Part shown: positions 1 through 64,000 of the stretch, one piece after another
How positions within the stretch are numbered: position 1 is the stretch's first letter
How the letters are laid out: every line of letters begins with the position of its first letter
DNA from: Kiritimatiellia bacterium
Lineage (GTDB): Bacteria > Verrucomicrobiota > Kiritimatiellia > UBA8416 > JABMPJ01
Direction of reading: 5' to 3'
Assembly: GCA_030745755.1 (NCBI GenBank)
Contig: JASLOA010000034.1
Span: 10,071-74,070 of the forward strand
Length of the DNA stretch: 64,000 bases
The notes under the pieces: generated by a model
What the model saw: only the letters and a program-made list of their open reading frames with translations
Told to the model about the DNA's origin: nothing
Databases searched by the model: none
Program-made: the position numbers and the translations under genes

Positions 1-1247
1 TCCTTCTGTCCGTAGTCCTTCGCCAGTGCCCAGAGCGCGAGGCGCAGGCCGACATCCTGCTTGTTGCGCGGGTGGATGTCTTTGGCTTCGCCGATATCGG
101 TAATAACCGCCATGCCGACATTGGGGATAGTCAGGCACTGGCTCTGGGCTTCACGAGTCTTGGCCCAGCCGTCGCCGCCGGCAGGGGCATCAGTGGCCTG
201 CTTGAAGTTGGCGAGCTGCACGAAGTAGAACGGAAACGCGCCTTGGTTCCACAGTTTGCGCCAGCCGCCGATGAGGGCCTGCTTCTTGTGGAAGTAGGAG
301 ACACCCTCGCCGCCGTTGGACTCGCCCTGGTACCAGATGGCGCCGCGGATGGCATAAGGAATGAGCGGGTGAATCATGGCGTTGTAGATGCGCGTGGGAT
401 CCTGGTGGCTGCCGCCGACACGCGGGGGAGTGGGCAGGGGGGGAGGGCACTGACCCTCAGCCACCTTCGTCTTCGCTTCGGCGCTCCAGGTATCTACCTT
501 TGCAATGAGTGTCTCATAGGCCGCCTTGCCGACCGCGGTGCCTGGCAGTGTGGCGTCCACCCGTGCCGAGATGTCGCTCAGTTCGGGGATGGCACGGAAC
601 CCGACCGGTGGCGTCCAGGGTTCAACGCGCGTGCCGCCCCAGTTGGAGCCGATCAGGCCGATCGGAATGGCGAGTTCGGCGTGGAGCTTACGGGCAAAGA
701 AGTAGCCCACGGCAGTGAAGCCACCGGCGGTCGAAGGGGAGCACACCTGCCATTCGCTCTTGAGATCGGCGAGTGGAACATCTGTTGCGACATGACCCAC
801 CTTCATGTGGCGAATCAGCGGGAAGGTGGCGGCAACGATCTCCTCCTTGCTGTTCTTGATCCCGCTCATGGTCCATTCCATGTTCGATTGACCGGAGCAG
901 ATCCATACTTCACCGACCACAACGTTGGCGAGGGCGACCGGCTGGCCGCTTTTGGATGACGCTTTCAGAACGCGTCCCTCACCCGAGGCCGGCATCGCCG
1001 CCAGCTTCACCATCCATTTCCCGTTCGCGCCGGCCGTGGCCGAGACGGACTGACCGCCAAACGCAACCGTGACGACCTCACCAGGATCAGCCCAACCCCA
1101 GACCGGTACCTCCATCTCGCGCTGCAAGACCATGTTATCCGTGAAGAACCCCGGCAGCCGCGGCGCGGCCATGGCGGTGGTCGTGATCAGAAGTCCCACC
1201 AGGACGAAGCGGGAGAGACGGCGATGTGAGACGCGGATGCGGTTCAT
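1..1247 (-). CDS. Sialate O-acetylesterase-like SGNH/DUF303 hydrolase; start at 1247 with signal peptide, C-terminus runs off the window edge
   Basis: Manual minus-strand translation: MNRIRVSHRRLSRFVLVGLL...GEVWICSGQSNMEW...GSNWGGTRVEPW...IWYQGESNGGEG; GQSNM and WYQGESN motifs typical of 9-O-acetylesterase family. Absent from the ORF track because there is no stop inside the window. Confidence 0.7.
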   Translation of the reverse strand, partial: MNRIRVSHRRLSRFVLVGLLITTTAMAAPRLPGFFTDNMVLQREMEVPVWGWADPGEVVTVAFGGQSVSATAGANGKWMVKLAAMPASGEGRVLKASSKSGQPVALANVVVGEVWICSGQSNMEWTMSGIKNSKEEIVAATFPLIRHMKVGHVATDVPLADLKSEWQVCSPSTAGGFTAVGYFFARKLHAELAIPIGLIGSNWGGTRVEPWTPPVGFRAIPELSDISARVDATLPGTAVGKAAYETLIAKVDTWSAEAKTKVAEGQCPPPLPTPPRVGGSHQDPTRIYNAMIHPLIPYAIRGAIWYQGESNGGEGVSYFHKKQALIGGWRKLWNQGAFPFYFVQLANFKQATDAPAGGDGWAKTREAQSQCLTIPNVGMAVITDIGEAKDIHPRNKQDVGLRLALWALAKDYGQK

Positions 1248-1532
1248 ATGGAGCTCCTTTGTTCTTATGGTCCGGGCCCGTCAAGGGGTGGTAGGGCGCG
1301 GCGGGACGCCACGCCCTACCATCTGTTGCTGCCCCGTGTCGGACAAGATCTCGTTACTGCTGTGAAATGACGAGCCCAAGGTAGCTGGTGGGCGGACGGC
1401 ACACAACCCCTTTTGCTTTCTCTTTTCCCTGGACTATCCCCACTTCTTCTAGACCAACACTCTGGAAACGCTAGTAAACAAAGGCCTATCTTTCTTCAGG
1501 ATCTGGTGGAGCCAACGGACCAAGTTGAAGGA

Positions 1533-1612
1533 GGAGATGCCTCGGCTACGCTCGGCATGACAGAAAACGCTAAGGAACTGTCATCCCGAGCGAAGCCGAG
1601 GGATCTCCTATG
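1533..1612. repeat. Family-1 palindromic dispersed element (gagatgcctcggctacgctcggcatgaca ... tgtcatcccgagcgaagccgagggatctc)
   Basis: Near-identical copies at 51420-51500 and 60801-60920; related variants at 25093, 26266, 42311, 62206. Confidence 0.8.
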
Positions 1613-1793
1613 TCTCAAACTTCCAGAAATTGGGGAATGTCCACCTCTTTTCCCTATTGTTGAAAGGTGAGCCGGATGGTATCATTCCGGGTGTTGTGAG
1701 AAGACTGTACAAAGCGATGCACCTTGCACTGGCTGGCTGGATGAGCCTGGTGGGGCTTGTTTCCGGTGTCAGCGCATTCTCCTTTTTTAGCAG

Positions 1794-2210
1794 ATGAATA
1801 CCGCAATCCATAGATTAGCTGTTTGGCCTCTGGTGGTTCTTCTTGCCCTACAGGGGAGCTTGTGTTTCTGTGGCCCCTTGTGTGATCTGCAGGCTGAGTC
1901 AGCACCTTCCGTGGCTACTGAGTCAGCACCGTCAGGGTGTGGGTGCTGTAGTGAGAACGATGCTGAGAATGCCTCACAGGCGGACGATGCTTCCTGCTGT
2001 AGCTGCTGTGCGGAATCACCGTTGGAGGAAATGCCAGCCGGTGAATCAGTAGTCTTCCAAAATATCCTCAATCCTCTCTTTGATTTGCATGGCAAGGGTC
2101 AGACGATCCAAACAGTGCATATCCCTCCTTCCGGAACAGAGTCGCTGACGCGTGAGTTTGCGCAACAAGGGCGGCACTGCTACCTGCGCTTCGAAGTCCT
2201 GAGAGTCTGA
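1794..2210 (+). CDS. Small secreted Cys-rich protein (signal peptide then CGCCSEND...CCSCCAES) in a lower-GC segment upstream of the efflux operon
   Basis: ORF of 138 aa; N-terminal hydrophobic signal; Cys cluster; local GC is lower than surroundings; no recognisable family. Confidence 0.4.
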   Translation: MNTAIHRLAVWPLVVLLALQGSLCFCGPLCDLQAESAPSVATESAPSGCGCCSENDAENASQADDASCCSCCAESPLEEMPAGESVVFQNILNPLFDLHGKGQTIQTVHIPPSGTESLTREFAQQGRHCYLRFEVLRV

Positions 2211-2291
2211 TACCCTCCGTTCGATCGGTATCTGGATTCGATTTCTTTTGGCGGACCCTAGAGTTCCGCTGCATTCAAACAGGACTTCACC

Positions 2292-3593
2292 ATGGAAAAT
2301 CAAACAAAACCCTCGGTGCCAGAGTATCTGGCCGCGCCGCAAGCTGCGCAAGCAGGCGGGCAGACCGCGCCGCAAGCAGGCGGGTCAGAGGACTTACGCG
2401 GGCGGCACGCGCGAGGTCGATGGCGAACGCTGCTTCTGAGCGGCACACTGCTGCTGGGGATGCTGGCTGCGCTCTGGCTGGTTTTTCGTGATCAGCTTAC
2501 GGTTGCCATTCCCGTCGATGTTGGCACCGTGATCCTGCTGGAGCGGGAGGGCTCGGGAACTGCGACGGCTGTATCTGGCGAGCGTGAGCTGCTCTTCCAG
2601 GCGTCCGGCTGGCTGGAGCCTGATCCCTGGCCTTTCAATAGTGCCGTTCTGACGGATGGCTTTGTTCAGGACGTCTTCGTCAGAGAGGGCGAAGCGGTCA
2701 CGAACGGCCAGGTCCTGGCGCAACTTGACCCCGCCGATGCTACGTTGGCCAAACGGCACGCTGAGGCGGGTGTTCAGCGAGCAAGCGCGAAGCTCGAAGA
2801 GGCTCGGGATTCGTGGCAGCGTATCGGGGCCCTTGCTGAGCGTGACACAACGGCTTCTGAACGTACGGCAGCCGAGCAGGCTCTGGCTGCCAGAGTGGCA
2901 GAGCTGTCGGCTGCGAGTGTGGAACTTGAAACGGCGCAGTTGGCGCTGGACCGTACCGTCATCCGGGCCGACCGGGACGGCATCGTATTGCGGCGCTTCG
3001 TGGAGCCGGGGCAGAAGCGGCGGGCGGCGATGGATGATCCGAACAGTGCTGTGATTGTGTCCCTCTTTGATCCACAGCATCTACAGGTACGTGTCGATGT
3101 CCCGCTGGCGGAAGCAGGGCGGCTCTTTATCGATCAGCCGACGCGTGTTTCGACGGCCATGCTTCCCGCTGGCCTGTTCACCGGGCGCGTGACTCGCATT
3201 GTCGGGCAGGCCGATATCCAGCGGAATACGCTTCAGGTTAAAGTGGCCGTGATAGACCCGGATCCTCGCCTGCGTCCCGACGTGCTGTGCCGCGTCGAAT
3301 TCTGGAGCGATGCCAGTGATTCTGGTGCCGGAGACGAGTCGGCAGATCGCCACGCGCTTTGGATTCCCGAGGCAGCCCTGCAGGATGAGGACGCAGCGGA
3401 ACAGAGTGTATGGGTGGTCGACCCGATGTCGCAGCGTGCCCACGAGCGGGCCATTCGGGTGTCGCGCACAGAGTCCCATGGATACCGGCTGTTACTGGAC
3501 GGTCTGCGCGCTAATGAAACCGTTGTCCTTGGCGAAACCGTCGCCCTTGAAGAGGGGTGCCGCGTCAGGAGAAAGACAGATAATGAACGATAA
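2292..3593 (+). CDS. HlyD-family periplasmic adaptor (membrane fusion protein) of the MacA type
   Basis: N-terminal cytoplasmic tail plus TM helix; FVQDVFVREGEAVTNGQVLAQLD and coiled-coil ...LETAQLALDRTVIRADRDGIVLRR motifs. Confidence 0.85.
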   Translation: MENQTKPSVPEYLAAPQAAQAGGQTAPQAGGSEDLRGRHARGRWRTLLLSGTLLLGMLAALWLVFRDQLTVAIPVDVGTVILLEREGSGTATAVSGERELLFQASGWLEPDPWPFNSAVLTDGFVQDVFVREGEAVTNGQVLAQLDPADATLAKRHAEAGVQRASAKLEEARDSWQRIGALAERDTTASERTAAEQALAARVAELSAASVELETAQLALDRTVIRADRDGIVLRRFVEPGQKRRAAMDDPNSAVIVSLFDPQHLQVRVDVPLAEAGRLFIDQPTRVSTAMLPAGLFTGRVTRIVGQADIQRNTLQVKVAVIDPDPRLRPDVLCRVEFWSDASDSGAGDESADRHALWIPEAALQDEDAAEQSVWVVDPMSQRAHERAIRVSRTESHGYRLLLDGLRANETVVLGETVALEEGCRVRRKTDNER

Positions 3594-4281
3594 CAGTAAT
3601 AGCATTATTCGCTGCCATAGACTTACGAAGCACTACCGCAAAGGCCAACGGACGGTTACACCATTGCAGGCTCTGGATCTGCATGTTGTGCCGGGGGAGT
3701 ATCTTGCTCTGATGGGGCCGTCAGGTTCCGGGAAGACAACGCTACTCAACCTTGTGGCCGGTATCGACTCACCCAGCGAGGGAACGCTGGAGGTGTGCGG
3801 CCAGGACATTACGCGACTGTCGCGGGGCCGGTTGGCCCGCTGGCGTGCGCATCATGTTGGCTACATCTTTCAGCTCTACCATCTGGTACCCGTGTTGACC
3901 GCGTTTGAGAATGTTGAGCTGCCACTGTTGCTGGACGACATGTCCCGGCGAGAGCGGCGCGAACGTGTGGAAAGCACACTGGCGTTGGTTGGACTCGATG
4001 ACCGTATGCACCATTTTCCGCGTGAGCTCTCCGGAGGGCAGGAGCAGCGCGTTGCAATCGCCCGGGCACTGGTCGCATCACCGGAATTGCTGGTGGCTGA
4101 CGAGCCGACCGGGGACCTCGACCGTGAAGCTGCTGATGCCGTACTGCAACTGCTGCACGGGCTTTCTGCCGATCATGGCAAGACCATTGTGATGGTGACG
4201 CACGATCCGCGCGCCGCCAAAGCAGCCGACCGGGTATTGCACCTGGAGAAGGGGCGTCTGCTCGAACAGGAGACCGCATAG
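3583..4281 (+). CDS. ABC transporter ATP-binding protein (MacB/LolD-like)
   Basis: Walker [10 protein letters not shown], signature LSGGQEQR, Walker [13 protein letters not shown]; in-frame ATG at 3583 just after the adaptor stop. Confidence 0.85.
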
Positions 4282-4283
4282 CC

Positions 4284-5435
4284 ATGCTTGCCAAAGCTCT
4301 CAGATTGACCGTCCTCGCGACGAAGCAGCTCGTACGTCATCGTGTGCGGACGTTGCTTACGCTGTGCGGCGTGGCTTCCGGCATGTTCCTGTATACGACG
4401 GTTCAGACTATGCAGCATTCGCTGGACAAGGCCACACGCATGCGCGCGGCCGATACGACGCTGGTGGTTTACCGCGAGAACAGGTTCTGTCCCGAGACCA
4501 GTCGCCTGCCGGAGTTCTACGAGAACGAAATCCGCAGCATTCCCGGTGTACGCGAAGTGATCCCCATCAAGGTTACGGTCAACAATTGTGGGGCCAGCCT
4601 TGATGTCATCACATTCCGCGGTGTTCCGCAGAAGCAGTTGGCGCGCTACGCTCCGGAGATCAAGATCATCGATGGATCGCTCGACAAGTGGGCGTCTCGT
4701 GATGATGGTGCCCTGGTCGGGAAGCATCTTGCCGCTAAGCGCGGGCTTAAGCCCGGCGACGCGTTCGAGGCCGTCGGCGTTCGGGTCATCGTCTGCGGCA
4801 TCATTGATTCGCCGCTTCCGCAGGATAACAGTGTGGCCTACGTCCATCTGCCGTTTCTGCAGCAGGCTTCGCGACACGGATTGGGTGTTGTCACACAGTT
4901 CAATGTCCGCGTGAACTCAAGCGAGGACCTGGATCCGGTGGCGGAGGCGATTGATGCCCGTTTCCGAACCGAGACGGATCCCACTACCACTCAGCCTGAG
5001 AAGGTGTTTCTGGCGCAGACGGCGAGCGAGCTGATCGACCTCATTGGTTTCACGCGTTGGATTGGCTTGGGCGCGGTGTTGGCGGTGCTGGGGCTGATTG
5101 GCAATGCCGTTCTACTCGTTGTGCGGGGACGGGTTCGGGAGAACGCCGTGTTGCAGACCGTGGGGTTTCCCGGCCTGGCGGTTGGCTACGTGGTGCTGTC
5201 TGAAGGCGCCCTTTTGGGGGCGGCCGGCAGCATCGTTGGGGCCGGACTCGCAACGGTGTTCCTGTCGTGGCGCAGTTTTACGTTCGGGAATGAGGGACAG
5301 ACCCTGGCACTTGTACCCAGTGCAGGGCTCTTTGTGACCGGCATAGGTCTCGCTCTGCTTCTGGGAATGCTGGCGGCGCTCTGGCCGGCATGGGTGGCGA
5401 TGCGCAAACCCATCGTAGAAAGCCTGAGGAGTTAA
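4284..5435 (+). CDS. FtsX-like ABC permease (MacB-type, 4 TM)
   Basis: 383 aa; N-terminal TM, large periplasmic domain, C-terminal FtsX-like TM bundle. Confidence 0.8.
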   Translation: MLAKALRLTVLATKQLVRHRVRTLLTLCGVASGMFLYTTVQTMQHSLDKATRMRAADTTLVVYRENRFCPETSRLPEFYENEIRSIPGVREVIPIKVTVNNCGASLDVITFRGVPQKQLARYAPEIKIIDGSLDKWASRDDGALVGKHLAAKRGLKPGDAFEAVGVRVIVCGIIDSPLPQDNSVAYVHLPFLQQASRHGLGVVTQFNVRVNSSEDLDPVAEAIDARFRTETDPTTTQPEKVFLAQTASELIDLIGFTRWIGLGAVLAVLGLIGNAVLLVVRGRVRENAVLQTVGFPGLAVGYVVLSEGALLGAAGSIVGAGLATVFLSWRSFTFGNEGQTLALVPSAGLFVTGIGLALLLGMLAALWPAWVAMRKPIVESLRS

Positions 5436-5439
5436 CGTC

Positions 5440-6591
5440 ATGTTGCCAATAGGATATGCTATACGAAACCTCTTCCGGGACCCCGCACGTCTGCTGCAGA
5501 CCGTACTGGGGAGCGGGCTGGTCGTACTCATGGTCATGGTTGCCGCCGCCATTAACGGTGGCATGAAGGATGTACTCTCCACATCAGGCTCTCCCGACAA
5601 CGTGCTGTTGCTGGGGGCGGGCAGCGAAGAGAGTGTGCTGCGTAGTGAAATCGCCGAGCGCGCGGCAGGTATTGCCGAGGCAAGCCTCACGGGGGTGGGG
5701 GCCGTTGCCGGTGTACGCGCCATCTCGCCCGAGGTGCACCAGATGACGTTCATAGCGGTGGACGAAGGCGAGCGCCAGCAGGCGTTTGTGCGGGGCGTTA
5801 CGCCCCGGTCACTGCTGGTCCATCGTGGCATGGTGATGCAGGAAGGGCATTTCCCTAAATCGGGTGAGATTATGGTCGGAAGACTGGCCTGGAAGCGGCT
5901 TGGACTGAGCGCTGACGATCTGCGTCCGGGAAAGAGGATTGTTGTTGAGGATGTGTCGACAACGGTCTCCGGTGTCTTTGTCGCACCGGGTACGGTTATG
6001 GAGTCCGAGGTATGGATGCCGCTTGGTGATCTGCGTTCGCTGTCGCTGCGGGAAAACCTGAGCTGCGTCGTACTGCGACTGGATGAGGGTGAGTTCAGTG
6101 ACGTGGATCTCTTCACGAAGCAACGCCTCGACCTGGAACTCGCCGCATTGCGTGAGAGTGACTACTTCGCCCGCCTGTCGGCCTTCTATGCTCCCGTACG
6201 GGGTATGGCCTGGATGACGGCGATTCTGATCGCCACCGGCGCCGTGCTGGGAGGATTGAATACGCTCTATGCGGCTTTTGCGCCACGAATCCGCGAGATC
6301 GCTGCTTTGCAGGCGATTGGCTATGGGCGAGGCCCGATTATGTTCTCGCTGGTACAGGAGTCCACCATGGCGTGCCTATGTGGAACCGTGTTAGCTGCGC
6401 TGCTGGCACTCTGGGTGGTGGATGGCATTACCGTCTCGTTTTCGATTGGCAGTTTTGTGCTGCGTGTTACGCCGGAGGTCGCCGCCTTTGGACTGTGCAC
6501 CGGCCTTGCCCTCGGTGTGCTCGGGGCGGTGCCTCCGGGGTTACGCTGCCTGCTGCCGCCGCTGCCCAGTGCTTTGCGGTCGGCAGGATGA
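5440..6591 (+). CDS. Second FtsX-like ABC permease
   Basis: 383 aa paralogous architecture; 4-nt spacing from the previous gene. Confidence 0.8.
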   Translation: MLPIGYAIRNLFRDPARLLQTVLGSGLVVLMVMVAAAINGGMKDVLSTSGSPDNVLLLGAGSEESVLRSEIAERAAGIAEASLTGVGAVAGVRAISPEVHQMTFIAVDEGERQQAFVRGVTPRSLLVHRGMVMQEGHFPKSGEIMVGRLAWKRLGLSADDLRPGKRIVVEDVSTTVSGVFVAPGTVMESEVWMPLGDLRSLSLRENLSCVVLRLDEGEFSDVDLFTKQRLDLELAALRESDYFARLSAFYAPVRGMAWMTAILIATGAVLGGLNTLYAAFAPRIREIAALQAIGYGRGPIMFSLVQESTMACLCGTVLAALLALWVVDGITVSFSIGSFVLRVTPEVAAFGLCTGLALGVLGAVPPGLRCLLPPLPSALRSAG

Positions 6592-6647
6592 AGGTCGTGA
6601 ATTGAACTGGATAATCAATACCGGGAACTAATAGAGGAGGATGAGAG

Positions 6648-7178
6648 ATGAAGACAGTGATGACGTTGGCGATGTGTGCTGGAATCTGCCTGATGGCCGC
6701 CTGCGGGAAGCAGGCTGAGCGGCCAAGCGCGGCACCTTCTATTGCAACACCGCGTGCCTTTGTAGCGGTGGAACCGGCGGGGAAGCCGACACCAATTCCA
6801 GAGGTGCGGAAAACGGCTAAACCCGGGGACGAGGTGCTCCTGAAGGGGCGTGTCATGGGGGTCCGCGATCCCTTTGTAGAGGGGCGGGCTGTCTTCGTGC
6901 TGGGTGACAACGATTCGATAACGCCCTGCAATGAAATGGGGTCTGAAGACCATTGCCCGCTGCCTTGGGACGCATGCTGCGACCCGATTGAGGCACGGAC
7001 GGCTGGTACGGCCACTATTCAGCTGCTTGGCGATGGGGGCAACGTGCTGCCGCACGGACTCAAGGGAGTGGGTGGATTGAAAGAACTCAGTAGCGTTACC
7101 GTCAGTGGCGTCGTCGCCCCGATGGCGACGGCCGAGGCCCTCATGATCAATGCAACGGCTGTCTACGTGGCTGAATAG
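6648..7178 (+). CDS. Lipoprotein with Cys/His-rich motif (CNEMGSEDHCPLPWDACCDP), possibly metal-binding
   Basis: Lipobox LMAAC-GK; embedded in the efflux operon. Confidence 0.6.
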   Translation: MKTVMTLAMCAGICLMAACGKQAERPSAAPSIATPRAFVAVEPAGKPTPIPEVRKTAKPGDEVLLKGRVMGVRDPFVEGRAVFVLGDNDSITPCNEMGSEDHCPLPWDACCDPIEARTAGTATIQLLGDGGNVLPHGLKGVGGLKELSSVTVSGVVAPMATAEALMINATAVYVAE

Positions 7179-7189
7179 AGGGGGACAAC

Positions 7190-8506
7190 GTGATTTCGGT
7201 ACGCTACATAGCGATTCTGTCGCTCGCCACAGCACTCTGTGCAACGGGAGGTGAGAGTGTGTCCAGCTGGGGGACGTTGCTGGGGAACCCAACGTTGGAC
7301 GACTGGATCCATGCTGCACTCACCGATGCCTCCTCTCTGGATGTTTCGCGGGCTGAGCTGCGCGTTGCCGCGGCGAACGGCCGCGCGGCACGTGCTGCTG
7401 GGCGGCCGACACTCGACGCACGCATGGACTTGCGTGAAGGGCGTCGCCGCAACTTGATGACGGGAGGTGTGACAGACGACCTTGACCCCATAGCGGCTGG
7501 CGTTGACGCCTCGTGGGAACTTGGTCTGTTTGGCCGGATCAGCTCGGCGGTCAACGCTGCGGAGTTTGCCGAGCTGGCCGGGGAGCATCACCTCCGGGAT
7601 CGTGAACTGGCGTTGGCTGCGGAGGTCGCCCAGCGTTACGTCGAGGGGCACTGCTTCTCAAAGCATCTCGCGATTCGTGAGGCGGCGGTTGCGGCCAACC
7701 AGGCGATTACCGACTACCTGGCCGGCAGGGTTGCTGCGGGACTGATGCGCCCCCAAGAGCAGGAGGCAGCTGACGCGGCGCGTTTGCTTGCTGAGCGGCG
7801 CGTTGCGGAGGCGCGGGAGGAACTTGGGGCTCTTGATGCGCGATGGCGCTACTTGCTGCCGAATGAGTCGATTCCGAGCGTAGGCTCAATAGCGTGTCCG
7901 CTGCCGGAGCCTCTGCCGGAGGTCCCGGACGGGAGTGCCCTTCATACCTATGTCCTGAGCCGGCCGGATGTGCAGGCCGCAGACGCGATATGGCGCGGGG
8001 CTGAGCAGAGCACGCAAGCAGAGGCGCGCGATCGGCGACCGGTGCTGACGGCCATCGCCTCCGTGGAGGGGGAGGGGCCCTCGCCGACGGAGAATCCGGA
8101 TGAGTGGATGGCATGGGCCGGGATACGTCTATCGCTTCCTGTTCTCGCCCCGAAGGCGGGCGCTGCCTTGAGGTCACGGCGCGCCGAGGAGGACGTTAAG
8201 GCCGCGCTCTACAATGAGACCGTGCGCCTGGGCCTGCTCGATATTCGTGAGGCCTTCGTTAAACGTGTTCACGCCGAGAAACGCTGGCAGGCCGCAAAGC
8301 AAGAAGCCATGCAACTCAGAGCGTCGCTTGAGTCGGCCGAGCGGCAGTATGAGCAGGGGCTTGAGTCGATCACCGTCCGTGAAAACGCCCGTCTCCGTTG
8401 GCTTCATGCCGATGAGCGGCGCCTACGGCTGCACGCCCTTGCCCTTCAGCGCCACATTGCCCTCGTGCGTGCCTGTGGCGGCCCCGGATTTGACCAGGGG
8501 GGATGA
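7190..8506 (+). CDS. TolC-like outer membrane efflux protein (OMF)
   Basis: 438 aa; signal peptide; repeated helical OEP-like halves; GTG start preceded by aggggga. Confidence 0.8.
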   Translation: MISVRYIAILSLATALCATGGESVSSWGTLLGNPTLDDWIHAALTDASSLDVSRAELRVAAANGRAARAAGRPTLDARMDLREGRRRNLMTGGVTDDLDPIAAGVDASWELGLFGRISSAVNAAEFAELAGEHHLRDRELALAAEVAQRYVEGHCFSKHLAIREAAVAANQAITDYLAGRVAAGLMRPQEQEAADAARLLAERRVAEAREELGALDARWRYLLPNESIPSVGSIACPLPEPLPEVPDGSALHTYVLSRPDVQAADAIWRGAEQSTQAEARDRRPVLTAIASVEGEGPSPTENPDEWMAWAGIRLSLPVLAPKAGAALRSRRAEEDVKAALYNETVRLGLLDIREAFVKRVHAEKRWQAAKQEAMQLRASLESAERQYEQGLESITVRENARLRWLHADERRLRLHALALQRHIALVRACGGPGFDQGG

Positions 8507-8519
8507 TTGATTGGATGGC

Positions 8520-10328
8520 CTACCTGGGCTTCCGTGAATTCTTGCGTGTCTTGGCTTTGCCTGGCTTGCCCTTGCTTGGTTTACGCTTGCCGGGCTTGCC
8601 TGCCTTGGCTTTGACACGACGCTCAGTGCGTTTGGTGCGTTTGCTTTTCAGTTGGTCGTCGACCGGTTCGACGCGTACGTCGCGGCCGCCGACACGGGCC
8701 TTGCTCAGCATGTGCATGATCGGCTCGGCGTCCTCTGGCGCTATCTCGAAGAAGGAGTAGCGGCGCATGATGTCGACCTTCCGGATCGGCACCTTGCGGC
8801 CGCATTCCCGGTTGATCAGGTCGCCCAGCTTCTTGGGATTGATGCCATCGAGTCGGCCCAGGTTGATGAACATGCGGGCATCACGGGGTGATTGAGGTGG
8901 GGCTGGGCGCTCGGTCTGCACGCTGTGCTCGGTCTGCTCGGCCTGTTTCCGGGGTGTCGGCGTCTTTGGGGCCTTGGCGGGTTCAGCGGGTCGCTCGGTC
9001 TGTGTGCCGGGACCGCGATGGTGTTCGTCGCTGTAGTACTTGAGAAGGTTGCTGAACTCCAGCGCCATGAAACGTTTAACGATCTCTTCCTTGGGCATGC
9101 CTTCCAGGGTGGCATTGATCGCGGGCAGGTAGGGGTCGATCTGTCGATGGTCGATCTCCACGTTGCGCATGCGGTCAACCAGGCTGAAGAGCTGTGCTTC
9201 GCAGATCTGGTAGCCTGACGGCACGTTCCGGAAGTTGAATGTGGTGCCGATCATCTTCTGGATGCGCTTCACTTTCCCTCTCTCACGCATGTTGACGATG
9301 ACCACGGAGACACCGCTCTTGCCGGCGCGGCCTGTGCGCCCGCTGCGATGGGTATAGCTGTTCAGATCGTCGGGAAGATTGAAGTTGATCACGTGGGTGA
9401 GGTCATTGACATCCAGCCCGCGTGCGGCCACGTCGGTCGCCACCAGCATCTGGATGCTGCGCGTACGGAATTTCTGCATGACCCGGTCACGCTGGGCCTG
9501 CGAGAGATCGCCATGGATGGCATCGGCACTGTAGCCATCACGAATAAGCCAGTCGGCGATGCCTTGTGTATCCTGGCGCGTGCGGCAGAACACGATGGCG
9601 TACATGTCGGGGTAATAGTCGCAAATACGTTTCAGGGCCAGGTAGCGATCGCGTTGATGGACGACGTAGCACTCATGCGAGACGTTCTCGGCGCCTGCGT
9701 TGCGCTGTCCCACCGTAATCTCTTCGGGATGATCCATGTAGTTTTTGGCAATGGCCGCCACCTGGCGTGGCATTGTGGCCGAGAAAAGGAGTGTGTGAGC
9801 GCTATCGGGTACGCCGGCAAGGATCGCTTCCAGGTCCTCCTGGAATCCCATGTTGAGCATCTCATCGGCTTCATCGAGAATGACGCGTTCGATACCTGAG
9901 AGGTCGACGCGTTTGCGGCGCATAATGTCGAGCATCCGACCCGGCGTGCCGACAATCACGTGGACGCCGCGCTTCAGGGCTCTGAGCTGACCATCGATGG
10001 GGGTGCCCCCGTAGACCGCCAGGATGCTGATGCCCTTTGTGCAGCTCGCAAAGGCTTGCATATCGCGCGTGATCTGTACGCACAACTCCCGGGTCGGACA
10101 GAGGACGAGGGCCTGGGGTGATCGCTCATCACGCGTGAGCATCGTGAGGATAGGCAGGCCGAAGGCGGCTGTCTTGCCCGTGCCGGTCTGGGCCAGGGCC
10201 ACCACGTCGCCCTTGTTGTCGAGCAGTCGGGGAATCACCTGCGCCTGGACAGGGGTGGGGGACTCAAAGCCGAGGCGCGATATCCCCTCGAGCAGTTCGG
10301 GCGATAGGCCCAGTTCGTTGAATGTCAT
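8520..10328 (-). CDS. deaD: DEAD-box ATP-dependent RNA helicase (DeaD/CsdA-like) with long basic C-terminal tail
   Basis: AQTGTGKTAAF, PTRELCVQ, DEAD, SAT, HRSGRTGRAG motifs; K/R-rich C-terminus. Confidence 0.85.
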   Translation of the reverse strand: MTFNELGLSPELLEGISRLGFESPTPVQAQVIPRLLDNKGDVVALAQTGTGKTAAFGLPILTMLTRDERSPQALVLCPTRELCVQITRDMQAFASCTKGISILAVYGGTPIDGQLRALKRGVHVIVGTPGRMLDIMRRKRVDLSGIERVILDEADEMLNMGFQEDLEAILAGVPDSAHTLLFSATMPRQVAAIAKNYMDHPEEITVGQRNAGAENVSHECYVVHQRDRYLALKRICDYYPDMYAIVFCRTRQDTQGIADWLIRDGYSADAIHGDLSQAQRDRVMQKFRTRSIQMLVATDVAARGLDVNDLTHVINFNLPDDLNSYTHRSGRTGRAGKSGVSVVIVNMRERGKVKRIQKMIGTTFNFRNVPSGYQICEAQLFSLVDRMRNVEIDHRQIDPYLPAINATLEGMPKEEIVKRFMALEFSNLLKYYSDEHHRGPGTQTERPAEPAKAPKTPTPRKQAEQTEHSVQTERPAPPQSPRDARMFINLGRLDGINPKKLGDLINRECGRKVPIRKVDIMRRYSFFEIAPEDAEPIMHMLSKARVGGRDVRVEPVDDQLKSKRTKRTERRVKAKAGKPGKRKPSKGKPGKAKTRKNSRKPR

Positions 10329-10355
10329 AGCCTGATCCTTTATGCCAATGCCTTA

Positions 10356-10396
10356 GCCCGCATATTTCGTGACGAAAAAGTGTGAAATATGCGGGC
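10356..10396 (-). promoter_or_regulatory. Perfect 13-bp-stem A/U-rich hairpin in the deaD 5' leader (gcccgcatatttc...gaaatatgcgggc)
   Basis: Inverted repeat read directly; lies between the rbp terminator and the deaD start. Confidence 0.4.
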
Positions 10397-10407
10397 TGGG
10401 GTCAGGC

Positions 10408-10440
10408 AGACAAAAGAAAGGCGCGCCGAAGCGCGCCTTT
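10408..10440 (-). terminator. Rho-independent terminator after the RRM protein gene
   Basis: aaaggcgcgccgaagcgcgccttt hairpin followed on the minus strand by a U-rich run. Confidence 0.6.
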
Positions 10441-10464
10441 CCCAGTAGTCTTGTAACAGTGCTG

Positions 10465-10809
10465 TTACCAGCGATTGTCGCGGCGACCGCCGCCACCACC
10501 ACCGCCACCACCATAACCGCCACCGCCACCGCCGCCGCCGTAGCCACCACCGCCACCGCTGTTGCGGGGCTTGGGCTGCGACTCGTTAACGCGAAGGGCG
10601 CGACCATCACAGTCGTTTCCGTTCAGCGCGTTGATGGCTGCATCCGCCTCGGCCTTGTCCGGCATCTCAACGAAACCGAATCCCTTGGAGCGACCTGTCA
10701 TCCGGTCCATGATCACGCGTGACGATGTCACGGTGCCATGTGCGGAGAAGAGGTCCTGGAGTGTGTTATCATCTACCGAGTACGGCAGGTTTCCGACGTA
10801 GATATCCAT
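10465..10809 (-). CDS. RRM-type glycine-rich RNA-binding protein (cold-shock-type Rbp)
   Basis: MDIYVGNLPYSV...KGFGFVEM RNP motifs; GGGYGGGGG tail; SD ggagatatc upstream of the ATG at 10809. Confidence 0.85.
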   Translation of the reverse strand: MDIYVGNLPYSVDDNTLQDLFSAHGTVTSSRVIMDRMTGRSKGFGFVEMPDKAEADAAINALNGNDCDGRALRVNESQPKPRNSGGGGGYGGGGGGGGYGGGGGGGGGRRDNRW

Positions 10810-11273
10810 TATGATATCTCCTTGCTTCTGTCTGTCATGCTTCTTCTGTTCCCCCGACCAAGCACGATGACACAATGCAAAGAATCGGCGTCGGTCTTCC
10901 TTGACCGAATTCGGATAGTGGCATGGACAGCCAAGGAATGCAACCACGATTCACAGTCTTTTTGCGGCTATACGTGAAGGGCATGAGCTGACCATCGATC
11001 CGTGCTTCAGGGCAGTGCGCGCGGATTCAGCGGCCGGGGCCTGCTCTGCGGCTGCCGAGAATTACTCCGTCGCTGAAGTAGCGTACACGACAGCGGATGG
11101 ACTGTCTCCACCCGTCCAGTCCCCACCCGTCCCTAAGTAACTCGCTGGACAGGGCCAGCCCTGCTGCTATGCTCACCCAGAGCGAGAAGCGTTTGCTCGT
11201 TATCACCGGTATGGCCGTGGATATGAAGATCTCAATAACAGGTTGGATGCAGAAATACTAAGGAGGAATAGAC

Positions 11274-11381
11274 ATGGGTGATACAGGGAAGAAAGACAAA
11301 GGCAAAAGGGAGCAACAGAAGAAGGCCAAGCTGAGCGCAAAGGAAAAGAGACAAGCGAAGAGAGAAAAGAAGAGAGGATAG
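11274..11381 (+). CDS. Small 35-aa Lys/Arg-rich ORF (MGDTGKKDKGKREQQKKAKLSAKEKRQAKREKKRG)
   Basis: Perfect SD taaggagga 7 nt upstream of the ATG; below the ORF-track length cutoff. Confidence 0.35.
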   Translation: MGDTGKKDKGKREQQKKAKLSAKEKRQAKREKKRG

Positions 11382-11451
11382 CTCCGGCTTTCTCTCTGGC
11401 TAGCCCCCGGCTCGCCTCTTGAAGCGCAGAGATGTGGTTCTTACGTAAGTG

Positions 11452-12855
11452 TTACGTAAGGAGTGCTTTCTTGTAGCGCCGGGAGATGGCTGAGTAGGCG
11501 AGGGTGCAGAGGATCAGGTTCAGGGCCCAGGTCCAATTCATCATGTTGCTGCTTCGCTCTGTTGAGTCATACAAAACGCCGAAGTATCCGAGGGGGCTGC
11601 ATATGGCAAAGTCGCTGCTGTCGAATACGCCCGCCAGGATGAGGGGGAGAATGGCGTAGAGCAGACCGATGAACGCGATCAGGATATGAATCTTCGGGCT
11701 GACGGGGCGGTAGACCTGTACGAGCTCGAAGAGCAGAACATAGAAGAGCGCGAAGAGAGTAAGCGTGATCAGCCATACAACGGCATGGGCCAGTGAGATG
11801 CCGCAGACCAATCCGCACGGGAGACCGGTCACGAGGGCGAGCGCCAGCAGGACGAACACGACCCGCAGGTTGGATTGCATCAGTGTGAAGCGCAGCAATC
11901 CAGGTCTCTGCGCCGGTTGGGCTGCCAACTCCTCGATGGTGCTGTTGAATGGGAGGAAGGAGCCCGCACCGGTCAGGATTGACAGGCCCAGCGAAAGCCC
12001 CCAGAACGTAATGCAGACTTCCTCCGCGTGGTTGTCCCTGAAATGGGGCGAGCACAGGCCGAGCAGGATCAAGAGCCCCCCCAGCATGAAGCCTGCCGCG
12101 CCGCGGGCGGTAAACATGGGCGCCTCTTCAACCCGAAACTGCCGGCAGATCCCCTTGAAAACCCACACGGACAGGTAAAGGGCGATGGCGCTGATCAGAA
12201 CCAGGCCCCGCGTCTCCCATGCCATGAAGGGAATGGTGAAATCCGCAAGGCCGTCCGTATCCATGAGACTGGCCACGATGCTGATGAAGGGGCCTATCAA
12301 CATGAAGCCAAGAAACACGACCACAATCGGTGACGTCGTGCGCTGGTTCTCGCTCACGCGCTGGGCCACCGACGCCAGGAGCGCGAGAAGATTCATTGCG
12401 ATGCTGATGCTGAGAATCAGGAAGATCAGTTCCACCAGAACGCCGACGGGTACCCGGGCAAACAAGGCGCTCACAACGATGAGGAAGAATGTGATCGCAC
12501 CCAGCAGGTAAGCCACAAGATTCTTGCCGATCACAATACCGACCGTCTTCTTCCATGGCGGTAGAGGGAGGAGCTTGAAGAAGTCGTAAGACTTGTCTCG
12601 CCGCTCATCCCGAATGGCGGAGGCCACGTTAATGGAGGTCCAGATCCACAGGACCAGGATCTGGAGCGTGGTGAACTGGGCGAACAGAGATTGGCACATG
12701 CCGTCGAGATCGACACCCGCTGATTCGCTGTAGGCTGCCAGTGTGATCAGGAGCATCAGGACGGCAATCGTGGCGTAGATGCCCACGTAGATGCCGAACT
12801 GGCGCGGGCGCATCAGGCTGTAACGGAATCGCTCGATGAGAGGGTTGTTAAACAT
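11452..12855 (-). CDS. Polytopic membrane permease of an ABC-2-type transporter
   Basis: About 468 aa with many TM segments; start overlaps the upstream ATPase stop by 8 nt. Confidence 0.6.
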   Translation of the reverse strand: MFNNPLIERFRYSLMRPRQFGIYVGIYATIAVLMLLITLAAYSESAGVDLDGMCQSLFAQFTTLQILVLWIWTSINVASAIRDERRDKSYDFFKLLPLPPWKKTVGIVIGKNLVAYLLGAITFFLIVVSALFARVPVGVLVELIFLILSISIAMNLLALLASVAQRVSENQRTTSPIVVVFLGFMLIGPFISIVASLMDTDGLADFTIPFMAWETRGLVLISAIALYLSVWVFKGICRQFRVEEAPMFTARGAAGFMLGGLLILLGLCSPHFRDNHAEEVCITFWGLSLGLSILTGAGSFLPFNSTIEELAAQPAQRPGLLRFTLMQSNLRVVFVLLALALVTGLPCGLVCGISLAHAVVWLITLTLFALFYVLLFELVQVYRPVSPKIHILIAFIGLLYAILPLILAGVFDSSDFAICSPLGYFGVLYDSTERSSNMMNWTWALNLILCTLAYSAISRRYKKALLT

Positions 12856-13789
12856 TCTGGTCCTCCTGGCCTGAGATCTGCACAAAGACGTCTTCGAGGC
12901 TCATCTCCTCCGTGGCAAAGGTCACGACGTCGAGCCCGGCCTCCACGAGTTGTCGGTTCAGCATCGCCAGCGCATTCCGGTCTTCCGGCGCGGTCACGAT
13001 GAGATCGTTGCCGTCAGATGATGAGAGCGAGTACTGGTCTGACGATTCGATGATGTGCGCGGCTTTCCCGGCATCGGCCAGGACCGATATGCGTACCTTG
13101 CTTTCGCCGGCCGCGCGTCTCTGGACTTCATCCACATCGCCAAACACCTCCATCCTGCCCTTGTTCATGATGGCGATGTGCGAGCAGAACCCGGATAGCT
13201 CGGTCAGGATGTGGGACGAGATGAGGACGGTTCGACCTTCCTCACTCAGCTTCTTCAGAACCCGGCGCAGTCCGATGCGCGCTTCCGGGTCCAGGCCGGA
13301 GGCCGGTTCATCGAGCAGGAAGAGATCAGGCTCATGGACAATCAGGGACGCCACGCCGAGGCGTTGGACCATGCCGCGCGACAGGTGGCGAATCAGGCTG
13401 TCGGCCTTGTCGGTTAGGTTGACGTACTCCAGGGCTGTTCGGCTTCTGTCGTTAGCCGTGGTGACGTCGGTGCCGTAAGCGCGGGCAAAGAACACCAGGC
13501 ATTCTCGTAGTGTAAGGTCCTTGTAGAGATTGAAGAAATCAGGCAGGTACCCGATGCGCTTCCGGATATCCAGGTAGTCGCGCTGAACATCGCAGCCCAA
13601 TACCGCCGCACTGCCGGAGGTGGGGGAGAGCAGCGTGCCCAGCATGCGCAGGAGTGTGGTCTTGCCGGCGCCGTTCGGTCCAATCAGGCCGACGACCTGT
13701 CCGGCGTCAACATGGATGCTCACATCCCGGACGGCGACCAGTGTGCCATAGTCCTTGCGCAGGGATTGGGTCTGAATCACGGATGACAT
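12848..13789 (-). CDS. ABC transporter ATP-binding protein
   Basis: GPNGAGKTT, LSRGMVQRLGVA, LFLLDEPASGLD; start taken at MSSVIQ (13789) rather than the upstream ORF extension. Confidence 0.85.
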   Translation of the reverse strand: MSSVIQTQSLRKDYGTLVAVRDVSIHVDAGQVVGLIGPNGAGKTTLLRMLGTLLSPTSGSAAVLGCDVQRDYLDIRKRIGYLPDFFNLYKDLTLRECLVFFARAYGTDVTTANDRSRTALEYVNLTDKADSLIRHLSRGMVQRLGVASLIVHEPDLFLLDEPASGLDPEARIGLRRVLKKLSEEGRTVLISSHILTELSGFCSHIAIMNKGRMEVFGDVDEVQRRAAGESKVRISVLADAGKAAHIIESSDQYSLSSSDGNDLIVTAPEDRNALAMLNRQLVEAGLDVVTFATEEMSLEDVFVQISGQEDQNV

Positions 13790-13938
13790 CGTATTGTCCT
13801 TTCCGCCGTGCCGACACGGCCACGGCATCCATTCTGAAACTCTGCGCACTGTTGCGCGTTTGACGCGGCGGGTCAATCGCATTCCCGTTTTAGGCTTTTG
13901 TGCTGTTGCCCGTTGGGACGAGTTGGCTCAAGCAGCGT

Positions 13939-14131
13939 GGTGTCAACAACTCGGCGCAGCATCCTGCGGCGATCTCACGCCATCTGCCGGTTTTTCGGAA
14001 GGTTCGCGGGCAAGAGCCCTGCTCACCCACCGAGAAAACCACCATCTGGCGCAAGCTCACCACAGGATGCTGCTCTGATCCGAGTTGTTGCCACGTTTGC
14101 CACACCACGCCGCCCTTGCGGGCGGACGAGG
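13939..14131 (+). repeat. Family-3 ~195-nt palindromic element, copy 1 (candidate structured ncRNA or regulatory element)
   Basis: Aligns with 20925-21120; outer stem caacaactcggcgcagcatcctg / caggatgctgctctgatccgagttgttg; conserved core and 3' hairpin gccgcccttgcgggcgg. Confidence 0.6.
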
Positions 14132-14362
14132 TGTCTGGTGTGGAATGGGGCAAGCCATTCATTGTGCACTCTGTCTGCACTGCTGTCATTTCGCAATCGA
14201 ACAACGCAAAGAACTCCATTTGAGTTGGAAGGGCCGTGTCAACGTCAGTATCCTGAAAAAGGGCGTTGACCTGAAGTAAGGTAATGCCCTACTCTGGGCA
14301 GAACCGGACAGGAGTGGACACGGGCGGACATATGGTTGTGTGTTGCGGCGTTGGAGGGGTAG

Positions 14363-15079
14363 ATGCCTGAAGAGAGTGCTGTTAATGGTGAGATGACCGA
14401 TGCGGTCATGACATTGCAGGAGGTTGCGGCCTATCTGAAGGTCTCCGAAAAGACCATTACGCGCATGGTGCAGGCGGGGGAACTGCCCGGACTGAAGGTG
14501 TCCAACCAGTGGCGCTTTATCCGTGCGGCAATCGATGACTGGCTGACCCGCCGCATGTACAACCAGGCCAGTGAGCAACTGGCTGAAGTCATCCAACCTC
14601 CCCACGAAGAGCTCTCGCTCCCTCTGCTGCTTACGCCGAACCGCATCATCCTGGATCTTCAGCCGGGGCCGCAGGAAGATGTCCTTGCTCGACTTGTTGC
14701 GCCGTTGATCAAAGAGGGCACGGTCACGGATCCGACCCGCTACATGGCGGCACTGATCGGACGCGAGAAGATCGTATCTACTGCGATCGGCGATGGTGTC
14801 GCGATCCCGCATGCGCGCGATCCGGAACATTCGGCTCTCGCAAAGAGCTGCATGGCGCTGGGCATCTGCCGCGATGGCATGCCGTTTGGAGCGATCGATA
14901 AGAAGCCGACGAAGCTATTCTTCCTGATCGGCGGCACGTCGACCGAGGATCATCTACGCCTGGTGGCGCGGACGATGTTGATGTTACGGAAGCCAGACTT
15001 CATTGATGCTCTGGTGGCAGCTCAAACCAGAGAGGTCGCGTGTGAGCTCGTGGCGACCGCAAGCGGGGTGGGGGCATGA
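14363..15079 (+). CDS. Excisionase/MerR-type HTH domain fused to a PTS EIIA type-2 (PtsN-like) domain
   Basis: N-terminal MTLQEVAAYLKVSEKTITRMVQAGELPG HTH; C-terminal GDGVAIPHAR EIIA-2 active-site motif. Confidence 0.75.
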   Translation: MPEESAVNGEMTDAVMTLQEVAAYLKVSEKTITRMVQAGELPGLKVSNQWRFIRAAIDDWLTRRMYNQASEQLAEVIQPPHEELSLPLLLTPNRIILDLQPGPQEDVLARLVAPLIKEGTVTDPTRYMAALIGREKIVSTAIGDGVAIPHARDPEHSALAKSCMALGICRDGMPFGAIDKKPTKLFFLIGGTSTEDHLRLVARTMLMLRKPDFIDALVAAQTREVACELVATASGVGA

Positions 15080-15143
15080 GTCAGAGGACGTTATGCGGTG
15101 CCAATCCGTTCGGCTGTGAGATGACAATGGCAGGTGGTGAGAG

Positions 15144-16403
15144 ATGAATGGGTTGCCCGTTATGCTTGTGCATTTCAAGGAGGTGCTTGGTGCCCACCCC
15201 ATGTTTGCGGCGGGCCTCCTGCTGATGTCGGGCTATTTCATAGGTAAACTGGCTGCCCGGGTCTGTCTGCCGGAGATTACCGGCTATATCGTGGCCGGTC
15301 TCCTCATGAGCGAGGGGGTCACCGGAGTGTTCTCCGCTGAGATGGGCGAGTCGTTCCGGATCGTAACCGAGGTGGCGCTCGGCCTGATTGCACTGACGAT
15401 CGGGGCCGAGTTCTCGGGTTCCAAGCTGAGGCGGATAGAGGCCAAATCCGTGGTGATTGCCGCTGCGCAGATCGTGGCAACGTTTGGTGCAGTGGCGGGT
15501 GCTCTTCTGCTGATGAAGATGAGTCTGCCTTTTGCACTGTTGTTGGGCGCCATTGCGACGGCCACTGCACCTGCGGCAACGGTAGCGGTCGTGCAGTCCC
15601 TGCGCGCGCGCGGACCGTTCATTGATTATCTCTACGGGATCGTTGCACTCGACGATGCGGGCTGTGTCATTCTCTTCGGAGTGGTCTTCGCCTTTGCCTC
15701 GCAGATGCTTCAGGTCGGTGCGGAAACGGTCCATGCCGGTAGTCAAGTCGTTCATGCGTTTGCCGAGGTGGGGCTTTCGATTCTGATTGGGCTGGTGAGC
15801 GGATACCTGGTGCACAAGGTTACGAAGAATAAGGAAGGCAGCAATGAGATCACGATTCTGTCGGTAAGTATCATTTTTCTGACGACGGCGTTTGCCATCC
15901 AGTTGCACCTTTCGCCGCTGTTGACCAATATGGCGGCGGGCAGTGCGCTGGTAAACCTCTCGGCGCGAAACCATCGCATCTTTCGGATTCTCGAGCCGCT
16001 GACGCCTCCGGTCTATGCGCTCTTCTTCATCATTGCGGGCACCGAACTCGATCTGGGAGTCTTTGCCAATCCGCGGGTGCTGAGCCTGGGCCTGGTGTAT
16101 ATCCTCTTTCGCTCCATCGGGAAATATGGTGGCGTCTGGGTCGGTTGTGCAGCGACCAGGCTTCCGCTTCCGATTCGGGATAACCTTGGATGGTGCATGC
16201 TCCCGCAGGCAGGTGTTGCCATAGGGCTTGTCTTGCTGGTTCAGACCTCTCCGCTTGCCGCAAGCTTGCCGCCAGAAGTCGCCCGAACCATGGGCGATAT
16301 GGTCAATATTGTGCTGCTCTCTGTATTCGTTAACGAGCTGATTGGACCACCCCTTTCGAAATACGCGATCATCCGCGGCAATGGTATGGAGGACGTGCGA
16401 TGA
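15144..16403 (+). CDS. Cation:proton antiporter (CPA1/CPA2, Na+/H+ exchanger family)
   Basis: 419 aa; about 11-12 TM helices; typical Na_H_exchanger composition. Confidence 0.8.
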   Translation: MNGLPVMLVHFKEVLGAHPMFAAGLLLMSGYFIGKLAARVCLPEITGYIVAGLLMSEGVTGVFSAEMGESFRIVTEVALGLIALTIGAEFSGSKLRRIEAKSVVIAAAQIVATFGAVAGALLLMKMSLPFALLLGAIATATAPAATVAVVQSLRARGPFIDYLYGIVALDDAGCVILFGVVFAFASQMLQVGAETVHAGSQVVHAFAEVGLSILIGLVSGYLVHKVTKNKEGSNEITILSVSIIFLTTAFAIQLHLSPLLTNMAAGSALVNLSARNHRIFRILEPLTPPVYALFFIIAGTELDLGVFANPRVLSLGLVYILFRSIGKYGGVWVGCAATRLPLPIRDNLGWCMLPQAGVAIGLVLLVQTSPLAASLPPEVARTMGDMVNIVLLSVFVNELIGPPLSKYAIIRGNGMEDVR

Positions 16404-17218
16404 ACTTCTATGACATTCTAAGTGAACAGAGCTGTATGCCGCATGTGCATGGCAACACGCGTGACGAGGTGCTGCGCTCCCTCGCGCGACACGCCGCCGC
16501 TCTGCCGCAAATGGAGGCGGTCAGCGAAGAAGATATCTACGAAAAGCTGCTGGCGCGTGAAGAGGAGGGCAGTACGGGGTTTGGGCACGGCATGGCCATT
16601 CCGCATGCCCGTTATGCTGCTGCGGATGGATTTGTGTTGCTGATTGCCACCTCACGCAAAGGCGTCGATTTCAGAGCGATCGATAAGAAGAAGGTGAAGG
16701 TCTTCTTCGTGTTGCTTGGGCCCGAGGATGCCCCGCGCGATCACCTGAAAGTACTGGCCGGGATATCGAGTATCGTGTCGCGCTCGAACGTGTGCAGGCA
16801 GCTCGAAGTGTCAGTGACCCCCTCCGCGATGTATGAAGCCTTTATGAGCAAAACCGACGAGAAGCCAGAGGCGGCCCGCGAGGCGATGAAGCTACTGAAC
16901 GTCGTGCTCTACGAGGACAGGTTCTTCTACGATATTATCGAACTCTTCATTGAGGAAGGGATCGATGGCGCGACAATACTCGAGTCCTCGGGCATGGGGC
17001 AGTACATATCCAATATTCCGCTTTTCGCCAGTTTCATGGGCTTCATGAACGAGGATAAGAACCGCAGCCGGACGATTATGGCCACCGTTCCAGAGAGCCG
17101 GGTTGAGAGGCTTATTCGGGGCATCGAAGGCATCACGGGCGACCTCGACAAGAAGCAGGGCGCGATGGTGATGGTGCTCGACGTTGCCTTTACCAAGGGA
17201 AGTATGAAGATGATGTAG
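16400..17218 (+). CDS. PTS EIIA type-2 domain fused to DUF190 (PII-like fold) domain
   Basis: GHGMAIPHAR EIIA motif at the N-terminus; C-terminal ...IIELFIEEGIDGATILESSGMGQ...RTIMATVPESRVERLI matches the DUF190/COG1993 pattern; ATGA overlap with the antiporter. Confidence 0.7.
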   Translation: MNFYDILSEQSCMPHVHGNTRDEVLRSLARHAAALPQMEAVSEEDIYEKLLAREEEGSTGFGHGMAIPHARYAAADGFVLLIATSRKGVDFRAIDKKKVKVFFVLLGPEDAPRDHLKVLAGISSIVSRSNVCRQLEVSVTPSAMYEAFMSKTDEKPEAAREAMKLLNVVLYEDRFFYDIIELFIEEGIDGATILESSGMGQYISNIPLFASFMGFMNEDKNRSRTIMATVPESRVERLIRGIEGITGDLDKKQGAMVMVLDVAFTKGSMKMM

Positions 17219-17221
17219 GGG

Positions 17222-17500
17222 CGCTCCGAGGAGGGGGAGCCTTCCTTGGCTGGACGCGTCCTGCGGACGCGAAAGGCCTGCGGAAGGCTCCCCCTCCTCT
17301 CCGCTTGGGTTAGTGATGCAGGGGCGCTCTCCGGGCTGGAGCACTGCCTCGCTTCGCTCGGCCTGCTAGGCCTCGGAGAGCACCCCTGCTCCTTCGCTTG
17401 GGGTAGGATGAGACCCGGGGCGAGATGTCTTCTGTCTCGACTGCCTGGCCTCGGAGCGTACCCCTGTTCCTTCGCTTGGGGTATGAGGATCGGGGGCGCT
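17222..17500. repeat. Perfect 18-bp inverted repeat (gaggagggggagccttcc / ggaaggctccccctcctc) followed by imperfect tandem ~65-bp repeats (…cctcggag.g.acccctg.tccttcgcttggggta.ga…)
   Basis: Read directly; lies between convergent genes. Confidence 0.6.
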
Positions 17501-18266
17501 ACAGGAACGGGTAGAGCACGCTCAGGATCATGACGTGCGCGAAGTGGTAGAGCACATCCACCCGTTCTTCAGGCCGCGCATGGTGGCGGGCTACGTTGTA
17601 GGTTTCCCATGCGGCGCGACGGTAGGCGGAGCCGTTCTTCGATTCGCTATGCCAGCGGAATGAGGCGAGTGTCTGGTCGATGAATACCGGATCGCTTTCA
17701 CGTCCGAGGCGCAGCCAGTAGTCGTAATCCATGGCCATGTGCAGCTTGAGGCCAATCTGGCCGATCCTCTCGTAGGCGGCACGCGAGAAGAAGGTCGCCG
17801 GCTGCGAGATGAAGTCGCGCCGCAGCAAATGCCGATAGCTGTACCCTAGACTCTGTTTCCGTTTGTAGCGGGTGATGACCTGGCGAATCTCCGTGTCATT
17901 CTCGTCGATGTTACGGCAGTTCCCGAAACACCAGTCAAACGGACTCGCGTTGTAGGCCTCGGCAACGGCCTGGAGCGCACCGGGCTCGTAGAGATCGTCG
18001 GAATTGAGCCACGCGATCACATCACCGTCGGTATCGTCGAATCCCCGGTTGATGGCATCGCTCTGCCCTTCGTCAGGTCCCGATGTCCAGCGAAGTCGCT
18101 TGTCATTTTCGAAACGCCGCAGCACGGCCAGGGTTCCGTCGGACGACCCGCCATCCATAACGCGCAACTCCAGCTCGAAATCGCCCTCCTGCGACAGAAT
18201 GCTCTGCAGCGTGCGCTCGATGAAGTTGCCCTGGTTGTAGGACGGCGTGATGATGGAGAATTTCAT
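17499..18266 (-). CDS. Family-2 glycosyltransferase
   Basis: FSIITPSYNQGNFIERTLQSILSQ ... DGGSSDGT ... GT2 motifs. Confidence 0.8.
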   Translation of the reverse strand: MKFSIITPSYNQGNFIERTLQSILSQEGDFELELRVMDGGSSDGTLAVLRRFENDKRLRWTSGPDEGQSDAINRGFDDTDGDVIAWLNSDDLYEPGALQAVAEAYNASPFDWCFGNCRNIDENDTEIRQVITRYKRKQSLGYSYRHLLRRDFISQPATFFSRAAYERIGQIGLKLHMAMDYDYWLRLGRESDPVFIDQTLASFRWHSESKNGSAYRRAAWETYNVARHHARPEERVDVLYHFAHVMILSVLYPFL

Positions 18267-19693
18267 GCCTTGCCCTTCTTAAGCACCTGCAGAAAAGCCA
18301 AAAAGCCCTGGAACGTTGCCCAGGCAGCGCGCGGACGGGCGGCGAGGTGCATGAGTTGGCGGAGGATGATGCCGGGGCGGAAGTAGAAATCACGCATCAG
18401 GTGGGCATGCGCCGCTTCGAGCGTTTCCTTGGTGAAGCCGTCGGGAACGAAGGTGGCTTCGAGGGTCGTCATCTTGCGCCAGTCGCAGTTGAAGGTGCCC
18501 ATCCCGGCCACCGTGTTGTAGATCTCCGAGCCGGGGAATGGCTGCAGGAGCATCACGCTGATATCGTCGAGCGGCAATGAGAGCGCCAGGTCGCGTGTGG
18601 CCGCAATGGTTGCCTCGGTTTCGCCGGGGAAGCCGACGATGAAGAACCCCTTGGTCTGAAGGCCCGCCGCGCGGCTCCATTCGAGCGCCTGGCGGATCTG
18701 CGGAATATCAAGGTTCTTGTTGACGCTCTTGAGAATATCGGCGTCACCACTCTCGATGCCGTACGTGATGTGCCAGCAGCCTGCCCGGCGCATGAGCTTC
18801 AACAGATCCGGCTTCACGCGATCGGCGCGGCCGAGGCATGACCAGGTGATATCGATCTTCTGTTCAAGCAGAAGCTCGCAGAACTCGGCTACGCGCTTGC
18901 GGGAGATGATAAACGTGTCGTCTTCGATCAAAATCTCGCGCACACCAAACTCCTCGCGCAGCTGCTTGACCATGCGCACGGCATAAGCGGGCGTGTAGGC
19001 GCGGCACATGCGCCCGAAGACGGAGCGGTCGCAGAAGGTGCATTGGTTGGGACAGCCGCGGGTCAGAACCACCGACGCGCAGGGCCAGCGACGGATGCGC
19101 GCGGGGGAGGGACGGAAAGCCTGCGGAAAGCCGTCGAGCAGGTCCCAGGCAGGCAGGGGAAGCGTATCCAGCTCGTGAATCAGGTCGCGTGGCGGGTTGT
19201 GGTGAAGGGCGCCGTCCCGTCGCTCGACCGTACCGACGATGCCGCTGGGCAGGGGCTGTCCGCCCTCCACGGTGCGGAGGATATCAACCAGCGTCACTTC
19301 GCCCTCGCCGATTACGGCCAGGTCAAAGCCGGGGCAGCTTTCGAGCGTGTCGTCCGGCAGGGAGGTGCCGTGACATCCGCCGATGAGGACCAGGATCTCC
19401 GGTTGCTTCTCCTTGATGCGCGCGGCCAGCGCGGCGGCGTCTTCGATGCCGGAGGTGGTGGCCGTGAGACCGACTACGGTCGGTCGAAACTCAAGGACAC
19501 GCTTCAGTGTCTCGCCCAGAGGCAAGTTGCCTGCCGCCGCTTCAACGATGGCAACCGCCGCTCCGGCCTCACGGGCGCTGGCGGCCAGGCAGGCGAGTCC
19601 GAACGACGGTTCGGTATTGGCGGCACCGGCAAAGGCACCGTAGCGTTCCTCCAGTGATACCGGAGCAGTGGCGAGGACAAGACGTGTCTTCAT
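18263..19693 (-). CDS. B12-binding-domain radical SAM protein (class B)
   Basis: N-terminal Rossmann-like B12-binding region; CPNQCTFC (CxxxCxxC) radical SAM cluster; 4-nt overlaps on both sides. Confidence 0.85.
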   Translation of the reverse strand: MKTRLVLATAPVSLEERYGAFAGAANTEPSFGLACLAASAREAGAAVAIVEAAAGNLPLGETLKRVLEFRPTVVGLTATTSGIEDAAALAARIKEKQPEILVLIGGCHGTSLPDDTLESCPGFDLAVIGEGEVTLVDILRTVEGGQPLPSGIVGTVERRDGALHHNPPRDLIHELDTLPLPAWDLLDGFPQAFRPSPARIRRWPCASVVLTRGCPNQCTFCDRSVFGRMCRAYTPAYAVRMVKQLREEFGVREILIEDDTFIISRKRVAEFCELLLEQKIDITWSCLGRADRVKPDLLKLMRRAGCWHITYGIESGDADILKSVNKNLDIPQIRQALEWSRAAGLQTKGFFIVGFPGETEATIAATRDLALSLPLDDISVMLLQPFPGSEIYNTVAGMGTFNCDWRKMTTLEATFVPDGFTKETLEAAHAHLMRDFYFRPGIILRQLMHLAARPRAAWATFQGFLAFLQVLKKGKA

Positions 19694-20079
19694 GAGGTGG
19701 ATGTGTCGGCTTCGTCGGGCGTGACGTCAGATTCCGGCGGATGTTCGCCACGAAGCAGCGCGATCTCCTGCGAGAGCTTTTTGATCTGGCGGCGATGTTG
19801 GGAAATGACCAGCGAGAACTGGAGCGTCATGAGCAGAAGGACAGAGAACGCGATGAGAAAAAGCGTGGTGGTGATGGTGACCGCGCCGATCAGGTCGGAC
19901 AAATGCACCAGCCAGTCGTAGCGTATCACAACCAGCAGCGCGCCGACCGCAATCCCGATCCAGATCCAGCAATAGGCAATATCGAGGCGTCCTTTTTGCA
20001 CGAGCCGGATGATGAGTCCGAGCAGGGCAAGCCCGAGAATGATGGAAGCAACGAACTGCCGTGGTTGGATCATACTCAT
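19690..20079 (-). CDS. DUF2304 small membrane protein
   Basis: Four hydrophobic helices plus charged C-tail; start MSMIQ gives an ATGA overlap with the upstream GT stop. Confidence 0.6.
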   Translation of the reverse strand: MSMIQPRQFVASIILGLALLGLIIRLVQKGRLDIAYCWIWIGIAVGALLVVIRYDWLVHLSDLIGAVTITTTLFLIAFSVLLLMTLQFSLVISQHRRQIKKLSQEIALLRGEHPPESDVTPDEADTSTS

Positions 20080-20849
20080 GATAGTGCTCCCTGCGAGGAG
20101 GACCGGATGCGCCATTGTCGCCACTGGAAAACGTTAAGCAGCACCATGAAGAGCGAGAGCAGCATCTTGATGGCATAGTAGATCGGCTTGAGACCTGAAT
20201 GCATGGACGCGCCCCCTTCGCGGGAACGCATGCTGACGGGCAGTTCCTTGACCTTCAGGCCCGCCATGTGGGCCATGACAATGACGTCGGAGTCGGGGTA
20301 GTCGCAGGGGAACACGCCGCTGGAGAAGAACGTGATGGCGCGCCGGGATAGCGCTTGCATGCCCGAGGTGGGGTCGGTGGTTCTCAGACCGGTGAGCACG
20401 CGGATGATACCGGCAAAGAGCGCGTGTCCAGCTCGCCGTATGACCGGCGTCTCGGGGTCAGGCCCGTTGAGATGACGTGAGCCGCTCGCGATATCGGCTT
20501 CCCCGTTGCGGACCGCCGCCAAGAGTGGGGGGAGCTGGTCCGGCGGATGCTGGCCGTCGGCATCGATCTGGAGGACCGGGCCATAGCCATTGCGGTTGGC
20601 GTAGAGATAGCCGGTTTCGAGTGCGGCGCCGTAGCCCAGGTTGCAGCCGTGGGAGAGCACGATGGCGCCGGCCGCGCGCGCGATGCGGGCCGAGTCGTCT
20701 GTCGAGGCATCGTCGATGACCGCAATGCCCGCCTCGGGGATGGCGCGCTTGAGGTCTTCGATCACAGCGGCGACACGTGGCCCCTCGTTGTAACAGGGCA
20801 TCAGAACCAGCGGGCGATACAGTGCGTCAGTGTCCATGAGTAGAGGCAT
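20076..20849 (-). CDS. GT2 polyprenol-phosphate sugar transferase (DPM1/ArnC/GtrB-like)
   Basis: VLMPCYNEG ... IDDASTDD ... DADGQH motifs; start set at MPLLMD because the upstream ORF extension is the family-3 element. Confidence 0.75.
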   Translation of the reverse strand: MPLLMDTDALYRPLVLMPCYNEGPRVAAVIEDLKRAIPEAGIAVIDDASTDDSARIARAAGAIVLSHGCNLGYGAALETGYLYANRNGYGPVLQIDADGQHPPDQLPPLLAAVRNGEADIASGSRHLNGPDPETPVIRRAGHALFAGIIRVLTGLRTTDPTSGMQALSRRAITFFSSGVFPCDYPDSDVIVMAHMAGLKVKELPVSMRSREGGASMHSGLKPIYYAIKMLLSLFMVLLNVFQWRQWRIRSSSQGALS

Positions 20850-20924
20850 GGTAGCGGGATAGGGCAGTGAGTGTAAAGGCTGTGGTGTGCTTGTGTGGTG
20901 CTTGTGAATGGGGCGAGACCCGGG

Positions 20925-21120
20925 GAGTGCCAAGAACTCGGCGCGAAATGCGGCGGCGATCTCACGCCATCTGCCGGTTTTTCGGAGGCTTCGCGGGCAG
21001 GAGCCCTGCGAATCCTCCGAGAAAACCGCCATCTGGCGCAAGCTTGCCACCGCATTTCGCTCAATCCGAGTTCTTGGCACGTTTCACACACCGCGCCGCC
21101 CTTGCGGGCGGACCGCGGTG
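20925..21120 (+). repeat. Family-3 element, copy 2
   Basis: Aligns to 13939-14131 with compensatory stem changes; lies in a divergent intergenic region. Confidence 0.6.
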
Positions 21121-21226
21121 TTGAATTGCGGAAGCGCCCGCTGCGCGGGCTCATCTTTCACCTGCCGCGGGTTGGGCGCGGAGACACATCATTGCACCTA
21201 TTCAGTAGACGTGGTAGTCTTACGCC

Positions 21227-21487
21227 ATGCCTGAGATTTGTAGATTCCTTGGTATTGTTATTGCGATTTACTGGAAAGAGCATGGCGTTCCCCATTTTCA
21301 TGCGAAGTACCAGGGCTGTCGTGCCTCTTTCGCTATTGAGGACTTCCGGTTGCTTGAGGGTAAGCTTCCGCCGCGGGTTACCGGCCTAGTGCTTGAGTGG
21401 GCGGCTTCCCATCGCGACGAGCTCCTCGGGGACTGGGAACTGGCCATGCAGAAGAAGCCGCTCAAACGCATCGCGCCACTCGAATAG
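21227..21487 (+). CDS. DUF4160 family protein
   Basis: MPEICRFLGIVIAIYWKEHGVPHFHAKY... characteristic N-terminus. Confidence 0.7.
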   Translation: MPEICRFLGIVIAIYWKEHGVPHFHAKYQGCRASFAIEDFRLLEGKLPPRVTGLVLEWAASHRDELLGDWELAMQKKPLKRIAPLE

Positions 21488-21497
21488 GAGTTAATCC

Positions 21498-21818
21498 ATG
21501 CACTATATCACTGGGGTGTCATACGAAGAAGGCTACACGTTGAGGCTGGTGTTCGAAGACGGTAGCTGCCGCCGGGCGGACCTGAGAGACCATCTTGACG
21601 GTGAAGTGTTTGAACCGCTGAGGAATCCTGAAGAATTCCGGTCCGCGCACTTAAACGAGGATATTGATACCGTTGTCTGGGACAATGGCGCAGACATGTC
21701 CCCGGATTTTCTATATGAGATATCCGAGCCCGTTGAAGACAGTGAACTGGCGCGGGTAGCCGAGACAGAAGCCCGATACGGTAACTCGCCTGCCGCCGGA
21801 TCCGAGACAGGACACTAA
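21498..21818 (+). CDS. DUF2442 family protein
   Basis: ITGVSYEEGYTLRLVFEDGSCRRADLRDHL... pattern; cognate partner of DUF4160. Confidence 0.7.
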   Translation: MHYITGVSYEEGYTLRLVFEDGSCRRADLRDHLDGEVFEPLRNPEEFRSAHLNEDIDTVVWDNGADMSPDFLYEISEPVEDSELARVAETEARYGNSPAAGSETGH

Positions 21819-23068
21819 TGCCGGAACGAGCGTTGCCCGGTGTAGACCATGGCGACGCCGGCTTCGTTGCAGGCTTCGATGGTTTCGAAGTCGCGGGCGG
21901 AGCCGCCGGGTTGTACGACGGCGGTGACGCCTTCGCGGATGCCTACTTCGACACCATCGCGGAACGGGAAGAAGGCGTCGGATACCATGGCGCTGCCCTT
22001 TAGGCCGCCCCTGGCGTCCGTCACGGCTGCGTCGATGTCCCTGCGTGTGGCATCGTCCTTGAGTGTATTGTAGGGGATGCCGTGCTGTTCCCAGCAGAGG
22101 CGGTCGGCCAGCTTGCGATAGGCTTTGTCACGGGCGATTTCGGCTACACCAACACGATCCTGCTCGCCGGTGCCGATGCCGACTGTGACGCCGTCCTTGA
22201 CGTAGAGTACGGAGTTGCTGGTGACGCCGGCTTCGACCATCCAGCCGAAAAGTAGATCCTTGAGTTCCGCTTCGGTGGGTTGACGGTTGATGGTGTACTC
22301 GTCGCCCTTGTAGGTCGTCACGGCGGGAAGGAAGTCATCCACGCTACGGGCCTCGGGCTGGAAGGACCACTGCACCACCATGCCGCCATCGATCAGACTC
22401 TTGAAGTCGACCACGCGCTGCGTGGCGTAGTCCTGCAGGCGCCCCATGTTGCCGATGCGCATCACGCGCAGGTTCTTCCTGGTGGCGAAGATGTCCATGA
22501 CACCGTCCGCAAACTCGGGGGCGATGACGACTTCGGCGTAATTCTTGACGATCAGCTCGGCTGTTTTCTTGTCGCACTCGCCGTTGAGTGCAATGGCGCC
22601 GCCGAAGGCGGCCAGGCGGTCGGCCATGTTGGCCTTGTCATAGGCATCCGCCAGCGAGTCGCCCAGTGCGCATCCGCACGGGTTGTTGTGCTTCATGATG
22701 ACGACTGCGGGCTCGTCGGTCAGGTAGCGCAGAATGTTGAGGGCGCTGTCGGCGTCGGTGATATTGATCTTGCCGGGGTGCTTGCCGGACTGCAACAGCT
22801 CGGCATTGGAGGCGAGGTGTTGTCCGGGTTGAATGGCCGTTACCTCGCCGAGGGTCAGGTTGCCGTTGACGAGGCGGTACAGCGCGGCTTCCTGGCCGGG
22901 GTTCTCGCCGTAACGCAGCCCCTTGTCCACACCGTCGATCTGCCAACTGTTCTTCTCGAAACAAAGGGTCTGGCGCTCATCGCCATCGATGAAGGAAATC
23001 TCCATCTGTGGCGGGAAGTGGTCATCCATGATGGTCTTATACGCAGCTTTGAAATCAGTCTGGCTCAT
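21815..23068 (-). CDS. AICAR transformylase (PurH C-terminal AICARFT domain) protein lacking the N-terminal MGS/IMP-cyclohydrolase domain
   Basis: LRYGENPGQ start of the AICARFT domain about 50 aa from the N-terminus; 417 aa total. Confidence 0.75.
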   Translation of the reverse strand: MSQTDFKAAYKTIMDDHFPPQMEISFIDGDERQTLCFEKNSWQIDGVDKGLRYGENPGQEAALYRLVNGNLTLGEVTAIQPGQHLASNAELLQSGKHPGKINITDADSALNILRYLTDEPAVVIMKHNNPCGCALGDSLADAYDKANMADRLAAFGGAIALNGECDKKTAELIVKNYAEVVIAPEFADGVMDIFATRKNLRVMRIGNMGRLQDYATQRVVDFKSLIDGGMVVQWSFQPEARSVDDFLPAVTTYKGDEYTINRQPTEAELKDLLFGWMVEAGVTSNSVLYVKDGVTVGIGTGEQDRVGVAEIARDKAYRKLADRLCWEQHGIPYNTLKDDATRRDIDAAVTDARGGLKGSAMVSDAFFPFRDGVEVGIREGVTAVVQPGGSARDFETIEACNEAGVAMVYTGQRSFRH

Positions 23069-23091
23069 CGTGTCTCCGAGGTGGTAGAGAT

Positions 23092-23165
23092 TGGAGCGGG
23101 CGAGGGGAATCGAACCCCTATAGTCAGCTTGGAAGGCTGAAGTTCTACCATTGAACTACGCCCGC
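23092..23165 (-). tRNA. tRNA-Gly (anticodon UCC), CCA encoded
   Basis: GCGGGCGTAGTTCAATGGTAGAACTTCAGCCTTCCAAGCTGACTATAGGGGTTCGATTCCCCTCGCCCGCTCCA; clean cloverleaf, U33, A37, discriminator U. Confidence 0.9.
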
Positions 23166-23326
23166 TCAATGGAAAACAGCGAGCAGTGTATGCGAGCGGA
23201 GATCAGAGTCAAGCCTTGTTGGCCACGTCCTGCAAATAGCATGGGACGCTGATCTCGCTCCCTTTTTGCTGTCATATCGGGAAGGGGATGCATTATCTTC
23301 CGTCCCCAACAGAGGGAGAGGGACAC

Positions 23327-23752
23327 ATGGCTGACTGGCAAAATGATCTGGGGTCGTTCTTTGAACAGAAAGAACAGACGCATGCCGAGCAGGAGCGATC
23401 GGAGACCGAGCGCTTCCTTGAGGATGTGGCGATGCCCGCGTATGCGCAGCTGAAGGTGGAGCTGGAGAAGTACGGACGTGAGGTGGCGATTCGGGAGACC
23501 GCCAGTGCTGCGGCGATTGCCGTGCAACATGGCGGGATGGATGAGTTTCGCTATAGCCTGCAAGGTCGGACGTTTCCGGAAGGTATCCTGCCTTTTGCCG
23601 AAATCCTGTCACGCGAACGCAAGGGCATTCGCATGATTCGCACGGAGAGCATGGTGCGTTCCGGCAGCGACTACACCATCCTGGATATTACCTCCGACGA
23701 GGTCATCGCCCACTTTCTTACCCACTACAAACGCTCCATCCGCGAGGAGTAG
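23327..23752 (+). CDS. Hypothetical protein
   Basis: ORF with SD gggagagg before the ATG; no recognised family. Confidence 0.45.
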   Translation: MADWQNDLGSFFEQKEQTHAEQERSETERFLEDVAMPAYAQLKVELEKYGREVAIRETASAAAIAVQHGGMDEFRYSLQGRTFPEGILPFAEILSRERKGIRMIRTESMVRSGSDYTILDITSDEVIAHFLTHYKRSIREE

Positions 23753-23767
23753 AACCGGAGATCTTGA

Positions 23768-25069
23768 GTGATGGCCCCCACGGACATCCAGAGCTGGCTT
23801 AAAGAGCAGATGGTATCTGTGGATGCGTATGATGCCGATGCGTTGGTCGAGCGATTCCTGTCAGAGATGGAGCGCGGTCTGAATGGGGAGCCCAGCTCCC
23901 TGGCCATGATTCCCGCTTACGTGTCGAGCGAAGGAGACGTCCCGGCCGACAAGCCGGTGGCCGTAATCGATGCCGGCGGTACCAACCTGCGCATCGGCAT
24001 CGCTCGTTTTGACGCTGATGGACAGATCCAACTCGAGCATTTCAGCAAGCAGGCCATACCGGGACGGGATGTCGAAGCCTGTGCCGCGGAGTTCTTCGCC
24101 GTCATGGTCGATGCGCTCGAGCCGGTGCAGGACGCCTTTGACGACATCGGCTTCTGCTTCTCTTATCCGGCCAGCATTACCCCCGACTACGATGGGAAGC
24201 TGCTGCACTGGACCAAAGAGATCAAGGTTCCCGAATTGGTTGGTGCTCACGTAGGCGCCGGGCTCCTGGCCGCATTGGACGCCCGCGGCATTGCAGGCAA
24301 GAACGTCGTGGTTCTGAACGACACGGTCGCCGCCCTTCTGGCCGGCGTGGCCGCCGGCCAGGCGTTCGATGCCTCTTCCTATATAGGGTTCATTCTTGGC
24401 ACCGGAACCAACACGGCCTACGTGGAGCAGAACCGCACTATCGGCAAGTTGCCGGGCCTGCACGAGTCCGGCTCGCAAGTCATCAATGTTGAGTCCGGCG
24501 GGTTCACGGGATTCGAGCGCGGTTCGATCGACCTGGCGATGGATGCCGAAAGCGAGAACCCCGGAAAGCATGTCTTCGAGAAGACTATTTCGGGCGTCTA
24601 CATGGGACCGCTCGCCCTGCGGCTGATGAAGGGGTTGGTGACGGAAGGGGTGTTCTCAGAAGACGGCGGCAAGTCGCTGGCGGAGATGACCGAACTCTCA
24701 ACCATCGAGATCGATAACCTGTGTGCCGATAATGGACGCGATGTCGGCGTCCTCGGGACGGACGGTTTCACGGATGCGGACCGCGAGGTCATGAAGGAAG
24801 TCTTCGGCGCAGTGGTTGATCGCGCCGCACTACTTACGGCGGTCAATCTCACGGCGGCTATTGTCAAGAGCGGCGCAGGGCAGGATCCCGACCGCCCCGT
24901 CTGCATCAATATCGACGGGTCGACCTATTACAAGACCTTCCGGATGCCCGAGAAGGTGCAGGCCCAGTTGCAGCGACTGCTGGGAGCGCGCGGCCTGCAT
25001 ATCCGCTGTATTCAAGTGGATGATGCGCCTGTGGTGGGGGCGGCGATTGCCGGTTTGACGACGTTCTAG
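23768..25069 (+). CDS. Hexokinase-family sugar kinase
   Basis: VIDAGGTNLRIG, GFCFSYP, LNDTVAALLAG motifs. Confidence 0.75.
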   Translation: MMAPTDIQSWLKEQMVSVDAYDADALVERFLSEMERGLNGEPSSLAMIPAYVSSEGDVPADKPVAVIDAGGTNLRIGIARFDADGQIQLEHFSKQAIPGRDVEACAAEFFAVMVDALEPVQDAFDDIGFCFSYPASITPDYDGKLLHWTKEIKVPELVGAHVGAGLLAALDARGIAGKNVVVLNDTVAALLAGVAAGQAFDASSYIGFILGTGTNTAYVEQNRTIGKLPGLHESGSQVINVESGGFTGFERGSIDLAMDAESENPGKHVFEKTISGVYMGPLALRLMKGLVTEGVFSEDGGKSLAEMTELSTIEIDNLCADNGRDVGVLGTDGFTDADREVMKEVFGAVVDRAALLTAVNLTAAIVKSGAGQDPDRPVCINIDGSTYYKTFRMPEKVQAQLQRLLGARGLHIRCIQVDDAPVVGAAIAGLTTF

Positions 25070-25092
25070 TGTCTTGGTCCAGGAGTTCGTGT

Positions 25093-25172
25093 AAGAAGTC
25101 GTTTGTCATTTCGAGCGAAGCGAGAAATCTCAAGTCCATGTTGGAGTAGAGATCCCTCGGCTTCGCTCGGGA
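25093..25172. repeat. Family-1 palindromic element (tgtcatttcgagcgaagcgagaaatctc ... gagatccctcggcttcgctcgggatgaca)
   Basis: Inverted arms read directly. Confidence 0.8.
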
Positions 25173-25242
25173 TGACACACGAATTGTGCAGAACGCAGTT
25201 GTGATGCAGTACACTGGGTTGGTCAACGAGTGAAGGAGCAAG

Positions 25243-26238
25243 ATGAGCGAAGGATATCCTGATATACGGTTGAGACGTTTAAGACAGTCGCCCCAGGTGC
25301 GACGGATGTTGGACCGGCCCTTTCCGGGTCCTGAGCGTTTTCTCTGGCCGGTCTTCGTGGTGCCGGGTAGCGGCGTATGCGAGCCGATCGATGCCATGCC
25401 GGGGCAGTGTCGTTACAGCGTCGATCAACTGATTGAGGCGCTGAAGCCGGTTGCCGCTATGGGAATCAGCGGCGTGCTGATCTTTGGTCTTGCTGAAGAG
25501 AGCGCGAAAGACGCCACAGGCACCGCTGCCTTCGATCCGACCGGTCCGGTGCACGCAGCGGTTCGCGCCATCCGCAACGCATATCCCAACCTGTTGGTCT
25601 TCACAGATGTCTGCGTCTGTGCCTACACCTCGCACGGCCATTGCGGGCCATTGACGGATGACGGGGTGGTCAATAACGATGCCTCGAATGCTGTGCTGGC
25701 CAACGTGGCTGTATCGCACGCCGAGGCCGGGGCGCACGGTGTGGCGCCCAGCGCCATGATGGATGGCCAGGTGGCCGCCATTCGTGGCGCGCTTGAAGCT
25801 GCGGGCTTCATGGATACGATCCTGATGAGCTACTCCACCAAGTTCGCATCGGCCATGTACGGCCCGTTCCGCGATGCCGAGAAGTCGGCCCCGCAATCAG
25901 GCGATCGCAAGGGCTACCAGGCATCTTACGGCGATCTCGCAACCGCCTTGCGCGAGTCCGACCTGGACGAGGCCGAAGGTGCCGACATCCTGATGGTGAA
26001 GCCCTCGCTGTTCTATCTCGATGTGCTGACCCGTCTGCGCGAAGGCACCGACCTGCCCATTGCCGCCTACAACGTCAGCGGCGAATACGCCATGCTCATC
26101 GCAACGGCGGACCGCGGCTGGGGCGACCTCTATTCCATGGTGCGCGAGAGCATCACCGCCCTCGACCGCGCCGGGGCCGACATCATTATCTCCTACTGGG
26201 CCAACCAGTATGAGAAGGTGGCAGGTGTCAGGTGCTAA
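25243..26238 (+). CDS. hemB: Porphobilinogen synthase (delta-aminolevulinate dehydratase)
   Basis: 331 aa; overall HemB pattern including the active-site Lys region. Confidence 0.9.
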   Translation: MSEGYPDIRLRRLRQSPQVRRMLDRPFPGPERFLWPVFVVPGSGVCEPIDAMPGQCRYSVDQLIEALKPVAAMGISGVLIFGLAEESAKDATGTAAFDPTGPVHAAVRAIRNAYPNLLVFTDVCVCAYTSHGHCGPLTDDGVVNNDASNAVLANVAVSHAEAGAHGVAPSAMMDGQVAAIRGALEAAGFMDTILMSYSTKFASAMYGPFRDAEKSAPQSGDRKGYQASYGDLATALRESDLDEAEGADILMVKPSLFYLDVLTRLREGTDLPIAAYNVSGEYAMLIATADRGWGDLYSMVRESITALDRAGADIIISYWANQYEKVAGVRC

Positions 26239-26265
26239 GGGCGTGTTGCCTCAAAAGAGATCCCT

Positions 26266-26348
26266 CGACTTCGCTCGGGATGACAGTCTCGGAATTACCG
26301 GGTTGCCTGGGGAGTTGTCATGCTGAGCTTGTCGAAGCATCTCCTCTG
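26266..26348. repeat. Family-1 palindromic element (gagatccctcgacttcgctcgggatgaca ... tgtcatgctgagcttgtcgaagcatctc)
   Basis: Read directly. Confidence 0.8.
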
Positions 26349-26398
26349 ACCTGTTTCGATAATCCGGGCAACAGCCCGCTACGTGGAAGGGAACTGAG

Positions 26399-27655
26399 AT
26401 GAGCGATCTCTTCGAGCGAGCGCAACGTGTGATTCCTGGTGGGGTGAACAGTCCTGTACGGGCCTTCAACGCCGTAGGGGGAGACCCTATATATGTTGTA
26501 AAAGGCGAGGGAACTCGACTAACCACCACTGATGGACGTGAGTTGCTTGATTTCTGTGGGTCGTGGGGGCCGTTGGTGCTGGGGCACAGCCATCCGAAGG
26601 TGATTGCCGCCATCCAGAAAGCTGTAGCCGATGGAACATCATTCGGCATCAATACGCCCCGCGAAGTAGAGTTTGCCGAACTGCTGTGCGGGATGGCGGG
26701 TATTGACAAGGTGCGACTGGTCAACTCCGGTACCGAGGCGACGATGACGGCCATCCGCCTGGCACGCGGCGCGACCGGTCGCTCCAAGATCATCAAGTTC
26801 GCGGGCTGCTATCACGGTCACAGCGATGGTCTACTCGTCGCGGCCGGTAGCGGGCTCATGACCGGCGGCGTAACCTCGTCGGCGGGCGTTCCCGAGTCGG
26901 TAGCCGCCGACGTGTTTCTTCCCGAGTACAACGACCTGGCGGCCGTTAACGAGATCGTAGATGCACGTGGTGACGAGTTGGCCGCGATTATCCTCGAACC
27001 GATCGCCGCCAACATGGGGCTTGTGCCGCCGGATGAGGGGTTCCTGGCCGGATTGCGTGAGGCGGCCGACCGGTGCGGGGCGGTATTGATCTTCGATGAA
27101 GTCATCACCGGTTTCCGACTCGGCCCCTGCACATATGCGCAGCAGTGTGGCGTACAACCCGACCTCGTCACGCTCGGCAAGATCATCGGCGGCGGCCTGC
27201 CGATCGGTGCGGTGGGTGGCAAAGCCGCTGTGATGGATAACCTGGCGCCACTGGGCGAGGTCTACCAGGCCGGAACCCTGAGTGGCAACCCCGTGGCCGT
27301 GGCGGCGGGGCTGACCACACTGCAGTTGCTGGCTGCTGAGCCGCCCTACGAGGGTATGGCCGCGCTGGCCGGGCGGCTGGCCGCCGAGACGAACGACCGC
27401 GCCGTTGATGCTGGTGCACCGCTGAGAGTCAGAGCCCTGGGCAGTATGTTTACGCCGTTCTTCTGCGAAAGCCCCATCCGCAACTACACCGACGCCAAGA
27501 GATGCGACACGAAGCAACACGCCGCCTTCTTCCATGCCATGCTCGATGCCGGCATCTACCTGCCGCCCAGCCAGTTCGAAGTCGGGTTTGTCTCCGCCGC
27601 GCACACCGAAGCTGACGTCGACCAATTTGTCGAGGCGGCTGCGTCCGCGTTGTGA
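26399..27655 (+). CDS. hemL: Glutamate-1-semialdehyde 2,1-aminomutase
   Basis: RVIPGGVNSPVRAF..., PLP-lysine region; 418 aa. Confidence 0.9.
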   Translation: MSDLFERAQRVIPGGVNSPVRAFNAVGGDPIYVVKGEGTRLTTTDGRELLDFCGSWGPLVLGHSHPKVIAAIQKAVADGTSFGINTPREVEFAELLCGMAGIDKVRLVNSGTEATMTAIRLARGATGRSKIIKFAGCYHGHSDGLLVAAGSGLMTGGVTSSAGVPESVAADVFLPEYNDLAAVNEIVDARGDELAAIILEPIAANMGLVPPDEGFLAGLREAADRCGAVLIFDEVITGFRLGPCTYAQQCGVQPDLVTLGKIIGGGLPIGAVGGKAAVMDNLAPLGEVYQAGTLSGNPVAVAAGLTTLQLLAAEPPYEGMAALAGRLAAETNDRAVDAGAPLRVRALGSMFTPFFCESPIRNYTDAKRCDTKQHAAFFHAMLDAGIYLPPSQFEVGFVSAAHTEADVDQFVEAAASAL

Positions 27656-27693
27656 TTGCATCGGCTGTGGGGGGAGGGTAGTATCCGGGCCGT

Positions 27694-29115
27694 ATGGGTA
27701 AACGGGACACATCGGATGTAGTGGACAGCCTCGTGGCGGTGGTGGCGGATGCCGTCGCCGTCGTGCTGGGGATGTACCTGGCGGTATGGGTGCGTTTCGA
27801 CAGCGGCTGGCTGCCGATTCCCTTTGGCCGACATCCCGACATCTACATGGAGTATACCAGCGGCATCCTGTTGGTGGTGCCCATCTACCTGCTGATCTTC
27901 CGCTCGCTGGGGCTCTACGTTCGTCCGCAGATCGGCCGGTTCGAGGATAAGATCCCGCGCCTGGTGCGCGCATCCGGTCTCTGCCTGGTGGCCGCGATGG
28001 TGCTTGCGTTTGTGTTCAAGAACATCGTGGAGTACTCCACGATGGCCATCTTTGCTTCGGTGGCCACGGTCACGCTGCTGGTCGTGCTGGAGCGCTATGT
28101 TCTGTTCCGGCTCGAGCTGCACTATGCCCGGCACAGCACTGCCATCAACCGGGTTTTGATACTGGGAACCGACCCCGTGGCGGCCCATCTGAAACGGTCG
28201 CTGGAGAACGAGCCGAAGCTCCGCTCCCGCGTGGTGGGTTTTCTGCGCACGGATCTCTCCGAACCGGACGCCGATATACCGCGTGACCTGGTGAAGGGAA
28301 CCATCGACGAGCTGGCCGCGGTCGCGCTGCTGGAAGAGGAAGATAAGGTGGACCAGATCATTCTGACCAACTCGGTGATTGGACACCAACGCATTGTCGA
28401 TATCATCCTGTTCTGCGAGCGCGAGCTGATCCGCTTCAACATGGTTCCCGACCTGTTTCGTATTCTGACGAGCAACATGGATATGCAATCGGTCGATGAT
28501 ATCCCCATGCTGGGCATCAGTCAGTGGCCGTTGGATCACTTCTGGAAAAGGGTCCTCAAGCGAAGCGAGGATATCATCGGCTCCCTGCTGGGCCTTCTCG
28601 TCTCCGCTCCCGTGATAGCCATCGCCGCCGTGCTGATTAGGCGGGAGTCCCCCGGTCCGATCTTCTATGCCCAGGAACGCTGTGGCGAGAAGGGGGAGCC
28701 TTTTCCGATCTACAAGCTGAGAACGATGCGGACGGACGCGGAGTCGGAGAGTGGCCCGGTCTTCACGGCCGAGGAAGACCCGCGTGTGACGCGCATCGGG
28801 CGGTTCCTGCGGCGTCACAACCTCGACGAGTTGCCGCAGTTCTGGAACGTGCTTCGCGGCGAGATGAGCCTGGTAGGCCCCCGCCCCGAGCGGCCCCATT
28901 TTGTGGAGAAGTTCAAGGAAGACATCGGTCGCTACATGTGGCGTCATGTGTCGAAGCCCGGCGTGACCGGTTGGGCCCAGGTGAACGGGCTGCGGGGCAA
29001 TACTAGCATTGAGGAACGAATCAAGTACGACCTCTACTATCTCGAGAACTGGTCGCTATCGCTTGATTTCAAGATCCTGGTGAAGACGTTTATGGCGCGC
29101 GAGAATGCGTATTGA
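27694..29115 (+). CDS. Polyprenyl glycosylphosphotransferase (bacterial sugar transferase, WbaP/WcaJ-like)
   Basis: C-terminal ...LRTMRTDAE...DELPQFWNVLRGEMSLVGPRPE... sugar-transferase signature. Confidence 0.85.
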   Translation: MGKRDTSDVVDSLVAVVADAVAVVLGMYLAVWVRFDSGWLPIPFGRHPDIYMEYTSGILLVVPIYLLIFRSLGLYVRPQIGRFEDKIPRLVRASGLCLVAAMVLAFVFKNIVEYSTMAIFASVATVTLLVVLERYVLFRLELHYARHSTAINRVLILGTDPVAAHLKRSLENEPKLRSRVVGFLRTDLSEPDADIPRDLVKGTIDELAAVALLEEEDKVDQIILTNSVIGHQRIVDIILFCERELIRFNMVPDLFRILTSNMDMQSVDDIPMLGISQWPLDHFWKRVLKRSEDIIGSLLGLLVSAPVIAIAAVLIRRESPGPIFYAQERCGEKGEPFPIYKLRTMRTDAESESGPVFTAEEDPRVTRIGRFLRRHNLDELPQFWNVLRGEMSLVGPRPERPHFVEKFKEDIGRYMWRHVSKPGVTGWAQVNGLRGNTSIEERIKYDLYYLENWSLSLDFKILVKTFMARENAY

Positions 29116-29134
29116 GAGAGTGTGAGAGTGTGAG

Positions 29135-29611
29135 GTGACTATGCAAGGCGGTTTTTCTGAACTATTCTTCTCGGCCTGTTTCTGGTCGGCGTTTGCCTCA
29201 TGGATGGTGGCCCAGTGCACCAAGATGATCTGCGGATTCCTGGAGACGAAGCGCTTCGACTTCCACTACCTGGTCAGTACGGGCGGCATGCCCAGTGCAC
29301 ACAGTGCCAGCGTAGGCGGGCTGGCGACATCCGTGGGACTACTGGAAGGATTCGGCTCTCCCCTCTTCGTTGTGGCGCTCGGGTTCGCCTTGATCACAAT
29401 GTTCGATGCCTCGACGGTGCGCCGTGCCGCGGGCCTGCAGGCCACCCTGCTCAACCAGATCGTCGACGAGTTGTTCAAGGAGCACCATCTCTCGGAGAAG
29501 AAGCTGGCCGAGTTGCTCGGCCACACTCGGCTGGAGGTGTTCATGGGGGCCACGGTAGGCGTCTTTGTGGGAATGATCGTCACAGTTAGGGCCATGATGA
29601 TGGGCATGTAA
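29135..29611 (+). CDS. Divergent PAP2 (DUF212) family membrane protein
   Basis: GGMPSAHSA motif. Confidence 0.7.
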   Translation: MTMQGGFSELFFSACFWSAFASWMVAQCTKMICGFLETKRFDFHYLVSTGGMPSAHSASVGGLATSVGLLEGFGSPLFVVALGFALITMFDASTVRRAAGLQATLLNQIVDELFKEHHLSEKKLAELLGHTRLEVFMGATVGVFVGMIVTVRAMMMGM

Positions 29612-29632
29612 GGATAAAGGAGAGAGACTACC

Positions 29633-30853
29633 TTGAAAGTCAGAGCCTTTAGAGGGGTGCATCCAACGGCAGACGTGGCCGCCCAGGTCGCCAGTGTACC
29701 GTATGATGTAGTAAACGCGGAGGAGGCACGTGAGATGGCTGCGGGGAATCCTCACAGTTTCTTGCACGTGGTCCGGGCCGAGATCGATCTAGCCGAGGAC
29801 GCCGACCATTACTCATCCGAGGTCTATCAGCAGTCGGCCCGTGCCCTGGCCAGGATGCGGGCCGACGGTGTCCTGGTGCAGGACCAGGATCGGCAGTTGT
29901 ACGTCTATGAGCTGACCATGGGGGACCATGCCCAGTGCGGCGTTGTGGCCTGCTGTGCGGTCTCGGACTATGACGACGGTACGATCAAGCGGCACGAGCA
30001 GACGCGTGAGGAGAAGCTGCGCGATCGCGTCACGCTGGTCGATACGCTCGGCGCCAACAGCGGCCCCGTATTTCTGACCTACCGGGATTCGGCCGGTGTC
30101 GACGCCCTGGTTGCCCAGGCGCGTGCGACGGAGCCCTTGATCAGTCTGGAGCGCGAGAACGGCAATCGTCACACGATCTGGACCGTTCCGGTGCCGGCGG
30201 ACATGGAGGCGGCCTTCGCCAGGGTACCGGCGGCCTACATTGCGGACGGGCATCATCGCGCTGCCGCCGCCGCCGAAGTGGCCAAGCTTCGTCGCGACAG
30301 AAATCCAGAGATGGATAATGCCGGAAGCGACTGGTTCCTGACCGTACTCTTTCCTGCCAGCCAGATGCGCATCATGCCCTATAACCGCGTGGTGCATGAT
30401 CTGAACGGCCGCACCTCTGCTGAATTCCTTGAGGCGCTGTCCGGCGTGGGCGACGTGAGTTCGGGGAGCGCCGAGGTGCCGGAGACCCGTGGGAGCGTGG
30501 GCATCTATATCGAAGGACAGTGGCATCGCTTGACCTGGCATGAGGGCGTGGTCGACCCGTCCGATGAAGTGGGACGGCTGGATGTGAGTGTGTTGCAGTC
30601 GCGCGTCCTGGAACCGGTCCTGGGCATAGCCGATCCGCGGCGCGATGAACGTATCGCTTTCGTGGGCGGTATCCGCGGCATCGGTGAGTTGGAGCGGCTG
30701 GTGGATGGCGGGGAGGCGGCCGTGGCGTTTGCGATGCATCCGGTAGAGGTCGAAGATCTTATCGCGGTCTCAGACGCCGAACGCCTGATGCCCCCCAAGA
30801 GCACCTGGTTTGAACCGAAGTTGCTTTCAGGTCTTCTTGTCCATGTGTTCTGA
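29633..30853 (+). CDS. DUF1015 family protein
   Basis: C-terminal MPPKSTWFEPKLLSGLL DUF1015 signature; TTG start after SD aaggagag. Confidence 0.75.
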   Translation: MKVRAFRGVHPTADVAAQVASVPYDVVNAEEAREMAAGNPHSFLHVVRAEIDLAEDADHYSSEVYQQSARALARMRADGVLVQDQDRQLYVYELTMGDHAQCGVVACCAVSDYDDGTIKRHEQTREEKLRDRVTLVDTLGANSGPVFLTYRDSAGVDALVAQARATEPLISLERENGNRHTIWTVPVPADMEAAFARVPAAYIADGHHRAAAAAEVAKLRRDRNPEMDNAGSDWFLTVLFPASQMRIMPYNRVVHDLNGRTSAEFLEALSGVGDVSSGSAEVPETRGSVGIYIEGQWHRLTWHEGVVDPSDEVGRLDVSVLQSRVLEPVLGIADPRRDERIAFVGGIRGIGELERLVDGGEAAVAFAMHPVEVEDLIAVSDAERLMPPKSTWFEPKLLSGLLVHVF

Positions 30854-31090
30854 CCTTTTCGACAGGTCCCCGCGACCTTGGTCGTAGGAACCGGTGCATT
30901 CGGAGTTGCTGGTCTATGTGTTCTAGGTTTTTGGATAGGTCCCCCGCGACCTCGGTCGCGGGAACCGCTGCATTCGGAGTTGCTGGTCTATGTATTCTAG
31001 GTTTTTGGACAGGTCCCCCGCGACCTTGGTCGTGGGAACCGGAGATCTCAGATTCCCGCGACCCAAGGTCGCGGGGGGCATTCCCCATTC
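30851..31090. repeat. Tandem repeat, about 62 bp x 3 plus a partial unit; each unit holds a palindrome CCCGCGACC..GGTCGCGGG; the first unit overlaps the DUF1015 stop
   Basis: Units ...ttctaggtttttggataggtcccccgcgacctcggtcgcgggaaccgctgcattcggagttgctggtctatgt... read directly. Confidence 0.8.
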
Positions 31091-31141
31091 GTGTTGATTC
31101 GCCGTTCTTGAAAAACCCAGCGGAAGTGGTAGGTTAGTTCT

Positions 31142-32908
31142 GTGATACATCCTGAATCAGAGTGGAGTTATGCGGGTCCGCGGGCACACCATGTCATCGC
31201 GGCATCGCTGGCGTGTGTCCTGTCCGTGCTCGTGCATGTGGGGCTACTGATTGGTATTCTGACGCTCGACATCCCGCTGCCCGGCATGTTGAGCAATATC
31301 CGGCTGCCCGAGCGGTTGCGCCCCATGAAGATGGGTGACGTACGACGTGCGCCTGAGTCGCCCATGGATGCGGCGGAAGACAGCCCGAAGCCGACCATCG
31401 AGGATGTCGTGGACACCGCCGAGAAATTGGGGGTACCGGTCCCGGCTTCGCTACTGGCCCCGCCGGCCGCTCCTGTCGGTGGTACCGGGACCGAAACGCC
31501 CAACCTGGCCGAGCCCGAGCTACCCGCTCCGCCCGAGGTGTGGCAGCCGCGCCAGGAGATCGTGGCCATCGAGAAGACGGTCTCCAAGCTGGATGTAACA
31601 CCCATTGACCGCATCACGATTCCTGCCCTCGAGCGCACCATCGCCGCGCCCGACATTGCGTTGCCGGTTCAACGCTCGCTGGCCGCTCCGCCGCCCCTGC
31701 AGAGCGATGGGCCGGGCAAGCAGGCCCTGTCAAGGACTCCCGCCAGCGACAGTATTGTGCTGCCGGCCCCTCTGCAGGATATTGAACAGCCCCGCCCGGC
31801 CGCCGTTCCAAGCGACGCCGTTGTGGAGGAGGGGACCGAGCTGTTCAAAGAGACGCTGGAAGAGATTACCCCGTTGAAGCCTATCGAGCGGGTGCTGGCG
31901 GCGCAGGCGACCACGTACGAAAGCCGCTGGGACCGGAGATATGGCTACTTCAAAGTTGAGATCACCGGGCTCGGCCCCGATGTGCTCCCGGTTATGCCCA
32001 AGGACGTGATTCTCATGCAGGACTGTTCCGCAAGTATGGCGGAGCAGCGGCTCTTCTTCTGCAGGCAAGGCATCAATGCTTGCCTGGAGTTCCTCGGCGA
32101 CGATGACCGTTTTGAGATTATCGCGTTTCGGCAGAAGGCAGATCGTTGTTTCGGGGCACTGGTGGACAACGAGGCATCGAATGTCGCCAAGGCGCGTGAG
32201 TTCATCAAGGGCATGCGTCCCGGGGGCAACACAGATATCCTTAACTCCATTCGTGAGCTGGTGGCGCTGCCACGTGAAGCCGGTAGGCCGATCGTCGTGC
32301 TGATCGTAACCGACGGGCTGGCGACAGCCGGGCAGACCGGAAGCTCCGGTATCATTGGCGAGTTCAGCCAGATGAATGACGGTATGCTGTCGATCTACAC
32401 AATCGGCACCGTGCAAACGGCTGACGAGTACCTGCTTGACCTCCTGAGCTACAGCAATCGCGGCGAAGTCATCCCGCTGGGCAGTGGGCGTTGGAGCATT
32501 CCCGGCTCCATTCGTGATGCGATGGATAAGATCAGTCGCCCCGTGCTCGCCAACGTTGATTTCCGGTTTCCTGTCGGAGCAAAGTGTGAGGTCTACCCGG
32601 TCCAAACCAGCAACCTCTACCTTGATCGGCCACTGGTGCTGTACGGGCGCTACCCACGCGGTGAAGAGCGCGTGACGTTTCAGGCTGTTGGGGAAGGCAG
32701 CACCGCCAAGTCCGATATGCTCTTCGATGTCCCGCTGGCTGAAGGTGTCGGCAGTGGCGACAAGACGCTGCGCAGTGAGTGGGCCAAACAGAAAGTCTAC
32801 CACCTCATAGGCCAGTATGCCCGCCGCCAGGACCCCGATACCCTCCGCGACATCCGCGACACCGCCCGCGAATACAAGGTCAACGTTCCACACCGGGGGC
32901 GGTTTTGA
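31142..32908 (+). CDS. Membrane-anchored von Willebrand factor A domain protein with a Pro-rich (TonB-like) linker
   Basis: N-terminal TM; P/A-rich linker; MIDAS DCSASM...GNTDI...VTDG. Confidence 0.7.
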   Translation: MIHPESEWSYAGPRAHHVIAASLACVLSVLVHVGLLIGILTLDIPLPGMLSNIRLPERLRPMKMGDVRRAPESPMDAAEDSPKPTIEDVVDTAEKLGVPVPASLLAPPAAPVGGTGTETPNLAEPELPAPPEVWQPRQEIVAIEKTVSKLDVTPIDRITIPALERTIAAPDIALPVQRSLAAPPPLQSDGPGKQALSRTPASDSIVLPAPLQDIEQPRPAAVPSDAVVEEGTELFKETLEEITPLKPIERVLAAQATTYESRWDRRYGYFKVEITGLGPDVLPVMPKDVILMQDCSASMAEQRLFFCRQGINACLEFLGDDDRFEIIAFRQKADRCFGALVDNEASNVAKAREFIKGMRPGGNTDILNSIRELVALPREAGRPIVVLIVTDGLATAGQTGSSGIIGEFSQMNDGMLSIYTIGTVQTADEYLLDLLSYSNRGEVIPLGSGRWSIPGSIRDAMDKISRPVLANVDFRFPVGAKCEVYPVQTSNLYLDRPLVLYGRYPRGEERVTFQAVGEGSTAKSDMLFDVPLAEGVGSGDKTLRSEWAKQKVYHLIGQYARRQDPDTLRDIRDTAREYKVNVPHRGRF

Positions 32909-33040
32909 GGAAACAGTCTGTAGTGCCCCGTGCGGGCCGGCGGCTCATTGCTTGTGTCACCAAAACGCTAGACTGCTGGCCGCGTGTAGCCTACACTCTG
33001 TGATTAATTGTTGATCGTAGCGAATCGGGGAGGTCGAATC

Positions 33041-34762
33041 TTGGACATTGAGAAGATGCGCCATAGTGCGGCGCATGTGATGGCGGCGGCTGTGTGTCGT
33101 TTGTATGACGGGGTGAAGCTGGATATCGGCCCCGCCACAGGCGACGGATTCTACTACGATTTCGATCTTTCCGATCGGCTCTCTCCCGAGGACTTTTCGG
33201 CTATTGAGGCCGAGATGGCCAAAATCGTTGCGGAGAAACTCCCTTTCGAGCAGCTCGAGATGTCGCGCGAAGAAGCCGAGAAGTGGCTTAGTGAGCGGGA
33301 TCAGACCTTCAAACTCGAGCGCCTGGCCGCCATTCCGGAAGGTGAGGCTATTACCTTCTATAAGTGCGGCGACTTCATGGACCTCTGTCGGGGACCGCAT
33401 GTTGAGACCACCGGTGACGTCCGGGCTTTCAAGCTGACCTCGGTGGCGGGTTCCTACTTCCACGGCATTGAGACCAATCCGATGCTGCAGCGCGTCTACG
33501 GAATCGCGGCAGAGTCGCCCAAGGCGATTCGGGCCATCCTGAAGCAGATCGAAGAAGCCGCCAAACGCGATCACCGCAAGCTGGGCAAGGAGCTGGATCT
33601 CTTCAGCACCAGCGAGGACGTTGGCCCGGGCCTCACGCATTGGCATGCCAAGGGCGCACGCATCCGCTCTGCCATCGAGGATTTCTGGCGCCGCGAGCAC
33701 TATCGCGGTGGCTACGAGCTGGTCTACACCCCGCATATCGGACGCAGCATCCTGTGGGAGCGTTCGGGGCACCTGGAGTTCTACGGCGAGAACATGTATG
33801 CGCCGATGGATATCGACGGCAGCGACTACTACGTCAGGCCGATGAACTGCCCGTTCCATATCCAGATCTACAAGACGCAGAAACGCTCGTATCGTGAACT
33901 GCCGATGCGCATGGCTGAGCTGGGTACGGTTTATCGCTATGAGAAGAGCGGGGTCCTGCACGGTCTGCTGCGCGTGCGCGGCTTCACGCAGGACGATGCG
34001 CACATCTTCTGTACGGCGGAGCAGATGAAGGACGAGGTGGCCTACACCGTGCGCTTCGCGCTCCGTATTCTAGGCGCTTTCGGGTTCAGCGATGTCTCAG
34101 CCTATCTCGCCACGCGGCCCGCCAAGGCGGTCGGCGAAGAGGCGCGTTGGACGGCGGCAACGGAATCGCTGGAGGAGGCGCTCAAGGCCGAAGGGATTGC
34201 CTACGAGACGGATGACGGTGGCGGGGCGTTCTATGGCCCCAAGATCGATCTCAAGATCAAGGATGCGATCGGACGTGAGTGGCAGCTCTCGACTATCCAA
34301 TTCGATTTCAACCTGCCGGAACGGTTTGACCTGACCTATGTGGGCGACGATGGAGCCGAGCATCGGCCCTACATGGTGCATCGTGCGCTGCTGGGCAGTC
34401 TCGAGCGGTTCTTCGGCATACTGGTGGAGCATTACGGCGGGGCCTTCCCGCTCTGGCTGGCGCCGGAGCAGGTGCGGGTTATTCCGTTGACCGAGAAAGA
34501 ACTGGCCTATGCCCGGGAGGTGCATGACCGACTGCGCGCCGAGGATTTTCGGGTTTCCCTGGACGAGAAGTCCGAGCGTATGGGCGCCAAGATCCGCCGG
34601 GCCCAGAACGAGAAGATCCCCTACATGGTGATCGTAGGTCCCAAGGAGATGGAAGCGGGGACGGTCGCCGTGCGCCACCGTAAGGAAGGCGACACCGGCG
34701 CCGTGCCGTTGGATGATTTGATCGCGAGCCTTAACGAGGAACGTAAGGCCGGACAACAGTAA
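33041..34762 (+). CDS. thrS: Threonyl-tRNA synthetase (form without the N-terminal TGS domain)
   Basis: HRKLGKELDLF, class II motifs, Zn-site residues; start TTG at 33041 (after ggggagg) or ATG at 33056. Confidence 0.85.
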   Translation: MDIEKMRHSAAHVMAAAVCRLYDGVKLDIGPATGDGFYYDFDLSDRLSPEDFSAIEAEMAKIVAEKLPFEQLEMSREEAEKWLSERDQTFKLERLAAIPEGEAITFYKCGDFMDLCRGPHVETTGDVRAFKLTSVAGSYFHGIETNPMLQRVYGIAAESPKAIRAILKQIEEAAKRDHRKLGKELDLFSTSEDVGPGLTHWHAKGARIRSAIEDFWRREHYRGGYELVYTPHIGRSILWERSGHLEFYGENMYAPMDIDGSDYYVRPMNCPFHIQIYKTQKRSYRELPMRMAELGTVYRYEKSGVLHGLLRVRGFTQDDAHIFCTAEQMKDEVAYTVRFALRILGAFGFSDVSAYLATRPAKAVGEEARWTAATESLEEALKAEGIAYETDDGGGAFYGPKIDLKIKDAIGREWQLSTIQFDFNLPERFDLTYVGDDGAEHRPYMVHRALLGSLERFFGILVEHYGGAFPLWLAPEQVRVIPLTEKELAYAREVHDRLRAEDFRVSLDEKSERMGAKIRRAQNEKIPYMVIVGPKEMEAGTVAVRHRKEGDTGAVPLDDLIASLNEERKAGQQ

Positions 34763-34781
34763 ACAGAACAAGGAGGTAGTT

Positions 34782-35354
34782 ATTCGTTCATTTGTGAGAA
34801 GCAACCATCGCATCAGGGTCCCCCGGGTGCGTTGTGTGGCGTCCAATGGTGACATGCTTGGAGTCATGGAAACCCGGCAGGCCATGAAGCTGGCGATCGA
34901 TCAGGGGTTGGACCTGGTTGAGATCTCGCCGAATGCAGATCCGCCGGTGTGCCGAATCATGGATTTCGGTAAGTTCCGGTACGAAGAGAGTATGCGGCAG
35001 AAGAAGGCACGCAAGACACAGTCCAATAAAAGCATGAAGGAAGTTAAGTTCCACGCCAACGTGGGCGAGCACGACTTCCAGACGAAGCTGAACAAAGCCA
35101 AGGGGTTCTTGGAGAAGGGCCACAAGGTGAAGCTGAGCCTGCAATTCCGCGGTCGTGAGAATGCGCACCGGGAGCTGGGGTTCGAGGTCGTTCAGCGTGT
35201 GATCAAGGAATGTGTCGACATCAGTGTCATCGATATGGCGCCCAGGCTCATGGGGCGCAGCATTGTGGCGATGCTCGGTGTCAAGACCACCAAGGGGCAA
35301 AAAGGCAAGACTCCCAAGGGAACGCAGTCCACCCTTCCGAAGAATCCGGAGTGA
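34782..35354 (+). CDS. infC: Translation initiation factor IF-3, probable ATT start
   Basis: IRVPRVRCVASNGDMLGV ... typical IF3; SD aaggagg five nt before the in-frame ATT. Confidence 0.75.
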   Translation: MRSFVRSNHRIRVPRVRCVASNGDMLGVMETRQAMKLAIDQGLDLVEISPNADPPVCRIMDFGKFRYEESMRQKKARKTQSNKSMKEVKFHANVGEHDFQTKLNKAKGFLEKGHKVKLSLQFRGRENAHRELGFEVVQRVIKECVDISVIDMAPRLMGRSIVAMLGVKTTKGQKGKTPKGTQSTLPKNPE

Positions 35355-35467
35355 TTCTTCGAAAAAAGGACTGGACGCGGCACTGCCTTTTCGATAGCTT
35401 CTCGTGCTTTCCACAGGGGAAAACTGTATGCCGACCGCTTGGGTTCAGGCAGTAAGGACAATCACGA

Positions 35468-35659
35468 ATGCCGAAGAAAAAGACAAATAAGGCGGCCGCT
35501 AAGCGTTTCAAGAAGACCGCAACCGGTAAGTTGAAGTATCACAAGGCGGGTTCCGGCCATCTGCTGGCTGGCAAGAGCCGCAAACGCAAACGCTCACTGC
35601 GCAAAGGTGAGACGTTGAGCAAAACCGAGACCAAGCGTGTTGAAGGCATGCTGGCTTAG
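35468..35659 (+). CDS. rpmI: 50S ribosomal protein L35
   Basis: [28 protein letters not shown]... Confidence 0.9.
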
Positions 35660-35679
35660 ATAGATTTCAGGAGAAGAAG

Positions 35680-36036
35680 ATGCCAAGAGCAACCAATGCA
35701 CCGGCTTCACGCCGCCGCCGTCGCCGTCGCCTCGAGCAGGCTAAGGGATTTCGCGGATCACGCAGTAAGCTGTTCCGCCAGGCCACCGAGGCCGTGGATC
35801 GCGCCATGCGCATGTCCACCACGCACCGCAAGGATCGCAAGCGCACCTACCGCCAACTGTGGATTGCGCGTGTGTCCGCTGCCTGTCGTCAGAACGGTAT
35901 TTCCTATAGCCGCCTGATCGAAGGTCTGACCAAGCAGAAAATCGCGCTCAACCGCAAGATGCTTTCCGAGATCGCCATTCATGATCCTGAAGGCTTTAGC
36001 ACGATCGTTGAGCAGGCCCGTGGTGGCCTGGCCTAA
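35680..36036 (+). CDS. rplT: 50S ribosomal protein L20
   Basis: RRRRRRRLEQAKGFRGSRSKLFR... Confidence 0.9.
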   Translation: MPRATNAPASRRRRRRRLEQAKGFRGSRSKLFRQATEAVDRAMRMSTTHRKDRKRTYRQLWIARVSAACRQNGISYSRLIEGLTKQKIALNRKMLSEIAIHDPEGFSTIVEQARGGLA

Positions 36037-36055
36037 CGAGCCAGACAACCTTTAA

Positions 36056-36087
36056 GCGGCCATCTCTCGGGATGGCCGTTTTTTTTT
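36056..36087 (+). terminator. Rho-independent terminator after rplT
   Basis: gcggccatctctcgggatggccg followed by a T9 run. Confidence 0.75.
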
Positions 36088-36118
36088 GGCAGACATGGGG
36101 AGCTGATGTGAGGGGGCT

Positions 36119-36240
36119 TGAACCCAGGCATCCTGCCTGGGCTATGATGGAGCACCCCGTTGGGGTGCGGGAAGGAACGACTCGGGAAAGGTCGACCCCA
36201 AAGGGGTCATACATCATAGCCCAGCGAGAATCGCTGGGAT
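36119..36240 (+). repeat. Family-2 multi-hairpin element, copy A
   Basis: cccaggcatcctgcctggg / ctatgatg ... cacccc..ggggtg ... gacccc..ggggtc ... catcatag / cccagcgagaatcgctggg. Confidence 0.75.
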
Positions 36241-36301
36241 CAGTAGAAGAAGGAAGGACGCCCCCTGATCTTCGCGGTTACGACTACTTGGGAGATGAAA
36301 A

Positions 36302-37321
36302 GTGGATCTTGAGACACTGAAGAAGACAGTAGCCGAAGGGCTGGAAGAAGCAGGCGCAGCTCAGACGGCGGATGCCGTTGAGGCAGTGCGCATCACCTAT
36401 CTCGGGCGCAAGGGGCTGATGCCCCAGGTCATGAAAGAGCTCAAGACCGTAGCACCGGAGGAAAAGGCCGAGGTCGGACGGTTGGCCAACACGTTCAAGA
36501 AGGAGCTGGCTGAGCTTCTTGAGAGCAGGCGCGAGGAGCTGTCGGGCGACGGCAAGGGCGCGGCTGAGTCCGCTACCTTCGACTATACGCTACCCGGACG
36601 CGGCCCGCGCCGCGGCACACGTCATCCCATCTCTGCTGTCATAGAAGAGGCCGTCGCGATTTTCGGGCGCATGGGGTTCACCGTGGCCGAGGGGCCCGAC
36701 GTCGAAACCCCCTATCACAACTTCGAGGCGCTGAATACGCCGGGGTATCATCCCTCGATGGATCGGCAGGATACGTTCTGGCTGGATGACGGCAAGCTGC
36801 TGCGTACGCAGACCTCGCCCGTGCAGATTCGGGTGATGGAGTCGCGCACCCCCCCCGTGCGCATTGTAACGCCGGGGCGCTGTTACCGCCGCGACACCAC
36901 CGATGCGACGCACAGCGCCAACTTCCACCAGATCGAAGGTCTCTATGTCGATAGCCAGGTGTCGTTGGCCGACCTGAAAGGGACGCTGGCCTATTTCGCT
37001 CATGAGATGATGGGGCCCGACGTGGCGGTGCGTTTTCGTCCCCATTTCTTCCCGTTCACGGAGCCCAGCGTGGAGTGCGACTTCTCCTGTCATGTCTGCA
37101 GCGGCAGTGGGTGCCGGGTCTGCAAGGGGAGCGGCTGGATCGAGATTGCCGGTGCCGGCATGGTGGATCCACGCGTATTCGAGAAAGTGGGCTACGACCC
37201 GGAGACCACGACCGGCTATGCTTTCGGCATGGGTATCGAACGCATCGCGATGATCCGCTACGGCATCCCGGATATTCGGCTGTTGTACGAGAACGATATG
37301 AGGTTTTTGAGGCAGTTCTAG
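36302..37321 (+). CDS. pheS: Phenylalanyl-tRNA synthetase alpha subunit
   Basis: Class II core FRPHFFPFTEPS...GMGIERIAM. Confidence 0.9.
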   Translation: MDLETLKKTVAEGLEEAGAAQTADAVEAVRITYLGRKGLMPQVMKELKTVAPEEKAEVGRLANTFKKELAELLESRREELSGDGKGAAESATFDYTLPGRGPRRGTRHPISAVIEEAVAIFGRMGFTVAEGPDVETPYHNFEALNTPGYHPSMDRQDTFWLDDGKLLRTQTSPVQIRVMESRTPPVRIVTPGRCYRRDTTDATHSANFHQIEGLYVDSQVSLADLKGTLAYFAHEMMGPDVAVRFRPHFFPFTEPSVECDFSCHVCSGSGCRVCKGSGWIEIAGAGMVDPRVFEKVGYDPETTTGYAFGMGIERIAMIRYGIPDIRLLYENDMRFLRQF

Positions 37322-37356
37322 AGTAATCACGAAGGGAACAAAGGACACGAAGGACA

Positions 37357-37463
37357 TGAACCCAGGCATCCTGCCTGGGCTATGACGTGGCACCCCTTTG
37401 GGGTGCGGGAACGAGCGACCCCAACGGGGTCGGACATCATAGCCCAGCGAGAATCGCTGGGAC
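37357..37463 (+). repeat. Family-2 multi-hairpin element, copy B
   Basis: About 90% identical to copy A. Confidence 0.75.
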
Positions 37464-37518
37464 TAGTCGAAGACGGCCGGAGACTCCATCCGTGGCGAAC
37501 ATCTTCAGGAGCTGAGAA

Positions 37519-39918
37519 ATGAAACTACCGTTAAGTTGGTTACGAGAATATGTGGATGTGGATGCCTCGGCTGAGGAGATTGCCGAGAAGCTGACGTTCT
37601 CGGGCACCGAGGTGGAAGGCATCGAGCACGTGGGCGCCGGATGCGAATCCATCATCGTGGGGGAAGTGCTGGCGTGGGAGAAGCACCCCAAGGCTGACCG
37701 CTTGCGCCTTTGTCGCGTCTCCGATGGCTCCAACGAGCTGCCCGTGGTATGCGGGGCCGACAACTTCGATGCGGGCGACAAGGTCGCTCTCGCGCCCGTG
37801 GGTGCCACGCTGCCCGACGGTATGACCATCAAGGAAGCCAAGCTGCGTGGCGAGGTGTCGCAGGGCATGCTCTGCGCCGAGGATGAGCTTGGGCTGTCGG
37901 CCGACCACGCCGGGATCATGATTCTGCCCGCAGATGCAGCGGCGGGCACGCCGCTTCTTGATGTAATGGGCGGTGTTGAGACGGTTCTTGAGCTCGAAGT
38001 GACCTGGAACCGTCCTGACTGCCTGTGTGTGATCGGCATGGCTCGCGAGGTGGCGGCCCTGTACGGGCTGGATCTGAAAATCCCCGAGCCTGCGCTTGAA
38101 GAGACAGGCAAGCCGGTCGAAGAGTGGACCCGTGTCGAGGTGCAGGATGCGGCCGACTGTCCGCGCTACACGGCGCGCGTGCTGACCGATGCCGAGCTGA
38201 AGCCGAGTCCCATGTGGATGCGCAGGCGCCTGGCGTGCTGTGGGGTGCGCCCGATCAACAACGTGGTGGATATCACCAACTACGTCATGCTGGAGTGTGG
38301 CCATCCGCTTCACGCCTTCGATTTTGCCATGCTGAAGGAGAGCCGTATCGTTGTTCGCCGCGCCGCGGAAGGGGAGCAGATGGCGACCCTGGATGATGAG
38401 GAGCGCAGGTTGACTCCGGAGATGCTCGTGATTGCCGACGCTGAGCGTCCCGTCGCCGTTGCCGGCATCATGGGGGGCGCGGGCAGTGAGATCAGTGACG
38501 CCACGCAGACCGTGCTGCTGGAGAGCGCTACGTTCGATCCGGCCCTGACGCACCGCACATCCGTGGCGCTGGGGCTATCGACCGAGTCATCGCACCGTTT
38601 TGAGCGCACCGTGGACCGCGCGACCGTAGAATGGGCCAGCCGCCGTGCGGCGGCGCTCATGGGTGAGCACTGCGGTGCTACGCTGGCTGCCGGTGTAATC
38701 GATGTCTGCGGGGAAGCGGCCGGGCAGGCGCCCATTGTCTGTCGCCTGGGCCGGCTGGAATCACTATTGGGCGTATCGTTCTCACGCGACGAGGTGCTCG
38801 CCATCCTCGCCAGGCTGCAGATTCCCGTGGCGGAATCGAACGATGAGACGGTCAGTGTGCTGCCCCCCTCGTTCCGGCCCGACCTGAAGATAGAGGCCGA
38901 CATCTTCGAAGAGATCGCCCGTATGCACGGACTCGATGAAGTGCCGGCGGCGGCGCCTATGGGGCGCGTCGTGGTGGACGCTGATGACGCCCGTCCGCGC
39001 GCCGTCGTGGCTTGTCGCGATCACCTGGTAGGGCTTGGGCTCTCCGAGATTATGAATTACAGCTTTCTCTCCGAGCAGTTGGTCGACCGCTTCGGCAAGG
39101 ACGCGGATGATCGGCGCGTGGCGCTGCTGGATCCGGTAAGTGCCGATCATGGCATCATGCGCGACTCGCTGATACCGCAGATGGCCGAGTCGCTGGGGCA
39201 TAATGCAGCCCACCAGGAGCTGAACGCGGCTTGCTTCGAAATCGGTAGCGTCTTCTATCGCGCGGGGGATGGAATTCAAGAAGAAGACCACCTTTCAATC
39301 GGCCTGATGGGGCAGCCGCAAGGGTGGGGCGACGGTGCCGCGGACACCTCGCCCGAAGGGACGTTCCTGCGCATCAAAGGGCTGTTGGAAGAGCTCGTAC
39401 GGGTGCAGAATGCGCCCGCACTGGAGCTACAGCCGGACACGCACCCGGCCTTTGAGCCGGGGTGGTGTGCAGCCCTTTTTGCAGGTGAAGAGAAAGTTGG
39501 GATTCTGGGGCTTCTTGTGGCCCCCATCCGCCACCAATGGCGGATACAGGTTCCCGTTGCGATGGCCGAGCTCAAGCTGGACGCAATCCTGTCGCAAACC
39601 CATGATGTGCAGGGATTTAAAGCAATCCCGGTATACCCCTCTGTAGCCCGCGACCTGGCCTTGCTTGTGGATGAATCGGTGCGTCACGGAGACATTGTGC
39701 AGGTCATTGAATCTGATGCGCCTATGGAGTTGACAGGGGTTGACTTGTTCGATATATTCAGAAGTGAAGAGATTGGGGAGGGGCGCAAAAGTATGGCCTA
39801 CTCCTTGACCTACCGGTCGGCGGAACGGACGCTGACGGATGAAGAGACGAACCGCTTGCATGTCGCGATCATGGATCGCTTGAGACAGGAGCTGAAAGCC
39901 GAAATCAGGGAGCGTTAG
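37519..39918 (+). CDS. pheT: Phenylalanyl-tRNA synthetase beta subunit
   Basis: 799 aa; tRNA-binding N-terminus, B3/4, B5, FDX-ACB domains order. Confidence 0.9.
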   Translation: MKLPLSWLREYVDVDASAEEIAEKLTFSGTEVEGIEHVGAGCESIIVGEVLAWEKHPKADRLRLCRVSDGSNELPVVCGADNFDAGDKVALAPVGATLPDGMTIKEAKLRGEVSQGMLCAEDELGLSADHAGIMILPADAAAGTPLLDVMGGVETVLELEVTWNRPDCLCVIGMAREVAALYGLDLKIPEPALEETGKPVEEWTRVEVQDAADCPRYTARVLTDAELKPSPMWMRRRLACCGVRPINNVVDITNYVMLECGHPLHAFDFAMLKESRIVVRRAAEGEQMATLDDEERRLTPEMLVIADAERPVAVAGIMGGAGSEISDATQTVLLESATFDPALTHRTSVALGLSTESSHRFERTVDRATVEWASRRAAALMGEHCGATLAAGVIDVCGEAAGQAPIVCRLGRLESLLGVSFSRDEVLAILARLQIPVAESNDETVSVLPPSFRPDLKIEADIFEEIARMHGLDEVPAAAPMGRVVVDADDARPRAVVACRDHLVGLGLSEIMNYSFLSEQLVDRFGKDADDRRVALLDPVSADHGIMRDSLIPQMAESLGHNAAHQELNAACFEIGSVFYRAGDGIQEEDHLSIGLMGQPQGWGDGAADTSPEGTFLRIKGLLEELVRVQNAPALELQPDTHPAFEPGWCAALFAGEEKVGILGLLVAPIRHQWRIQVPVAMAELKLDAILSQTHDVQGFKAIPVYPSVARDLALLVDESVRHGDIVQVIESDAPMELTGVDLFDIFRSEEIGEGRKSMAYSLTYRSAERTLTDEETNRLHVAIMDRLRQELKAEIRER

Positions 39919-40336
39919 TCCGAGAGAGTTTTTGCGAACAATGCCAGGGGCACCAGACCCATGTTATTCTGGTACCGGACCGCGCGAGGTCAGACGTTGA
40001 GATGGTAGACCGACAGCGCGGATGATGCGAATGAAGATGGGACTTTCGGGTAGGAAGCCATCTATGAGACCAAGGATTCAGTTAGTCACTAAAAGAGGAC
40101 GGTGAGCCGACAGACAGAGTCCACATTGACATAAGGTATTTGAAATACCCTGCCTTGTTCGCTAACAGGCAAAAATCTCTAACCTTCTATTGTATTAGGG
40201 AGCTTGAATACGGCGTGGAGCGGATTCGCAAGAATCCCGGAAGCGACGACTAGAGCACCCACCTCGAATGCGAGGTTTAAGAGATTAACGCCCTTACGAT
40301 TATGGTGGGGTATTTTTCTGCCCCGTGGAAACGGAT

Positions 40337-41665
40337 ATGGACCTGTTTGAGGACAAACCGAAGGCGCCGGACCCCTCGCGTGAACCGCTGGCCAGCCGCA
40401 TGCGGCCGCGGTCGCTGGATGAAGTGGTGGGCCAGGAGCGGATTCTCGGCGAAGGGCGCCTGTTGCGTCGCGCGATCGAGGCCGACCGCCTGAGTAGCAT
40501 CATCCTTTATGGACCCCCGGGATGCGGCAAGACCTCTATTGCCGAGGTCATAGCGCGCGTCACCAGTCGTCATTTCGAGCGGGCCAGTGGCGTCACCGCC
40601 AACGTGAGCGTGTTGCGCGGCCTGTTCGAGCTGGCCGCCCATCACCGGCGGCATGACGGTGTCGAGACCATCCTGTTTATCGACGAGATCCACCGCTTCA
40701 ACAAGTCGCAGCAGGATACACTCCTGCCACATGTGGAAGATGGTACGATTACGCTGATCGGTGCTACGACGCACAATCCACAGTTCTTCATCAACAGCCC
40801 GCTCACATCACGGTCGCTGATCTTCGAGCTGGATCCGCTGTCGACTGATGCCATCGTGGCACTGCTGCGACGTGCCCTGGCCGAGGAGCGAGGGCTGTCC
40901 TCAAGCGGTGCCGTGGCCGATGACGAGGCCTTGACGCACCTCGCCGTGGTGTGTGAAGGCGACGCCCGGCGCGCGCTGAACGCGCTGGAGGTCGCCGTTC
41001 TGACCACGGCCGCGGGTGATGATGAGGTCATTCAGATCACGCGCGAAGTGGCCGAGGATTCGATTCAACGCAAGGCAGTGGTCTACGACCGCGACGAAGA
41101 AGGCCACTACGATACCATCTCGGCATTCATCAAGAGCGTGCGCGGGTCCGATCCGGACGCCGCGGTCTACTGGCTTGCCAAGATGCTTTATGCCGGAGAG
41201 GACCCACGCTTTGTGGCGCGCCGACTCGTGATCCTGGCCTCGGAGGATATCGGCAATGCCGATCCGCGCGGGCTCAATGTAGCGGTATCGGCCATGCAGG
41301 CGGCTGACTTTGTCGGCATGCCGGAAGCCCGCATCATCCTGAGCCAGGCCACGACCTACCTCGCCACGGCACCCAAGAGCAACGCCGCCTACGTGGCCGT
41401 GGATGAAGCCATGAAGGATGTGGCGGAGGGCCGCACGCAGGCGGTGCCAAGGCATCTGCGCAACGTGAAGATCGATTCCGTGGACGGCAAGGAGGGGGAC
41501 GAGTACGTCTATCCTCACGATTTCAAAGGCCATTTTACCGACCAGCAGTACATGGGGTCGGACCGGCAGTACTATTGTCCCTCGGATGAGGGGTATGAGG
41601 AGATTATCGGCAGACGAATGGCGTATTGGCGCTCCTTGCGTGAAGAACAGAGGACCTCAGCATGA
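40337..41665 (+). CDS. rarA: Replication-associated recombination protein A (AAA+ ATPase)
   Basis: GPPGCGKTS Walker A, FIDEIHRFNK, MgsA C-terminal domains. Confidence 0.85.
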   Translation: MDLFEDKPKAPDPSREPLASRMRPRSLDEVVGQERILGEGRLLRRAIEADRLSSIILYGPPGCGKTSIAEVIARVTSRHFERASGVTANVSVLRGLFELAAHHRRHDGVETILFIDEIHRFNKSQQDTLLPHVEDGTITLIGATTHNPQFFINSPLTSRSLIFELDPLSTDAIVALLRRALAEERGLSSSGAVADDEALTHLAVVCEGDARRALNALEVAVLTTAAGDDEVIQITREVAEDSIQRKAVVYDRDEEGHYDTISAFIKSVRGSDPDAAVYWLAKMLYAGEDPRFVARRLVILASEDIGNADPRGLNVAVSAMQAADFVGMPEARIILSQATTYLATAPKSNAAYVAVDEAMKDVAEGRTQAVPRHLRNVKIDSVDGKEGDEYVYPHDFKGHFTDQQYMGSDRQYYCPSDEGYEEIIGRRMAYWRSLREEQRTSA

Positions 41666-42243
41666 GCGATCCGATGACAAAGGATGATGTGCGACAGATG
41701 GTACGTGGCCGTCGTGATGGACTGGACCCGGCCTGGCGCGCCGAGCAGAGCACCAGGTTACAGGAACGGTTGATGGCGCTGCCTGCCATGCGGGCCGCGG
41801 CGCTGGTGGGGCTTTACATGCCGCTGCCCGGCGAGGTGGAAATGGCGGAGTGCGAGGAGATGCTGGCGAACTCGGGCCGCGGGATCTGCGTTCCGGCCTT
41901 TGACCCTGCACGGGGCGGCTACAGCATGGCCATCGTGTCGTCCTCAACGCAGTACATGGACGCCCCGTTCGGTCTGCGCGAGCCGGAGGACCCGGTCTGG
42001 GCGGACCCCGCTTCTATCGAGTGCATCGTCGTACCGGGGGTGGCGTTCGACCAAGCCTGCCGCCGGCTCGGTCACGGGGGCGGGCACTATGATCGTATGC
42101 TGGCTGAGATGACCGCCTCGAAGGTCGGTGTCGCATTCGATTTCCAGGTGTTTGATGAAGTCCCGCATGATGCGCATGACGTGGCGATGGACCTGGTGGT
42201 GACGCCGACCCACACCATTCGGCCCCGACCTGTTTCCGGCTGA
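41662..42243 (+). CDS. 5-formyltetrahydrofolate cyclo-ligase
   Basis: 193 aa; GxGGGxYDR motif (HGGGHYDR). Confidence 0.8.
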   Translation: MSDPMTKDDVRQMVRGRRDGLDPAWRAEQSTRLQERLMALPAMRAAALVGLYMPLPGEVEMAECEEMLANSGRGICVPAFDPARGGYSMAIVSSSTQYMDAPFGLREPEDPVWADPASIECIVVPGVAFDQACRRLGHGGGHYDRMLAEMTASKVGVAFDFQVFDEVPHDAHDVAMDLVVTPTHTIRPRPVSG

Positions 42244-42310
42244 TTATTGGGAAGCTGAAGTAGATGGAAGATTAGGTAAGTGCTCAAAAAGGTTCTGAGA
42301 TACGGAGTGA

Positions 42311-42414
42311 GTGTCATCCCGAGCTTGTCGAGGGATCTCCACATTATCGAATACGCTGGAGATTGACTTCGGCAAGCTCAGCACAGGCTCTCGGCTTCGC
42401 TCGGAATGACAGAC
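42311..42414. repeat. Family-1 palindromic element (variant arms gtcatcccgagcttgtcgagggatctc ... gctctcggcttcgctcggaatgaca)
   Basis: Read directly. Confidence 0.7.
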
Positions 42415-42480
42415 TCTCTGTTGGGATTTATTGAGAACGTGCAAGATTAGTAACTGAACAAGACGGAAGGATGACATTCC

Positions 42481-44031
42481 ATGAACGTGATTATCGGATT
42501 GGTGGCTGCCCTGGGTGGCTTGGCCGTGGGGTACCTGGTGCGGCATGTACTCGGGAAGCTGAAGGCAGATGCGGTGGAGAAACGGGCCGAAGTGTCTATG
42601 ACAGAGGCAGAACGTGAGGCCGAGGCCATTCGTAAAGAGGGGCAGATTCATGCCAAGGCGGAAGTGCTGAAGGCACGCGAGGAGTTCGAAAAATCAACCA
42701 AGAAGCGGCGCAAAGAGCTGGAGACGATTGAAGAACGTGTCTCGCAGCGGGAGACAAACCTCGACCGCAAGATGGCCCTGGTGGAGAAGAAGGAGCACCA
42801 GACGGATTCGCGGAGTGCGGAAGTGGAAGAGCGTATCAAGCAGGTGGAAGCCCGCGATGCGAAAGCGAAGGCCTTGATCGAGGAAGAAATGCAGAAATTG
42901 CAGCGCGTGGCGGGGATGACCCGTGATGAAGCGAAGCAGTCCTTGCTGGAAAGGGTTGAGCAGGAGGCCCACAACGAGACCGGCGGGCTGATTCGACGTT
43001 TGCAGGAGACGGCCAAGGAAACAGCCGAAGCCGAAGCGAAGCGCATCGTGGCCATGGCCATTCAGCGCTATGGTGCGAGCCACGCGTCCGCCATAACAAC
43101 CAGTATCGTGCAGCTTCCGAGCGACGATATGAAGGGGCGGATCATAGGACGTGACGGGCGCAATATCAGGACCCTTGAATCGGTCACCGGTGTCAACCTT
43201 CTGATCGACGATACCCCTGAGGCGGTGGTGATCTCCGGGTTTGATCCGCTGCGCCGCGAAGTGGCACGTCAGTCCCTTGAGATATTGGTGGCGGATGGCC
43301 GTATTCATCCGGCCCGCATCGAAGAGATCGTCGAGAAGGTGCGCGAAGAGATGGAAGACACTATCCGCAAATACGGGGAAGAAGCGGCCTTCGAAGCCGA
43401 CGTTCAGAACGTCGAGCCGGAGCTGTTGCGGCGTTTGGGGCGTCTACAGTATCGCACCAGCTACAGTCAGAATGTACTACGTCACTCGATTGAGGTGGCG
43501 CGACTAATGGGGATGATGGCAGGGGAAATGGACCTGGATGTCTCGTTGGCAAGGCGCATTGGGCTCTTCCATGATATCGGCAAAGCACTCGACCACGAGG
43601 TCGAGGGCGGGCACGCGCTGATTGGCGCGGATCTGCTGAAACGTCACAACGAAGCTCCCGTGGTGGTCAACGCTGTGGCAGCTCATCATGACGACGTGGA
43701 GGCGGAGAGCATCTACGCGTTCCTTGCCGCTGCCGGGGACGCCATTTCCAGCTCGCGCCTGGGGGCACGTTCGGAAACGACCGAGATCTACCTCAAGCGT
43801 CTTGAGAACCTGGAACAGATTGCCAACGGGTTTGAAGGTGTGACCAAGAGCTACGCGATCCAGGCCGGGCGTGAAGTGCGTGTCCTGGTTCAGCCCGACG
43901 CGATCGACGACAATGATGCCATGGTGCTGGCACGCAACGTCAGCAAGAAGATTGAGAGCGATCTTCAGTATCCGGGCCAGATTCGCGTAACCGTGGTCCG
44001 TGAGACGCGTTGCGTGGAATACGCGAGGTAG
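42481..44031 (+). CDS. rny: Ribonuclease Y (N-terminal TM, KH, HD domains)
   Basis: KH GRIIGRDGRNIR; HD LFHDIGKA...HH. Confidence 0.9.
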   Translation: MNVIIGLVAALGGLAVGYLVRHVLGKLKADAVEKRAEVSMTEAEREAEAIRKEGQIHAKAEVLKAREEFEKSTKKRRKELETIEERVSQRETNLDRKMALVEKKEHQTDSRSAEVEERIKQVEARDAKAKALIEEEMQKLQRVAGMTRDEAKQSLLERVEQEAHNETGGLIRRLQETAKETAEAEAKRIVAMAIQRYGASHASAITTSIVQLPSDDMKGRIIGRDGRNIRTLESVTGVNLLIDDTPEAVVISGFDPLRREVARQSLEILVADGRIHPARIEEIVEKVREEMEDTIRKYGEEAAFEADVQNVEPELLRRLGRLQYRTSYSQNVLRHSIEVARLMGMMAGEMDLDVSLARRIGLFHDIGKALDHEVEGGHALIGADLLKRHNEAPVVVNAVAAHHDDVEAESIYAFLAAAGDAISSSRLGARSETTEIYLKRLENLEQIANGFEGVTKSYAIQAGREVRVLVQPDAIDDNDAMVLARNVSKKIESDLQYPGQIRVTVVRETRCVEYAR

Positions 44032-44032
44032 C

Positions 44033-44815
44033 ATGAAACTTCTGGTGGTAGGGGATATTGTGGGGTCGCCGGGCCGGCTGGCGTTTTCACGTGTGGCGGG
44101 TCGCATGAAGGCGACCGGAGCCGTGGATGCCATCGTGGCCAATGCGGAGAACGCGGCCGGTGGGAAAGGTATCACGTCAGCCGTGGGCGAAGAACTCTTC
44201 GCGGCCGGGGCCGATGTCTTGACCATGGGTGACCATACGTGGGACCAGAAAGAATCGTGGTCCTACTTCGACCGGGAACCCCGCCTGGTTCGTCCCGCCA
44301 ACTTTGCGCCCGGCTGTCCGGGGCATGGGGTGGTTACCGTCGAGACTGCCGCGGGACCGCTCTCAGTGATCTCGCTCGTGGGCAGAGTCTTCATGAATCC
44401 ATATGACTGCCCGTTCCGGGCTGCCGACGCCATCTTGAGCAAGGGCGCCAACCTGGCTCGCATCCGTTTGGTCGATATGCATGCCGAGGCGACCTCGGAG
44501 AAGATCGTGATGGGGCGCTACCTGGATGGACGCGTCACGGCCTGTGTGGGCACACACACCCATGTGCAGACGAGCGATGAACGTGTGCTGCCGGGGGGCA
44601 CGGCCTACTTGACCGATCTCGGTATGACCGGCCCGCGTGACTCCGCGCTGGGACGGGAGCTGGATTCGGTGGTCCGGATGTTCACGACCGGCATGCGTGA
44701 GTCTTTCAAGATTGCCAAGCGCGACATCGTGCTGGAAGGCGCTGTGATTAACGTGGACGACAAGACGGGGCGCGCCAGGTCCATCAAACGCATCCGGGAG
44801 TCAATAGAGTCGTGA
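44033..44815 (+). CDS. ymdB: YmdB-like metallophosphoesterase (2',3'-cyclic nucleotide phosphodiesterase family, TIGR00282)
   Basis: MKLLVVGDIVG...GDHTWD...; conserved rny-ymdB adjacency. Confidence 0.85.
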   Translation: MKLLVVGDIVGSPGRLAFSRVAGRMKATGAVDAIVANAENAAGGKGITSAVGEELFAAGADVLTMGDHTWDQKESWSYFDREPRLVRPANFAPGCPGHGVVTVETAAGPLSVISLVGRVFMNPYDCPFRAADAILSKGANLARIRLVDMHAEATSEKIVMGRYLDGRVTACVGTHTHVQTSDERVLPGGTAYLTDLGMTGPRDSALGRELDSVVRMFTTGMRESFKIAKRDIVLEGAVINVDDKTGRARSIKRIRESIES

Positions 44816-46119
44816 CAACGGCAGCAACGACAGGTGCAAAGCAGGCCAACGTACTGAGCGTTACGGCCCTGACCCGCATGATCAAGCAGACGCTTGAGCG
44901 ATCAGTGGGCTCGGTCTGGGTCGAGGGCGAAATCTCCAATGTGCGCCGCCCGGCTTCCGGTCATTACTACTTCACGATCAAGGATGCGAACGCCCAGATC
45001 TCTGCCGTGCTCTTCCGTGGCAACCAGCGCAACCTGGCCTTTCAGCTAAAGGATGGTCTGCAGGTCCGCGCCCAGGGCGATGTATCGGTCTATGAACGCT
45101 CCGGTAGCTACCAGGTCATCGTCAGGCGACTGGAGGAGAGCGGCGTGGGGGCCCTGCAGGCGAAGTTTGAGGAACTCAAGAAACGCTTGAATGCGGAGGG
45201 TCTCTTCGCGGCTGAGCGCAAACAGGCGTTGCCGCTTCTACCACAACATGTGGGCGTGGTGACGTCACCGACCGGTGCGGCGATTCGCGATATCCTGAAC
45301 GTCATCTCGCGGCGGTTCCCCAACATTCACCTGGTCCTGGCCCCCGCCATGGTGCAGGGCCCCGGTGCGGCGCAACAGGTGGCATCAGGGATCGAGCAGC
45401 TCAATCAGCAGGGCGGACTGGACGTCCTTATCGTGGGCCGGGGTGGGGGAAGCCTGGAGGATCTGTGGTGCTTCAACGAGGAGATCGTGGCACGGGCGAT
45501 CGCGGCATCGCGCATTCCCGTCATTTCGGCCGTAGGTCACGAGATTGATTTTACGATCAGCGATTTCGTGGCCGACCTGCGCGCGCCGACCCCCTCGGCC
45601 GCGGCCGAGCTCGTGGTGGGGCGCAAGGATGAGTTTACCGAGCGGCTGAACGTGCTGCAGGAAACGCTGACCACGCGTCTGCGCGAATCGGTTCTGCGGG
45701 CCAGGCACCGCTTGAGTGCGGCACAGCAGAGCTATGTGTTTCGGGAGCCGCGCAATCTCGTGCGGCAGCACATGCAGCGGCTCGACAGCGTGGAAATTAG
45801 GATGGGCCATGCCATGTCCGGACAGCTCACGCAGGGCCGCCAGCGATTGCAGAATGCGGGAACGGCGCTGCAGCACGCGATCGTCATGCGTTCCGAGCGG
45901 ACGCGGGCGACACTCGACCGGTTCAGCTCGCAATTGCGCATGCTGAGTCCGTTGGCCGTCCTGGACCGTGGCTACAGCATGACCACGGACGCACAGGGGC
46001 GGGTCTTGCAGAATGTGGATGATGTGGAGAAAGGCGACCGCCTGACCACGCGCTTTGGTAAGGGCGCCGTGGTGTCTGTGGTCGACGAGATTGATAAGGA
46101 GGCAGGCAATGGCAGCTGA
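44812..46119 (+). CDS. xseA: Exodeoxyribonuclease VII large subunit
   Basis: OB-fold N-terminus and catalytic core GRGGGSLEDLWCFNEE. Confidence 0.9.
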   Translation: MTTAATTGAKQANVLSVTALTRMIKQTLERSVGSVWVEGEISNVRRPASGHYYFTIKDANAQISAVLFRGNQRNLAFQLKDGLQVRAQGDVSVYERSGSYQVIVRRLEESGVGALQAKFEELKKRLNAEGLFAAERKQALPLLPQHVGVVTSPTGAAIRDILNVISRRFPNIHLVLAPAMVQGPGAAQQVASGIEQLNQQGGLDVLIVGRGGGSLEDLWCFNEEIVARAIAASRIPVISAVGHEIDFTISDFVADLRAPTPSAAAELVVGRKDEFTERLNVLQETLTTRLRESVLRARHRLSAAQQSYVFREPRNLVRQHMQRLDSVEIRMGHAMSGQLTQGRQRLQNAGTALQHAIVMRSERTRATLDRFSSQLRMLSPLAVLDRGYSMTTDAQGRVLQNVDDVEKGDRLTTRFGKGAVVSVVDEIDKEAGNGS

Positions 46120-46396
46120 GAAGACGAAGCAACCCCAGGGCTTTGAGAAATCAATGGAGCGACTCGAAGCGGTGGTCTCGGAGATGGAAGGCGGCGATCT
46201 GAGTCTTGAAGACATGATCAAGCGCTTCGAGGAAGGCCAGAAGCTGATCGGCTTCTGCTCAAAGAAGCTCGACGAGGTGGAACGCAAGATCGAGATCCTC
46301 GTGAAGAAGGACAGCGGCGAAGTAGAAGCCGTCCCGTTCGAGGAAGAGCCACCGGCCTCTGCCCCCGAACCGGAGGCTGAGGCCGAGCTGTTCTAA
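46109..46396 (+). CDS. xseB: Exodeoxyribonuclease VII small subunit
   Basis: FEKSMERLEAVVSEMEGGDLSLEDMIKRFEEG; start overlaps the xseA stop. Confidence 0.85.
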   Translation: MAAEKTKQPQGFEKSMERLEAVVSEMEGGDLSLEDMIKRFEEGQKLIGFCSKKLDEVERKIEILVKKDSGEVEAVPFEEEPPASAPEPEAEAELF

Positions 46397-46512
46397 CGTC
46401 GCTACGGTGTGCAAATAGGGGGTCGCACTGCCCTGCATAGCGATGCTACTGAAATGTGTGCGGTGTAACGATGAAACGTGATGCGTCAGGACAGCACAGG
46501 AGGTCGAGAGCG

Positions 46513-47553
46513 ATGGAACTGCTGTTGGTCGTGGTTCGGATAGTCGTCGGCGTTTACGTCGGGCTGATGCTGTTGGTCTATCTTCGGCAGGCCAGTTACA
46601 TCTACTATCCCGAGAAGACCGTTGATCTCAATCCCTCCGACATCAACCTTGCCTTCCGTGATGTGTCCCTCACGACCGCTGACGGCGAGACAGTGACCGG
46701 ATGGTATGTGCCGGCCCCGAGTGAGGCGGATGCACCTGTGCTCCTCTTCTTTCATGGCAATGCCGGCAATATCGCCGGACGACTGGGCTCGATTCAGACG
46801 TTTCACGATCTTGGCCTCAACGTGCTGATCATCGACTACCACGGCTATGGCCAGAGCACCGGTAAGCCGAGCGAGAAGGGCACGATCCTCGATTCAGTCG
46901 CCGCGTGGGAGTATCTCACGGGGGATATGGGCATTACACCCGATCGCATCATAATCTTCGGGCGCTCGCTTGGAGGCGCCGTGGCCGTGGGCCTGGCAGC
47001 GCGACACACGCCGGGCATGCTTGTGGTGGAGTCGAGTTTTACATCCACGATGGATATGGGACAGCGCATGTTTCCTTACCTGCCGGTCCGCCTCCTTTCC
47101 CGGCATCCCTACGACAACGAAACAGCCATCCCGTCTGTGCCGTGTCCCGTACTGATTGCGCATGGCCCCGATGACGCTACCATCCCCTTCGCCTACGGCA
47201 AGCGCCTCTTCGAAGCCGCCAATGAACCGAAGCAGTTTGTCGAGCTGGCCGGCGGTCACAACGAGAGTGGGATGGACTACGATCGTGCTTATCGTGCTGT
47301 GTTCAAAGAATGGGTCGACAGATACGTTGCGGGTGGCCGTGGTCTGCGCCTCTGTTGTGGCCCGCAGCCGCCATGGCGATTGTCGTGTGGGGTTACTTGG
47401 GCGGCGGGCCGGCGATCTATGCGAAGCAGGGCGGCCGCTTGCCCTTACGCACCCGGCTGCTTCTCGCGCCCACGCGCTTTGCGCAACATCTCTCCTGGTT
47501 GCATTATCGACGGCATTGCCGTCCGTGGGACCACGTTGTGGATGGGGTATTGA
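46513..47553 (+). CDS. ABHD13/BEM46-like alpha/beta hydrolase; true 3' end uncertain because the last ~70 codons of the ORF look non-protein-like
   Basis: N-terminal TM; FFHGNAGNIAGRL; nucleophile elbow GRSLGG; SD aggagg 9 nt before the ATG at 46513. Confidence 0.6.
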   Translation: MELLLVVVRIVVGVYVGLMLLVYLRQASYIYYPEKTVDLNPSDINLAFRDVSLTTADGETVTGWYVPAPSEADAPVLLFFHGNAGNIAGRLGSIQTFHDLGLNVLIIDYHGYGQSTGKPSEKGTILDSVAAWEYLTGDMGITPDRIIIFGRSLGGAVAVGLAARHTPGMLVVESSFTSTMDMGQRMFPYLPVRLLSRHPYDNETAIPSVPCPVLIAHGPDDATIPFAYGKRLFEAANEPKQFVELAGGHNESGMDYDRAYRAVFKEWVDRYVAGGRGLRLCCGPQPPWRLSCGVTWAAGRRSMRSRAAACPYAPGCFSRPRALRNISPGCIIDGIAVRGTTLWMGY

Positions 47554-47984
47554 TCGGGCGATTGCTTTCGGAGAGCGAATCCGAGGAGCTAATTCGAGAA
47601 GGAGTGGGGGCTGTTCTCGATCTGACCTGCGAGTTCTCCGAATCTGCCGCCCTCCGTGAGTTGCAATACCGGAACTGCCCCATCCTGGACCTGACGGCGC
47701 CGACCCCATCGCAGCTCCGTGAGGCCGTTGATTTCATGCACGGCAGAATAGCGGAAGGCGACACTGTCTATGTCCATTGCAAGGTAGGATACTCTCGGAC
47801 GGCAACAGTGGTGGGTGCCTATCTCATGGCCGCCGGCCTGTGCGAGACGGTTGAGGATGCCTTGGGCGTTCTCCGTAGCGCACGTCCGTCCATTGTTGTG
47901 AGGCCGGAGGCCCTGAGAGCTTTGAGGCAGTTCCACGCGGAAACTCTGGAGCGCTCGCTTGCGATCCAGCGTAAGAAGAAGTAG
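47310..47984 (+). CDS. Dual-specificity/PTP-like phosphatase (CX5R: VHCKVGYSRT) with a hydrophobic N-terminus
   Basis: HCxxGxxR(S/T) P-loop; its ORF overlaps the hydrolase ORF in another frame. Confidence 0.65.
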   Translation: MGRQIRCGWPWSAPLLWPAAAMAIVVWGYLGGGPAIYAKQGGRLPLRTRLLLAPTRFAQHLSWLHYRRHCRPWDHVVDGVLIGRLLSESESEELIREGVGAVLDLTCEFSESAALRELQYRNCPILDLTAPTPSQLREAVDFMHGRIAEGDTVYVHCKVGYSRTATVVGAYLMAAGLCETVEDALGVLRSARPSIVVRPEALRALRQFHAETLERSLAIQRKKK

Positions 47985-48040
47985 CTTCTTCTGTGCGTCC
48001 ATGATGAGGCGGTTTCTGAAGTTAGCGAGAGGTACCAGGC

Positions 48041-49291
48041 ATGTGGTCTGAATTTGGCAAGCGAATGGCATCCCACTCGGGGATTGGGGAGTTGATGGAT
48101 GACCTGGGCCGTGCGATGGCCGGGCAGGCTGACATGCTGATGCTGGGCGGGGGCAACCCAGCCGGCATTCCTGCGGTGCAGGAGGTCTGGCGGCAGGATA
48201 TGGCTGCGCTGCTGGAGGATGCCGATCGGTTCGACCGCATCATGTGTCACTATGATACGCCACAAGGGAATACGCGCTTCCTCGCCGCGGTGGCCAAGCT
48301 CTTTCGCGATCAGTACGGTTGGGAGATTGGGCCGGAGAATGTGGCTGTCACCAACAGCAGTCAGAACGCCTATTTCATGCTCCTCAACATGCTGGCCGGC
48401 CAGTGTGAAGATGGATCACAGAAGAAGATCCTCCTCCCGGTGGCGCCCGAGTATATCGGCTATGCCGACCAGGGGCTGAGCGACGACATGTTCGTGGCCT
48501 GCAAACCCGTGATCACCGAGATCGGAGATCACGAGTTCAAGTACCACGTCGATTTCGACAACCTGGTCATCGGGGACGACATCGGCGCGGTTTGCGTATC
48601 CCGCCCCACGAACCCGACCGGCAACGTGCTCACGGATGAAGAAGTCCAGCGCCTGGCCGCCATGACGAAGGAGCGAGGTATTCCGCTGCTGATCGACAGT
48701 GCTTACGGCGCCCCGTTCCCAAATATCATTTTCGGTGACGTCACGCCCTTCTGGGATGAGCATGTCATCCTCACGCTGAGCCTGTCAAAACTCGGACTGC
48801 CCGGGACCCGAACCGGCGTCGTGATCGCGTCGGAAGAGGTGATCAAGGCGGTCGCATCCGCCAATGCCATCATCAGTCTGGCCAGCGGCAATATCGGACA
48901 GGCCCTCGTGGTCTCGCACATGGAGAGTGGGCGTATCCTTAAGCTCAGCCGCGAGATCGTACGTCCATTCTACGAGAAACGGTTACACCAGGCGCTCGGC
49001 TGGGTAGACGAGTCGTTCGACAAGAGCCTGCCCTGGCGCCTGCACACCTGCGAAGGTGCGCTGTTTCTCTGGCTGTGGTGTCGCGACATGCCGATCGACT
49101 CATGCGAGTTCTATGAGCGCCTGAAGAAGCGCGGCGTCCTAGTCGTGCCGGGCCATTACTTCTTTTACGGCCTCGGCGACGACTGGCCCCACCGACACGA
49201 GTGTATCCGCATCAACTACTCGCAGCCCGAAGCCACCGTCCGCGAAGGCCTCCGCATTATCGCGGAGGAGATGCGCACCGTATACGGATAA
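48041..49291 (+). CDS. PLP-dependent class I/II aminotransferase, valine-pyruvate transaminase (AvtA)-like
   Basis: 416 aa; ...SLSKLGLPGTRTG... PLP-lysine context. Confidence 0.7.
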   Translation: MWSEFGKRMASHSGIGELMDDLGRAMAGQADMLMLGGGNPAGIPAVQEVWRQDMAALLEDADRFDRIMCHYDTPQGNTRFLAAVAKLFRDQYGWEIGPENVAVTNSSQNAYFMLLNMLAGQCEDGSQKKILLPVAPEYIGYADQGLSDDMFVACKPVITEIGDHEFKYHVDFDNLVIGDDIGAVCVSRPTNPTGNVLTDEEVQRLAAMTKERGIPLLIDSAYGAPFPNIIFGDVTPFWDEHVILTLSLSKLGLPGTRTGVVIASEEVIKAVASANAIISLASGNIGQALVVSHMESGRILKLSREIVRPFYEKRLHQALGWVDESFDKSLPWRLHTCEGALFLWLWCRDMPIDSCEFYERLKKRGVLVVPGHYFFYGLGDDWPHRHECIRINYSQPEATVREGLRIIAEEMRTVYG

Positions 49292-49320
49292 GCGGCTTGC
49301 ATTGATTGGCCGCTTCGGTT
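49292..49320 (+). terminator. Hairpin terminator after the aminotransferase gene
   Basis: gcggcttgcattgattggccgc followed by ttcggtt. Confidence 0.5.
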
Positions 49321-49434
49321 ATCACCTCCCGCGCCGCGGAGATTCTTTGCCGTGGCGCGAGCCGCGATCAGCGGCGCTTTCTTTTCCACGCGTCCGGCGG
49401 GTAGAGATCAACACAATGCCGGACCAGGAATACC

Positions 49435-50757
49435 ATGCAGAAGAAACAGACTCAGGAATCGTGCCCTCGTACGAGCGACAAACGATCAGACTCACAGCTT
49501 CAGCTTGAGGGCGTCTTCGTAGACCTTGATCCCCGGATTCAACGCGCCGTGGCGGCAGAAGGGTATGTCTCCCCGACGCCCATCCAGGAGCAGTGCATTC
49601 CGCATCTACTGGAAGGGCGGGACCTTCTCGGAAGCGCCCAGACGGGCACAGGGAAAACAGCCGCATTCTCGCTGCCGCTTCTCGAGCGCCTGGCCACGCG
49701 TTCGCGTCGGCCTGCGAAGGGAACGCCTCGCGCATTGATCATGGCTCCAACACGCGAGCTGGCAGCGCAGATCGGTGAGAGTATCCGCACCTACGGCCGG
49801 TTCCTGTCTATCAGTCACACGGTGGTCTTTGGCGGTGTGAATCAGTTCTCACAGGTTAAAGCGCTCAATCGTGGTGTGGATGTTCTTGTGGCAACGCCGG
49901 GCCGACTGCTCGACCTGATGGGACAGGGCCACATCCATCTTGAACAGGTCGAGGTCTTCATATTGGATGAGGTCGACCGTATGCTCGATATGGGGTTCCT
50001 GCCCGATATCAAGCGCGTGCTGCAGAAGGTCCCGACAGATCGCCAGACGCTTTTCTTCTCGGCCACCCTGCCGCCCAAGATGGTGACCCTGGCTCATAGC
50101 ATGGTGCGTGATCCGGTACGGGTCACAATCACTCCAGACAAACCGGCCGTGGAGAGCATTGATCAGAAGGTCCTTTTTGTCGGCAAGAAAAACAAGGACG
50201 CCTTACTGGTGTCGCTGCTGAAGGAACAAGGCGTCGGCAAGGTGCTTGTTTTCACACAGATGAAGCACGCCGCCAACAAGGTAACGGAGAAACTCGCTGC
50301 CGCGGGCATTCGCGGTGCGGCCATCCATGGCAACAAGAGTCAGAGTGCCCGGACGCGTGCGTTGGACGGTTTCAGAAGCGGTCGAATTCGTGTATTGGTA
50401 GCGACGGATGTCGCCGCACGTGGCCTGGACGTGGACGATATCACGCATGTGATCAACTATGATCTGCCGATGGAAGCGGAGACCTATGTACACCGCATCG
50501 GACGCACGGCACGTGCGGGGGCCGATGGTGATGCGATCTCGTTCTGTTGCGCCGAGGACCGGTCCTTCCTGCGCGACATTGAGAAACTCCTCGGTCAGCC
50601 GGTGCCGGCCCAGATGGAGCACGCCTATCACTGCAACGACTCCTTCCACTCCACGCTACCCGCGCCCAAGAACTTCGGCCGCGGCCGCAGCGGCCGCCCA
50701 AGAAATCGCAGCAACGCAGCGCGCCCCAGTCATCGACGTCCACGAAGGCGCCGCTAG
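49435..50757 (+). CDS. DEAD-box RNA helicase (RhlE-like) with an R-rich C-terminal tail
   Basis: AQTGTGKTAAF, DEVD, SAT, HRIGRTARAG motifs; true start may be internal to this ORF. Confidence 0.85.
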   Translation: MQKKQTQESCPRTSDKRSDSQLQLEGVFVDLDPRIQRAVAAEGYVSPTPIQEQCIPHLLEGRDLLGSAQTGTGKTAAFSLPLLERLATRSRRPAKGTPRALIMAPTRELAAQIGESIRTYGRFLSISHTVVFGGVNQFSQVKALNRGVDVLVATPGRLLDLMGQGHIHLEQVEVFILDEVDRMLDMGFLPDIKRVLQKVPTDRQTLFFSATLPPKMVTLAHSMVRDPVRVTITPDKPAVESIDQKVLFVGKKNKDALLVSLLKEQGVGKVLVFTQMKHAANKVTEKLAAAGIRGAAIHGNKSQSARTRALDGFRSGRIRVLVATDVAARGLDVDDITHVINYDLPMEAETYVHRIGRTARAGADGDAISFCCAEDRSFLRDIEKLLGQPVPAQMEHAYHCNDSFHSTLPAPKNFGRGRSGRPRNRSNAARPSHRRPRRRR

Positions 50758-50800
50758 TGCCGAATGCCGCTCAGATAAGCTTTATCTCGGGCAGACGGTG

Positions 50801-50907
50801 ATTCCCAGGGGTTTCGCCCCTGGCTATGATGTTAGACCCCTTTGGGGTCCTTTCGGAACACCCCAAAGGGGTGTCCCATCATAGCCCAGCGAGAATCGCT
50901 GGGACCA
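50801..50907 (+). repeat. Family-2 multi-hairpin element, copy C (diverged, with compensatory changes)
   Basis: cccaggggtttcgcccctgg / ctatgatg ... gacccctttggggtc ... caccccaaaggggtg ... catcatag / cccagcgagaatcgctggg. Confidence 0.7.
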
Positions 50908-50984
50908 GATCGTATTCATCCCAACCCCGTCTTACCGAGTGCCCTCTCTCTCCTCGCGCCTATGCTCTACACCGGTTTCGCCGG

Positions 50985-51221
50985 TCAGTAGTTGAACAGG
51001 TCGGCCAGGCTGTACGTCTGACCTGTGGCGGCGTTCAGGGCGTTCACGAGTTTGAACTGCACGTTGCGGGTCAGGCGGCGGCCTTTGCAGCCACGCGCCA
51101 CCATCTTGTGTGTGATCTGCTCAGTCGATGCCTCCACAAGATCGTGAGCCTTCAGTTCCTTCTCAAGCATGATCGTCGCGATCGGCTGCTCTCCCAGGTT
51201 GCGTTCGATATCTCTGTGCAT
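50985..51221 (-). CDS. Hypothetical 78-aa protein, intact copy of a paralogue pair that flanks the low-GC island
   Basis: MHRDIERNLGEQPIATIMLEKELKAHDLVE...LTRNVQFKLVNALNAATGQTYSLADLFNY; second diverged copy at 56229-56432. Confidence 0.5.
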   Translation of the reverse strand: MHRDIERNLGEQPIATIMLEKELKAHDLVEASTEQITHKMVARGCKGRRLTRNVQFKLVNALNAATGQTYSLADLFNY

Positions 51222-51419
51222 AGTCTCCTGTCAACATCATGAAGTGGATTGTTTTGAGCCGGAATGGTAGCAAATGCAGCCACCGCTGTCACGAGCCGTG
51301 ACGTGAAGAGTAAACAGGACTATCCCCACTTTTCAAGCCTTGGGAAGCGGATAGCCCTGTAAAGACTGGGATTTCGTGAGTGAGTAAGTGAAACAGGGCT
51401 TTGCCGTCAAGCCAGGCCT

Positions 51420-51500
51420 GAGATGCCTCGGCTTCGCTCGGCATGACCAGAAACCTTAGGAAACTGTCATCCCGAGCGGAGTCGAGGGATCTCCTATGCG
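51420..51500. repeat. Family-1 palindromic element
   Basis: agatgcctcggcttcgctcggcatgac...tgtcatcccgagcggagtcgagggatctc. Confidence 0.8.
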
Positions 51501-51855
51501 TCTCTGGCGTGAAAATTGGGGAATGTCCAGGAAGAGTAAAACAAGGAAGAGTAAAACATTGACTCAGAGCCCGTCTTTTGAGATCATTTCAATTAATCCA
51601 TTGGTTTACAGCCGGGTAAGCTGGCGTTCTTTCACATCATGGTGAGTGTTCCTTTCCGAAAAGGAAGGTGACAGCCGTCTTGCATTGGCTGCTACGCGGA
51701 CAACAGCTCCGCGCCAATGGCTTTGACATCCAGAAGGCACTGCTTCGGGCTTCCCGCGCCACGCGCGGCCAGTCGCTCTGAGGCAACCTCGATTATGAAC
51801 ATCGGGTAAATTGCCCTGAAATCGTTCCATAGCTTGGAACGATCGTGGAAAGGAA

Positions 51856-54800
51856 ATGACCATGAGAAGAACACGTGTAATCATCACTGTACTCGTTACG
51901 TTGCTCATCGCTGCAGGAACACCGGCTATGGCTGGGTTCTGTGTACACGATGGTGCAACCGTATCCCCTGACCCAAGCGGAACGGTGTATCCATGGACGC
52001 GTCTCGCAGTCTATTTCAACATGGGGTATGCGGATGATTACTCCCACATTGCCGAGGCGTACCTTCGATACACGTTTGATGACTCGACTTGGAATAACAC
52101 GAGTGGAGTCCTTGCAGATGCTGGCGAGAACGATGGTTCTGGAAATTCTAGCTGTGGCGAAGGAGACAACTGGAGGGTTAAGGGCCACATACCAGCGCCT
52201 GGGCGGAACTCTAGCAGCAGCAACTTCAAGTTTACGTACTATGGCCGAAACAGTTGGGATCCTGGGGATTGGAGATTTGAAGCGTGGGCAATCTCTGGCT
52301 ACGATGCCAACACAGGAAATGTGCAGTGGGATTCAGATGGAGCTTTTCACGACCCAAGCACACAGGTAGACGGTAAGAGCTACTATTACGTGACGCGCCA
52401 GGGGGAGGACGCTACGACGACGAGTTTCTATGATGACGAGGTAGCCGTTCTTCGCGCACGTGCCTTCAAGGAAGATGTCAGCGTCCTGACCCTGCGACAC
52501 ACCGGAAATTGGTCGGGTACGGCCATGACCTATCTCTCTGGTGCGGACCATGATAACGAGACTGACTTTGACGATTCCTACACGGTCGAGTTCTGGGAAG
52601 GAGCTCTGTCCGGTGACGATTGGTCGACCGCCATCGATAGCTACGGCGGTACGTTGTCATACAACATCAAGTACACGGACAACGGGTCGCCGAACGACGA
52701 AGACTATCTCAAGTCCGGAGGTATGGCAGACGGAGCTGGCGACGGCACCGATTTCACGATCACGGTGCAGGACGATGATACGACCGCGCCGCAGTTCGTG
52801 AAGGAGTCGGGCACTGTGGACACGTATGGTCCCATGCGGATACTCTTGGACACCGATGATCTGCGAGAGCGTGGGAACGGCCTGGGAACAAAAGAGTTCG
52901 ATGTCACGGATAATGACCTTGCCAGTTTGAGCAGCGACAACAAGCTTATATTCAAATTCGCCGCCTACGATGCGGAATCCGGTTTGCAGCGAAGCAGAAC
53001 TGGCGGCTCCAGCACGAACATGAGCTACGACATTGGAACGATGGCTGGATTCTTACAGGACCTTAACGGAACCTATGTTGCGAGCAGTTCATCGGCCGGC
53101 ACCAACTCGGCCACGGCGAAGTGGAGCGTGTTCGAACACACAAACGCTTTCCAAAAAGCCGAAATCACGCAGCTCTATACGAATATGCTGCAGGGGTCTC
53201 AGGGGAAGAACAAGATCCGGTGCTCGATCTATGACGCTGATCATGACCGCACCGGGGATGCGAGATATGACGAAGACGACCAAATGGGCTACCTCAATGT
53301 GCTCGATCAGGACAGCGCCGCCCCGACAATCGTGAAGATAGGATCACCCGAAGAGTCTGCTAAACGATACCTGCATGCCTCACTCGGGGGGACAGTGCTC
53401 TCCAGCTCCGGCCCAGCCAACACCAACAAGATCTACACGATCACGGATAGCGAACTCGCGGGCGTGAATGGCAGTGGCAATGAGTTGAAGCTGTATTTTG
53501 GCGCCATCGATGCGGGTTCCGGCCTCGCGCGTAGCGCCGGTGGGTCGGCCGACACCGATATGAACATCGATATCGGACCGGTCATTACGGACAACTACGC
53601 GCAGTATGACAGCGGCCTGAGCACCGATTTCGAGGGGACGAAGTCTGGCAAGGCGACTAATGCCTGGAAGTTCATCGATTTCACCGACTCCCAGATCGAG
53701 AACCTGTTGACCAATGCGGTTGGCGGTGTAGGCACCAATCTGGTAGCCGCCTCGTTGATCGATACGGATGACGATCGCGACGACGACCGCTCGATTCTGA
53801 CGAATCAGCAGTACGGATTCCTCGTGGTGAGCGACGACGATCCCGACGCGCCCACGCTTGAGGGGATGCGCGTAGACTACAACGGGAGTGAGCTTTCGAA
53901 TTCCGGAAGTGGCACGAATGTGATCTACACAGTCACCGACGCGCAGCTCTCGGACATTTCTGGCAAGACGCTGGCATTCAAGTTCGCGGTATGGGACGCC
54001 AGTGGGCTCTCCCGCAACAACGTCGATAACTTCCTGGAAGACATGAACTACGATATCGGCACCGATTACACGGGGGACCTGTCTGAGCTGGACAATATAA
54101 ATGTGACCTACTCGGCGGGTGACTCCGCCGCCGGTACCAACTCGGGAACGGCCGAGTACAGCGTGTTCATCCATAACGGCAACTTCGAGCGGCCGGAGAT
54201 CGCACACCTCGTTGCCGAGGACGACCAGGGAACAACCGGCAAGAACGCGATCCTGATCTCTGCTCCGGATAATGATCGCGACTACGGAACTGCTGATCAG
54301 GCTTGGCGTGCGAACGAGCGGATCGGTTTCCTGCAGGTCAACGACGATGATCCGGACGCGCCGGTGTTAGCTAACCCGACCTGGATAAATGATAAGCTGC
54401 GCATGGACATCACGGATGCCGGTAGCGGCCTTGGTTCCCCTATCTATATGGAATATGACGACAATGCGTTCATCTACGGTGCGCACAACACGGTGGGTAT
54501 GACAAATATCGGGGGCGATACCTACGAGATGTTGATCGCCGTCGATACGAACTACGTGCCAGGCAAGACGATCTACTACCGCGTTTTTGCCCCCGACGCT
54601 GACGACGAGTATGATGGCGATGCGGCACAGGGCGTCTACAGCAACACCACGCTATTCGGACTCGATGCCCCCGTTGCCAGCGCGGCTACGTCCACGAATG
54701 ACACCAGCTTCACCGCATCCTGGGCAGCCGTGACCGGGGCGGACGATGGGTATCGGCTGGATGTGAGTGTTTCGGCCGTATTTGAAGGTCCGATCGATAC

Positions 54801-55635
54801 GGACTTCGAAGATGAAGATCTGAGCGGGTGGACGCAAAGCACAGCGGATCGCTTCGCAGCGACCAACGATGGCGCTATCTCTGGTTCCATCTCTCTGCAC
54901 CACGTCTACGACGGATCTGCCGGGAAGGATCAGATCTCGTACTCAACCGATGGCCTCGATGTCACGGCTGCGCCGACAACATGGCAGTTCCAACTCAAGC
55001 ATGGGAACAATCCTTCTGCAAACAACTGCTGGGGTGTTATGCTTCTATCGGATGCTGCCGCGGCTGAAATACACCCGAGTGGTTCCGTGCATGGCTATGC
55101 TGCCGCCGTGAACTGGGGAACCACATCTGATGATCTTCTGAAGATCTACAAAGTCAATGGTGGCTCGGGTACAACGGTTCTGGACACGGGGTTGGACTGG
55201 CAGTCGACGATCACGTCGTCTGGAACGGCTGGCGTAGAAGTCCAGCGCACAGCAGCTGGATCGTGGTCCGTCAAAGTAGACACCGATGGCGGATTCGACA
55301 ACTTGGTCGCTCAGGGCGGATCGGCGGTCAACACCGACTTCACTAATGCCTCCCACTTCGGGGTTTACTACGGGTACACGGCTTCGGGTGATCAGAAACT
55401 GTGGATTGATGACATCAGCATTACGCAGCCGGGACTGTATGTCACGGGTTACTCCAACAAGACGGTTAGCGGCACAAGCGCGGCAGTTTCGGGCTTGTCA
55501 GCTGAGACGACCTACTACTATCGCCTGCGCGCTGCCAGCACGGATGGTGCGTTGAGCGATAACTCGAACACGATCACCGTGAACACCCTGGCTGATCAGG
55601 GGGCGAACGCCGGTTCGATGTTCCTGTTCAGGTAA
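51856..55635 (+). CDS. Large secreted repeat protein (1259 aa): signal peptide, four ~180-aa internal repeats, lectin/jelly-roll-like segment, FN3-like modules; low-GC gene
   Basis: Signal MTMRRTRVIITVLVTLLIAAGTPAMA; recurring DDD(P/T)xAP, F(K)FA(A/V)(Y/W)DA(E/S)SGL, DIGT, AGTNS(A/G)TA(K/E)(W/Y)SVF motifs; FN3-like TSFTASWAAVTGADDGYRL and ETTYYYRLRA. Confidence 0.8.
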   Translation: MTMRRTRVIITVLVTLLIAAGTPAMAGFCVHDGATVSPDPSGTVYPWTRLAVYFNMGYADDYSHIAEAYLRYTFDDSTWNNTSGVLADAGENDGSGNSSCGEGDNWRVKGHIPAPGRNSSSSNFKFTYYGRNSWDPGDWRFEAWAISGYDANTGNVQWDSDGAFHDPSTQVDGKSYYYVTRQGEDATTTSFYDDEVAVLRARAFKEDVSVLTLRHTGNWSGTAMTYLSGADHDNETDFDDSYTVEFWEGALSGDDWSTAIDSYGGTLSYNIKYTDNGSPNDEDYLKSGGMADGAGDGTDFTITVQDDDTTAPQFVKESGTVDTYGPMRILLDTDDLRERGNGLGTKEFDVTDNDLASLSSDNKLIFKFAAYDAESGLQRSRTGGSSTNMSYDIGTMAGFLQDLNGTYVASSSSAGTNSATAKWSVFEHTNAFQKAEITQLYTNMLQGSQGKNKIRCSIYDADHDRTGDARYDEDDQMGYLNVLDQDSAAPTIVKIGSPEESAKRYLHASLGGTVLSSSGPANTNKIYTITDSELAGVNGSGNELKLYFGAIDAGSGLARSAGGSADTDMNIDIGPVITDNYAQYDSGLSTDFEGTKSGKATNAWKFIDFTDSQIENLLTNAVGGVGTNLVAASLIDTDDDRDDDRSILTNQQYGFLVVSDDDPDAPTLEGMRVDYNGSELSNSGSGTNVIYTVTDAQLSDISGKTLAFKFAVWDASGLSRNNVDNFLEDMNYDIGTDYTGDLSELDNINVTYSAGDSAAGTNSGTAEYSVFIHNGNFERPEIAHLVAEDDQGTTGKNAILISAPDNDRDYGTADQAWRANERIGFLQVNDDDPDAPVLANPTWINDKLRMDITDAGSGLGSPIYMEYDDNAFIYGAHNTVGMTNIGGDTYEMLIAVDTNYVPGKTIYYRVFAPDADDEYDGDAAQGVYSNTTLFGLDAPVASAATSTNDTSFTASWAAVTGADDGYRLDVSVSAVFEGPIDTDFEDEDLSGWTQSTADRFAATNDGAISGSISLHHVYDGSAGKDQISYSTDGLDVTAAPTTWQFQLKHGNNPSANNCWGVMLLSDAAAAEIHPSGSVHGYAAAVNWGTTSDDLLKIYKVNGGSGTTVLDTGLDWQSTITSSGTAGVEVQRTAAGSWSVKVDTDGGFDNLVAQGGSAVNTDFTNASHFGVYYGYTASGDQKLWIDDISITQPGLYVTGYSNKTVSGTSAAVSGLSAETTYYYRLRAASTDGALSDNSNTITVNTLADQGANAGSMFLFR

Positions 55636-55649
55636 GAAGCTGTTTCCTG

Positions 55650-55676
55650 TCACGGCGGGGCAATGCCCCGCCGTGA
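55650..55676. terminator. Bidirectional GC hairpin between convergent genes
   Basis: tcacggcggggcaatgccccgccgtga. Confidence 0.6.
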
Positions 55677-55711
55677 ATGGAAAGCCAGATGACGGGTGTC
55701 AACGCTTCCTG

Positions 55712-56188
55712 CTATACTTTCGCCAAGATGACGAGGTAGTTCTTGCCGTACTTCTTGGCGCATTTCGGACAGGTCGTGTAGAAGAAGTAGAGCTTTTCCG
55801 CTTTCTTGCCCTGGCTCGATGCGTAGGTGTTCATCTCCTCGATCCACTGGCGCATGTTCTTGTAGGGACCTTCGAAGACTTTGGTCAGGAATGTCCCGGA
55901 GATGGTTGCCATGTTGGCGCCTGGCACATCGTCGCTCGCGGCGATGTAGACGTCGGCTCCCCATAGCGAGTTTTCGTCTGACAGAACCAGTGGTGGCTCT
56001 TCGAACGCTTCGACGGCTTTGATGGGCTCGACATTGCGTGTCATCACGGCGCCGAAGTTCAATGGGATGTGCAAGAAGCTCTTCACGCGATCCTTGACGA
56101 AGAGCTTCTCATCCCAATGCAGTTCCTTGCCTTCCCACGGCTCCGGCTCGAAGCGGGGACAGCATTCATCTGTGTCACATGTGCCCAT
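55712..56188 (-). CDS. Hypothetical protein with split four-Cys motif (N-terminal C-x4-CC, C-terminal CPKC)
   Basis: 158-aa ORF; MGTCDTDECCPRF ... YTTCPKCAKKYG. Confidence 0.55.
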   Translation of the reverse strand: MGTCDTDECCPRFEPEPWEGKELHWDEKLFVKDRVKSFLHIPLNFGAVMTRNVEPIKAVEAFEEPPLVLSDENSLWGADVYIAASDDVPGANMATISGTFLTKVFEGPYKNMRQWIEEMNTYASSQGKKAEKLYFFYTTCPKCAKKYGKNYLVILAKV

Positions 56189-56228
56189 GACTTTACCTCC
56201 CTGGTAGATGACCCGCAGGTCGCTTTCC

Positions 56229-56432
56229 TCTTATCAACAGTTGAATAGATCGGCCATGCTGTATGTCTGACCTGTTGCCGCATTCAGGGCGTTCACGATC
56301 GTGGTCTGCACATTACGGGTGAGGTGTCGGCCTTTGCAGGGCGGCCACGAGATCGTGAGCCTTCAGCTCCTTCTCACGAATGATCTGCGCGACCGGCTGT
56401 TCGCCAAGGTTGCGTTCGATGTCTCTATGCAC
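56229..56432 (-). pseudogene. Frameshifted paralogue of the 78-aa gene at 50985-51221 (~38-nt deletion; GTG start; N-terminal 39 codons then stop; C-terminus conserved in another frame)
   Basis: DNA alignment about 80% identical to copy 1 with one gap; translation VHRDIERNLGEQPVAQIIREKELKAHDLVAALQRPTPHP*, then CKGRHLTRNVQTTIVNALNAATGQTYSMADLFNC in a shifted frame. Confidence 0.5.
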
Positions 56433-56617
56433 ACCACTCTTTCGCCACGGAACGTGCTTCGTTCTTCCAATTCTCCTTGTTTGGGTTGCTGCATTGCGAC
56501 AGATTCAACAGGTGCAAGTGTGTCAAGGCCTCTACACGCCGAAAATGTCCATAGAGACGCGGCGTGGTGCGAAACGAGTGGGAGCGAGGGCCTGTCACGC
56601 ACATGCGGGGGGAACTG

Positions 56618-57835
56618 ATGAGTGTATCTGTCCATGCCGAGGAAGTCCGTGCGCTGATCGATATTGCACAGACGATTAATGCACACCTCTCGATTGATGC
56701 CGTGCTGGAGTCGGTCATGTCTGTGGCCAAGGAGGTGATGGCGGCCGAGGCCTCCTCGCTCTTTACGGTCGACGACGACACGGGCGAGCTTCTGTTCCAT
56801 GTCGCCCAGGGCGAGAAAGCTGAGCGGGTGAAACCCATTCGGATGCAGCCCGGACAAGGCATCGTGGGGCACGTGGTTGAAACCGGTGAGCCACTGATCG
56901 TCAACGATGTGGCGAACGATAGCCGCTGGTATGCCAAGCCTGACGAAGAGAGCGGCTTCAAAACGCGATCCATCCTGTGTGTGCCGCTGCGTACCCCTGA
57001 GCGTCTCCTGGGTGCCATAGAAATTCTCAACAAGATCGATGGACCCTTCACAGAGAGCGACCTTGCGCTCTGCCAGGCTGTGGCCGGGCAGGCCGCGGTG
57101 GCCATTGAGAACGCCATGCTGCACGAGCAGATGCTGGAGAAGGAACGCATGGCCGCCATCGGGGAGACCGTTGCCGGGCTGTCGCATTGCATTAAGAATA
57201 TCCTGCAGGGGGTCAAGACCGGCTCCTACCTCGTCAACTTGGGGATGAAGCGGGAAGATATGGACTTGGTAGGCAAGGGGTGGACAGCCGTCAGCAAGAA
57301 GAATGACTTCATGGAGGAGCTCGTGTGGGACCTCTTGACGTTGTCAAAACCCCGTGAGCCTCTCTACGAGGCGACGGACCTGAATGCGCTGTGCGAGGAT
57401 ATATGCGAGATCGGCTCCCAGCGCGAAGAGGGCGAACCGTCGGTCACTGTGGATTTCAAACCCGATCCGAACCTGCCGGAAGTCGAGGCAGATGGGAAGG
57501 GCATGCGGAGATGTCTGCTCAACCTGGTTACGAATGCGGTTGACGCCTGTACCGATGGCGGGACGGCCACGGTCGGGACGCTTGCGCCCGACGACGATGG
57601 CAAGGTGCGGGTGGTGGTGAGTGACACGGGCTGTGGCATGGACGAGGAAACCGTGAACAAACTCTTTACGGTGTTCTTCAGCACGAAAGGGTCCAAGGGC
57701 ACCGGCCTGGGACTCCCGGTAACAAAGAAGATCGTGGAGGAGCACGGCGGCCTGCTGGAAATCGCTTCCGAGAAGGGCAAAGGGACCACGTTCACGGTTG
57801 TCTTACCCCAGCTCCACGAAGACTGGCGCGCCTGA
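56618..57835 (+). CDS. GAF-domain sensor histidine kinase
   Basis: GAF; H-box AIGETVAGLSHCIKNIL; HATPase N/G1/G2 boxes LLNLVTNAVDA...DTGCGMD...GTGLGL. Confidence 0.8.
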   Translation: MSVSVHAEEVRALIDIAQTINAHLSIDAVLESVMSVAKEVMAAEASSLFTVDDDTGELLFHVAQGEKAERVKPIRMQPGQGIVGHVVETGEPLIVNDVANDSRWYAKPDEESGFKTRSILCVPLRTPERLLGAIEILNKIDGPFTESDLALCQAVAGQAAVAIENAMLHEQMLEKERMAAIGETVAGLSHCIKNILQGVKTGSYLVNLGMKREDMDLVGKGWTAVSKKNDFMEELVWDLLTLSKPREPLYEATDLNALCEDICEIGSQREEGEPSVTVDFKPDPNLPEVEADGKGMRRCLLNLVTNAVDACTDGGTATVGTLAPDDDGKVRVVVSDTGCGMDEETVNKLFTVFFSTKGSKGTGLGLPVTKKIVEEHGGLLEIASEKGKGTTFTVVLPQLHEDWRA

Positions 57836-57886
57836 ATGCCGAAGAGTCTGCTCTGAGGCGAGGCGCCTCGTGCCGACATGCCCGGA

Positions 57887-58381
57887 CTATGGCAGTACGC
57901 GTTCGACGAGGAGGCGTTCGCGAGGAGGGAGGGTGGTGTAGTCGCTGATGCGATAGCGGCACGTCTCAATGTCCGTCACGAGGAGCATATTGCTGGCGGT
58001 TACAGCCATGTGTTCTTTGCGTCCGCTGACGAAGAACGATACCGGGCCACGGTCAGTTTCTACCCGCCACTCATCCATCCCGTGCAGGGTGCGTATGTCT
58101 TCGATGGCCACAATCTCGGGCAGGAAATGCTGGTGCTGCAGGTCGTCAATAACGATCCGCCGCTGCTCGCCGGGGAGGTCCTTCAGCGCCCGAATGATCC
58201 CTATCTCGCTCTGCTCGCGGTCGCCGGGTTTTTGGACCGAAATATAGTGGTCGGGGTCGGTCAGGGGAAACAGACGACGGCAGACGACGGGTGCGACCTC
58301 GGTGCCGTCCGGTAGCGCCAGACGTAGCTCACCTTCGGGCGATCGGGAGAACGTCACGTTGTCCGGATGAAGCAGGTTCAT
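57887..58381 (-). CDS. DUF1854 family protein
   Basis: 164 aa; characteristic adjacency to, and 6-nt spacing from, the upstream ABC exporter. Confidence 0.65.
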   Translation of the reverse strand: MNLLHPDNVTFSRSPEGELRLALPDGTEVAPVVCRRLFPLTDPDHYISVQKPGDREQSEIGIIRALKDLPGEQRRIVIDDLQHQHFLPEIVAIEDIRTLHGMDEWRVETDRGPVSFFVSGRKEHMAVTASNMLLVTDIETCRYRISDYTTLPPRERLLVERVLP

Positions 58382-58386
58382 GGTGT

Positions 58387-60744
58387 CTACCCTTCCACGG
58401 CCACGATCGCGGAGAGCGCCTCCTGCGATTGGACGAGCTTGCTGAAGTGGCCCTCCGTCTGCATGAGCTCTGCGTGTGTCCCGGTTTCAATGATCTCACC
58501 CTCATCGATAACGACGAGACGGTTGCAGTTCCGGAGCGTGGCAAGGCGGTGGGCAATGGCGATCGTGGTGCGCCCCTTGGTAAGAGTGGCCAAAGCCTGC
58601 TGGATCTTCTCCTCGGTCTGTACGTCCACCGAAGACGTCGCTTCATCGAGGATCAGAATGCGCGGGTCGCGCAAAATGGCGCGTGCAATGGCAATGCGCT
58701 GTTTTTCGCCGCCCGAGAGATGGCTGCCTCGTTCACCCACGAGTGTGTCGTAGCCATCGGGCTTGCGGCTGATGAACTCGTGCGCGTGGGCGGCCGCTGC
58801 AGCCGCGATGACCTCCTCCTTGGTGGCATCCGGTTTGGCATAGGAGATGTTCTCCATGATCGTGCCACTGAACAAGAACGTCTCCTGGAGCACTACGCCG
58901 ATGTGCTGACGTAGATCATTCTGACGGATCCTGCACACGTCGATGTCGTCAACCCGGATCGCGCCCTTGTCCACGTCGTAGAGGCGGCTGATCAGGTTGA
59001 TCAAGGTGCTCTTGCCTGCGCCACTCTTGCCCACAAGACCGACCATTTCGTTGGCCGCGATATCGAGCGACAGCCCTTTGACCACCGGCTGGTGCTTGTT
59101 GTAGCCGAAGGTGATGTTGTCGAGGACGATGTGTCCGTCAATGGAGGGCATCTCAATGGCATCAGGATCATCCTGTATGTCGGGAGTGGTATCGATGATA
59201 TCAAAGACACGTTCTGCGGCCGCGAGGGCATTCGTGATCATCTGGGACATGCGCGTCAGCATAAAGACCGGCCGGTAGAACATCATCAGGTAGCCGGAGT
59301 AGGCGACCACGTCGCCGATTGACATGCCGCCGGGGGCGTCTGCGCCACGAAACACCAGACGACCGCCCACCAGCCAGACGAGGACGGCTCCCAACATGAT
59401 GAGAAAATGCATGAAAGGATGATAGATGCTCCAGCGCTTGACCAGGTCGATTCCCGAATCACGGTAGACCTCGCTCGTGCGGCGGAACTTGTTTACCTCC
59501 AGGTTTTCCTGGCCGAAGGCTTTGACGACCCGGATGCCCGAGAGCGAGTCGTTTACCAGGGCGGAGAGGCGAGACCGCCTGTGAAAGTAGCGGTGAAACA
59601 TGGCGCGTATGATCGGGATGATGAGCCGCAGGAAGGCAATGGTACCCACTATGGGGAGAATCACGAAGAGCGTGAGCCGCCAGCTCACGATGAAGAGAAG
59701 AATGCCGACACCGATGAGTGAGAGCAGCGACTCAAGCGAGATCGGGATGAAGTCCACCAACAGTCGCTGCAGCTCGGCCGTGTCCTGGTTGACACGGGCC
59801 ATGATCGACCCTGTATGGCGCTTATCAAAAAAGGTGAGCGATAGCTCCTGGAGGCGCGCATAGATGGCCGAACGTACATCGTAGACGGTCTTGAAGCCGA
59901 TGACACCGGAGAGCCGCTCCTGCCACCCGGCGAAGAAAGACTGCAGTGCATAGGCTACGAAGATCGCGCCCACGCACCAGAGATGCCAGTCCGCGTATGG
60001 GAATCCACCTGTGGTGGAATCTGCCCGAAAGACAAAATCGATGAACAGCTTGCTCATGTATGGCACCAGGAGGGCCGCCACGGTGGAGAGTGAGGAGATA
60101 ACGAAAATCCCCAGTATTTGCCAGGTGTAGGGGCGCGAGAATGAGAAGATGCGCAGGAGCGCCTTGTGGTGTTTCAGACAGTAGGGACAGGCCCGCATGT
60201 CCTCGGGGATCGCGCGTCCGCACTGTTCGCATCGCTTGCGGTCAGATGTCGTATGGTGCGCTTCAAGTCCCTCGCCCTCTTTCAGCGCACGGATCCCGTC
60301 CACGGTTTTGTGGAAATCGTCCGAACGCGCATCGGTATAGGCGATCAGGCGGTACGAGCCGGCCGCAGTGGTGACGAGCACGGCACCGGCTCCCACGCTG
60401 CCTTCCGCCTTGATGCTCTCGATATCCGCAAATGCCAGGTCGTGGCGTGGCTCGGTCGCCGCCTGTGGGAAGACGAGGACATGAGCGTCGGTCACCACCA
60501 GCCATTCTGTTCCGTACTCCGCGGGACCGGCGATGTCGGAACTGATCGCCAGAACAATGGATTCAGCCGGATGCAGCTCAAGTGCGGCATCTCTGATTGC
60601 GCCCGGTAGTGTGGCCTTCTCCACGCGGTAGATCCTTTCAGCAGATTGACTCGGCACTCTACTGGTGCATGAGCGAACGCTCAAGCAGGGAAATCCGGGG
60701 ACATATCCCAGTATTCTGGAGCAATGATGCAGGAATGCCCGCAA
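58387..60744 (-). CDS. ABC exporter, fused TMD-NBD, with a ~200-aa N-terminal cytoplasmic extension (PH-like region plus CxxC...CxxC zinc ribbon); true start possibly internal GTG near 60624
   Basis: Six-TM ABC_membrane domain; Walker A GKSGAGKST, LSGGEKQR, ILILDEATSSVD; N-terminal CEQCGRAIPEDMRACPYC. Confidence 0.85.
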   Translation of the reverse strand: MRAFLHHCSRILGYVPGFPCLSVRSCTSRVPSQSAERIYRVEKATLPGAIRDAALELHPAESIVLAISSDIAGPAEYGTEWLVVTDAHVLVFPQAATEPRHDLAFADIESIKAEGSVGAGAVLVTTAAGSYRLIAYTDARSDDFHKTVDGIRALKEGEGLEAHHTTSDRKRCEQCGRAIPEDMRACPYCLKHHKALLRIFSFSRPYTWQILGIFVISSLSTVAALLVPYMSKLFIDFVFRADSTTGGFPYADWHLWCVGAIFVAYALQSFFAGWQERLSGVIGFKTVYDVRSAIYARLQELSLTFFDKRHTGSIMARVNQDTAELQRLLVDFIPISLESLLSLIGVGILLFIVSWRLTLFVILPIVGTIAFLRLIIPIIRAMFHRYFHRRSRLSALVNDSLSGIRVVKAFGQENLEVNKFRRTSEVYRDSGIDLVKRWSIYHPFMHFLIMLGAVLVWLVGGRLVFRGADAPGGMSIGDVVAYSGYLMMFYRPVFMLTRMSQMITNALAAAERVFDIIDTTPDIQDDPDAIEMPSIDGHIVLDNITFGYNKHQPVVKGLSLDIAANEMVGLVGKSGAGKSTLINLISRLYDVDKGAIRVDDIDVCRIRQNDLRQHIGVVLQETFLFSGTIMENISYAKPDATKEEVIAAAAAAHAHEFISRKPDGYDTLVGERGSHLSGGEKQRIAIARAILRDPRILILDEATSSVDVQTEEKIQQALATLTKGRTTIAIAHRLATLRNCNRLVVIDEGEIIETGTHAELMQTEGHFSKLVQSQEALSAIVAVEG

Positions 60745-60800
60745 ACAGGGCTCGATCTCATTCTGGCAAGTGCGACCGGGTCATATGCGTATGGTCTGGC

Positions 60801-60920
60801 GGAGATGCCTCGGCTGCGCTCGGCATGACAGGAACCTTTTCTGAGAAATGTCATCCCGCCTGCCCGCCATAGCCCAGCGGGCGACGGCGGGAGCGAAGCC
60901 GAGGGATCTCCTATGCGACC
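60801..60920. repeat. Family-1 element with a nested ~35-nt palindromic insert sharing catagcccagcg with family 2
   Basis: ggagatgcctcggctgcgctcggcatgaca...tgtcatcccg[cctgcccgccatagcccagcgggcgacggcggg]agcgaagccgagggatctc. Confidence 0.7.
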
Positions 60921-61017
60921 TAAGGCTCGGAACGGGGGTGAGTTCTGAGGAAATCCGCGTTGTGCTGCCGGGGGTGTCGTCCTATACTCAGGGCCTCTTT
61001 GAGTTTGGGGGATTGTT

Positions 61018-62088
61018 ATGGGTAGTTCATTCGGGACTGTTTTTCGGGTATCGACGTTCGGGGAATCGCACGGAGTCGGGGTTGGCGCCATTGTGGATGG
61101 CTGTCCGGCCCAGCTTGAGATCTCGCTGGAGGCGATCCAGGCTCAGGCGGACCGGCGTAAGCCGGGACAGAGCGACCTGACGACGCAGCGAATGGAAGCC
61201 GACACGGTCGAGATTCTCTCCGGTGTGCAGAACGGCAAGACGCTCGGAACGCCGATCGGACTGCTCGTGCGCAACACCGACCAGCGCCCGGGTGACTATG
61301 ATGAGACCCTGGATGCTCCGCGTCCTTCACACGCCGACTATACCTACCTGAAGAAGTACGGCGTACGCGCCAAAAGCGGCGGTGGTCGCGCCAGTGCGCG
61401 TGAAACGGCGGCCCGCGTGGCAGCCGGGGCACTGGCAGAGCAGTACCTGCAGCAGCTTTGCGGCGTGGATATCGTGGCGTGGGTCAGCCAGGTAGGCGCC
61501 ATCGGCTCGGAAGTGGATGTCGGCACGGTAAGCCGTGCCGATGTGGATTCACGTGCCGTGCGCTGTCCGGACCATGCCGCGGCCGACAAGATGGAGGCCC
61601 GCATCCGTGAAGTGCGCGACGAGGGCGACTCGATCGGCGGTATTCTGACCTGTGTCTGCCGGAATGTCCCGGCGGGGTGGGGGGAGCCTATCTTCGACAA
61701 GGCCGAAGCGCTTCTGGCGCAGGCGATGCTCTCCATTCCTGCCTGCAAGGCGTTCGAGATCGGTTCCGGCTTCGCCGGATCCCAACTCCGTGGCTCACAG
61801 CACAACGATCCGTTTACGTCGGGCGATGACACCAACCTGGGTACGTCCACGAACAACAGTGGCGGCGTTCAGGGCGGAATTACAAACGGCATGCCGATTG
61901 TTTTCCGCGCGGCGTTCAAGCCGCCTGCGACGATCAAGTGCGCCCAGGAGACGGTGAATTATGCGGGCCAGCCGGTGACCCTGCAAGTGACAGAGGGCCG
62001 GCACGACCCCTGTGTCGTACCGCGCGCCGTGCCGATCGTAGAATCCATGGCCGCGCTGGTTCTGGCTGACCTTGCACGCCAGGCATGA
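61018..62088 (+). CDS. aroC: Chorismate synthase
   Basis: FGESHG, RPSHAD, GGRSSARET-like motifs. Confidence 0.9.
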
Positions 62089-62205
62089 AGAAGGGTTCAA
62101 GGTTCGCGGTTCAAGGCTCAAGGTTGGATGGCTCCTCAGCCGTGTTAGAAGCCCTGAACCTGGTGTGGTGTTTCGCAAAAAGGACTCTCTAAATCTGTAA
62201 GGTTC

Positions 62206-62278
62206 TGTCATTCCGAGCGAAGCGAGGAATCTCAGCCCATGTTGAGGCAGAGATCCCTCGACTTCGCTCGGGATGACA
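62206..62278. repeat. Family-1 palindromic element flanked by ggttcaagg / ccttgaa short repeats
   Basis: ctgtcattccgagcgaagcgaggaatctc...gagatccctcgacttcgctcgggatgaca. Confidence 0.8.
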
Positions 62279-62348
62279 CACGAGTTATACAAACGCAATT
62301 GTGAGATACGACACTAGAACTCATGAACCTTGAATCCTCAAACCTGAC

Positions 62349-63509
62349 ATGAGCCTACCGGGAACATTTGAGATTTTGGCCAATGATGGCGCGACGCAGG
62401 CGCGTTGCGGCAAGCTGTGGACGGCGCATGGCGCTTTCGAGACGCCTGCGTTCATGCCTGTGGGGACCCAGGCGACGGTCAAGACGATGGCGCCATGGGA
62501 GCTGACCGATCTTGAGGTTCAGATTATCCTTGGCAATACCTACCACCTCAATATCCGCCCGGGCATGGAGATCATGGCGGCCTGCGGGGGACTGCACAAA
62601 TTCATGGGCTGGGAGGGTCCGATCCTGACGGATAGCGGCGGCTACCAGGTCTTCAGCCTGGCCAAGCTGCGCAAGATCCGGGATGACGGGGTGGAATTCA
62701 ACTCGCACATCGACGGTAGCCGTATCTTCCTGGGACCGAAGGAAACGATGGCGATTCAGCGGGTGCTGGGATCGGATATTGCGATGGTCCTGGACGAGTG
62801 CCCGCCCTATCCGTGTGACCGTGATTACGCTTGTAAATCGGTATCGAAGTCCATAGCATGGGCGGCTCTTTGTTCGGAGCAGGAACGTGCTCCGGGACAA
62901 TTGGTGTTCGGGATTGTACAGGGCGGTGTCTACACCGATCTGCGCGAGCAGTGTGCACGGGCGCTGGTGGATATTGGCTTTGACGGCTATGCCATCGGCG
63001 GGGTGAGCGTTGGCGAGCCCGACGTGGTGCTGCGACAGGGCGTAGAGGATTCGGTGGGGATTCTGCCGGTCGACCGGCCTCGCTACCTTATGGGTGTGGG
63101 GCGGATGGACCAGATTCTGGACGCGGTGGCCGATGGCGTGGACATGTTCGATTGCGTGATGCCGACGCGGTATGCGCGCAATGGGACGGCCTTTACGCGC
63201 GTGGGGCGCTATCCGGTGAAGGCCGGGGAGTATAAGCAGGATCAGCGGCCGATTGAGGTCGGCTGCGAATGCCGGGTGTGCCGGCGGTTCAGTAGGGCCT
63301 ATGTGCGGCACCTGTTGAACGTGGGTGAGATCCTGGGGGTACGCCTGTTGACGGTGCATAACCTGTACCGCTACATGGCGTTCATGCGCGAGATTCGCGA
63401 GGCGATACGCGCAGGTGATTTGGATGGGTATAGGAAACGAGTGAAAGAACGGCTGAGCCACGAGGCGCATGGTGGTTCGGTCGAACATGGCGAGGAAACA
63501 GATTCATGA
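62349..63509 (+). CDS. tgt: Queuine tRNA-ribosyltransferase
   Basis: LTDSGGYQVFSL, zinc site CECRVCRRFSRAYVRHL. Confidence 0.9.
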   Translation: MSLPGTFEILANDGATQARCGKLWTAHGAFETPAFMPVGTQATVKTMAPWELTDLEVQIILGNTYHLNIRPGMEIMAACGGLHKFMGWEGPILTDSGGYQVFSLAKLRKIRDDGVEFNSHIDGSRIFLGPKETMAIQRVLGSDIAMVLDECPPYPCDRDYACKSVSKSIAWAALCSEQERAPGQLVFGIVQGGVYTDLREQCARALVDIGFDGYAIGGVSVGEPDVVLRQGVEDSVGILPVDRPRYLMGVGRMDQILDAVADGVDMFDCVMPTRYARNGTAFTRVGRYPVKAGEYKQDQRPIEVGCECRVCRRFSRAYVRHLLNVGEILGVRLLTVHNLYRYMAFMREIREAIRAGDLDGYRKRVKERLSHEAHGGSVEHGEETDS

Positions 63510-63844
63510 TTGATATTCTTGGTTTGATAGCGATGGCGGCACCGGCGGAGGGGCAGCAGGGCAGTCCGTTCGGGATGATGGTTCCGATGCTGTTTATCTT
63601 TGCGATTTTCTATTTCATGCTGATTCGTCCGCAGCAGCGCAAGGAGAAGGAGCGCAAAAAGCTCATCAATGAGCTGAAGACCGGTGAACGCGTTATGTTC
63701 AGCGGCGGGATCATCGGGACCGTGACCAACGTGAAAGATGCCGTCTTTGTCATCAAGATCGCTGACGGCGTGAAGATCGAGGTCGCACGCGGTGCGGTGA
63801 GCAGGATCCTGGAGAAGGGCGAGAAGCCTGAGGAAGTGGAATAG
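63506..63844 (+). CDS. yajC: Preprotein translocase subunit YajC
   Basis: TM then FYFMLIRPQQRKEKERKKL; ATGA overlap with tgt. Confidence 0.85.
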   Translation: MIDILGLIAMAAPAEGQQGSPFGMMVPMLFIFAIFYFMLIRPQQRKEKERKKLINELKTGERVMFSGGIIGTVTNVKDAVFVIKIADGVKIEVARGAVSRILEKGEKPEEVE

Positions 63845-63845
63845 C

Positions 63846-63960
63846 CAGTGATCAGTAGCCAGTGATCAGTAATCAGTGAGGACCTGATATACTACTGATC
63901 ACTGATGACTGACTACTGATCACTTGAGCATCAGGGAGAGCAGACGTTTAGTTCAAAGGA
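63846..63960. repeat. Palindromic simple-sequence block (cagtgatcagta / tactgatcactg) after yajC, terminator-like
   Basis: Read directly. Confidence 0.5.
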
Positions 63961-64000
63961 TAGGCAGAGGTAATGGATAAGAATGCGTTGTGGAAATGGT

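Follow-up and report, generated by a model that had tools for sequence, protein, structure and literature searches.

The window, i.e. the whole 64-kb stretch of Kiritimatiellia DNA that was analysed, carries housekeeping genes only. No gene for a transposase, RAYT, integrase, or reverse transcriptase was found in it, and no transposase was detected in ~250 kb of related loci with Pfam annotation either. The region has also been assembled from JGI sample 3300035250 and in the Kiritimatiellia MAG GCA_030747025.1 (contig JASLLN010000002.1). Two of its intergenic regions harbor one copy each of a palindromic element. Copy 1 is situated between the genes for an ABC transporter ATPase and a protein with HTH_17 and PTS_EIIA_2 domains (HTH-EIIA), copy 2 between the genes for a family-2 glycosyltransferase (GT2) and a DUF4160 protein (Table 1). 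The initial annotation had reported two copies in the same orientation, their arms and terminal hairpin, and these divergent neighbors; all of this was recovered in the present analysis. Further upstream, a gene for a glycine-rich RRM_1 RNA-binding protein (10465-10947, - strand) adjoins a DbpA-type DEAD-box helicase gene (8520-10328, - strand); this gene pair is conserved beside the HTH-EIIA gene in some relatives (L085, L087).

Table 1. Features of the two element copies, their neighbors and related repeats. Numbers are positions in the window; further copies are listed by locus handle.
Feature	Position	Strand	Description	Basis
ABC transporter ATPase	12848-13789	-	left of copy 1; context only	Pfam
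Copy 1	13937-14135		best boundaries; same strand as copy 2	
Copy 1 HP1	13940-14094		155-nt imperfect hairpin	folds; A4 columns 4-158; covariance model match 210.9 bits
Copy 1 spacer	14095-14101		GTTTGCC	alignments A3/A4
Copy 1 HP2	14102-14134		core 14110-14126 CCGCCCTTGCGGGCGG; outer stem ACACC/GGTGT	fold and alignment
Copy 1 weak hairpin	14143-14160	+	GAATGG-GGCAAG-CCATTC; without T-tract	
HTH_17 + PTS_EIIA_2 protein	14363-15079	+	right of copy 1; context only	Pfam
GT2	20076-20837	-	left of copy 2; start 20801 or 20837, depending on gene call	
Copy 2	20924-21122		best boundaries; same strand as copy 1	
Copy 2 HP1	20927-21080		154-nt hairpin; best preserved of the window copies	folds; covariance model match 223.8 bits
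Copy 2 spacer	21081-21087		GTTTCAC	alignment A4
Copy 2 HP2	21088-21121		core 21096-21112; outer stem ACACCGCG/CGCGGTGT	fold and alignment
Copy 2 HP3	21127-21159	+	GCCCGC-TGC-GCGGGC, then TCATCTTTC	terminator scan
DUF4160 protein, then DUF2442	21227-21487	+	right of copy 2; context only	
New copy	L089/L090		other metagenomes	ENA ERZ930068, ERZ930070
New copy, ychF locus	L091/L092/L098/L100		other metagenomes	Logan runs; ENA ERZ24794656
REPIN-like doublets	1533-1612, 25104-25190, 26252-26344, 42312-42411, 51419-51498, 60786-60915, 62191-62291		separate repeat family	

The two window copies are 84-87% identical and differ by one 1-nt and one 6-nt indel (blastn E 2e-54). Searches with blastn, nhmmer, and a covariance model detected only these two within the 64 kb; the chance expectation for a 19-mer from the core amounts to 0.01 occurrences. 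Each unit comprises an imperfect hairpin of ~155 nt (HP1), a 7-nt spacer, and a GC hairpin of ~34 nt (HP2). The inverted repeat spans all of HP1, the outer 14 pairs (GTGCCAAGAACTCGG/CCGAGTTCTTGGCAC) being nearly invariant, and a quasi-palindromic box, GCCATCTGSC, is present in both arms. Similarity between the copies begins exactly at the base of HP1, with unrelated upstream flanks. On the other side, the conserved unit extends 3' of the right arm through the spacer and HP2, and its ends are therefore asymmetrical. Both window copies share the HP2 core GCCGCCCTTGCGGGCGG. The unit is polar: the HP1 foldback is followed by the conserved spacer (CACGTTT...) and HP2, and at least two copies add a terminator-like third hairpin (HP3). 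Copy 1 is the most decayed of all copies found, with 69 of 75 Watson-Crick pairs in the whole model. The weak hairpin downstream of it may be a degenerate remnant of HP3, and its downstream region shows weak local similarity to that of copy 2 (score 11).

Further copies were found via a gene-calling artefact. Gene callers had placed a spurious ORF of 109 aa over copy 1 (- strand), and comparison of its peptide with 1.84 billion representative proteins yielded two more spurious ORFs (P0069 and P0070), whose contigs, derived from other metagenomes, carry two new copies of the element. A genuine coding ORF was rejected: both arms covary, and the peptides are ~55% identical at ~80% DNA identity. 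Altogether, four distinct copies with 77-85% pairwise identity are present at four unrelated loci, namely the two window sites, L089, and the ychF locus (L091/L098). The L089 contig is 899 bp long, and its flanking ORFs are without Pfam matches. Copy density is two in ~88 kb of the source species and one in 21 kb of L098; no copy was found in ~100 kb of other relatives.

Broader searches added nothing to this set. A covariance model (R1) run over ~545 kb of sequence retrieved the known copies only, and a profile built from the spurious-ORF peptides gave nothing new. Among GTDB representative genomes, a 21-mer (CGCCATCTGCCGGTTTTTCGG) had a single chance match inside a helicase gene, and an 18-mer had 70 matches in JGI metagenome contigs, all of them attributable to chance. 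Neither word is family-wide, and these exact-word negatives carry little weight because both words are conserved in the window copies only, not in L089 or L091. Two degenerate-pattern scans of viral contigs and blastn against plasmids and phages gave no match. Comparison with Rfam, which the initial annotation had proposed, returned no family for the element at the gathering threshold (Rfam 15); in E-value mode only generic long-hairpin miRNA models were reported (MIR1437 with 52 bits against a threshold of 168, mir-9441 with 26 against 91). Retron, 6S, SRP, and Y RNA were discarded as identities, with no Rfam signal at the element and no reverse transcriptase. Elsewhere in the window, only two gathering-level Rfam matches were obtained, a 6S RNA at 40144-40315 (+ strand, 66.6 bits) and a tRNA gene at 23095-23165 (- strand). 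Given the lack of Rfam, plasmid, and phage matches, the element represents a new, previously undescribed, apparently low-copy family in a Kiritimatiellia clade.

Each copy folds into a long hairpin followed by a small GC hairpin. Both strands fold far more stably than shuffled sequence, as RNA or as DNA, with z-scores for copies 1 and 2 of -7.6 and -11.9 on the + strand and of -10.7 and -14.9 on the - strand. Between the window copies, six stem pairs are changed on both sides and still pair, and six are changed on one side only. For the alignment of all four sequences (A4), RNAalifold proposed 75 pairs (62 in HP1, 13 in HP2), in which 96.3% of the cells form standard pairs and 17 pairs are changed on both sides in a compensatory manner. 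Not one of five measures was reached by any of 500 column shuffles, and sliding the partner by 1-3 columns left ~41% pairing and one to three compensated pairs. Compensated stretches include TGCGG/CCGCA, GGGAA/TTCCC, GGGAG/CTCCC, and CATCCTG/CAGGATG. The apical stem and HP2 covary as well (e.g. CCGCCC/GGGCGG vs CCGCGC/GCGCGG in HP2, whose helix has two pairs with compensatory changes across the copies). Measured against these controls, the extent of pairing and compensation means that the secondary structure is maintained. The initial annotation had proposed this from two copies; it holds for four and is well supported, if by these four sequences only.

All four copies agree in the placement of their internal loops and bulges, namely CA/CA, TC/TC, T·C, C·C, and, on the 3' arm, a bulge of 5-6 nt. 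They also have in common the invariant sequence CACGTTT, which covers the HP1 base and the spacer. Overall, 39% of the unpaired and 29% of the paired columns are variable; unpaired columns are hence not more conserved.

Downstream of HP2, HP3 is homologous in copy 2 and the ychF-locus copy: 15 bases are identical (TGCGGAAGCGCCCGC), and both versions have a GC stem with a T-rich tail; local alignment of the HP3 regions of copy 2 and L098 gave a score of 21. A consensus scan classified HP3 of copy 2 as terminator-like on the + strand (21136-21150 followed by TCATCTTTCA), and that of L098 conforms to the terminator pattern by eye (GCCCGCGC-GGA-GCGCGGGC followed by TTATTCTT). The scan detected no terminator at copy 1, and L089 has a different GC hairpin at the corresponding position. 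HP3 is therefore described as a putative intrinsic (Rho-independent) terminator in copy 2 and L098 only.

Other signals are found on the opposite strand. Folding of the - strand is favored over that of the + strand by 11-24 kcal/mol in each of the four copies, with 20 G·U pairs compared to 7. Alignment of the - strand comprises 79 pairs, among them seven in which only one side has changed (G-C/G·U), along with two tandem G·U pairs that do not vary; a single one-sided change is seen in the + strand alignment. Counted by site, nine favor the - strand and two the + strand, which is suggestive only (one-sided binomial ~0.03). Read on the - strand, the conserved loops TC/TC and CA/CA turn into tandem G·A and tandem G·U motifs, respectively. 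No conserved promoter was detected on either strand, where only two weak consensus matches at differing relative positions were obtained, and the copies share no promoter or flank sequence above noise. A sigma-54 promoter was considered and dismissed, as TGGCAC is present in copy 2 only and a -12 box is missing.

The genomic distribution of the element is illustrated by the ychF locus. Next to the L091 copy, ychF encodes a protein that falls into a 90%-identity cluster with a name derived from Kiritimatiellia MAGs. The same gene order is found in three lineages with YchF proteins of ~90% identity: ychF faces a convergent gene for a Cys/Met-PLP enzyme, followed by Rrf2, PALP, cupin, HhH-GPD, and MetRS. 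In L098, the region after ychF measures 495 nt and holds the complete element (HP1-HP2-HP3, 11056 to ~11293), starting 29 nt after the ychF stop codon. The corresponding region is 15 nt long in the window's own species (L095/L096; JGI 3300035250, GCA_030744355.1) and 54 nt long in L102-L105 (GCA_029935835.1 and others), in both cases without the element. Filled and empty sites are too diverged for base-by-base alignment. Two independent deletions could formally produce the same pattern; parsimony favors an insertion in the L098 lineage. A different palindromic element lies beside the ychF-locus copy (L098 11398-11475; GGAGGGGAGACCTTCC ... GCGAGCGAAGCGAAGC ... GGAAGGTCTCCCCTCC), and the 495-nt region has therefore gathered at least two hairpin repeats.

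For the HTH-EIIA gene beside copy 1, the nearest orthologues in relatives, with 82-85% aa identity, reside in other neighborhoods and are free of the element for 10 kb in either direction. Taken together, the filled and empty ychF sites and the element-free HTH-EIIA orthologues indicate dispersed insertion rather than a locus-specific regulator. An association with divergent promoters, as initially suggested, is accordingly true of both window copies but not of the family, since the ychF-locus copy is placed between convergent genes. The within-genome pair (84% identity) is no closer than the between-genome pairs, which fits spread from diverged masters and not local duplication. There is no sign of recent transposition, because even the closest pair is only about 84-85% identical. 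At the borders of the four copies, no consistent direct repeat was recognised that could represent a target-site duplication, and flank similarity did not exceed chance.

The element also leaves traces in assemblies. Logan short-read contigs from several runs break inside it, at window position ~13970 (L004, L006) and at ~20967 (L010, L011), as would be anticipated where a k-mer path is repeated or palindromic. In L009 1-262 (GCA_030744355.1, JASLQR010000129.1), the left flank and left arm of copy 1 are joined to the right part of copy 2. The junction is the shared 35-nt core, and the outer stem of the hybrid no longer pairs. Either the assembler produced a chimera here, or recombination between the direct copies has in fact deleted 7 kb.

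Several other repeats were observed in the window. A second, more abundant family consists of REPIN-like doublets in intergenic DNA, in which a unit of ~29 nt (GAGATSCCTCGRCTWCGCTCGGSATGACA) is combined with its inverse (TGTCATCCCGAGCGAAGCCGAGGGATCTC; Table 1). A composite palindromic repeat of ~130-145 nt (CCCAGGCATCCTGCCTGGGCTATGATG...ACCCCAAAGGGGT...CATCATAGCCCAGCGAGAATCGCTGGG) occurs at 36114-36258, 37352-37481, and 50813-50923; it lies between rplT, pheS, and pheT and recurs behind a DEAD-box helicase gene. A 74-nt unit is present three times in tandem, with 72-96% identity, at 30822-31042, just upstream of a VWA-domain gene (31142-32908). Direct copies with 82-86% identity, ~5.2 kb apart, at 50985-51220 and 56234-56431 may be paralogous gene fragments; the latter adjoins a Bact_hydrolase gene (55712-56188, - strand). 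Finally, a 31-nt GATCAGT-rich inverted repeat (90% complementary, 16-nt loop) directly follows yajC at 63847-63924.

The observations are best explained, with little better than even confidence, by a non-autonomous mobile hairpin repeat of the MITE/REPIN/bcr1 kind whose propagation requires the fold. This reading is based on the non-coding nature of the element, its full-length foldback, the unrelated intergenic sites, the filled/empty site, the assembly breaks, and the presence of other REPIN-like doublets. The element would be moved in trans by an enzyme encoded elsewhere, most plausibly one with strand-specific recognition of folded single-stranded DNA, like the HUH/Y1 transposases. If only copies that still fold were propagated, the compensatory pattern and the conserved mismatches and bulges would follow. 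Inserted behind or before genes, the element is probably co-transcribed, and would then form a very stable RNA hairpin plus terminator; side effects on the 3' end, stability, or RNase III sensitivity of neighboring mRNAs may result. Several points count against this reading: no target-site duplication was recognised, the window encodes no transposase, no cognate autonomous element is known, and the four copies found include no closely related pair. HP3 and the wobble asymmetry would also suit a function at the RNA level. Covariation of this kind had initially been taken to exclude a MITE. That conclusion is not upheld: the filled/empty pattern at ychF is that of an inserted element, compensatory changes on two sides are common in REPIN hairpins (PMC3116915), and the structure of the ~155-bp bcr1 is kept by base-pair compensatory changes (reviewed in PMC3184786).

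Use of the fold by the host, as a structured RNA module of ~200-240 nt (HP1 and HP2 with or without the terminator) acting as an sRNA or a cis-acting UTR element, is regarded as rather unlikely. Selection on the RNA fold would keep the long helix, and the module would be duplicated or transferred between loci. The strong covariation agrees with this proposal, and copies of the same genome that are as diverged as those of different genomes and nevertheless all fold suggest long-term maintenance. HP3, homologous in copy 2 and the ychF-locus copy, travels with the element, and the - strand offers its wobble asymmetry, its better folding in every copy, and the tandem G·A motif. However, HP3 is on the + strand and the wobble signal favors the - strand, so no one strand gathers all the evidence. 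A host RNA is further disfavored by the lack of a conserved promoter, of upstream similarity, and of an Rfam match, by the mixed locations (upstream of divergent genes in the window, downstream of ychF in L098), and by the empty orthologous ychF sites in sister lineages; with unpaired columns no more conserved than paired ones, no seed-like region is apparent. A new strand-specific class of structured nucleic acid in PVC bacteria, either a ~200-nt RNA of the - strand or the folded single-strand substrate or guide of an unrecognised mobilising enzyme, is thought unlikely. In either version, such a class would imply a fold under purifying selection across species while the element moves between loci.

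Compensatory evolution might also be mimicked by functionless palindrome correction, i.e. by template switching or gene conversion between the arms, which is deemed quite improbable. It would account for compensated changes in contiguous blocks (three of the stretches given above, TGCGG/CCGCA, GGGAA/TTCCC, and CATCCTG/CAGGATG), for an HP1 almost without one-sided intermediates on the + strand, and for the conserved C·C mismatch that has turned into a T-A pair in L091. Such homogenising should, though, erase the CA/CA, TC/TC, and T·C mismatches and the bulge, which persist throughout the four copies; covariation also extends to the small HP2 with its outer stem, and dispersal to new loci is left unexplained. 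The position of both window copies between divergent genes, in the same orientation, and the quasi-palindromic box in both arms could point to the alternative raised in the initial annotation, regulatory DNA that is restricted to divergent promoter regions and serves as an operator or a palindromic protein-binding site. This appears highly improbable for an element that is found past the ychF stop codon between convergent genes, is missing from orthologous promoters in relatives, is flanked by functionally unrelated genes, and has a 155-bp dyad far exceeding known operator sites. Integron attC sites were examined separately and rejected: a GTTRRRY/RYYYAAC core is lacking at both ends, genes of either orientation lie between the copies, and the window has no integrase.

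To our knowledge, Kiritimatiellia are represented almost only by MAGs, with hardly any description of their repeats and ncRNAs. The family provides a clean filled/empty-site example for a long foldback element whose structure is kept at ~20% sequence divergence, and, in a phylum that has received little study, it lends itself to a covariance-model survey and to metatranscriptome mapping. It may serve as a strain-typing marker, help to spot assembly breaks and chimeras in Kiritimatiellia MAGs, or offer a handle for finding the mobilising enzyme; the contig breaks it causes are a practical warning for MAG assembly in this clade. With its terminator and long dsRNA hairpin, it is also a candidate modulator of mRNA ends. 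Current concepts are unchanged by these findings, since Pseudomonas, Bacillus, and others are already known to carry hairpin repeats with compensatory changes.

Among known systems, the palindromic repeats Correia/NEMIS, ERIC, RUP, and Nezha are characterized by terminal inverted repeats and intergenic dispersal. Like these and other MITEs, the present element is non-coding and dispersed in intergenic regions, with inverted repeats forming a long stem-loop (PMC3184786). Classical palindromic repeats are, moreover, often co-transcribed with their neighbors (PMC3184786). Unlike MITEs, the whole element is a foldback with a non-palindromic 3' module, and it cannot be filed as a classical MITE because neither a target-site duplication nor a parent IS was found. 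SPRITEs are interspersed repeats with a terminator-like motif (PMC3184786), which HP3 of copy 2 and the ychF-locus copy resembles. They differ in length (~105 nt) and stem from an unrelated organism; HP3, in contrast, is an appendage to a 155-nt foldback, and the terminator-like hairpin is degenerate or different in two of the four present copies.

REPINs consist of two REP palindromes of ~20-37 nt, usually span 70-110 nt, and reach tens to hundreds of copies, with a RAYT gene flanked by REPs. The present element has arms of ~75 nt without a conserved short self-palindromic unit (only weak internal dyads of 3-4 bp are visible by eye), and was seen in low copy number, without a RAYT in the 64-kb window. 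It is, in turn, not fileable as a REPIN because it lacks short REP units and no RAYT was seen; the element works like both REPINs and MITEs. Its likeness to REPINs lies in being an intergenic hairpin with compensatory changes, whose conserved internal loops and strand asymmetry parallel those of REPs (PMC3116915, PMC8266576). The transposase TnpA-REP needs the conserved mismatches and bulges in REPs and acts on one folded DNA strand only (PMC8266576).

The last system compared is bcr1, a MITE-like repeat of the Bacillus cereus group. It belongs to an unrelated phylum and was compared by description, not by sequence. It is transcribed and flanked by 5-bp direct repeats, none of which were found for the present element, which in turn adds the asymmetric HP2 and the terminator-like HP3. 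Both form a long hairpin of ~155 bp, with compensatory changes and a distribution that is not conserved between related strains (PMC3184786).

Follow-up and report, generated by a model that had tools for sequence, protein, structure and literature searches.

A B12-binding radical SAM protein in a conserved gene cassette with a predicted polyprenyl-phosphate sugar synthase

Why should a B12-binding radical SAM protein be encoded between a lipid-carrier glycosyltransferase with its DUF2304 partner and a second glycosyltransferase? The question is raised by four adjoining genes in a 64-kb stretch of DNA, analysed here at its full length and called the window. An earlier note on this DNA had suggested that the radical SAM protein (rSAM) could modify a lipid-linked sugar, and had named two findings that would speak against this idea: membership of the rSAM in a well-characterised family with an unrelated substrate, and a gene order not conserved elsewhere.

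Results

Among the ORFs of the 64-kb window, four lie on the minus strand at 17499-20849 (3.35 kb), in the order GT2a, DUF2304, B12-rSAM and GT2b. The genes and their main features are as follows.

20076..20849, minus strand: GT2a gene, 257 aa; starts at ATG 20837 or 20801 also possible
20550..20564, minus strand: D96-A-D98-G-Q100 metal and nucleotide-sugar motif of GT2a, read directly
20076..20079, minus strand: ATGA overlap of 4 nt, GT2a stop and DUF2304 start, read from the sequence
19690..20079, minus strand: DUF2304 gene, 129 aa
19690..19693, minus strand: ATGA overlap of 4 nt, DUF2304 stop and rSAM start, read from the sequence
18263..19693, minus strand: B12-rSAM gene, 476 aa
19280..19624, minus strand: B12-binding (Rossmann) domain, residues 24-138 (PF02310, 71.1 bits, cut-off 32.1)
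19031..19054, minus strand: CPNQCTFC [4Fe-4S]/SAM motif, residues 214-221 (C214, C218, C221)
18587..19072, minus strand: radical SAM core, residues 208-369 (PF04055, 94.5 bits)
18263..18266, minus strand: ATGA overlap of 4 nt, rSAM stop and GT2b start, read from the sequence
17499..18266, minus strand: GT2b gene, 255 aa

Reading the sequence bore out the positions given earlier for the four ORFs and their three start/stop overlaps; the overlaps, previously described as 1-4 nt, are all exactly 4 nt. The GC3 of the four ORFs (0.72-0.78) is above the overall value of about 0.60, which argues that they are coding, and Pfam matches uphold all four annotations (GT2, DUF2304, B12-binding rSAM and GT2). 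Public gene callers give GT2a a length of 253 or 241 aa.

GT2a matches Pfam Glycos_transf_2 (6.9e-22). Its best NCBIfam matches, all under cut-off, are PpgS (8e-24), the halobacterial dolichyl-P hexose transferase and AglJ. Since it scores 84.3 bits against PpgS NF058614, where the cut-off is 370, GT2a is a homologue and not an equivalog of PpgS. Its PDB sequence relatives are DPMS 5mlz and ArnC only. The protein has a GT-A GT2 domain with a DxDxQ motif, the positions of which agree with those described for WpsA (D96/D98/Q100) and DPMS (D89/D91/Q93) (PMC10821137). It is short, has one C-terminal hydrophobic segment (approximately residues 220-240) in place of the two TM helices of the GtrB type, and is encoded next to a DUF2304 gene. 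These features place GT2a among the short GacI/WpsA/PpgS-type synthases of polyprenyl-phosphate sugars, with the activity predicted. Of the previous description as a DPM1/GtrB-like lipid-carrier glycosyltransferase, the lipid-carrier GT2 part stands and the GtrB type gives way to this short type. The DUF2304 protein (Pfam 4.1e-21; 75.7 bits, cut-off 25.5) is a small membrane protein with 3-4 hydrophobic helices, and is the predicted activator partner of GT2a, of the GacJ/WpsB/Rv3632 type. Such a partner role has been demonstrated experimentally for GacJ, Rv3632 and WpsB (for WpsB, PMC10821137).

GT2b also matches Glycos_transf_2 (1.5e-26), with weak NCBIfam matches to TuaG and WcaE. Its PDB relatives are chondroitin synthase, SpsA, TarS/TarP and PglI, and no TM segment was found in it. 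We propose that GT2b is a soluble GT-A enzyme of the glycan-extending type and a candidate WpsC-like elongating enzyme.

Both Pfam domains of the rSAM, B12-binding (9.2e-20) and Radical_SAM (1.1e-26), score over cut-off, and the B12-binding Rossmann domain together with the CxxxCxxC core confirms the class B architecture assigned to it earlier. The CPNQCTFC motif is invariant in 32 of 32 family members; G105, G106 and H108 and E130, G131 and E132 of the B12-binding domain are also invariant in the family. Use of cobalamin is predicted from the presence of this domain, which is itself not proof, because the nearest relative of solved structure, AprD4, does not depend on cobalamin. The AF2 model (pLDDT 84.6) has its nearest folds in AprD4, MgmA, TsrM, OxsB and TokK, and CysS was also matched. 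A basic amphipathic C-terminal tail is conserved in the family and would fit an enzyme at the membrane surface.

None of the NCBIfam cut-offs is reached by the rSAM, every match being far below. The best is HpnJ TIGR03471 (188.5 bits, cut-off 577.6), followed by ApyD (179 bits), BchE (172 bits) and the P- and C-methylases (at most 134 bits). The rSAM thus falls into no well-characterised family. With more than 1592 homologues, and at least 150 clusters at 50% identity scoring at least 300 bits to the window protein, it is by sequence a member of an unnamed, widespread family. Three known identities were rejected: HpnJ on its score and on the lack of hopanoid (hpn/shc) genes in the window; BchE on its score against TIGR02026 (171.9 bits, cut-off 481); and the AprD4 family of diol dehydratases on its score against NF033070 (112 bits over residues 141-430 only, compared with 500 over the full length). 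Among solved structures AprD4 nevertheless ranks first, both in sequence profile (133.6 bits) and in fold (TM 0.73-0.76), with 24% identity to 6fd2. JGI calls many members of the rSAM family 'anaerobic Mg-protoporphyrin IX monomethyl ester cyclase', a name that the BchE score does not support.

Gene linkage was counted at 80 genome loci, which represent at least 10 phyla, mostly anaerobic ones, with neighbours taken within 7 kb. The loci come from PVC, Syntrophales, Desulfobacterota, Geobacterales, Nitrospirota, Chloroflexota, Omnitrophota, Acidobacteriota, Bacteroidota, Planctomycetota, Fibrobacterota and Armatimonadota. GT2a was found within 7 kb of the rSAM at 58 of the 80 loci and DUF2304 at 50; about a quarter of the loci, some of them cut by contig ends, have no GT2a within this distance. 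DUF2304 lies immediately upstream of the rSAM, ending at most 14 nt from its start, at 32/80 loci, and in 20 of these the two genes overlap by 4 nt. The rSAM overlaps its downstream gene by 4 nt at 24 other loci. This downstream gene mostly encodes a glycosyltransferase, the family of which changes (GT2b, a GT2 of 340-350 aa, GT4): a GT2 follows directly at 51/80 loci and a GT4 at a few. At three loci of Nitrospirota and Desulfobacterota (L047, L051 and L065) the full four-gene set is kept, rearranged as divergent pairs. Because adjacency and 4-nt overlaps recur at dozens of loci and in other phyla, the arrangement is more than chance. Gene order is thus widely kept elsewhere, and the arrangement, which had been called unusual, is so relative to studied systems only; it is common in anaerobes.

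TMTC/PMT_2-like membrane proteins that combine GT-C and TPR parts are also encoded at 33 of the 80 loci. They carry the TMTC-like motifs FxFDD, RxxxxLTFxLN, KExxxT and EHRxY, and match TMTC_DUF1736 and PMT_2 weakly. A Wzx flippase is encoded at some loci, one of which (L058) has the row rSAM, GT2, Wzx, GT2, GT2a, DUF2304, GT-C/TPR. Neither a flippase nor a GT-C was found in the 64-kb window, so that a transmembrane glycosylation system of synthase, flippase and GT-C is incomplete there, and neither lies near the genes of the three closest relatives (L001-L003). Fusions of the rSAM to YdjC, DegT, GT2 and methyltransferase domains were found among relatives that are only 37-41% identical and may have different substrates. 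The gene of the rSAM::YdjC fusion is located between a short GT2 and PMT_2 GT-Cs.

Discussion

Our best reading of the locus, towards which we are evenly balanced between belief and doubt, is a WpsA/WpsB/WpsC-like module in which a short glycan would be built on polyprenyl monophosphate and the rSAM would tailor the first lipid-linked sugar. The four genes would form one operon for the cytoplasmic half of a polyprenyl-monophosphate glycosylation pathway, a proposal that shares the even standing of the explanation as a whole. By homology, GT2a, membrane-held and activated by DUF2304, would move a sugar from a UDP donor to polyprenyl phosphate, and this sugar would most likely be HexNAc, as with GacI/GacJ, WpsA/WpsB and PpgS/Rv3632. 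Conserved linkage and domain fusions suggest that the rSAM would then act on the lipid-linked sugar. A 5'-deoxyadenosyl radical would take hydrogen from an unactivated ring carbon and, in the favoured outcome, a methyl group from methylcobalamin would yield a C-methyl-branched sugar. Among other outcomes that would leave the anomeric phosphate usable, the main ones are epimerisation and dehydration to a keto-deoxy sugar. GT2b may add a second sugar, like WpsC on GlcNAc-P-C55, and the rSAM could precede or follow it. A Wzx-type flippase, encoded beside the cassette in relatives and not in the window, would export the lipid-linked glycan, and a TMTC/PMT_2-like GT-C with periplasmic TPR would pass it on to an acceptor in the envelope, possibly a protein.

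The suggestion that the rSAM could modify a lipid-linked sugar has been strengthened, with the exact substrate as something we infer. It is more likely because the rSAM is linked to both GT2a and DUF2304 at 48/80 loci, because a glycosyltransferase of variable family follows it, as WpsC follows WpsA/WpsB, and because its relatives are fused to YdjC, DegT and GT2. The pathway is also supported by the solved relatives of GT2a, which are solely polyprenyl-phosphate glycosyltransferases, and by the YdjC enzymes, which deacetylate lipid-linked HexNAc (NaxD on Und-P-GalNAc, and HpnK). Similarly, AprD4, which has the nearest fold, works on a sugar, and this supports a sugar substrate for the rSAM. 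C-methylation is favoured over dehydration, epimerisation and ring contraction as a prior and not as a finding, because the best family scores are non-methylases and the best fold is a B12-independent dehydratase.

Other readings of the rSAM differ in chemistry. It may produce a keto (deoxy) sugar on the carrier in the manner of AprD4 or of a dehydrogenase, without methyl transfer, the ketone being reduced or transaminated by enzymes encoded elsewhere. We consider this unlikely. In its favour, AprD4 leads the solved relatives by profile and fold, a fusion to a DegT-type sugar aminotransferase, an enzyme that needs a keto-sugar, is seen in one relative, and related loci often contain SDR epimerase/dehydratase genes. 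Against it, the similarity to AprD4 is confined to residues 141-430, in the radical SAM core, the rSAM has at its N-terminus a canonical B12-binding domain that is highly conserved, and the four-gene cassette includes no reductase or aminotransferase. It is rather unlikely that the rSAM contracts the ring of a lipid-linked (amino)hexose to a five-membered carbocyclic cyclitol, as in HpnJ or Cds, the product being an acid-stable polyprenyl-phospho-cyclitol glycolipid that GT2b would glycosylate, a membrane end product and not a donor. HpnJ is the best NCBIfam match and has as partners a GT2 (HpnI) and a YdjC deacetylase (HpnK), the latter recalling the YdjC fusions; Cds is a second precedent on a lipid-linked hexose, and the lack of a flippase or GT-C in the window would suit an end product. 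However, the score comes to one third of the cut-off, HpnJ is matched equally or better (208 bits) by B12-rSAM paralogues from the same loci, so that the match is generic, and the cassette has no deacetylase. The linkage to GT-C (33/80 loci) and Wzx argues that the product is a glycosyl donor that can be transferred, unlike a carbocycle.

The remaining readings differ in substrate. That the rSAM acts before loading, on a nucleotide sugar or soluble precursor, with GT2a transferring the already modified sugar, seems to us distinctly unlikely. At one locus (L086), genes for a UDP-sugar dehydrogenase and two SDR enzymes separate DUF2304 from the rSAM, and at three others (L044, L046 and L054) three SDR genes and a cupin come after the rSAM; yet the rSAM has its closest and best-conserved coupling with DUF2304, a membrane protein, and with the glycosyltransferase that follows, the YdjC fusion parallels enzymes known to act on lipid-linked sugars, and the amphipathic tail is conserved. 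We give little credence to the reading that the rSAM is only co-regulated with glycosylation genes and acts on something other than a carbohydrate, be it the polyprenyl chain, some other lipid, or a peptide or protein, for instance the one to be glycosylated. B12-rSAMs do methylate hopanoids and peptides, ApyD, the second-best family match, is a RiPP enzyme, and PVC relatives are located among pilin and T2SS genes. Against this, all fusions found join carbohydrate enzymes or methyltransferases, precursor-peptide or isoprenoid genes are not conserved nearby, and the linkage is kept across at least 10 phyla despite otherwise different neighbours.

Tailoring on the lipid-linked sugar could belong to something wider. 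We tentatively propose, at somewhat less than even confidence, that anaerobes of many phyla have a branch of envelope or protein glycosylation not described so far, in which cobalamin rSAMs would perform C-H chemistry on polyprenyl-phosphate-linked sugars to give C-methylated, deoxygenated or rearranged donors, TMTC-like GT-C/TPR proteins would transfer these to periplasmic targets, and the four-gene cassette would be the minimal core. To our knowledge, every tailoring step described for a sugar carried by undecaprenyl or decaprenyl phosphate is hydrolytic or redox (ArnD, NaxD and DprE1/E2). If the proposal is true, the radical SAM step would add a new kind of chemistry to those acting on lipid-linked glycan donors, a large B12-rSAM family often labelled BchE or YgiQ in public annotation would gain a role, and unusual branched or deoxy sugars would be predicted on the envelopes of Kiritimatiellia, Lentisphaerae, Syntrophales, Geobacterales, Nitrospirota and others. 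The linked GT-C/TPR proteins also suggest bacterial counterparts of the eukaryotic TMTC O-mannosyltransferases. The conserved partnership of the cassette in many anaerobes suggests that lipid-linked sugars undergo a radical chemistry as yet unexplored.

Comparison with known systems

In the Lactococcus polysaccharide pellicle pathway, WpsA/WpsB make sugar-P-C55 and WpsC, encoded by a strain-variable gene after wpsA/wpsB, elongates it (PMC10821137). By motif positions and gene layout the cassette resembles this pathway in its short GT2 with D96/D98/Q100 and DUF2304 and in the cytoplasmic glycosyltransferase of variable family just downstream; the Wzx flippase and GT-C that complete the Wps system are both present in relatives such as L058. 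By contrast, Wps has no radical SAM enzyme, the host of the cassette is a Gram-negative PVC anaerobe, the window lacks a flippase and GT-C, and the GT-C of the relatives is TMTC-like with TPR repeats. In GacI/GacJ/GacK/GacL of Streptococcus pyogenes and PpgS/Rv3632 of Mycobacterium tuberculosis, a GT2 and a DUF2304 activator likewise make HexNAc-P-polyprenol, which is used outside the membrane by a GT-C, but the monosaccharide is transferred unmodified or deacetylated, with neither an rSAM nor a second cytoplasmic glycosyltransferase.

Class B architecture is common to the window rSAM and to GenK, Fms7 and MoeK5, cobalamin rSAMs that methylate unactivated sugar carbons (PMC9204698). These belong to actinomycete secondary-metabolite pathways, whereas the window rSAM has no family-level match and its methyl transfer is hypothetical. 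The substrate of MoeK5 is a phosphoglycerate-lipid-linked sugar. AprD4, a radical SAM 1,2-diol dehydratase (PDB 6fd2), is closest in PDB structure and sequence and acts on a sugar ring, but it is alike in the core only, takes a soluble aminoglycoside as its substrate and requires AprD3, a reductase. In HpnI/HpnK/HpnJ, a GT2 loads GlcNAc on a lipid and a B12-type rSAM then remodels the lipid-linked sugar (HpnJ chemistry is putative), with a YdjC deacetylase as partner, a domain seen as a fusion in relatives of the window rSAM; here there are no hopanoid genes or deacetylase, and the lipid would be polyprenyl phosphate. In the Arn and NaxD systems (ArnC/ArnD/ArnT and FlmF2/NaxD/FlmK), finally, a sugar is tailored on undecaprenyl phosphate before transfer by a GT-C, and ArnC is a PDB relative of GT2a; the tailoring there is hydrolytic, by a deformylase or a deacetylase, and in the cassette it would be radical.

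Results

At 17499-20849, four open reading frames are arranged head-to-tail on the minus strand and form a self-contained unit. Direct reading of the sequence identified ATGA, a 4-nt stop/start overlap, at all junctions.

Open reading frames of the cassette
20849 to 20076, minus strand: GT2a, a short predicted polyprenyl-phosphate GT2 glycosyltransferase, 257 aa
20079 to 19690, minus strand: DUF2304 protein, 129 aa
19693 to 18263, minus strand: B12-binding radical SAM protein (rSAM), 476 aa
18266 to 17499, minus strand: GT2b, a soluble GT2 glycosyltransferase, 255 aa

The GC3 of these frames is 0.72-0.78 compared to about 0.60 overall, which supports that they are coding. The start of GT2a is ambiguous (20849, 20837 or 20801; 253 or 241 aa according to public gene callers), and a start at 20801 would truncate the first beta-strand of the GT2 fold. 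A promoter and terminator scan of 17000-21900 gave no more signals than shuffled sequence. An Rfam scan of the window placed neither a cobalamin riboswitch nor any other RNA element upstream of the cassette, its only two matches being a 6S RNA (40144-40315, plus strand, 66.6 bits) and a tRNA (23095-23165, minus strand).

Downstream of the cassette are convergent plus-strand genes (14363-17218) encoding an HTH_17 and PTS_EIIA_2 fusion, an Na+/H+ exchanger and a second PTS_EIIA_2 protein, which overlaps the exchanger by 4 nt (16400/16403). This trio suggests EIIA-type control of a cation antiporter. Upstream, an opposite-strand DUF4160 (86 aa)/DUF2442 (106 aa) pair at 21227-21818 (plus strand), with a layout like that of a toxin-antitoxin-like pair, separates the cassette's 5' end from an AICARFT-like gene, beyond which lie housekeeping genes. 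About 7 kb from the cassette, at 27694-30853 (plus strand), DUF212 (divergent PAP2) and DUF1015 genes follow that of a Bac_transf and CoA_binding_3 polyprenyl-phosphate sugar-1-phosphate transferase, which may start the assembly of a different, diphosphate-linked glycan. A 1259-aa frame without any Pfam match (51856-55635, plus strand) occupies the lowest-GC part of the window (0.55-0.57 compared to about 0.60). The window is identical in sequence to contig JASLLN010000002.1 of the metagenome-assembled genome (MAG) GCA_030747025.1, and among labelled sequences it is most closely related to MAGs of Victivallales, Kiritimatiellia and Verrucomicrobia.

The rSAM protein combines a B12-binding domain with a radical SAM core, each above its Pfam cut-off, and carries CPNQCTFC at residues 214-221. 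The earlier note had proposed profile searches to subclassify it, and these assign it to no characterized family: NCBIfam scores are all below cut-off, at 188.5 for HpnJ (cut-off 577.6), 179 for ApyD, 172 for BchE, 112 for AprD4 and at most 134 bits for the P- and C-methylase models, and no curated model was reached. HpnJ, BchE, AprD4, PhpK, HpnR and MgmA were each rejected as its family, being far under the respective NCBIfam cut-off. An AF2 model built on a 32-sequence alignment (pLDDT 84.6) is nearest in Foldseek to AprD4 (TM 0.73-0.76, 24% identity), followed by MgmA, TsrM, OxsB, TokK and CysS, and a PDB profile search agrees. Four cysteines outside the CxxxCxxC motif, C205, C272, C286 and C306 (about 18776-19081, minus strand), are invariant in 32/32 aligned members and might ligate an auxiliary cluster or contribute to the lining of the active site. 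The family also conserves a C-terminal tail that is basic and amphipathic.

GT2a contains a Pfam GT2 domain. Its best curated NCBIfam matches are PpgS (8e-24), a halobacterial Dol-P hexose transferase, AglJ and ArnC, all below equivalog cut-offs, and in the PDB only Pyrococcus Dol-P-Man synthase and ArnC are related to it in sequence. The protein has one hydrophobic helix, at its C-terminal end, and its D96-A-D98-G-Q100 motif matches D96, D98 and Q100 of WpsA and the corresponding DPMS positions (PMC10821137). The DUF2304 protein scores 75.7 bits against a Pfam cut-off of 25.5. Small membrane proteins of this family, namely GacJ, Rv3632 and WpsB, bind and strongly stimulate their GT2 partners (for WpsB, PMC10821137). 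GT2b is a soluble GT-A protein, and the solved relatives found by PDB sequence search (chondroitin synthase, SpsA, TarS/TarP and PglI) are all glycan-extending enzymes.

A word-indexed search returned more than 1592 rSAM homologues at E<=1e-10; the best 120 are 55-96% identical, and nearly all of 453-508 aa, and their public annotations are either generic or name BchE or YgiQ. Searched exhaustively, 1.84 billion representatives gave more than 150 clusters at >=300 bits and 10459 matches at E<=1e-30, with relatives forming a smooth continuum. From 210 loci encoding rSAM in a one-genome-per-species scan, we fetched 80 with flanks of up to 7 kb and classed their neighbours by per-query phmmer, for which a small number of extra queries supplemented the window proteins. 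These loci come from PVC bacteria, Syntrophales, Desulfobacterota, Geobacterales, Nitrospirota, Chloroflexota, Omnitrophota, Acidobacteriota, Bacteroidota, Planctomycetota, Fibrobacterota and Armatimonadota, nearly all as MAGs from anoxic settings; one (L071) is from a cultured strain, Pelotalea chapellei DSM 13688.

The gene combination that the earlier note had singled out as unusual recurs in these genomes. GT2a homologues are present in 58 and DUF2304 genes in 50 of the 80 loci, with both in 48. The DUF2304 gene directly precedes rSAM, ending within 14 nt of its start, in 32/80, of which 20 have the 4-nt overlap seen in the window. In 51/80 loci a GT2 gene on the same strand begins at most 300 nt from the stop codon of rSAM, and in 24/80 rSAM and the gene downstream of it share a 4-nt overlap. 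DUF2304 genes are rare, at an estimated one or so per genome. On that estimate, the chance of encountering one in a 14-kb interval is well under 1%, and the linkage to rSAM is thus non-accidental. In three loci (L047, L051 and L065, from Desulfonema, Nitrospira and Thermodesulfovibrionales), all four genes are retained as two divergent pairs, so that the set was preserved through independent rearrangement.

The gene after rSAM is GT2b in PVC bacteria and a few other loci, and an unrelated GT2 of 340-350 aa in most non-PVC loci. A GT4 gene follows rSAM in L010, L021 and L023, and follows GT2b in L009 and L014.

Many loci additionally encode a class I SAM methyltransferase, SDR epimerase/dehydratases, a UDP-sugar dehydrogenase, carbamoyl- or acetyltransferases, a Wzx-type flippase, and one to three further B12-rSAM paralogues scoring at most 243 bits against the window rSAM, compared to at least 430 for orthologues. 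In 33/80 loci there are between one and four polytopic membrane proteins that carry TPR repeats at the C-terminus (GT-C/TPR). Their membrane domain contains invariant FxFDD (first loop), RxxxxLTFxLN, HPLQTxAVTYIxQR, TKExxxT and FEHRxY, resembling the TMTC motifs M1 (DD), M2 (SHKSYRPLCVLTSFRLN), M4 (KE[T/Q]xxT) and M7 (ERxxY). Pfam matches are weak (TMTC_DUF1736 in 4/31 members, PMT_2 in 2/31, best 2e-8), the N-terminal membrane domain has no match among PDB sequences, and a full-length profile search of the PDB is dominated by TPR matches. Given the weak Pfam matches and the lack of a PDB sequence match, we consider these proteins probable, rather than established, GT-C enzymes. None of the extra parts, including homologues of GT-C/TPR, the methyltransferase or a second rSAM, was found within the 64-kb window, and this stripped-down context is common to its three closest relatives.

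Several loci have other neighbours. In an Anaerolineae locus (L034, 4030-5928), a NodU/CmcH-type carbamoyltransferase, another sugar-tailoring enzyme drawn into the module, lies directly upstream of GT2a. In Geobacter and relatives (L049, L052, L070), genes for NHL-repeat proteins, a multihaem cytochrome-like protein and a 760-780-aa protein that has no Pfam match and is possibly an outer-membrane barrel lie ahead of the module; in these and L071 the module also includes genes for a SPASM radical SAM protein, a DUF218 protein and a hexapeptide acyltransferase. In Lentisphaerae, Kiritimatiellia and other PVC loci (L004/L085, L009, L010, L012, L014, L086), the surroundings of the cassette and a divergent GT-C/TPR gene include several prepilin-type (N_methyl) genes, T2SS E/F genes and genes for a sigma-54 response regulator and a PAS protein. 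In these relatives, glycosylation could be directed at pilins or pseudopilins. We retain this only as an idea, because T2SS and prepilin genes are abundant in PVC genomes and absent from the window.

In distant relatives, only 37-41% identical to the window rSAM, the protein is fused to YdjC (P0183 and P0214, two separate clusters, the former on two independent contigs), a DegT aminotransferase (P0203), a GT2 (P0225) or a class I methyltransferase (P0133, P0159), or forms multi-rSAM giants (P0151, P0198). The rSAM-YdjC gene lies between a methyltransferase gene and that of a 243-aa GT2 with a weak, full-length alignment to GT2a, with PMT_2 GT-C genes on either side. Neighbours of rSAM-DegT are further rSAMs, a PMT_2 GT-C, an asparagine-synthase-type amidotransferase and a GT2 of the GtrB/ArnC type, which has IDSDLQNDP and TM helices at its C-terminus. 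In two known cases, YdjC enzymes deacetylate lipid-linked HexNAc: NaxD acts on Und-P-GalNAc, and HpnK acts before HpnJ. The fusions consistently point to a role of the rSAM family in sugar tailoring beside polyprenyl-phosphate GT2s and GT-Cs.

An rSAM-GT4 fusion was not accepted as firm evidence, as it is known from one contig only (L025, which is P0121 and L091 356-3016). Here a whole GT4 domain follows in the rSAM frame (886 aa), either as a genuine fusion or through loss of a stop codon. Other relatives have clusters of at least four radical SAM genes or giants of 1879-2331 aa (L089, L090; P0151, P0153, P0236, P0270); P0151 contains several rSAM modules and a SPASM domain, and in the others more than one stretch is matched. 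Such arrangements point to products with very heavy tailoring.

Discussion

The observed gene structure, domain content, conserved linkage and fusions in relatives are best supported as a WpsA/WpsB/WpsC-like module in which the B12-rSAM tailors the first lipid-linked sugar. GT2a would transfer a sugar to a polyprenyl-phosphate acceptor, and the resulting lipid-linked sugar would be the rSAM substrate. The order of these steps and the export and transfer of the product are likewise inferred.

Methylation is one candidate reaction for rSAM. Most characterized class B enzymes are methylases, and methylation would be in keeping with the several B12-rSAM paralogues found in a cluster and with the linkage to GT-C, which implies that the anomeric phosphate must remain intact. 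The best family and fold matches of rSAM are non-methylases, yet this is weakly informative because the B12-rSAM paralogues match the same models equally well. An HpnJ- or Cds-like ring contraction, as an alternative, would generate a carbocycle that cannot be transferred. It would fit best with a terminal glycolipid product, for which the absence of a GT-C from the window leaves room.

In lactococci, strain-specific glycosyltransferases elongate GlcNAc-P-C55 on a monophosphate carrier, and wpsC lies downstream of wpsA/wpsB (PMC10821137). Both the wpsC position and the position after rSAM are conserved slots filled by non-orthologous glycosyltransferases. Locus L058 has, in consecutive order, rSAM, GT2, Wzx, GT2, GT2a, DUF2304 and GT-C/TPR. 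This row holds every part expected of a multi-component system like Wps or Gac, and adds an rSAM. Our search of open-access papers found none tying DUF2304, GacI or polyprenyl-phosphate systems to radical SAM. The components are of known kinds, and sugar tailoring on a lipid carrier is already known from ArnD and NaxD; what would be new is the use of a radical SAM enzyme for this purpose, in a module that many anaerobic phyla have conserved.

What the first reader, a model, noticed from the sequence alone, without database searches (positions are those of the whole stretch)
51240..56432. Low-GC ~5-kb island bounded by diverged paralogues of a 78-aa gene; contains a giant secreted repeat protein and a split-4-Cys protein
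GC falls to about 50% between 51240 and about 55700. The island holds a family-1 element (51420), a 1259-aa signal-peptide protein with four novel ~180-aa repeats plus FN3/lectin-like modules, a GC-hairpin terminator, and a 158-aa protein with C-x4-CC…CPKC cysteines. The island is bracketed by two same-orientation copies of a small gene (50985-51221 intact; 56229-56432 frameshifted). The copies are about 80% identical, so this is not a fresh target duplication. Homologous recombination between the paralogues would excise or invert the island, a layout typical of a gene-cassette or replacement locus. A surface adhesin or cell-surface variability role is plausible.
Basis: partly seen in the sequence, partly recalled or inferred. 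Interest (0 to 1): 0.65.

Follow-up and report, generated by a model that had tools for sequence, protein, structure and literature searches.

The report
Paralogue-bracketed variable secreted-protein locus
In an uncultured Kiritimatiellia bacterium, two old copies of a small DNA-binding-protein gene (one now dead) bracket a chromosomal slot that carries a different large secreted protein gene in each related genome, so it looks like a swappable cell-surface locus, not a foreign mobile island.

Summary
The sequence features are real, but two descriptions were off. GC is 55.5%, not about 50%, and third-codon-position GC is genome-typical. The 158-aa "split-4-Cys" protein is simply Pfam PF20603.

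The window is contig JASLLN010000002.1 of MAG GCA_030747025.1 (Kiritimatiellia). The 78-aa gene belongs to an unnamed family conserved across the PVC group (Planctomycetota, Verrucomicrobiota, Chlamydiota and allies), with a predicted XRE-like helix-turn-helix fold.
- Copy 1 (50985-51221) is intact.
- Copy 2 (56234-56432) has a GTG start and a 38-nt frameshifting deletion that removes the most conserved helix. It still shows dN/dS 0.15 against copy 1, so it was functional for most of its history.

The decisive evidence is comparative. A close relative (flanks 88-95% identical; contigs L107-L109) has both copies intact, in the same orientation, bracketing an unrelated 988-aa secreted protein that ends in the same ...MFLFR tail. 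Two further relatives show partial views with other cargo genes. No integrase, transposase or nearby tRNA is present.

My reading is a replacement-type variable locus for tail-tagged secreted proteins, probably swapped by homologous recombination in conserved flanks. The cassette idea is supported. Excision or inversion between the two copies is not: they are direct repeats and their longest identical run is 17 nt.

Novelty: a new variant of a known kind. Interest is moderate.

The parts
50985..51221 (-). Intact copy 'B' of the 78-aa gene: a PVC-wide conserved small protein with a predicted XRE-like five-helix fold.
   Evidence: ORF. More than 2465 homologue clusters at 62-91% identity and no Pfam or NCBIfam match. 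AF2 pLDDT 89; the top Foldseek hits are all lambda-repressor-like HTH proteins. Orthologues: L107 copy B 93.6% aa, L102 91% aa.
51222..51300 (-). Conserved upstream (promoter/5' UTR) region of copy B.
   Evidence: Conserved with L102 (to window 51301) and with L107 (to window 51292).
51302..51552 (.). Lineage-specific insert in the intergenic region. It contains the roughly 110-nt palindromic repeat ('family-1' element, about 51420-51530).
   Evidence: Copies at 1534-1643, 25149, 26257, 42312, 60802 and 62198. The whole stretch is absent from the orthologous intergenic region of L102.
51553..51855 (+). Conserved non-coding leader upstream of the large gene. Core 19-mer ACATCCAGAAGGCACTGCT at 51726-51744; box GCAACCTCG at 51783-51791.
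   Evidence: 86.6% identical to L102 over 51553-51828, with a core of about 70 nt at 100%; this is more conserved than the neighbouring CDS. The 19-mer also lies upstream of the 58%-identical homologues in L098 and L099. No Rfam match. Folding z-score -2.3 on the + strand.
51856..55635 (+). Cargo gene: 1259-aa Sec-signal protein. Layout: N-domain (27-308), three ~175-aa repeats plus one short module (309-945), an FN3 split by a 214-aa inserted domain (about 940-1245), and the C-terminal tail ...GSMFLFR.
   Evidence: Only 3 distinct full-length homologues (47-58% identical; a fourth hit, P0121, is this genome's own protein) were found among 5.8 billion proteins. The individual modules recur in 1384 representative proteins. 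GC3 is 0.67.
55651..55675 (.). 11-12-bp GC-rich hairpin between the convergent cargo and hydrolase genes; a likely bidirectional terminator.
   Evidence: Read directly from the sequence. Not listed by the terminator scan because it lacks a T run.
55712..56188 (-). 158-aa PF20603 (Bact_hydrolase) gene, lying 45 nt downstream of the copy-A stop codon on the same strand.
   Evidence: Pfam E = 4.5e-67, full length. GC3 is 0.76. A 35-nt remnant of the same gene's 3' end lies downstream of copy B in L107.
56234..56432 (-). Pseudogene copy 'A' of the 78-aa gene: GTG start, and a 38-nt deletion that removes helix 3 and shifts the frame.
   Evidence: dN/dS is 0.15 against copy B. It has substitutions at near-invariant positions: R49H, K57T, Y78C. 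It is the positional orthologue of the L103 and L107 copy-A genes.
56433..56465 (-). Remnant (last 33-36 nt) of an azoreductase-like (Flavodoxin_2) gene that is deleted in this genome.
   Evidence: Matches the 3' end of the intact 205-aa gene in L103. CCGTGGCGAAAGAGTGGT is identical, and blastn aligns L103 3342-3612 to window 56465-56233.
56464..56563 (.). Conserved intergenic promoter region on the copy-A side.
   Evidence: Conserved with L103 (within the 82% alignment of L103 1362-2770) and with L107 (85% for window 56464-56550), even though L107 lacks the histidine-kinase gene.
56564..57835 (+). GAF-histidine kinase gene flanking the locus; its presence varies among relatives.
   Evidence: Pfam GAF + HATPase_c. 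86% aa identical in L103. Absent from L107.

Best explanation
The roughly 5-kb stretch is the variable core of a replacement-type chromosomal locus in one Kiritimatiellia lineage.

Its borders are two ancient, same-orientation paralogues of a small XRE-like DNA-binding-protein gene that is conserved across the PVC group. Copy A sits on the ABC/DUF1854/histidine-kinase side. Copy B sits on the DEAD-helicase side.

Between the copies, each genome examined carries a different gene for a large Sec-exported protein, transcribed towards copy A. Where the C-terminus is seen, it ends in a short tail, ...[MIV]-F-x-F-[R/K].
- In this genome the cargo is a 1259-aa repeat/FN3 protein plus a PF20603 gene.
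- Here the redundant copy A, and the azoreductase-like gene that once preceded it, have decayed.

Inferred steps:
- Cargo is exchanged by homologous recombination in the conserved flanks with DNA from related lineages, as proposed for replacement flexible genomic islands that encode exposed structures. It is not moved by a mobile element, and not by recombination between the two copies.
- The cargo protein is extracellular or surface-attached.
- Copy B, which is divergently transcribed across a conserved 276-nt leader, may regulate the cargo gene.
For: Shown:
- The paralogues and the nature of the pseudogene.
- Copy A is the positional orthologue of the copy next to the kinase in L103, and an azoreductase-gene remnant survives in the window.
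- In L107, L108 and L109, which show one and the same arrangement (L107 and L108 are 100% identical over 8.3 kb; ABC 93% aa to the window), intact copy A, then a 988-aa LTD/fn3 secreted protein on the opposite strand ending TGTMFLFR, then genes of 160 and 35 aa, then intact copy B (93.6% aa to copy 1).
- Window 51293-56233 and L107 10238-14414 share no DNA similarity, while the left flank is 88-95% identical.
- Identity falls from about 92% to 86% and then 74-80% at the copy-A border, as described for recombination-exchanged replacement islands (PMC4033161).
- L102 has the same leader and copy B, but an unrelated secreted gene.
- L103 has a different protein ending ...TVFFR that converges on copy A.
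- More distant genomes have a single copy with no such cargo.
- There is no integrase or transposase, and no nearby tRNA. GC3 is native.
- The tail recurs in six other large proteins of other architectures.
Against: - Only one other organism (L107/L108/L109) shows both copies with the cargo in one contig, and its contigs end about 260 nt beyond copy B. The right flank is therefore not verified there.
- L102 and L103 give only partial views.
- The whole neighbourhood is unstable. The kinase is present or absent, ABC/DUF1854 are present or absent, and an azoreductase gene, an adenine-glycosylase fragment or nothing lies upstream of copy A. L105 loses synteny exactly at the DEAD stop codon. Cargo differences could therefore reflect general rearrangement, not a dedicated slot.
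- The 58%-identical homologues of the cargo lie elsewhere, beside a type IV pilus-like cluster, with no 78-aa gene nearby.
- No recombination breakpoints were demonstrated.
- The lower identity at copy A could simply reflect faster evolution of that copy.
- Surface location and any tail function are untested.
Confidence: 0.6

Rival explanations
1. Incidental rearrangement junction. Two originally separate loci, each with its own copy of the 78-aa gene, were brought together by ordinary rearrangement in an unstable region. One locus was kinase-azoreductase-copy A. The other was secreted gene-leader-copy B. The bracketing has no functional or mechanistic meaning, and copy A is simply decaying as a redundant duplicate.
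For: Many independent indels and synteny breaks occur around the locus in relatives. A hydrolase remnant follows copy B in L107, whereas the intact hydrolase follows copy A in the window, which shows repeated reshuffling. Cargo homologues lie elsewhere in more distant genomes.
Against: The same A-cargo-B layout, with the same orientations, occurs in a second species with different cargo. Homology between the two genomes stops at the two paralogues. Both cargo proteins share the ...MFLFR tail although they are otherwise unrelated.
Confidence: 0.25
2. Regulator-target module. The small XRE-like protein (copy B) is the transcriptional regulator of the divergently transcribed secreted-protein gene and acts on the conserved leader. 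The locus is defined by this regulatory pairing, not by recombination. This reading is compatible with the main explanation.
For: Copy B and the cargo gene are divergent, as are copy B and the neighbouring secreted gene in L102. A 276-nt leader between copy B and the neighbouring secreted gene is more conserved than the coding sequence. The protein has a predicted HTH fold.
Against: The 19-mer leader core is also found upstream of cargo homologues in L098 and L099, where no 78-aa gene is nearby. It is absent from the L107 locus. In 80 other genomes the family sits in unrelated contexts: a nitroreductase-like gene lies upstream in 13 and a rhodanese-like gene downstream in 11. Wobble pairs and the folding z-score hint at an RNA-level leader on the cargo strand.
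Confidence: 0.3
3. Classical horizontally acquired genomic island: foreign DNA inserted by a mobile element, with the duplicated 78-aa gene as the remnant of the integration.
For: Overall GC is 55.5% against 60.3% +/- 1.0%. The full-length cargo architecture has very few homologues. The segment is absent from L105 next to the DEAD helicase.
Against: GC3 is native at 0.67 and 0.76. There is no integrase, transposase or phage gene, and the only tRNA is 28 kb away. The copies are 82.5% identical with dN/dS 0.15, and each has a positional orthologue in relatives, so they predate this genome.
Confidence: 0.05
4. Programmed excision, inversion or phase variation of the cargo by recombination between the two copies.
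For: Two homologous sequences of about 200 nt flank the segment.
Against: They are direct repeats, so inversion is impossible. Their longest identical run is 17 nt at 82.5% identity. No recombinase gene is present. Independently listed assembly records give one identical arrangement.
Confidence: 0.03

Closest known systems
Replacement flexible genomic islands of aquatic prokaryotes (Lopez-Perez, Martin-Cuadrado and Rodriguez-Valera 2014, PMC4033161). Classic examples from my own knowledge are O-antigen clusters between galF and gnd, and pneumococcal cps between dexB and aliA.
   Same: The chromosomal position is the same in related genomes, with conserved flanks. The cargo differs and is non-homologous, yet is apparently of the same class (exported or exposed proteins). 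There are no mobility genes. Divergence rises at one border.
   Different: The cargo here is one large secreted protein gene, not a glycan-synthesis cluster. The immediate borders are two paralogues of one small regulator-like gene. The comparison is between species-level relatives in metagenome assemblies, not between strains. Recombination breakpoints were not demonstrated.
XRE / Cro-C1 (lambda-repressor-like) helix-turn-helix regulators, for example ClgR (3f52), C.AhdI (1y7y) and DdrO (6rnx).
   Same: The predicted five-helix bundle is of the same topology. The top 40 Foldseek hits are nearly all from this fold, with TM-scores of 0.5-0.63.
   Different: There is no sequence match to Pfam HTH_3 or to any NCBIfam or PDB sequence. 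Foldseek E-values are 0.2 or higher. The family is unusually conserved, at 62-77% identity across PVC phyla.
Type IV pilus-like gene cluster of Akkermansia muciniphila, Amuc_1098-Amuc_1102 (PMC10688800).
   Same: In L098 and L099 the 58%-identical homologues of the cargo protein lie divergently next to a cluster encoding an N_methyl pilin-like protein, Amuc_1102, PilM, Amuc_1100 and a secretin. They share the 19-nt upstream core with the window.
   Different: None of the L099 cluster proteins has a match in this 64-kb window. The link is by neighbourhood in other genomes only.
C-terminal sorting signals of secreted proteins: the T9SS C-terminal domain (Por_Secre_tail, CHU_C) and PEP-CTERM.
   Same: A conserved extreme C-terminus is shared by otherwise unrelated large exported proteins. 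The 214-aa inserted domain of the cargo is homologous to N-terminal domains of T9SS cargo proteins.
   Different: The tail is only 5-8 residues long (...[GS][AST][MIV]FxF[RK]). It has no transmembrane segment, no PEP motif and no ~80-aa C-terminal domain. No Pfam or NCBIfam sorting model matches it.
Pfam PF20603 (Bact_hydrolase).
   Same: The 158-aa protein matches the model end to end, E = 4.5e-67.
   Different: Nothing distinguishes it from the family. No solved structure or paper was found.

Membership tests
Replacement flexible genomic island | Same chromosomal position, with conserved syntenic flanks, in related genomes. | tested here: met
   The left flank (TGT, chorismate synthase, ABC, DUF1854, promoter region) is 85-95% nt identical between the window and L107. 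Both paralogues are at the borders. The right flank beyond copy B is not covered by the relative's contig.
Replacement flexible genomic island | Different, non-homologous genes of similar function in the same slot. | tested here: met
   The window carries a 1259-aa repeat/FN3 protein plus PF20603. L107 carries a 988-aa LTD/fn3 protein plus genes of 160 and 35 aa. There is no DNA similarity, but both cargo proteins have a signal peptide and the ...MFLFR tail. L102 has a third, unrelated secreted gene. That the function is similar is inferred.
Replacement flexible genomic island | Exchange by homologous recombination, seen as peaks of mostly synonymous substitutions at the borders. | tested here: inconclusive
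   Identity drops from about 92% to 74-80% at copy A, and the copy A/copy B differences are mostly synonymous, with dN/dS 0.15. Faster evolution or decay of copy A explains this equally well.
Classical horizontally acquired genomic island | Atypical codon usage or composition. | tested here: not met
   GC3 is 0.67 and 0.76, against 0.716 +/- 0.069. The lower total GC is due to codon positions 1 and 2 and to the intergenic DNA.
Classical horizontally acquired genomic island | Integrase or transposase, a tRNA or att site, and target-site duplication. | tested here: not met
   No such ORFs or Pfam hits lie in 49-58.5 kb. The only tRNA is at 23092-23165. The flanking repeats are diverged whole genes.
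Invertible or excisable phase-variation cassette | Inverted, or near-identical direct, repeats plus a site-specific recombinase. | tested here: not met
   The repeats are direct, 82.5% identical, and share at most a 17-nt identical run. No recombinase is present.
XRE / HTH_3 (PF01381) transcription regulators | Sequence match to the family profile. | tested here: not met
   No Pfam, NCBIfam or PDB-sequence match at meaningful E-values.
XRE / HTH_3 (PF01381) transcription regulators | Five-helix lambda-repressor-like fold. | tested here: inconclusive
   The AF2 model has pLDDT 89 and helices at 13-20, 25-31, 38-46, 52-66 and 72-75. The top Foldseek hits are ClgR, C.BclI, DdrO and C.AhdI, with TM 0.5-0.63 and probability up to 0.96, but E is 0.2 or higher. 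DNA binding was not tested.
Pfam PF20603 Bact_hydrolase | Full-length profile match above the gathering threshold. | tested here: met
   225 bits against a cut-off of 27; residues 5-158 match profile positions 6-160 of 160.
Fibronectin type III domain (PF00041) | Profile match above the gathering threshold. | tested here: met
   The intact protein gives only the C-terminal half, at 20.9-23.4 bits. Joining residues about 938-979 to about 1193-1247 gives 33 bits over profile positions 3-82 of 84. This means an FN3 split by a 214-aa insert.
T9SS or PEP-CTERM sorted proteins | Por_Secre_tail or CHU_C C-terminal domain, or a PEP motif plus transmembrane segment plus basic tail. | tested here: not met
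   No such Pfam or NCBIfam hit in the cargo protein. The C-terminus is ...ADQGANAGSMFLFR.
Type IV pilus-associated protein | Encoded in or next to a pilus gene cluster; pilin-like N-terminus, or demonstrated association with a pilus. | tested here: not met
   Adjacency is seen only for homologues in L098 and L099. None of the L099 cluster proteins matches the window. The N-terminus is a Sec signal, not a prepilin signal. Physical association is not testable here.

The most novel reading that the evidence does not exclude
The locus may be a dedicated, paralogue-bracketed exchange slot for a so far undescribed class of surface proteins. These proteins would be marked by a very short C-terminal signal, ...[GS][AST][MIV]-F-x-F-[R/K]-COOH. 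That tail would be a new sorting or anchoring tag in Kiritimatiellia and allies, possibly read by the type IV pilus-like or secretin machinery next to which the cargo's homologues are encoded. The two XRE-like paralogues would serve both as recombination arms and as regulators acting through the conserved leader.
Probability: 0.2. Interest if true: 0.75.

Novelty: new variant of a known kind. Interest (0 to 1): 0.5.

Why it matters
Kiritimatiellia and most other lineages of the PVC group (Planctomycetota, Verrucomicrobiota, Chlamydiota and allies) are uncultured, and how they vary and sort their surface proteins is essentially unknown.

If the reading is right, this locus offers four things:
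- A defined hot spot where cell-surface diversity is generated, probably under phage or grazing pressure as argued for replacement islands. It could be tracked in metagenomes.
- A candidate new C-terminal tag shared by unrelated large exported proteins.
- A first functional foothold for a very conserved but unnamed 78-aa HTH family present across PVC phyla.
- A conserved leader element that links these cargo genes to the type IV pilus-like cluster known from Akkermansia.

If the rival (incidental rearrangement) is right, the region is ordinary genome flux around a decaying duplicate.

Tried and rejected
- **AlphaFold2 of the full-length homologue P0124 with a 4-sequence alignment.** Mean pLDDT was 29, which is unusable. 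No fold assignment was possible for the N-domain, the repeats or the inserted domain.
- **First exhaustive profile search.** It failed because the profile had more than 1200 positions. It was re-run with residues 60-1259 as a single sequence.
- **Rfam at gathering and E-value thresholds.** Nothing was found for the intergenic leader. RNAalifold on four sequences gave only an invariant stem with no covariation. Sigma-54 or sigma-70 readings of the 19-mer did not fit by eye (inference).
- **Pfam, NCBIfam and PDB sequence searches of each cargo segment and of the 78-aa protein.** No informative hits apart from FN3.
- **Exact-sequence cluster look-up of the L102 and L103 partial proteins.** They are not in the collection.
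- **Other ORFs with the C-terminal tail in the window.** No credible one apart from the cargo gene.
- **Conserved partner of the 78-aa gene in 80 genomes.** No universal neighbour, and no hydrolase or cargo homologue nearby.
- **Hybrid test of copy 2.** I asked whether copy 2 has a copy-A 5' half and a copy-B 3' half, using identity by halves. There was no clear signal.
- **DEAD-helicase homologue contexts P0128/L110 and P0015/L113.** These are unrelated contexts with a single copy of the 78-aa gene or none.

Full report
**Source and layout**

The window is 100% identical to contig JASLLN010000002.1 of MAG GCA_030747025.1 and to a contig of JGI metagenome 3300035204. NCBI names the organism "Kiritimatiellia bacterium".

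On the + strand the region reads as follows:
- DEAD-box helicase, 49435-50757 (+)
- 78-aa gene copy 1, 50985-51221 (-)
- a 634-nt intergenic region
- a 1259-aa ORF, 51856-55635 (+)
- a GC hairpin, 55651-55675
- a 158-aa gene, 55712-56188 (-)
- a truncated second copy of the 78-aa gene, 56234-56432 (-)
- a GAF-histidine kinase, 56564-57835 (+)

**Checking the observation: composition**

- The interval 51240-55700 has 55.5% GC. That is lower than any of 1012 same-size windows elsewhere in the 64 kb (mean 60.3%, sd 1.0). It is not "about 50%": only 51100-52300 reaches 50-54%.
- Third-position GC is native: 0.67 for the large gene and 0.76 for the 158-aa gene, against 0.716 +/- 0.069 for 46 ORF proxies.
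- The dip sits in codon positions 1 and 2 (the protein is rich in D, G, A, T, S and N) and in the long intergenic region.

**Checking the observation: the two copies**

- They align from start codon to stop codon and nowhere beyond.
- Copy 2 starts with GTG and lacks 38 nt, which shifts the frame.
- Identity is 82.5% over the 63 shared codons. The longest identical run is 17 nt.
- The same pseudogene structure appears in an independently listed Logan assembly record (L104, 100% over 9343 nt).

**Checking the observation: other features**

- The "family-1 element" is a palindromic repeat of about 110 nt with at least six other copies in the window.
- The 158-aa "split-4-Cys" protein is a full-length member of PF20603 (E = 4.5e-67).

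**The 78-aa gene**

- It has more than 2465 homologue clusters. These are 62-77% identical across Kiritimatiellia, Verrucomicrobiota, Planctomycetota, Lentisphaerota, Omnitrophota, Auribacterota and Chlamydiota. It matches no Pfam or NCBIfam model and no PDB sequence.
- AlphaFold2 with a 40-sequence alignment gives pLDDT 89 and five helices. The best Foldseek hits are all lambda-repressor/XRE-type HTH proteins (ClgR, C.BclI, DdrO, C.AhdI) at TM 0.5-0.63, but with E of 0.2 or higher. It therefore works like a small XRE-type DNA binder, but membership is not established.
- The 38-nt deletion in copy 2 removes the nearly invariant STEQITHKMV.R segment (helix 3). Copy 2 also carries substitutions at near-invariant positions: R49H, K57T, Y78C.
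- dN/dS between the copies is 0.15 at dS 0.67. Copy 2 was therefore under purifying selection for most of its divergence and died late.
- In 80 other genomes the gene occurs once per 20-kb locus in unrelated contexts. A nitroreductase-like gene lies just upstream in 13, and a rhodanese-like gene just downstream in 11.

**The large protein**

- Its homologues align from an N-terminal signal peptide, so the 1259-aa reading is right. The database calls of 1104, 1081 and 1235 aa are truncated.
- It has an N-domain (27-308), three repeats of about 175 aa (309-486, 487-662, 663-832) and a shorter related module (833-945).
- It also has an FN3 domain split by a 214-aa insert. The joined halves score 33 bits over PF00041 profile positions 3-82 of 84.
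- Its extreme C-terminus, GS[MIV]F.[FY]R, is conserved in all homologues.
- The word-indexed search of 5.8 billion proteins found P0121, which is 100% identical to the window protein and comes from an assembly record (L104) 100% identical to the window, three distinct full-length homologues (47-58% identical) and one partial hit.
- The exhaustive search found 1384 representative proteins that share individual modules:
  - the repeat, in giant proteins of 2000-7600 aa, with up to 11 matched stretches per protein;
  - the inserted domain, at the N-termini of T9SS-type cargo proteins carrying LTD, Big_5 and CHU_C or Por_Secre_tail;
  - FN3 arrays.
- No Pfam model covers the N-domain, the repeat or the insert.
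- A structure prediction with only four sequences failed, at pLDDT 29.

**Comparative evidence, the decisive part**

L107, L108 and L109 show one and the same arrangement; L107 and L108 are 100% identical over 8.3 kb and L109 is a partial view of the same layout. Their ABC transporter is 93% aa identical to the window's, and the left flank is 88-95% nt identical to window 57869-64000. Their order is:
- chorismate synthase, ABC, DUF1854
- the same promoter region as window 56464-56550 (85% identical)
- a fragment of an adenine-glycosylase gene
- an intact copy A
- a 988-aa signal-peptide protein on the opposite strand, with LTD and fn3 domains, ending TGTMFLFR
- ORFs of 160 and 35 aa
- an intact copy B (93.6% aa identical to window copy 1)

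Window 51293-56233 and L107 10238-14414 share no DNA similarity. Homology between the two genomes therefore stops at the two paralogues. Identity falls from about 92% in the flank to 86% and then 74-80% at copy A.

L103 is GCA_041591675.1, with a kinase 86% aa identical to the window's.
- Its order is kinase, then an intact azoreductase-like gene, then copy A, then a convergent gene whose product ends GSGTTVFFR.
- The window keeps the last 33-36 nt of that azoreductase-like gene directly upstream of copy 2.
- Copy 2 is therefore the positional orthologue of copy A, sitting in a decaying operon.

L102 has a copy B that is 91% aa identical.
- It shares the 276-nt leader (window 51553-51828) at 86.6% identity, with a core of about 70 nt at 100%.
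- It lacks the repeat-bearing stretch 51302-51552.
- The gene behind the leader is an unrelated signal-peptide protein.

Other relatives:
- L105 is 91% nt identical to the window up to the DEAD stop codon. It loses synteny exactly there, inside repeat elements.
- A more distant Kiritimatiellia genome (P0015) has a single copy among housekeeping genes.

The nt identity matrix groups window copy 1 with the L107 and L102 B copies (0.85-0.90). It groups window copy 2 best with the L103 A copy (0.83). The A copies evolve faster.

**Interpretation**

Shown:
- The duplication predates these species.
- Both copies mark the borders of a segment whose content differs between related genomes.
- The cargo is each time a large exported protein. 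Two unrelated cargo proteins share the ...MFLFR end.
- Nothing in the segment looks mobile or compositionally foreign.

This fits the definition of replacement flexible genomic islands: the same place, similar function, different genes, typically exposed structures, exchanged by homologous recombination with divergence peaks at the borders (PMC4033161).

Inferred:
- The recombination mechanism.
- Surface exposure of the cargo.
- A regulatory role of copy B across the leader.

The copies are direct repeats, their longest identical run is 17 nt, there is no recombinase, and only one arrangement is seen in all assemblies.

The main rival is that this is just an unstable junction.
- In its favour, the kinase, ABC/DUF1854, the azoreductase gene and the hydrolase all come and go. 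A 35-nt hydrolase remnant follows copy B in L107, whereas the intact gene follows copy A here.
- This rival would become the preferred reading if further genomes fail to show the A-cargo-B layout.

**Link to pili**

- The 58%-identical homologues of the cargo (L098, L099) are divergent neighbours of a cluster encoding an N_methyl pilin-like protein, Amuc_1102, PilM, Amuc_1100 and a secretin.
- This is the type IV pilus-like cluster described in Akkermansia (PMC10688800).
- These homologues carry the same 19-nt core ACATCCAGAAGGCA[A/C]TGCT, and in three of the four sequences the GCAACCTCG box, upstream.
- None of the L099 cluster proteins has a match in the window.
- The leader matches no Rfam family. 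It folds somewhat better on the cargo strand (z = -2.3 against -1.75).

**Verdict**

The "cassette locus" idea is supported by comparison with relatives, but the proposed recombination mechanism and the "low-GC island" emphasis are not.

This is a new variant of a known kind: a replacement-type variable surface-protein locus, here bracketed by paralogous XRE-like genes. Three leads are worth following:
- the ...FxF[R/K] tail;
- the conserved leader;
- the unnamed PVC-wide 78-aa family.

Noticed in passing
window 51553-51855 (+); L102 744-1019; L098 9873; L099 9957: A 276-nt non-coding leader upstream of the cargo gene is more conserved than the neighbouring coding sequence: 86.6% identity overall, with about 70 nt at 100%. 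Its 19-nt core ACATCCAGAAGGCA[A/C]TGCT also precedes the distant homologues next to pilus-like clusters, and the GCAACCTCG box follows it in three of the four sequences. It also precedes an unrelated secreted gene in L102. There is no Rfam match, and whether it acts as a promoter or an RNA is unresolved.
   Followed up: partly
window 55612-55635 (C-terminus of the cargo protein); L107 10363-10390; L103 3613-3640; P0252, P0253, P0347, P0354, P0361, P0379: Otherwise unrelated large exported proteins end in ...[GS][AST][MIV]-F-x-F-[R/K]-COOH (MFLFR, IFQFR, VFKFK and similar). The L103 protein ends in the similar VFFR. No known sorting-signal model matches. This may be an undescribed C-terminal tag.
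   Followed up: partly
window 50985-51221 and loci L003-L082: The 78-aa protein family is 62-77% identical across PVC phyla and has no Pfam or NCBIfam model. In 13 of 80 genomes it lies directly downstream of a nitroreductase-like gene, and in L103 downstream of an azoreductase-like gene. This hints at a link to flavin oxidoreductases.
   Followed up: partly
L107 14756-14790 versus window 55716-55750: In the relative, a 35-nt remnant of the PF20603 gene's 3' end (encoding GKNYVVILAKV*) lies about 40 nt downstream of copy B. In the window the intact gene lies downstream of copy A. This suggests an ancestral small-gene-hydrolase pair, or past exchange between the two copies.
   Followed up: partly
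window 50809-50901, 36136-36236, 37355-37406; L105 11080-11336; L107 14899-14979: A second family of short palindromic repeats lies between the DEAD helicase and copy B. The contigs of the relative end, or change synteny, inside copies of it. The L105 breakpoint may therefore be an assembly ambiguity at a repeat.
   Followed up: no
window 47330-49280 versus L105 8395-9547: The phosphatase-like and aminotransferase genes upstream of the DEAD helicase are replaced by a thioredoxin-like gene in the 91%-identical relative, which keeps only a ~54-nt match to the aminotransferase gene. This is another variable spot only 2 kb from the locus.
   Followed up: no
window 56564-57835 and 57887-60744: The GAF-histidine kinase is present in the window and L103 but absent from L107. 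ABC and DUF1854 are present in the window and L107 but absent from L103.
   Followed up: partly
window 51856-55635: Public gene calls truncate this gene: 1104 aa in the NCBI MAG, 1081 aa in JGI and 1235 aa in Logan. The signal peptide is lost in each.
   Followed up: yes
P0246, P0247, P0248, P0250, P0251, P0263 (remote homologues of the repeat): The giant proteins (4600-7600 aa) that carry the ~175-aa repeat share a different conserved C-terminus, ...W.WTN[KR][IL]LY.PP.R...P, and almost no Pfam domains.
   Followed up: no
window 40144-40315 (+) and 23092-23165 (-): A 6S RNA gene (66.6 bits) and a tRNA-Gly(TCC) gene are the only Rfam or ARAGORN hits in the window.
   Followed up: no
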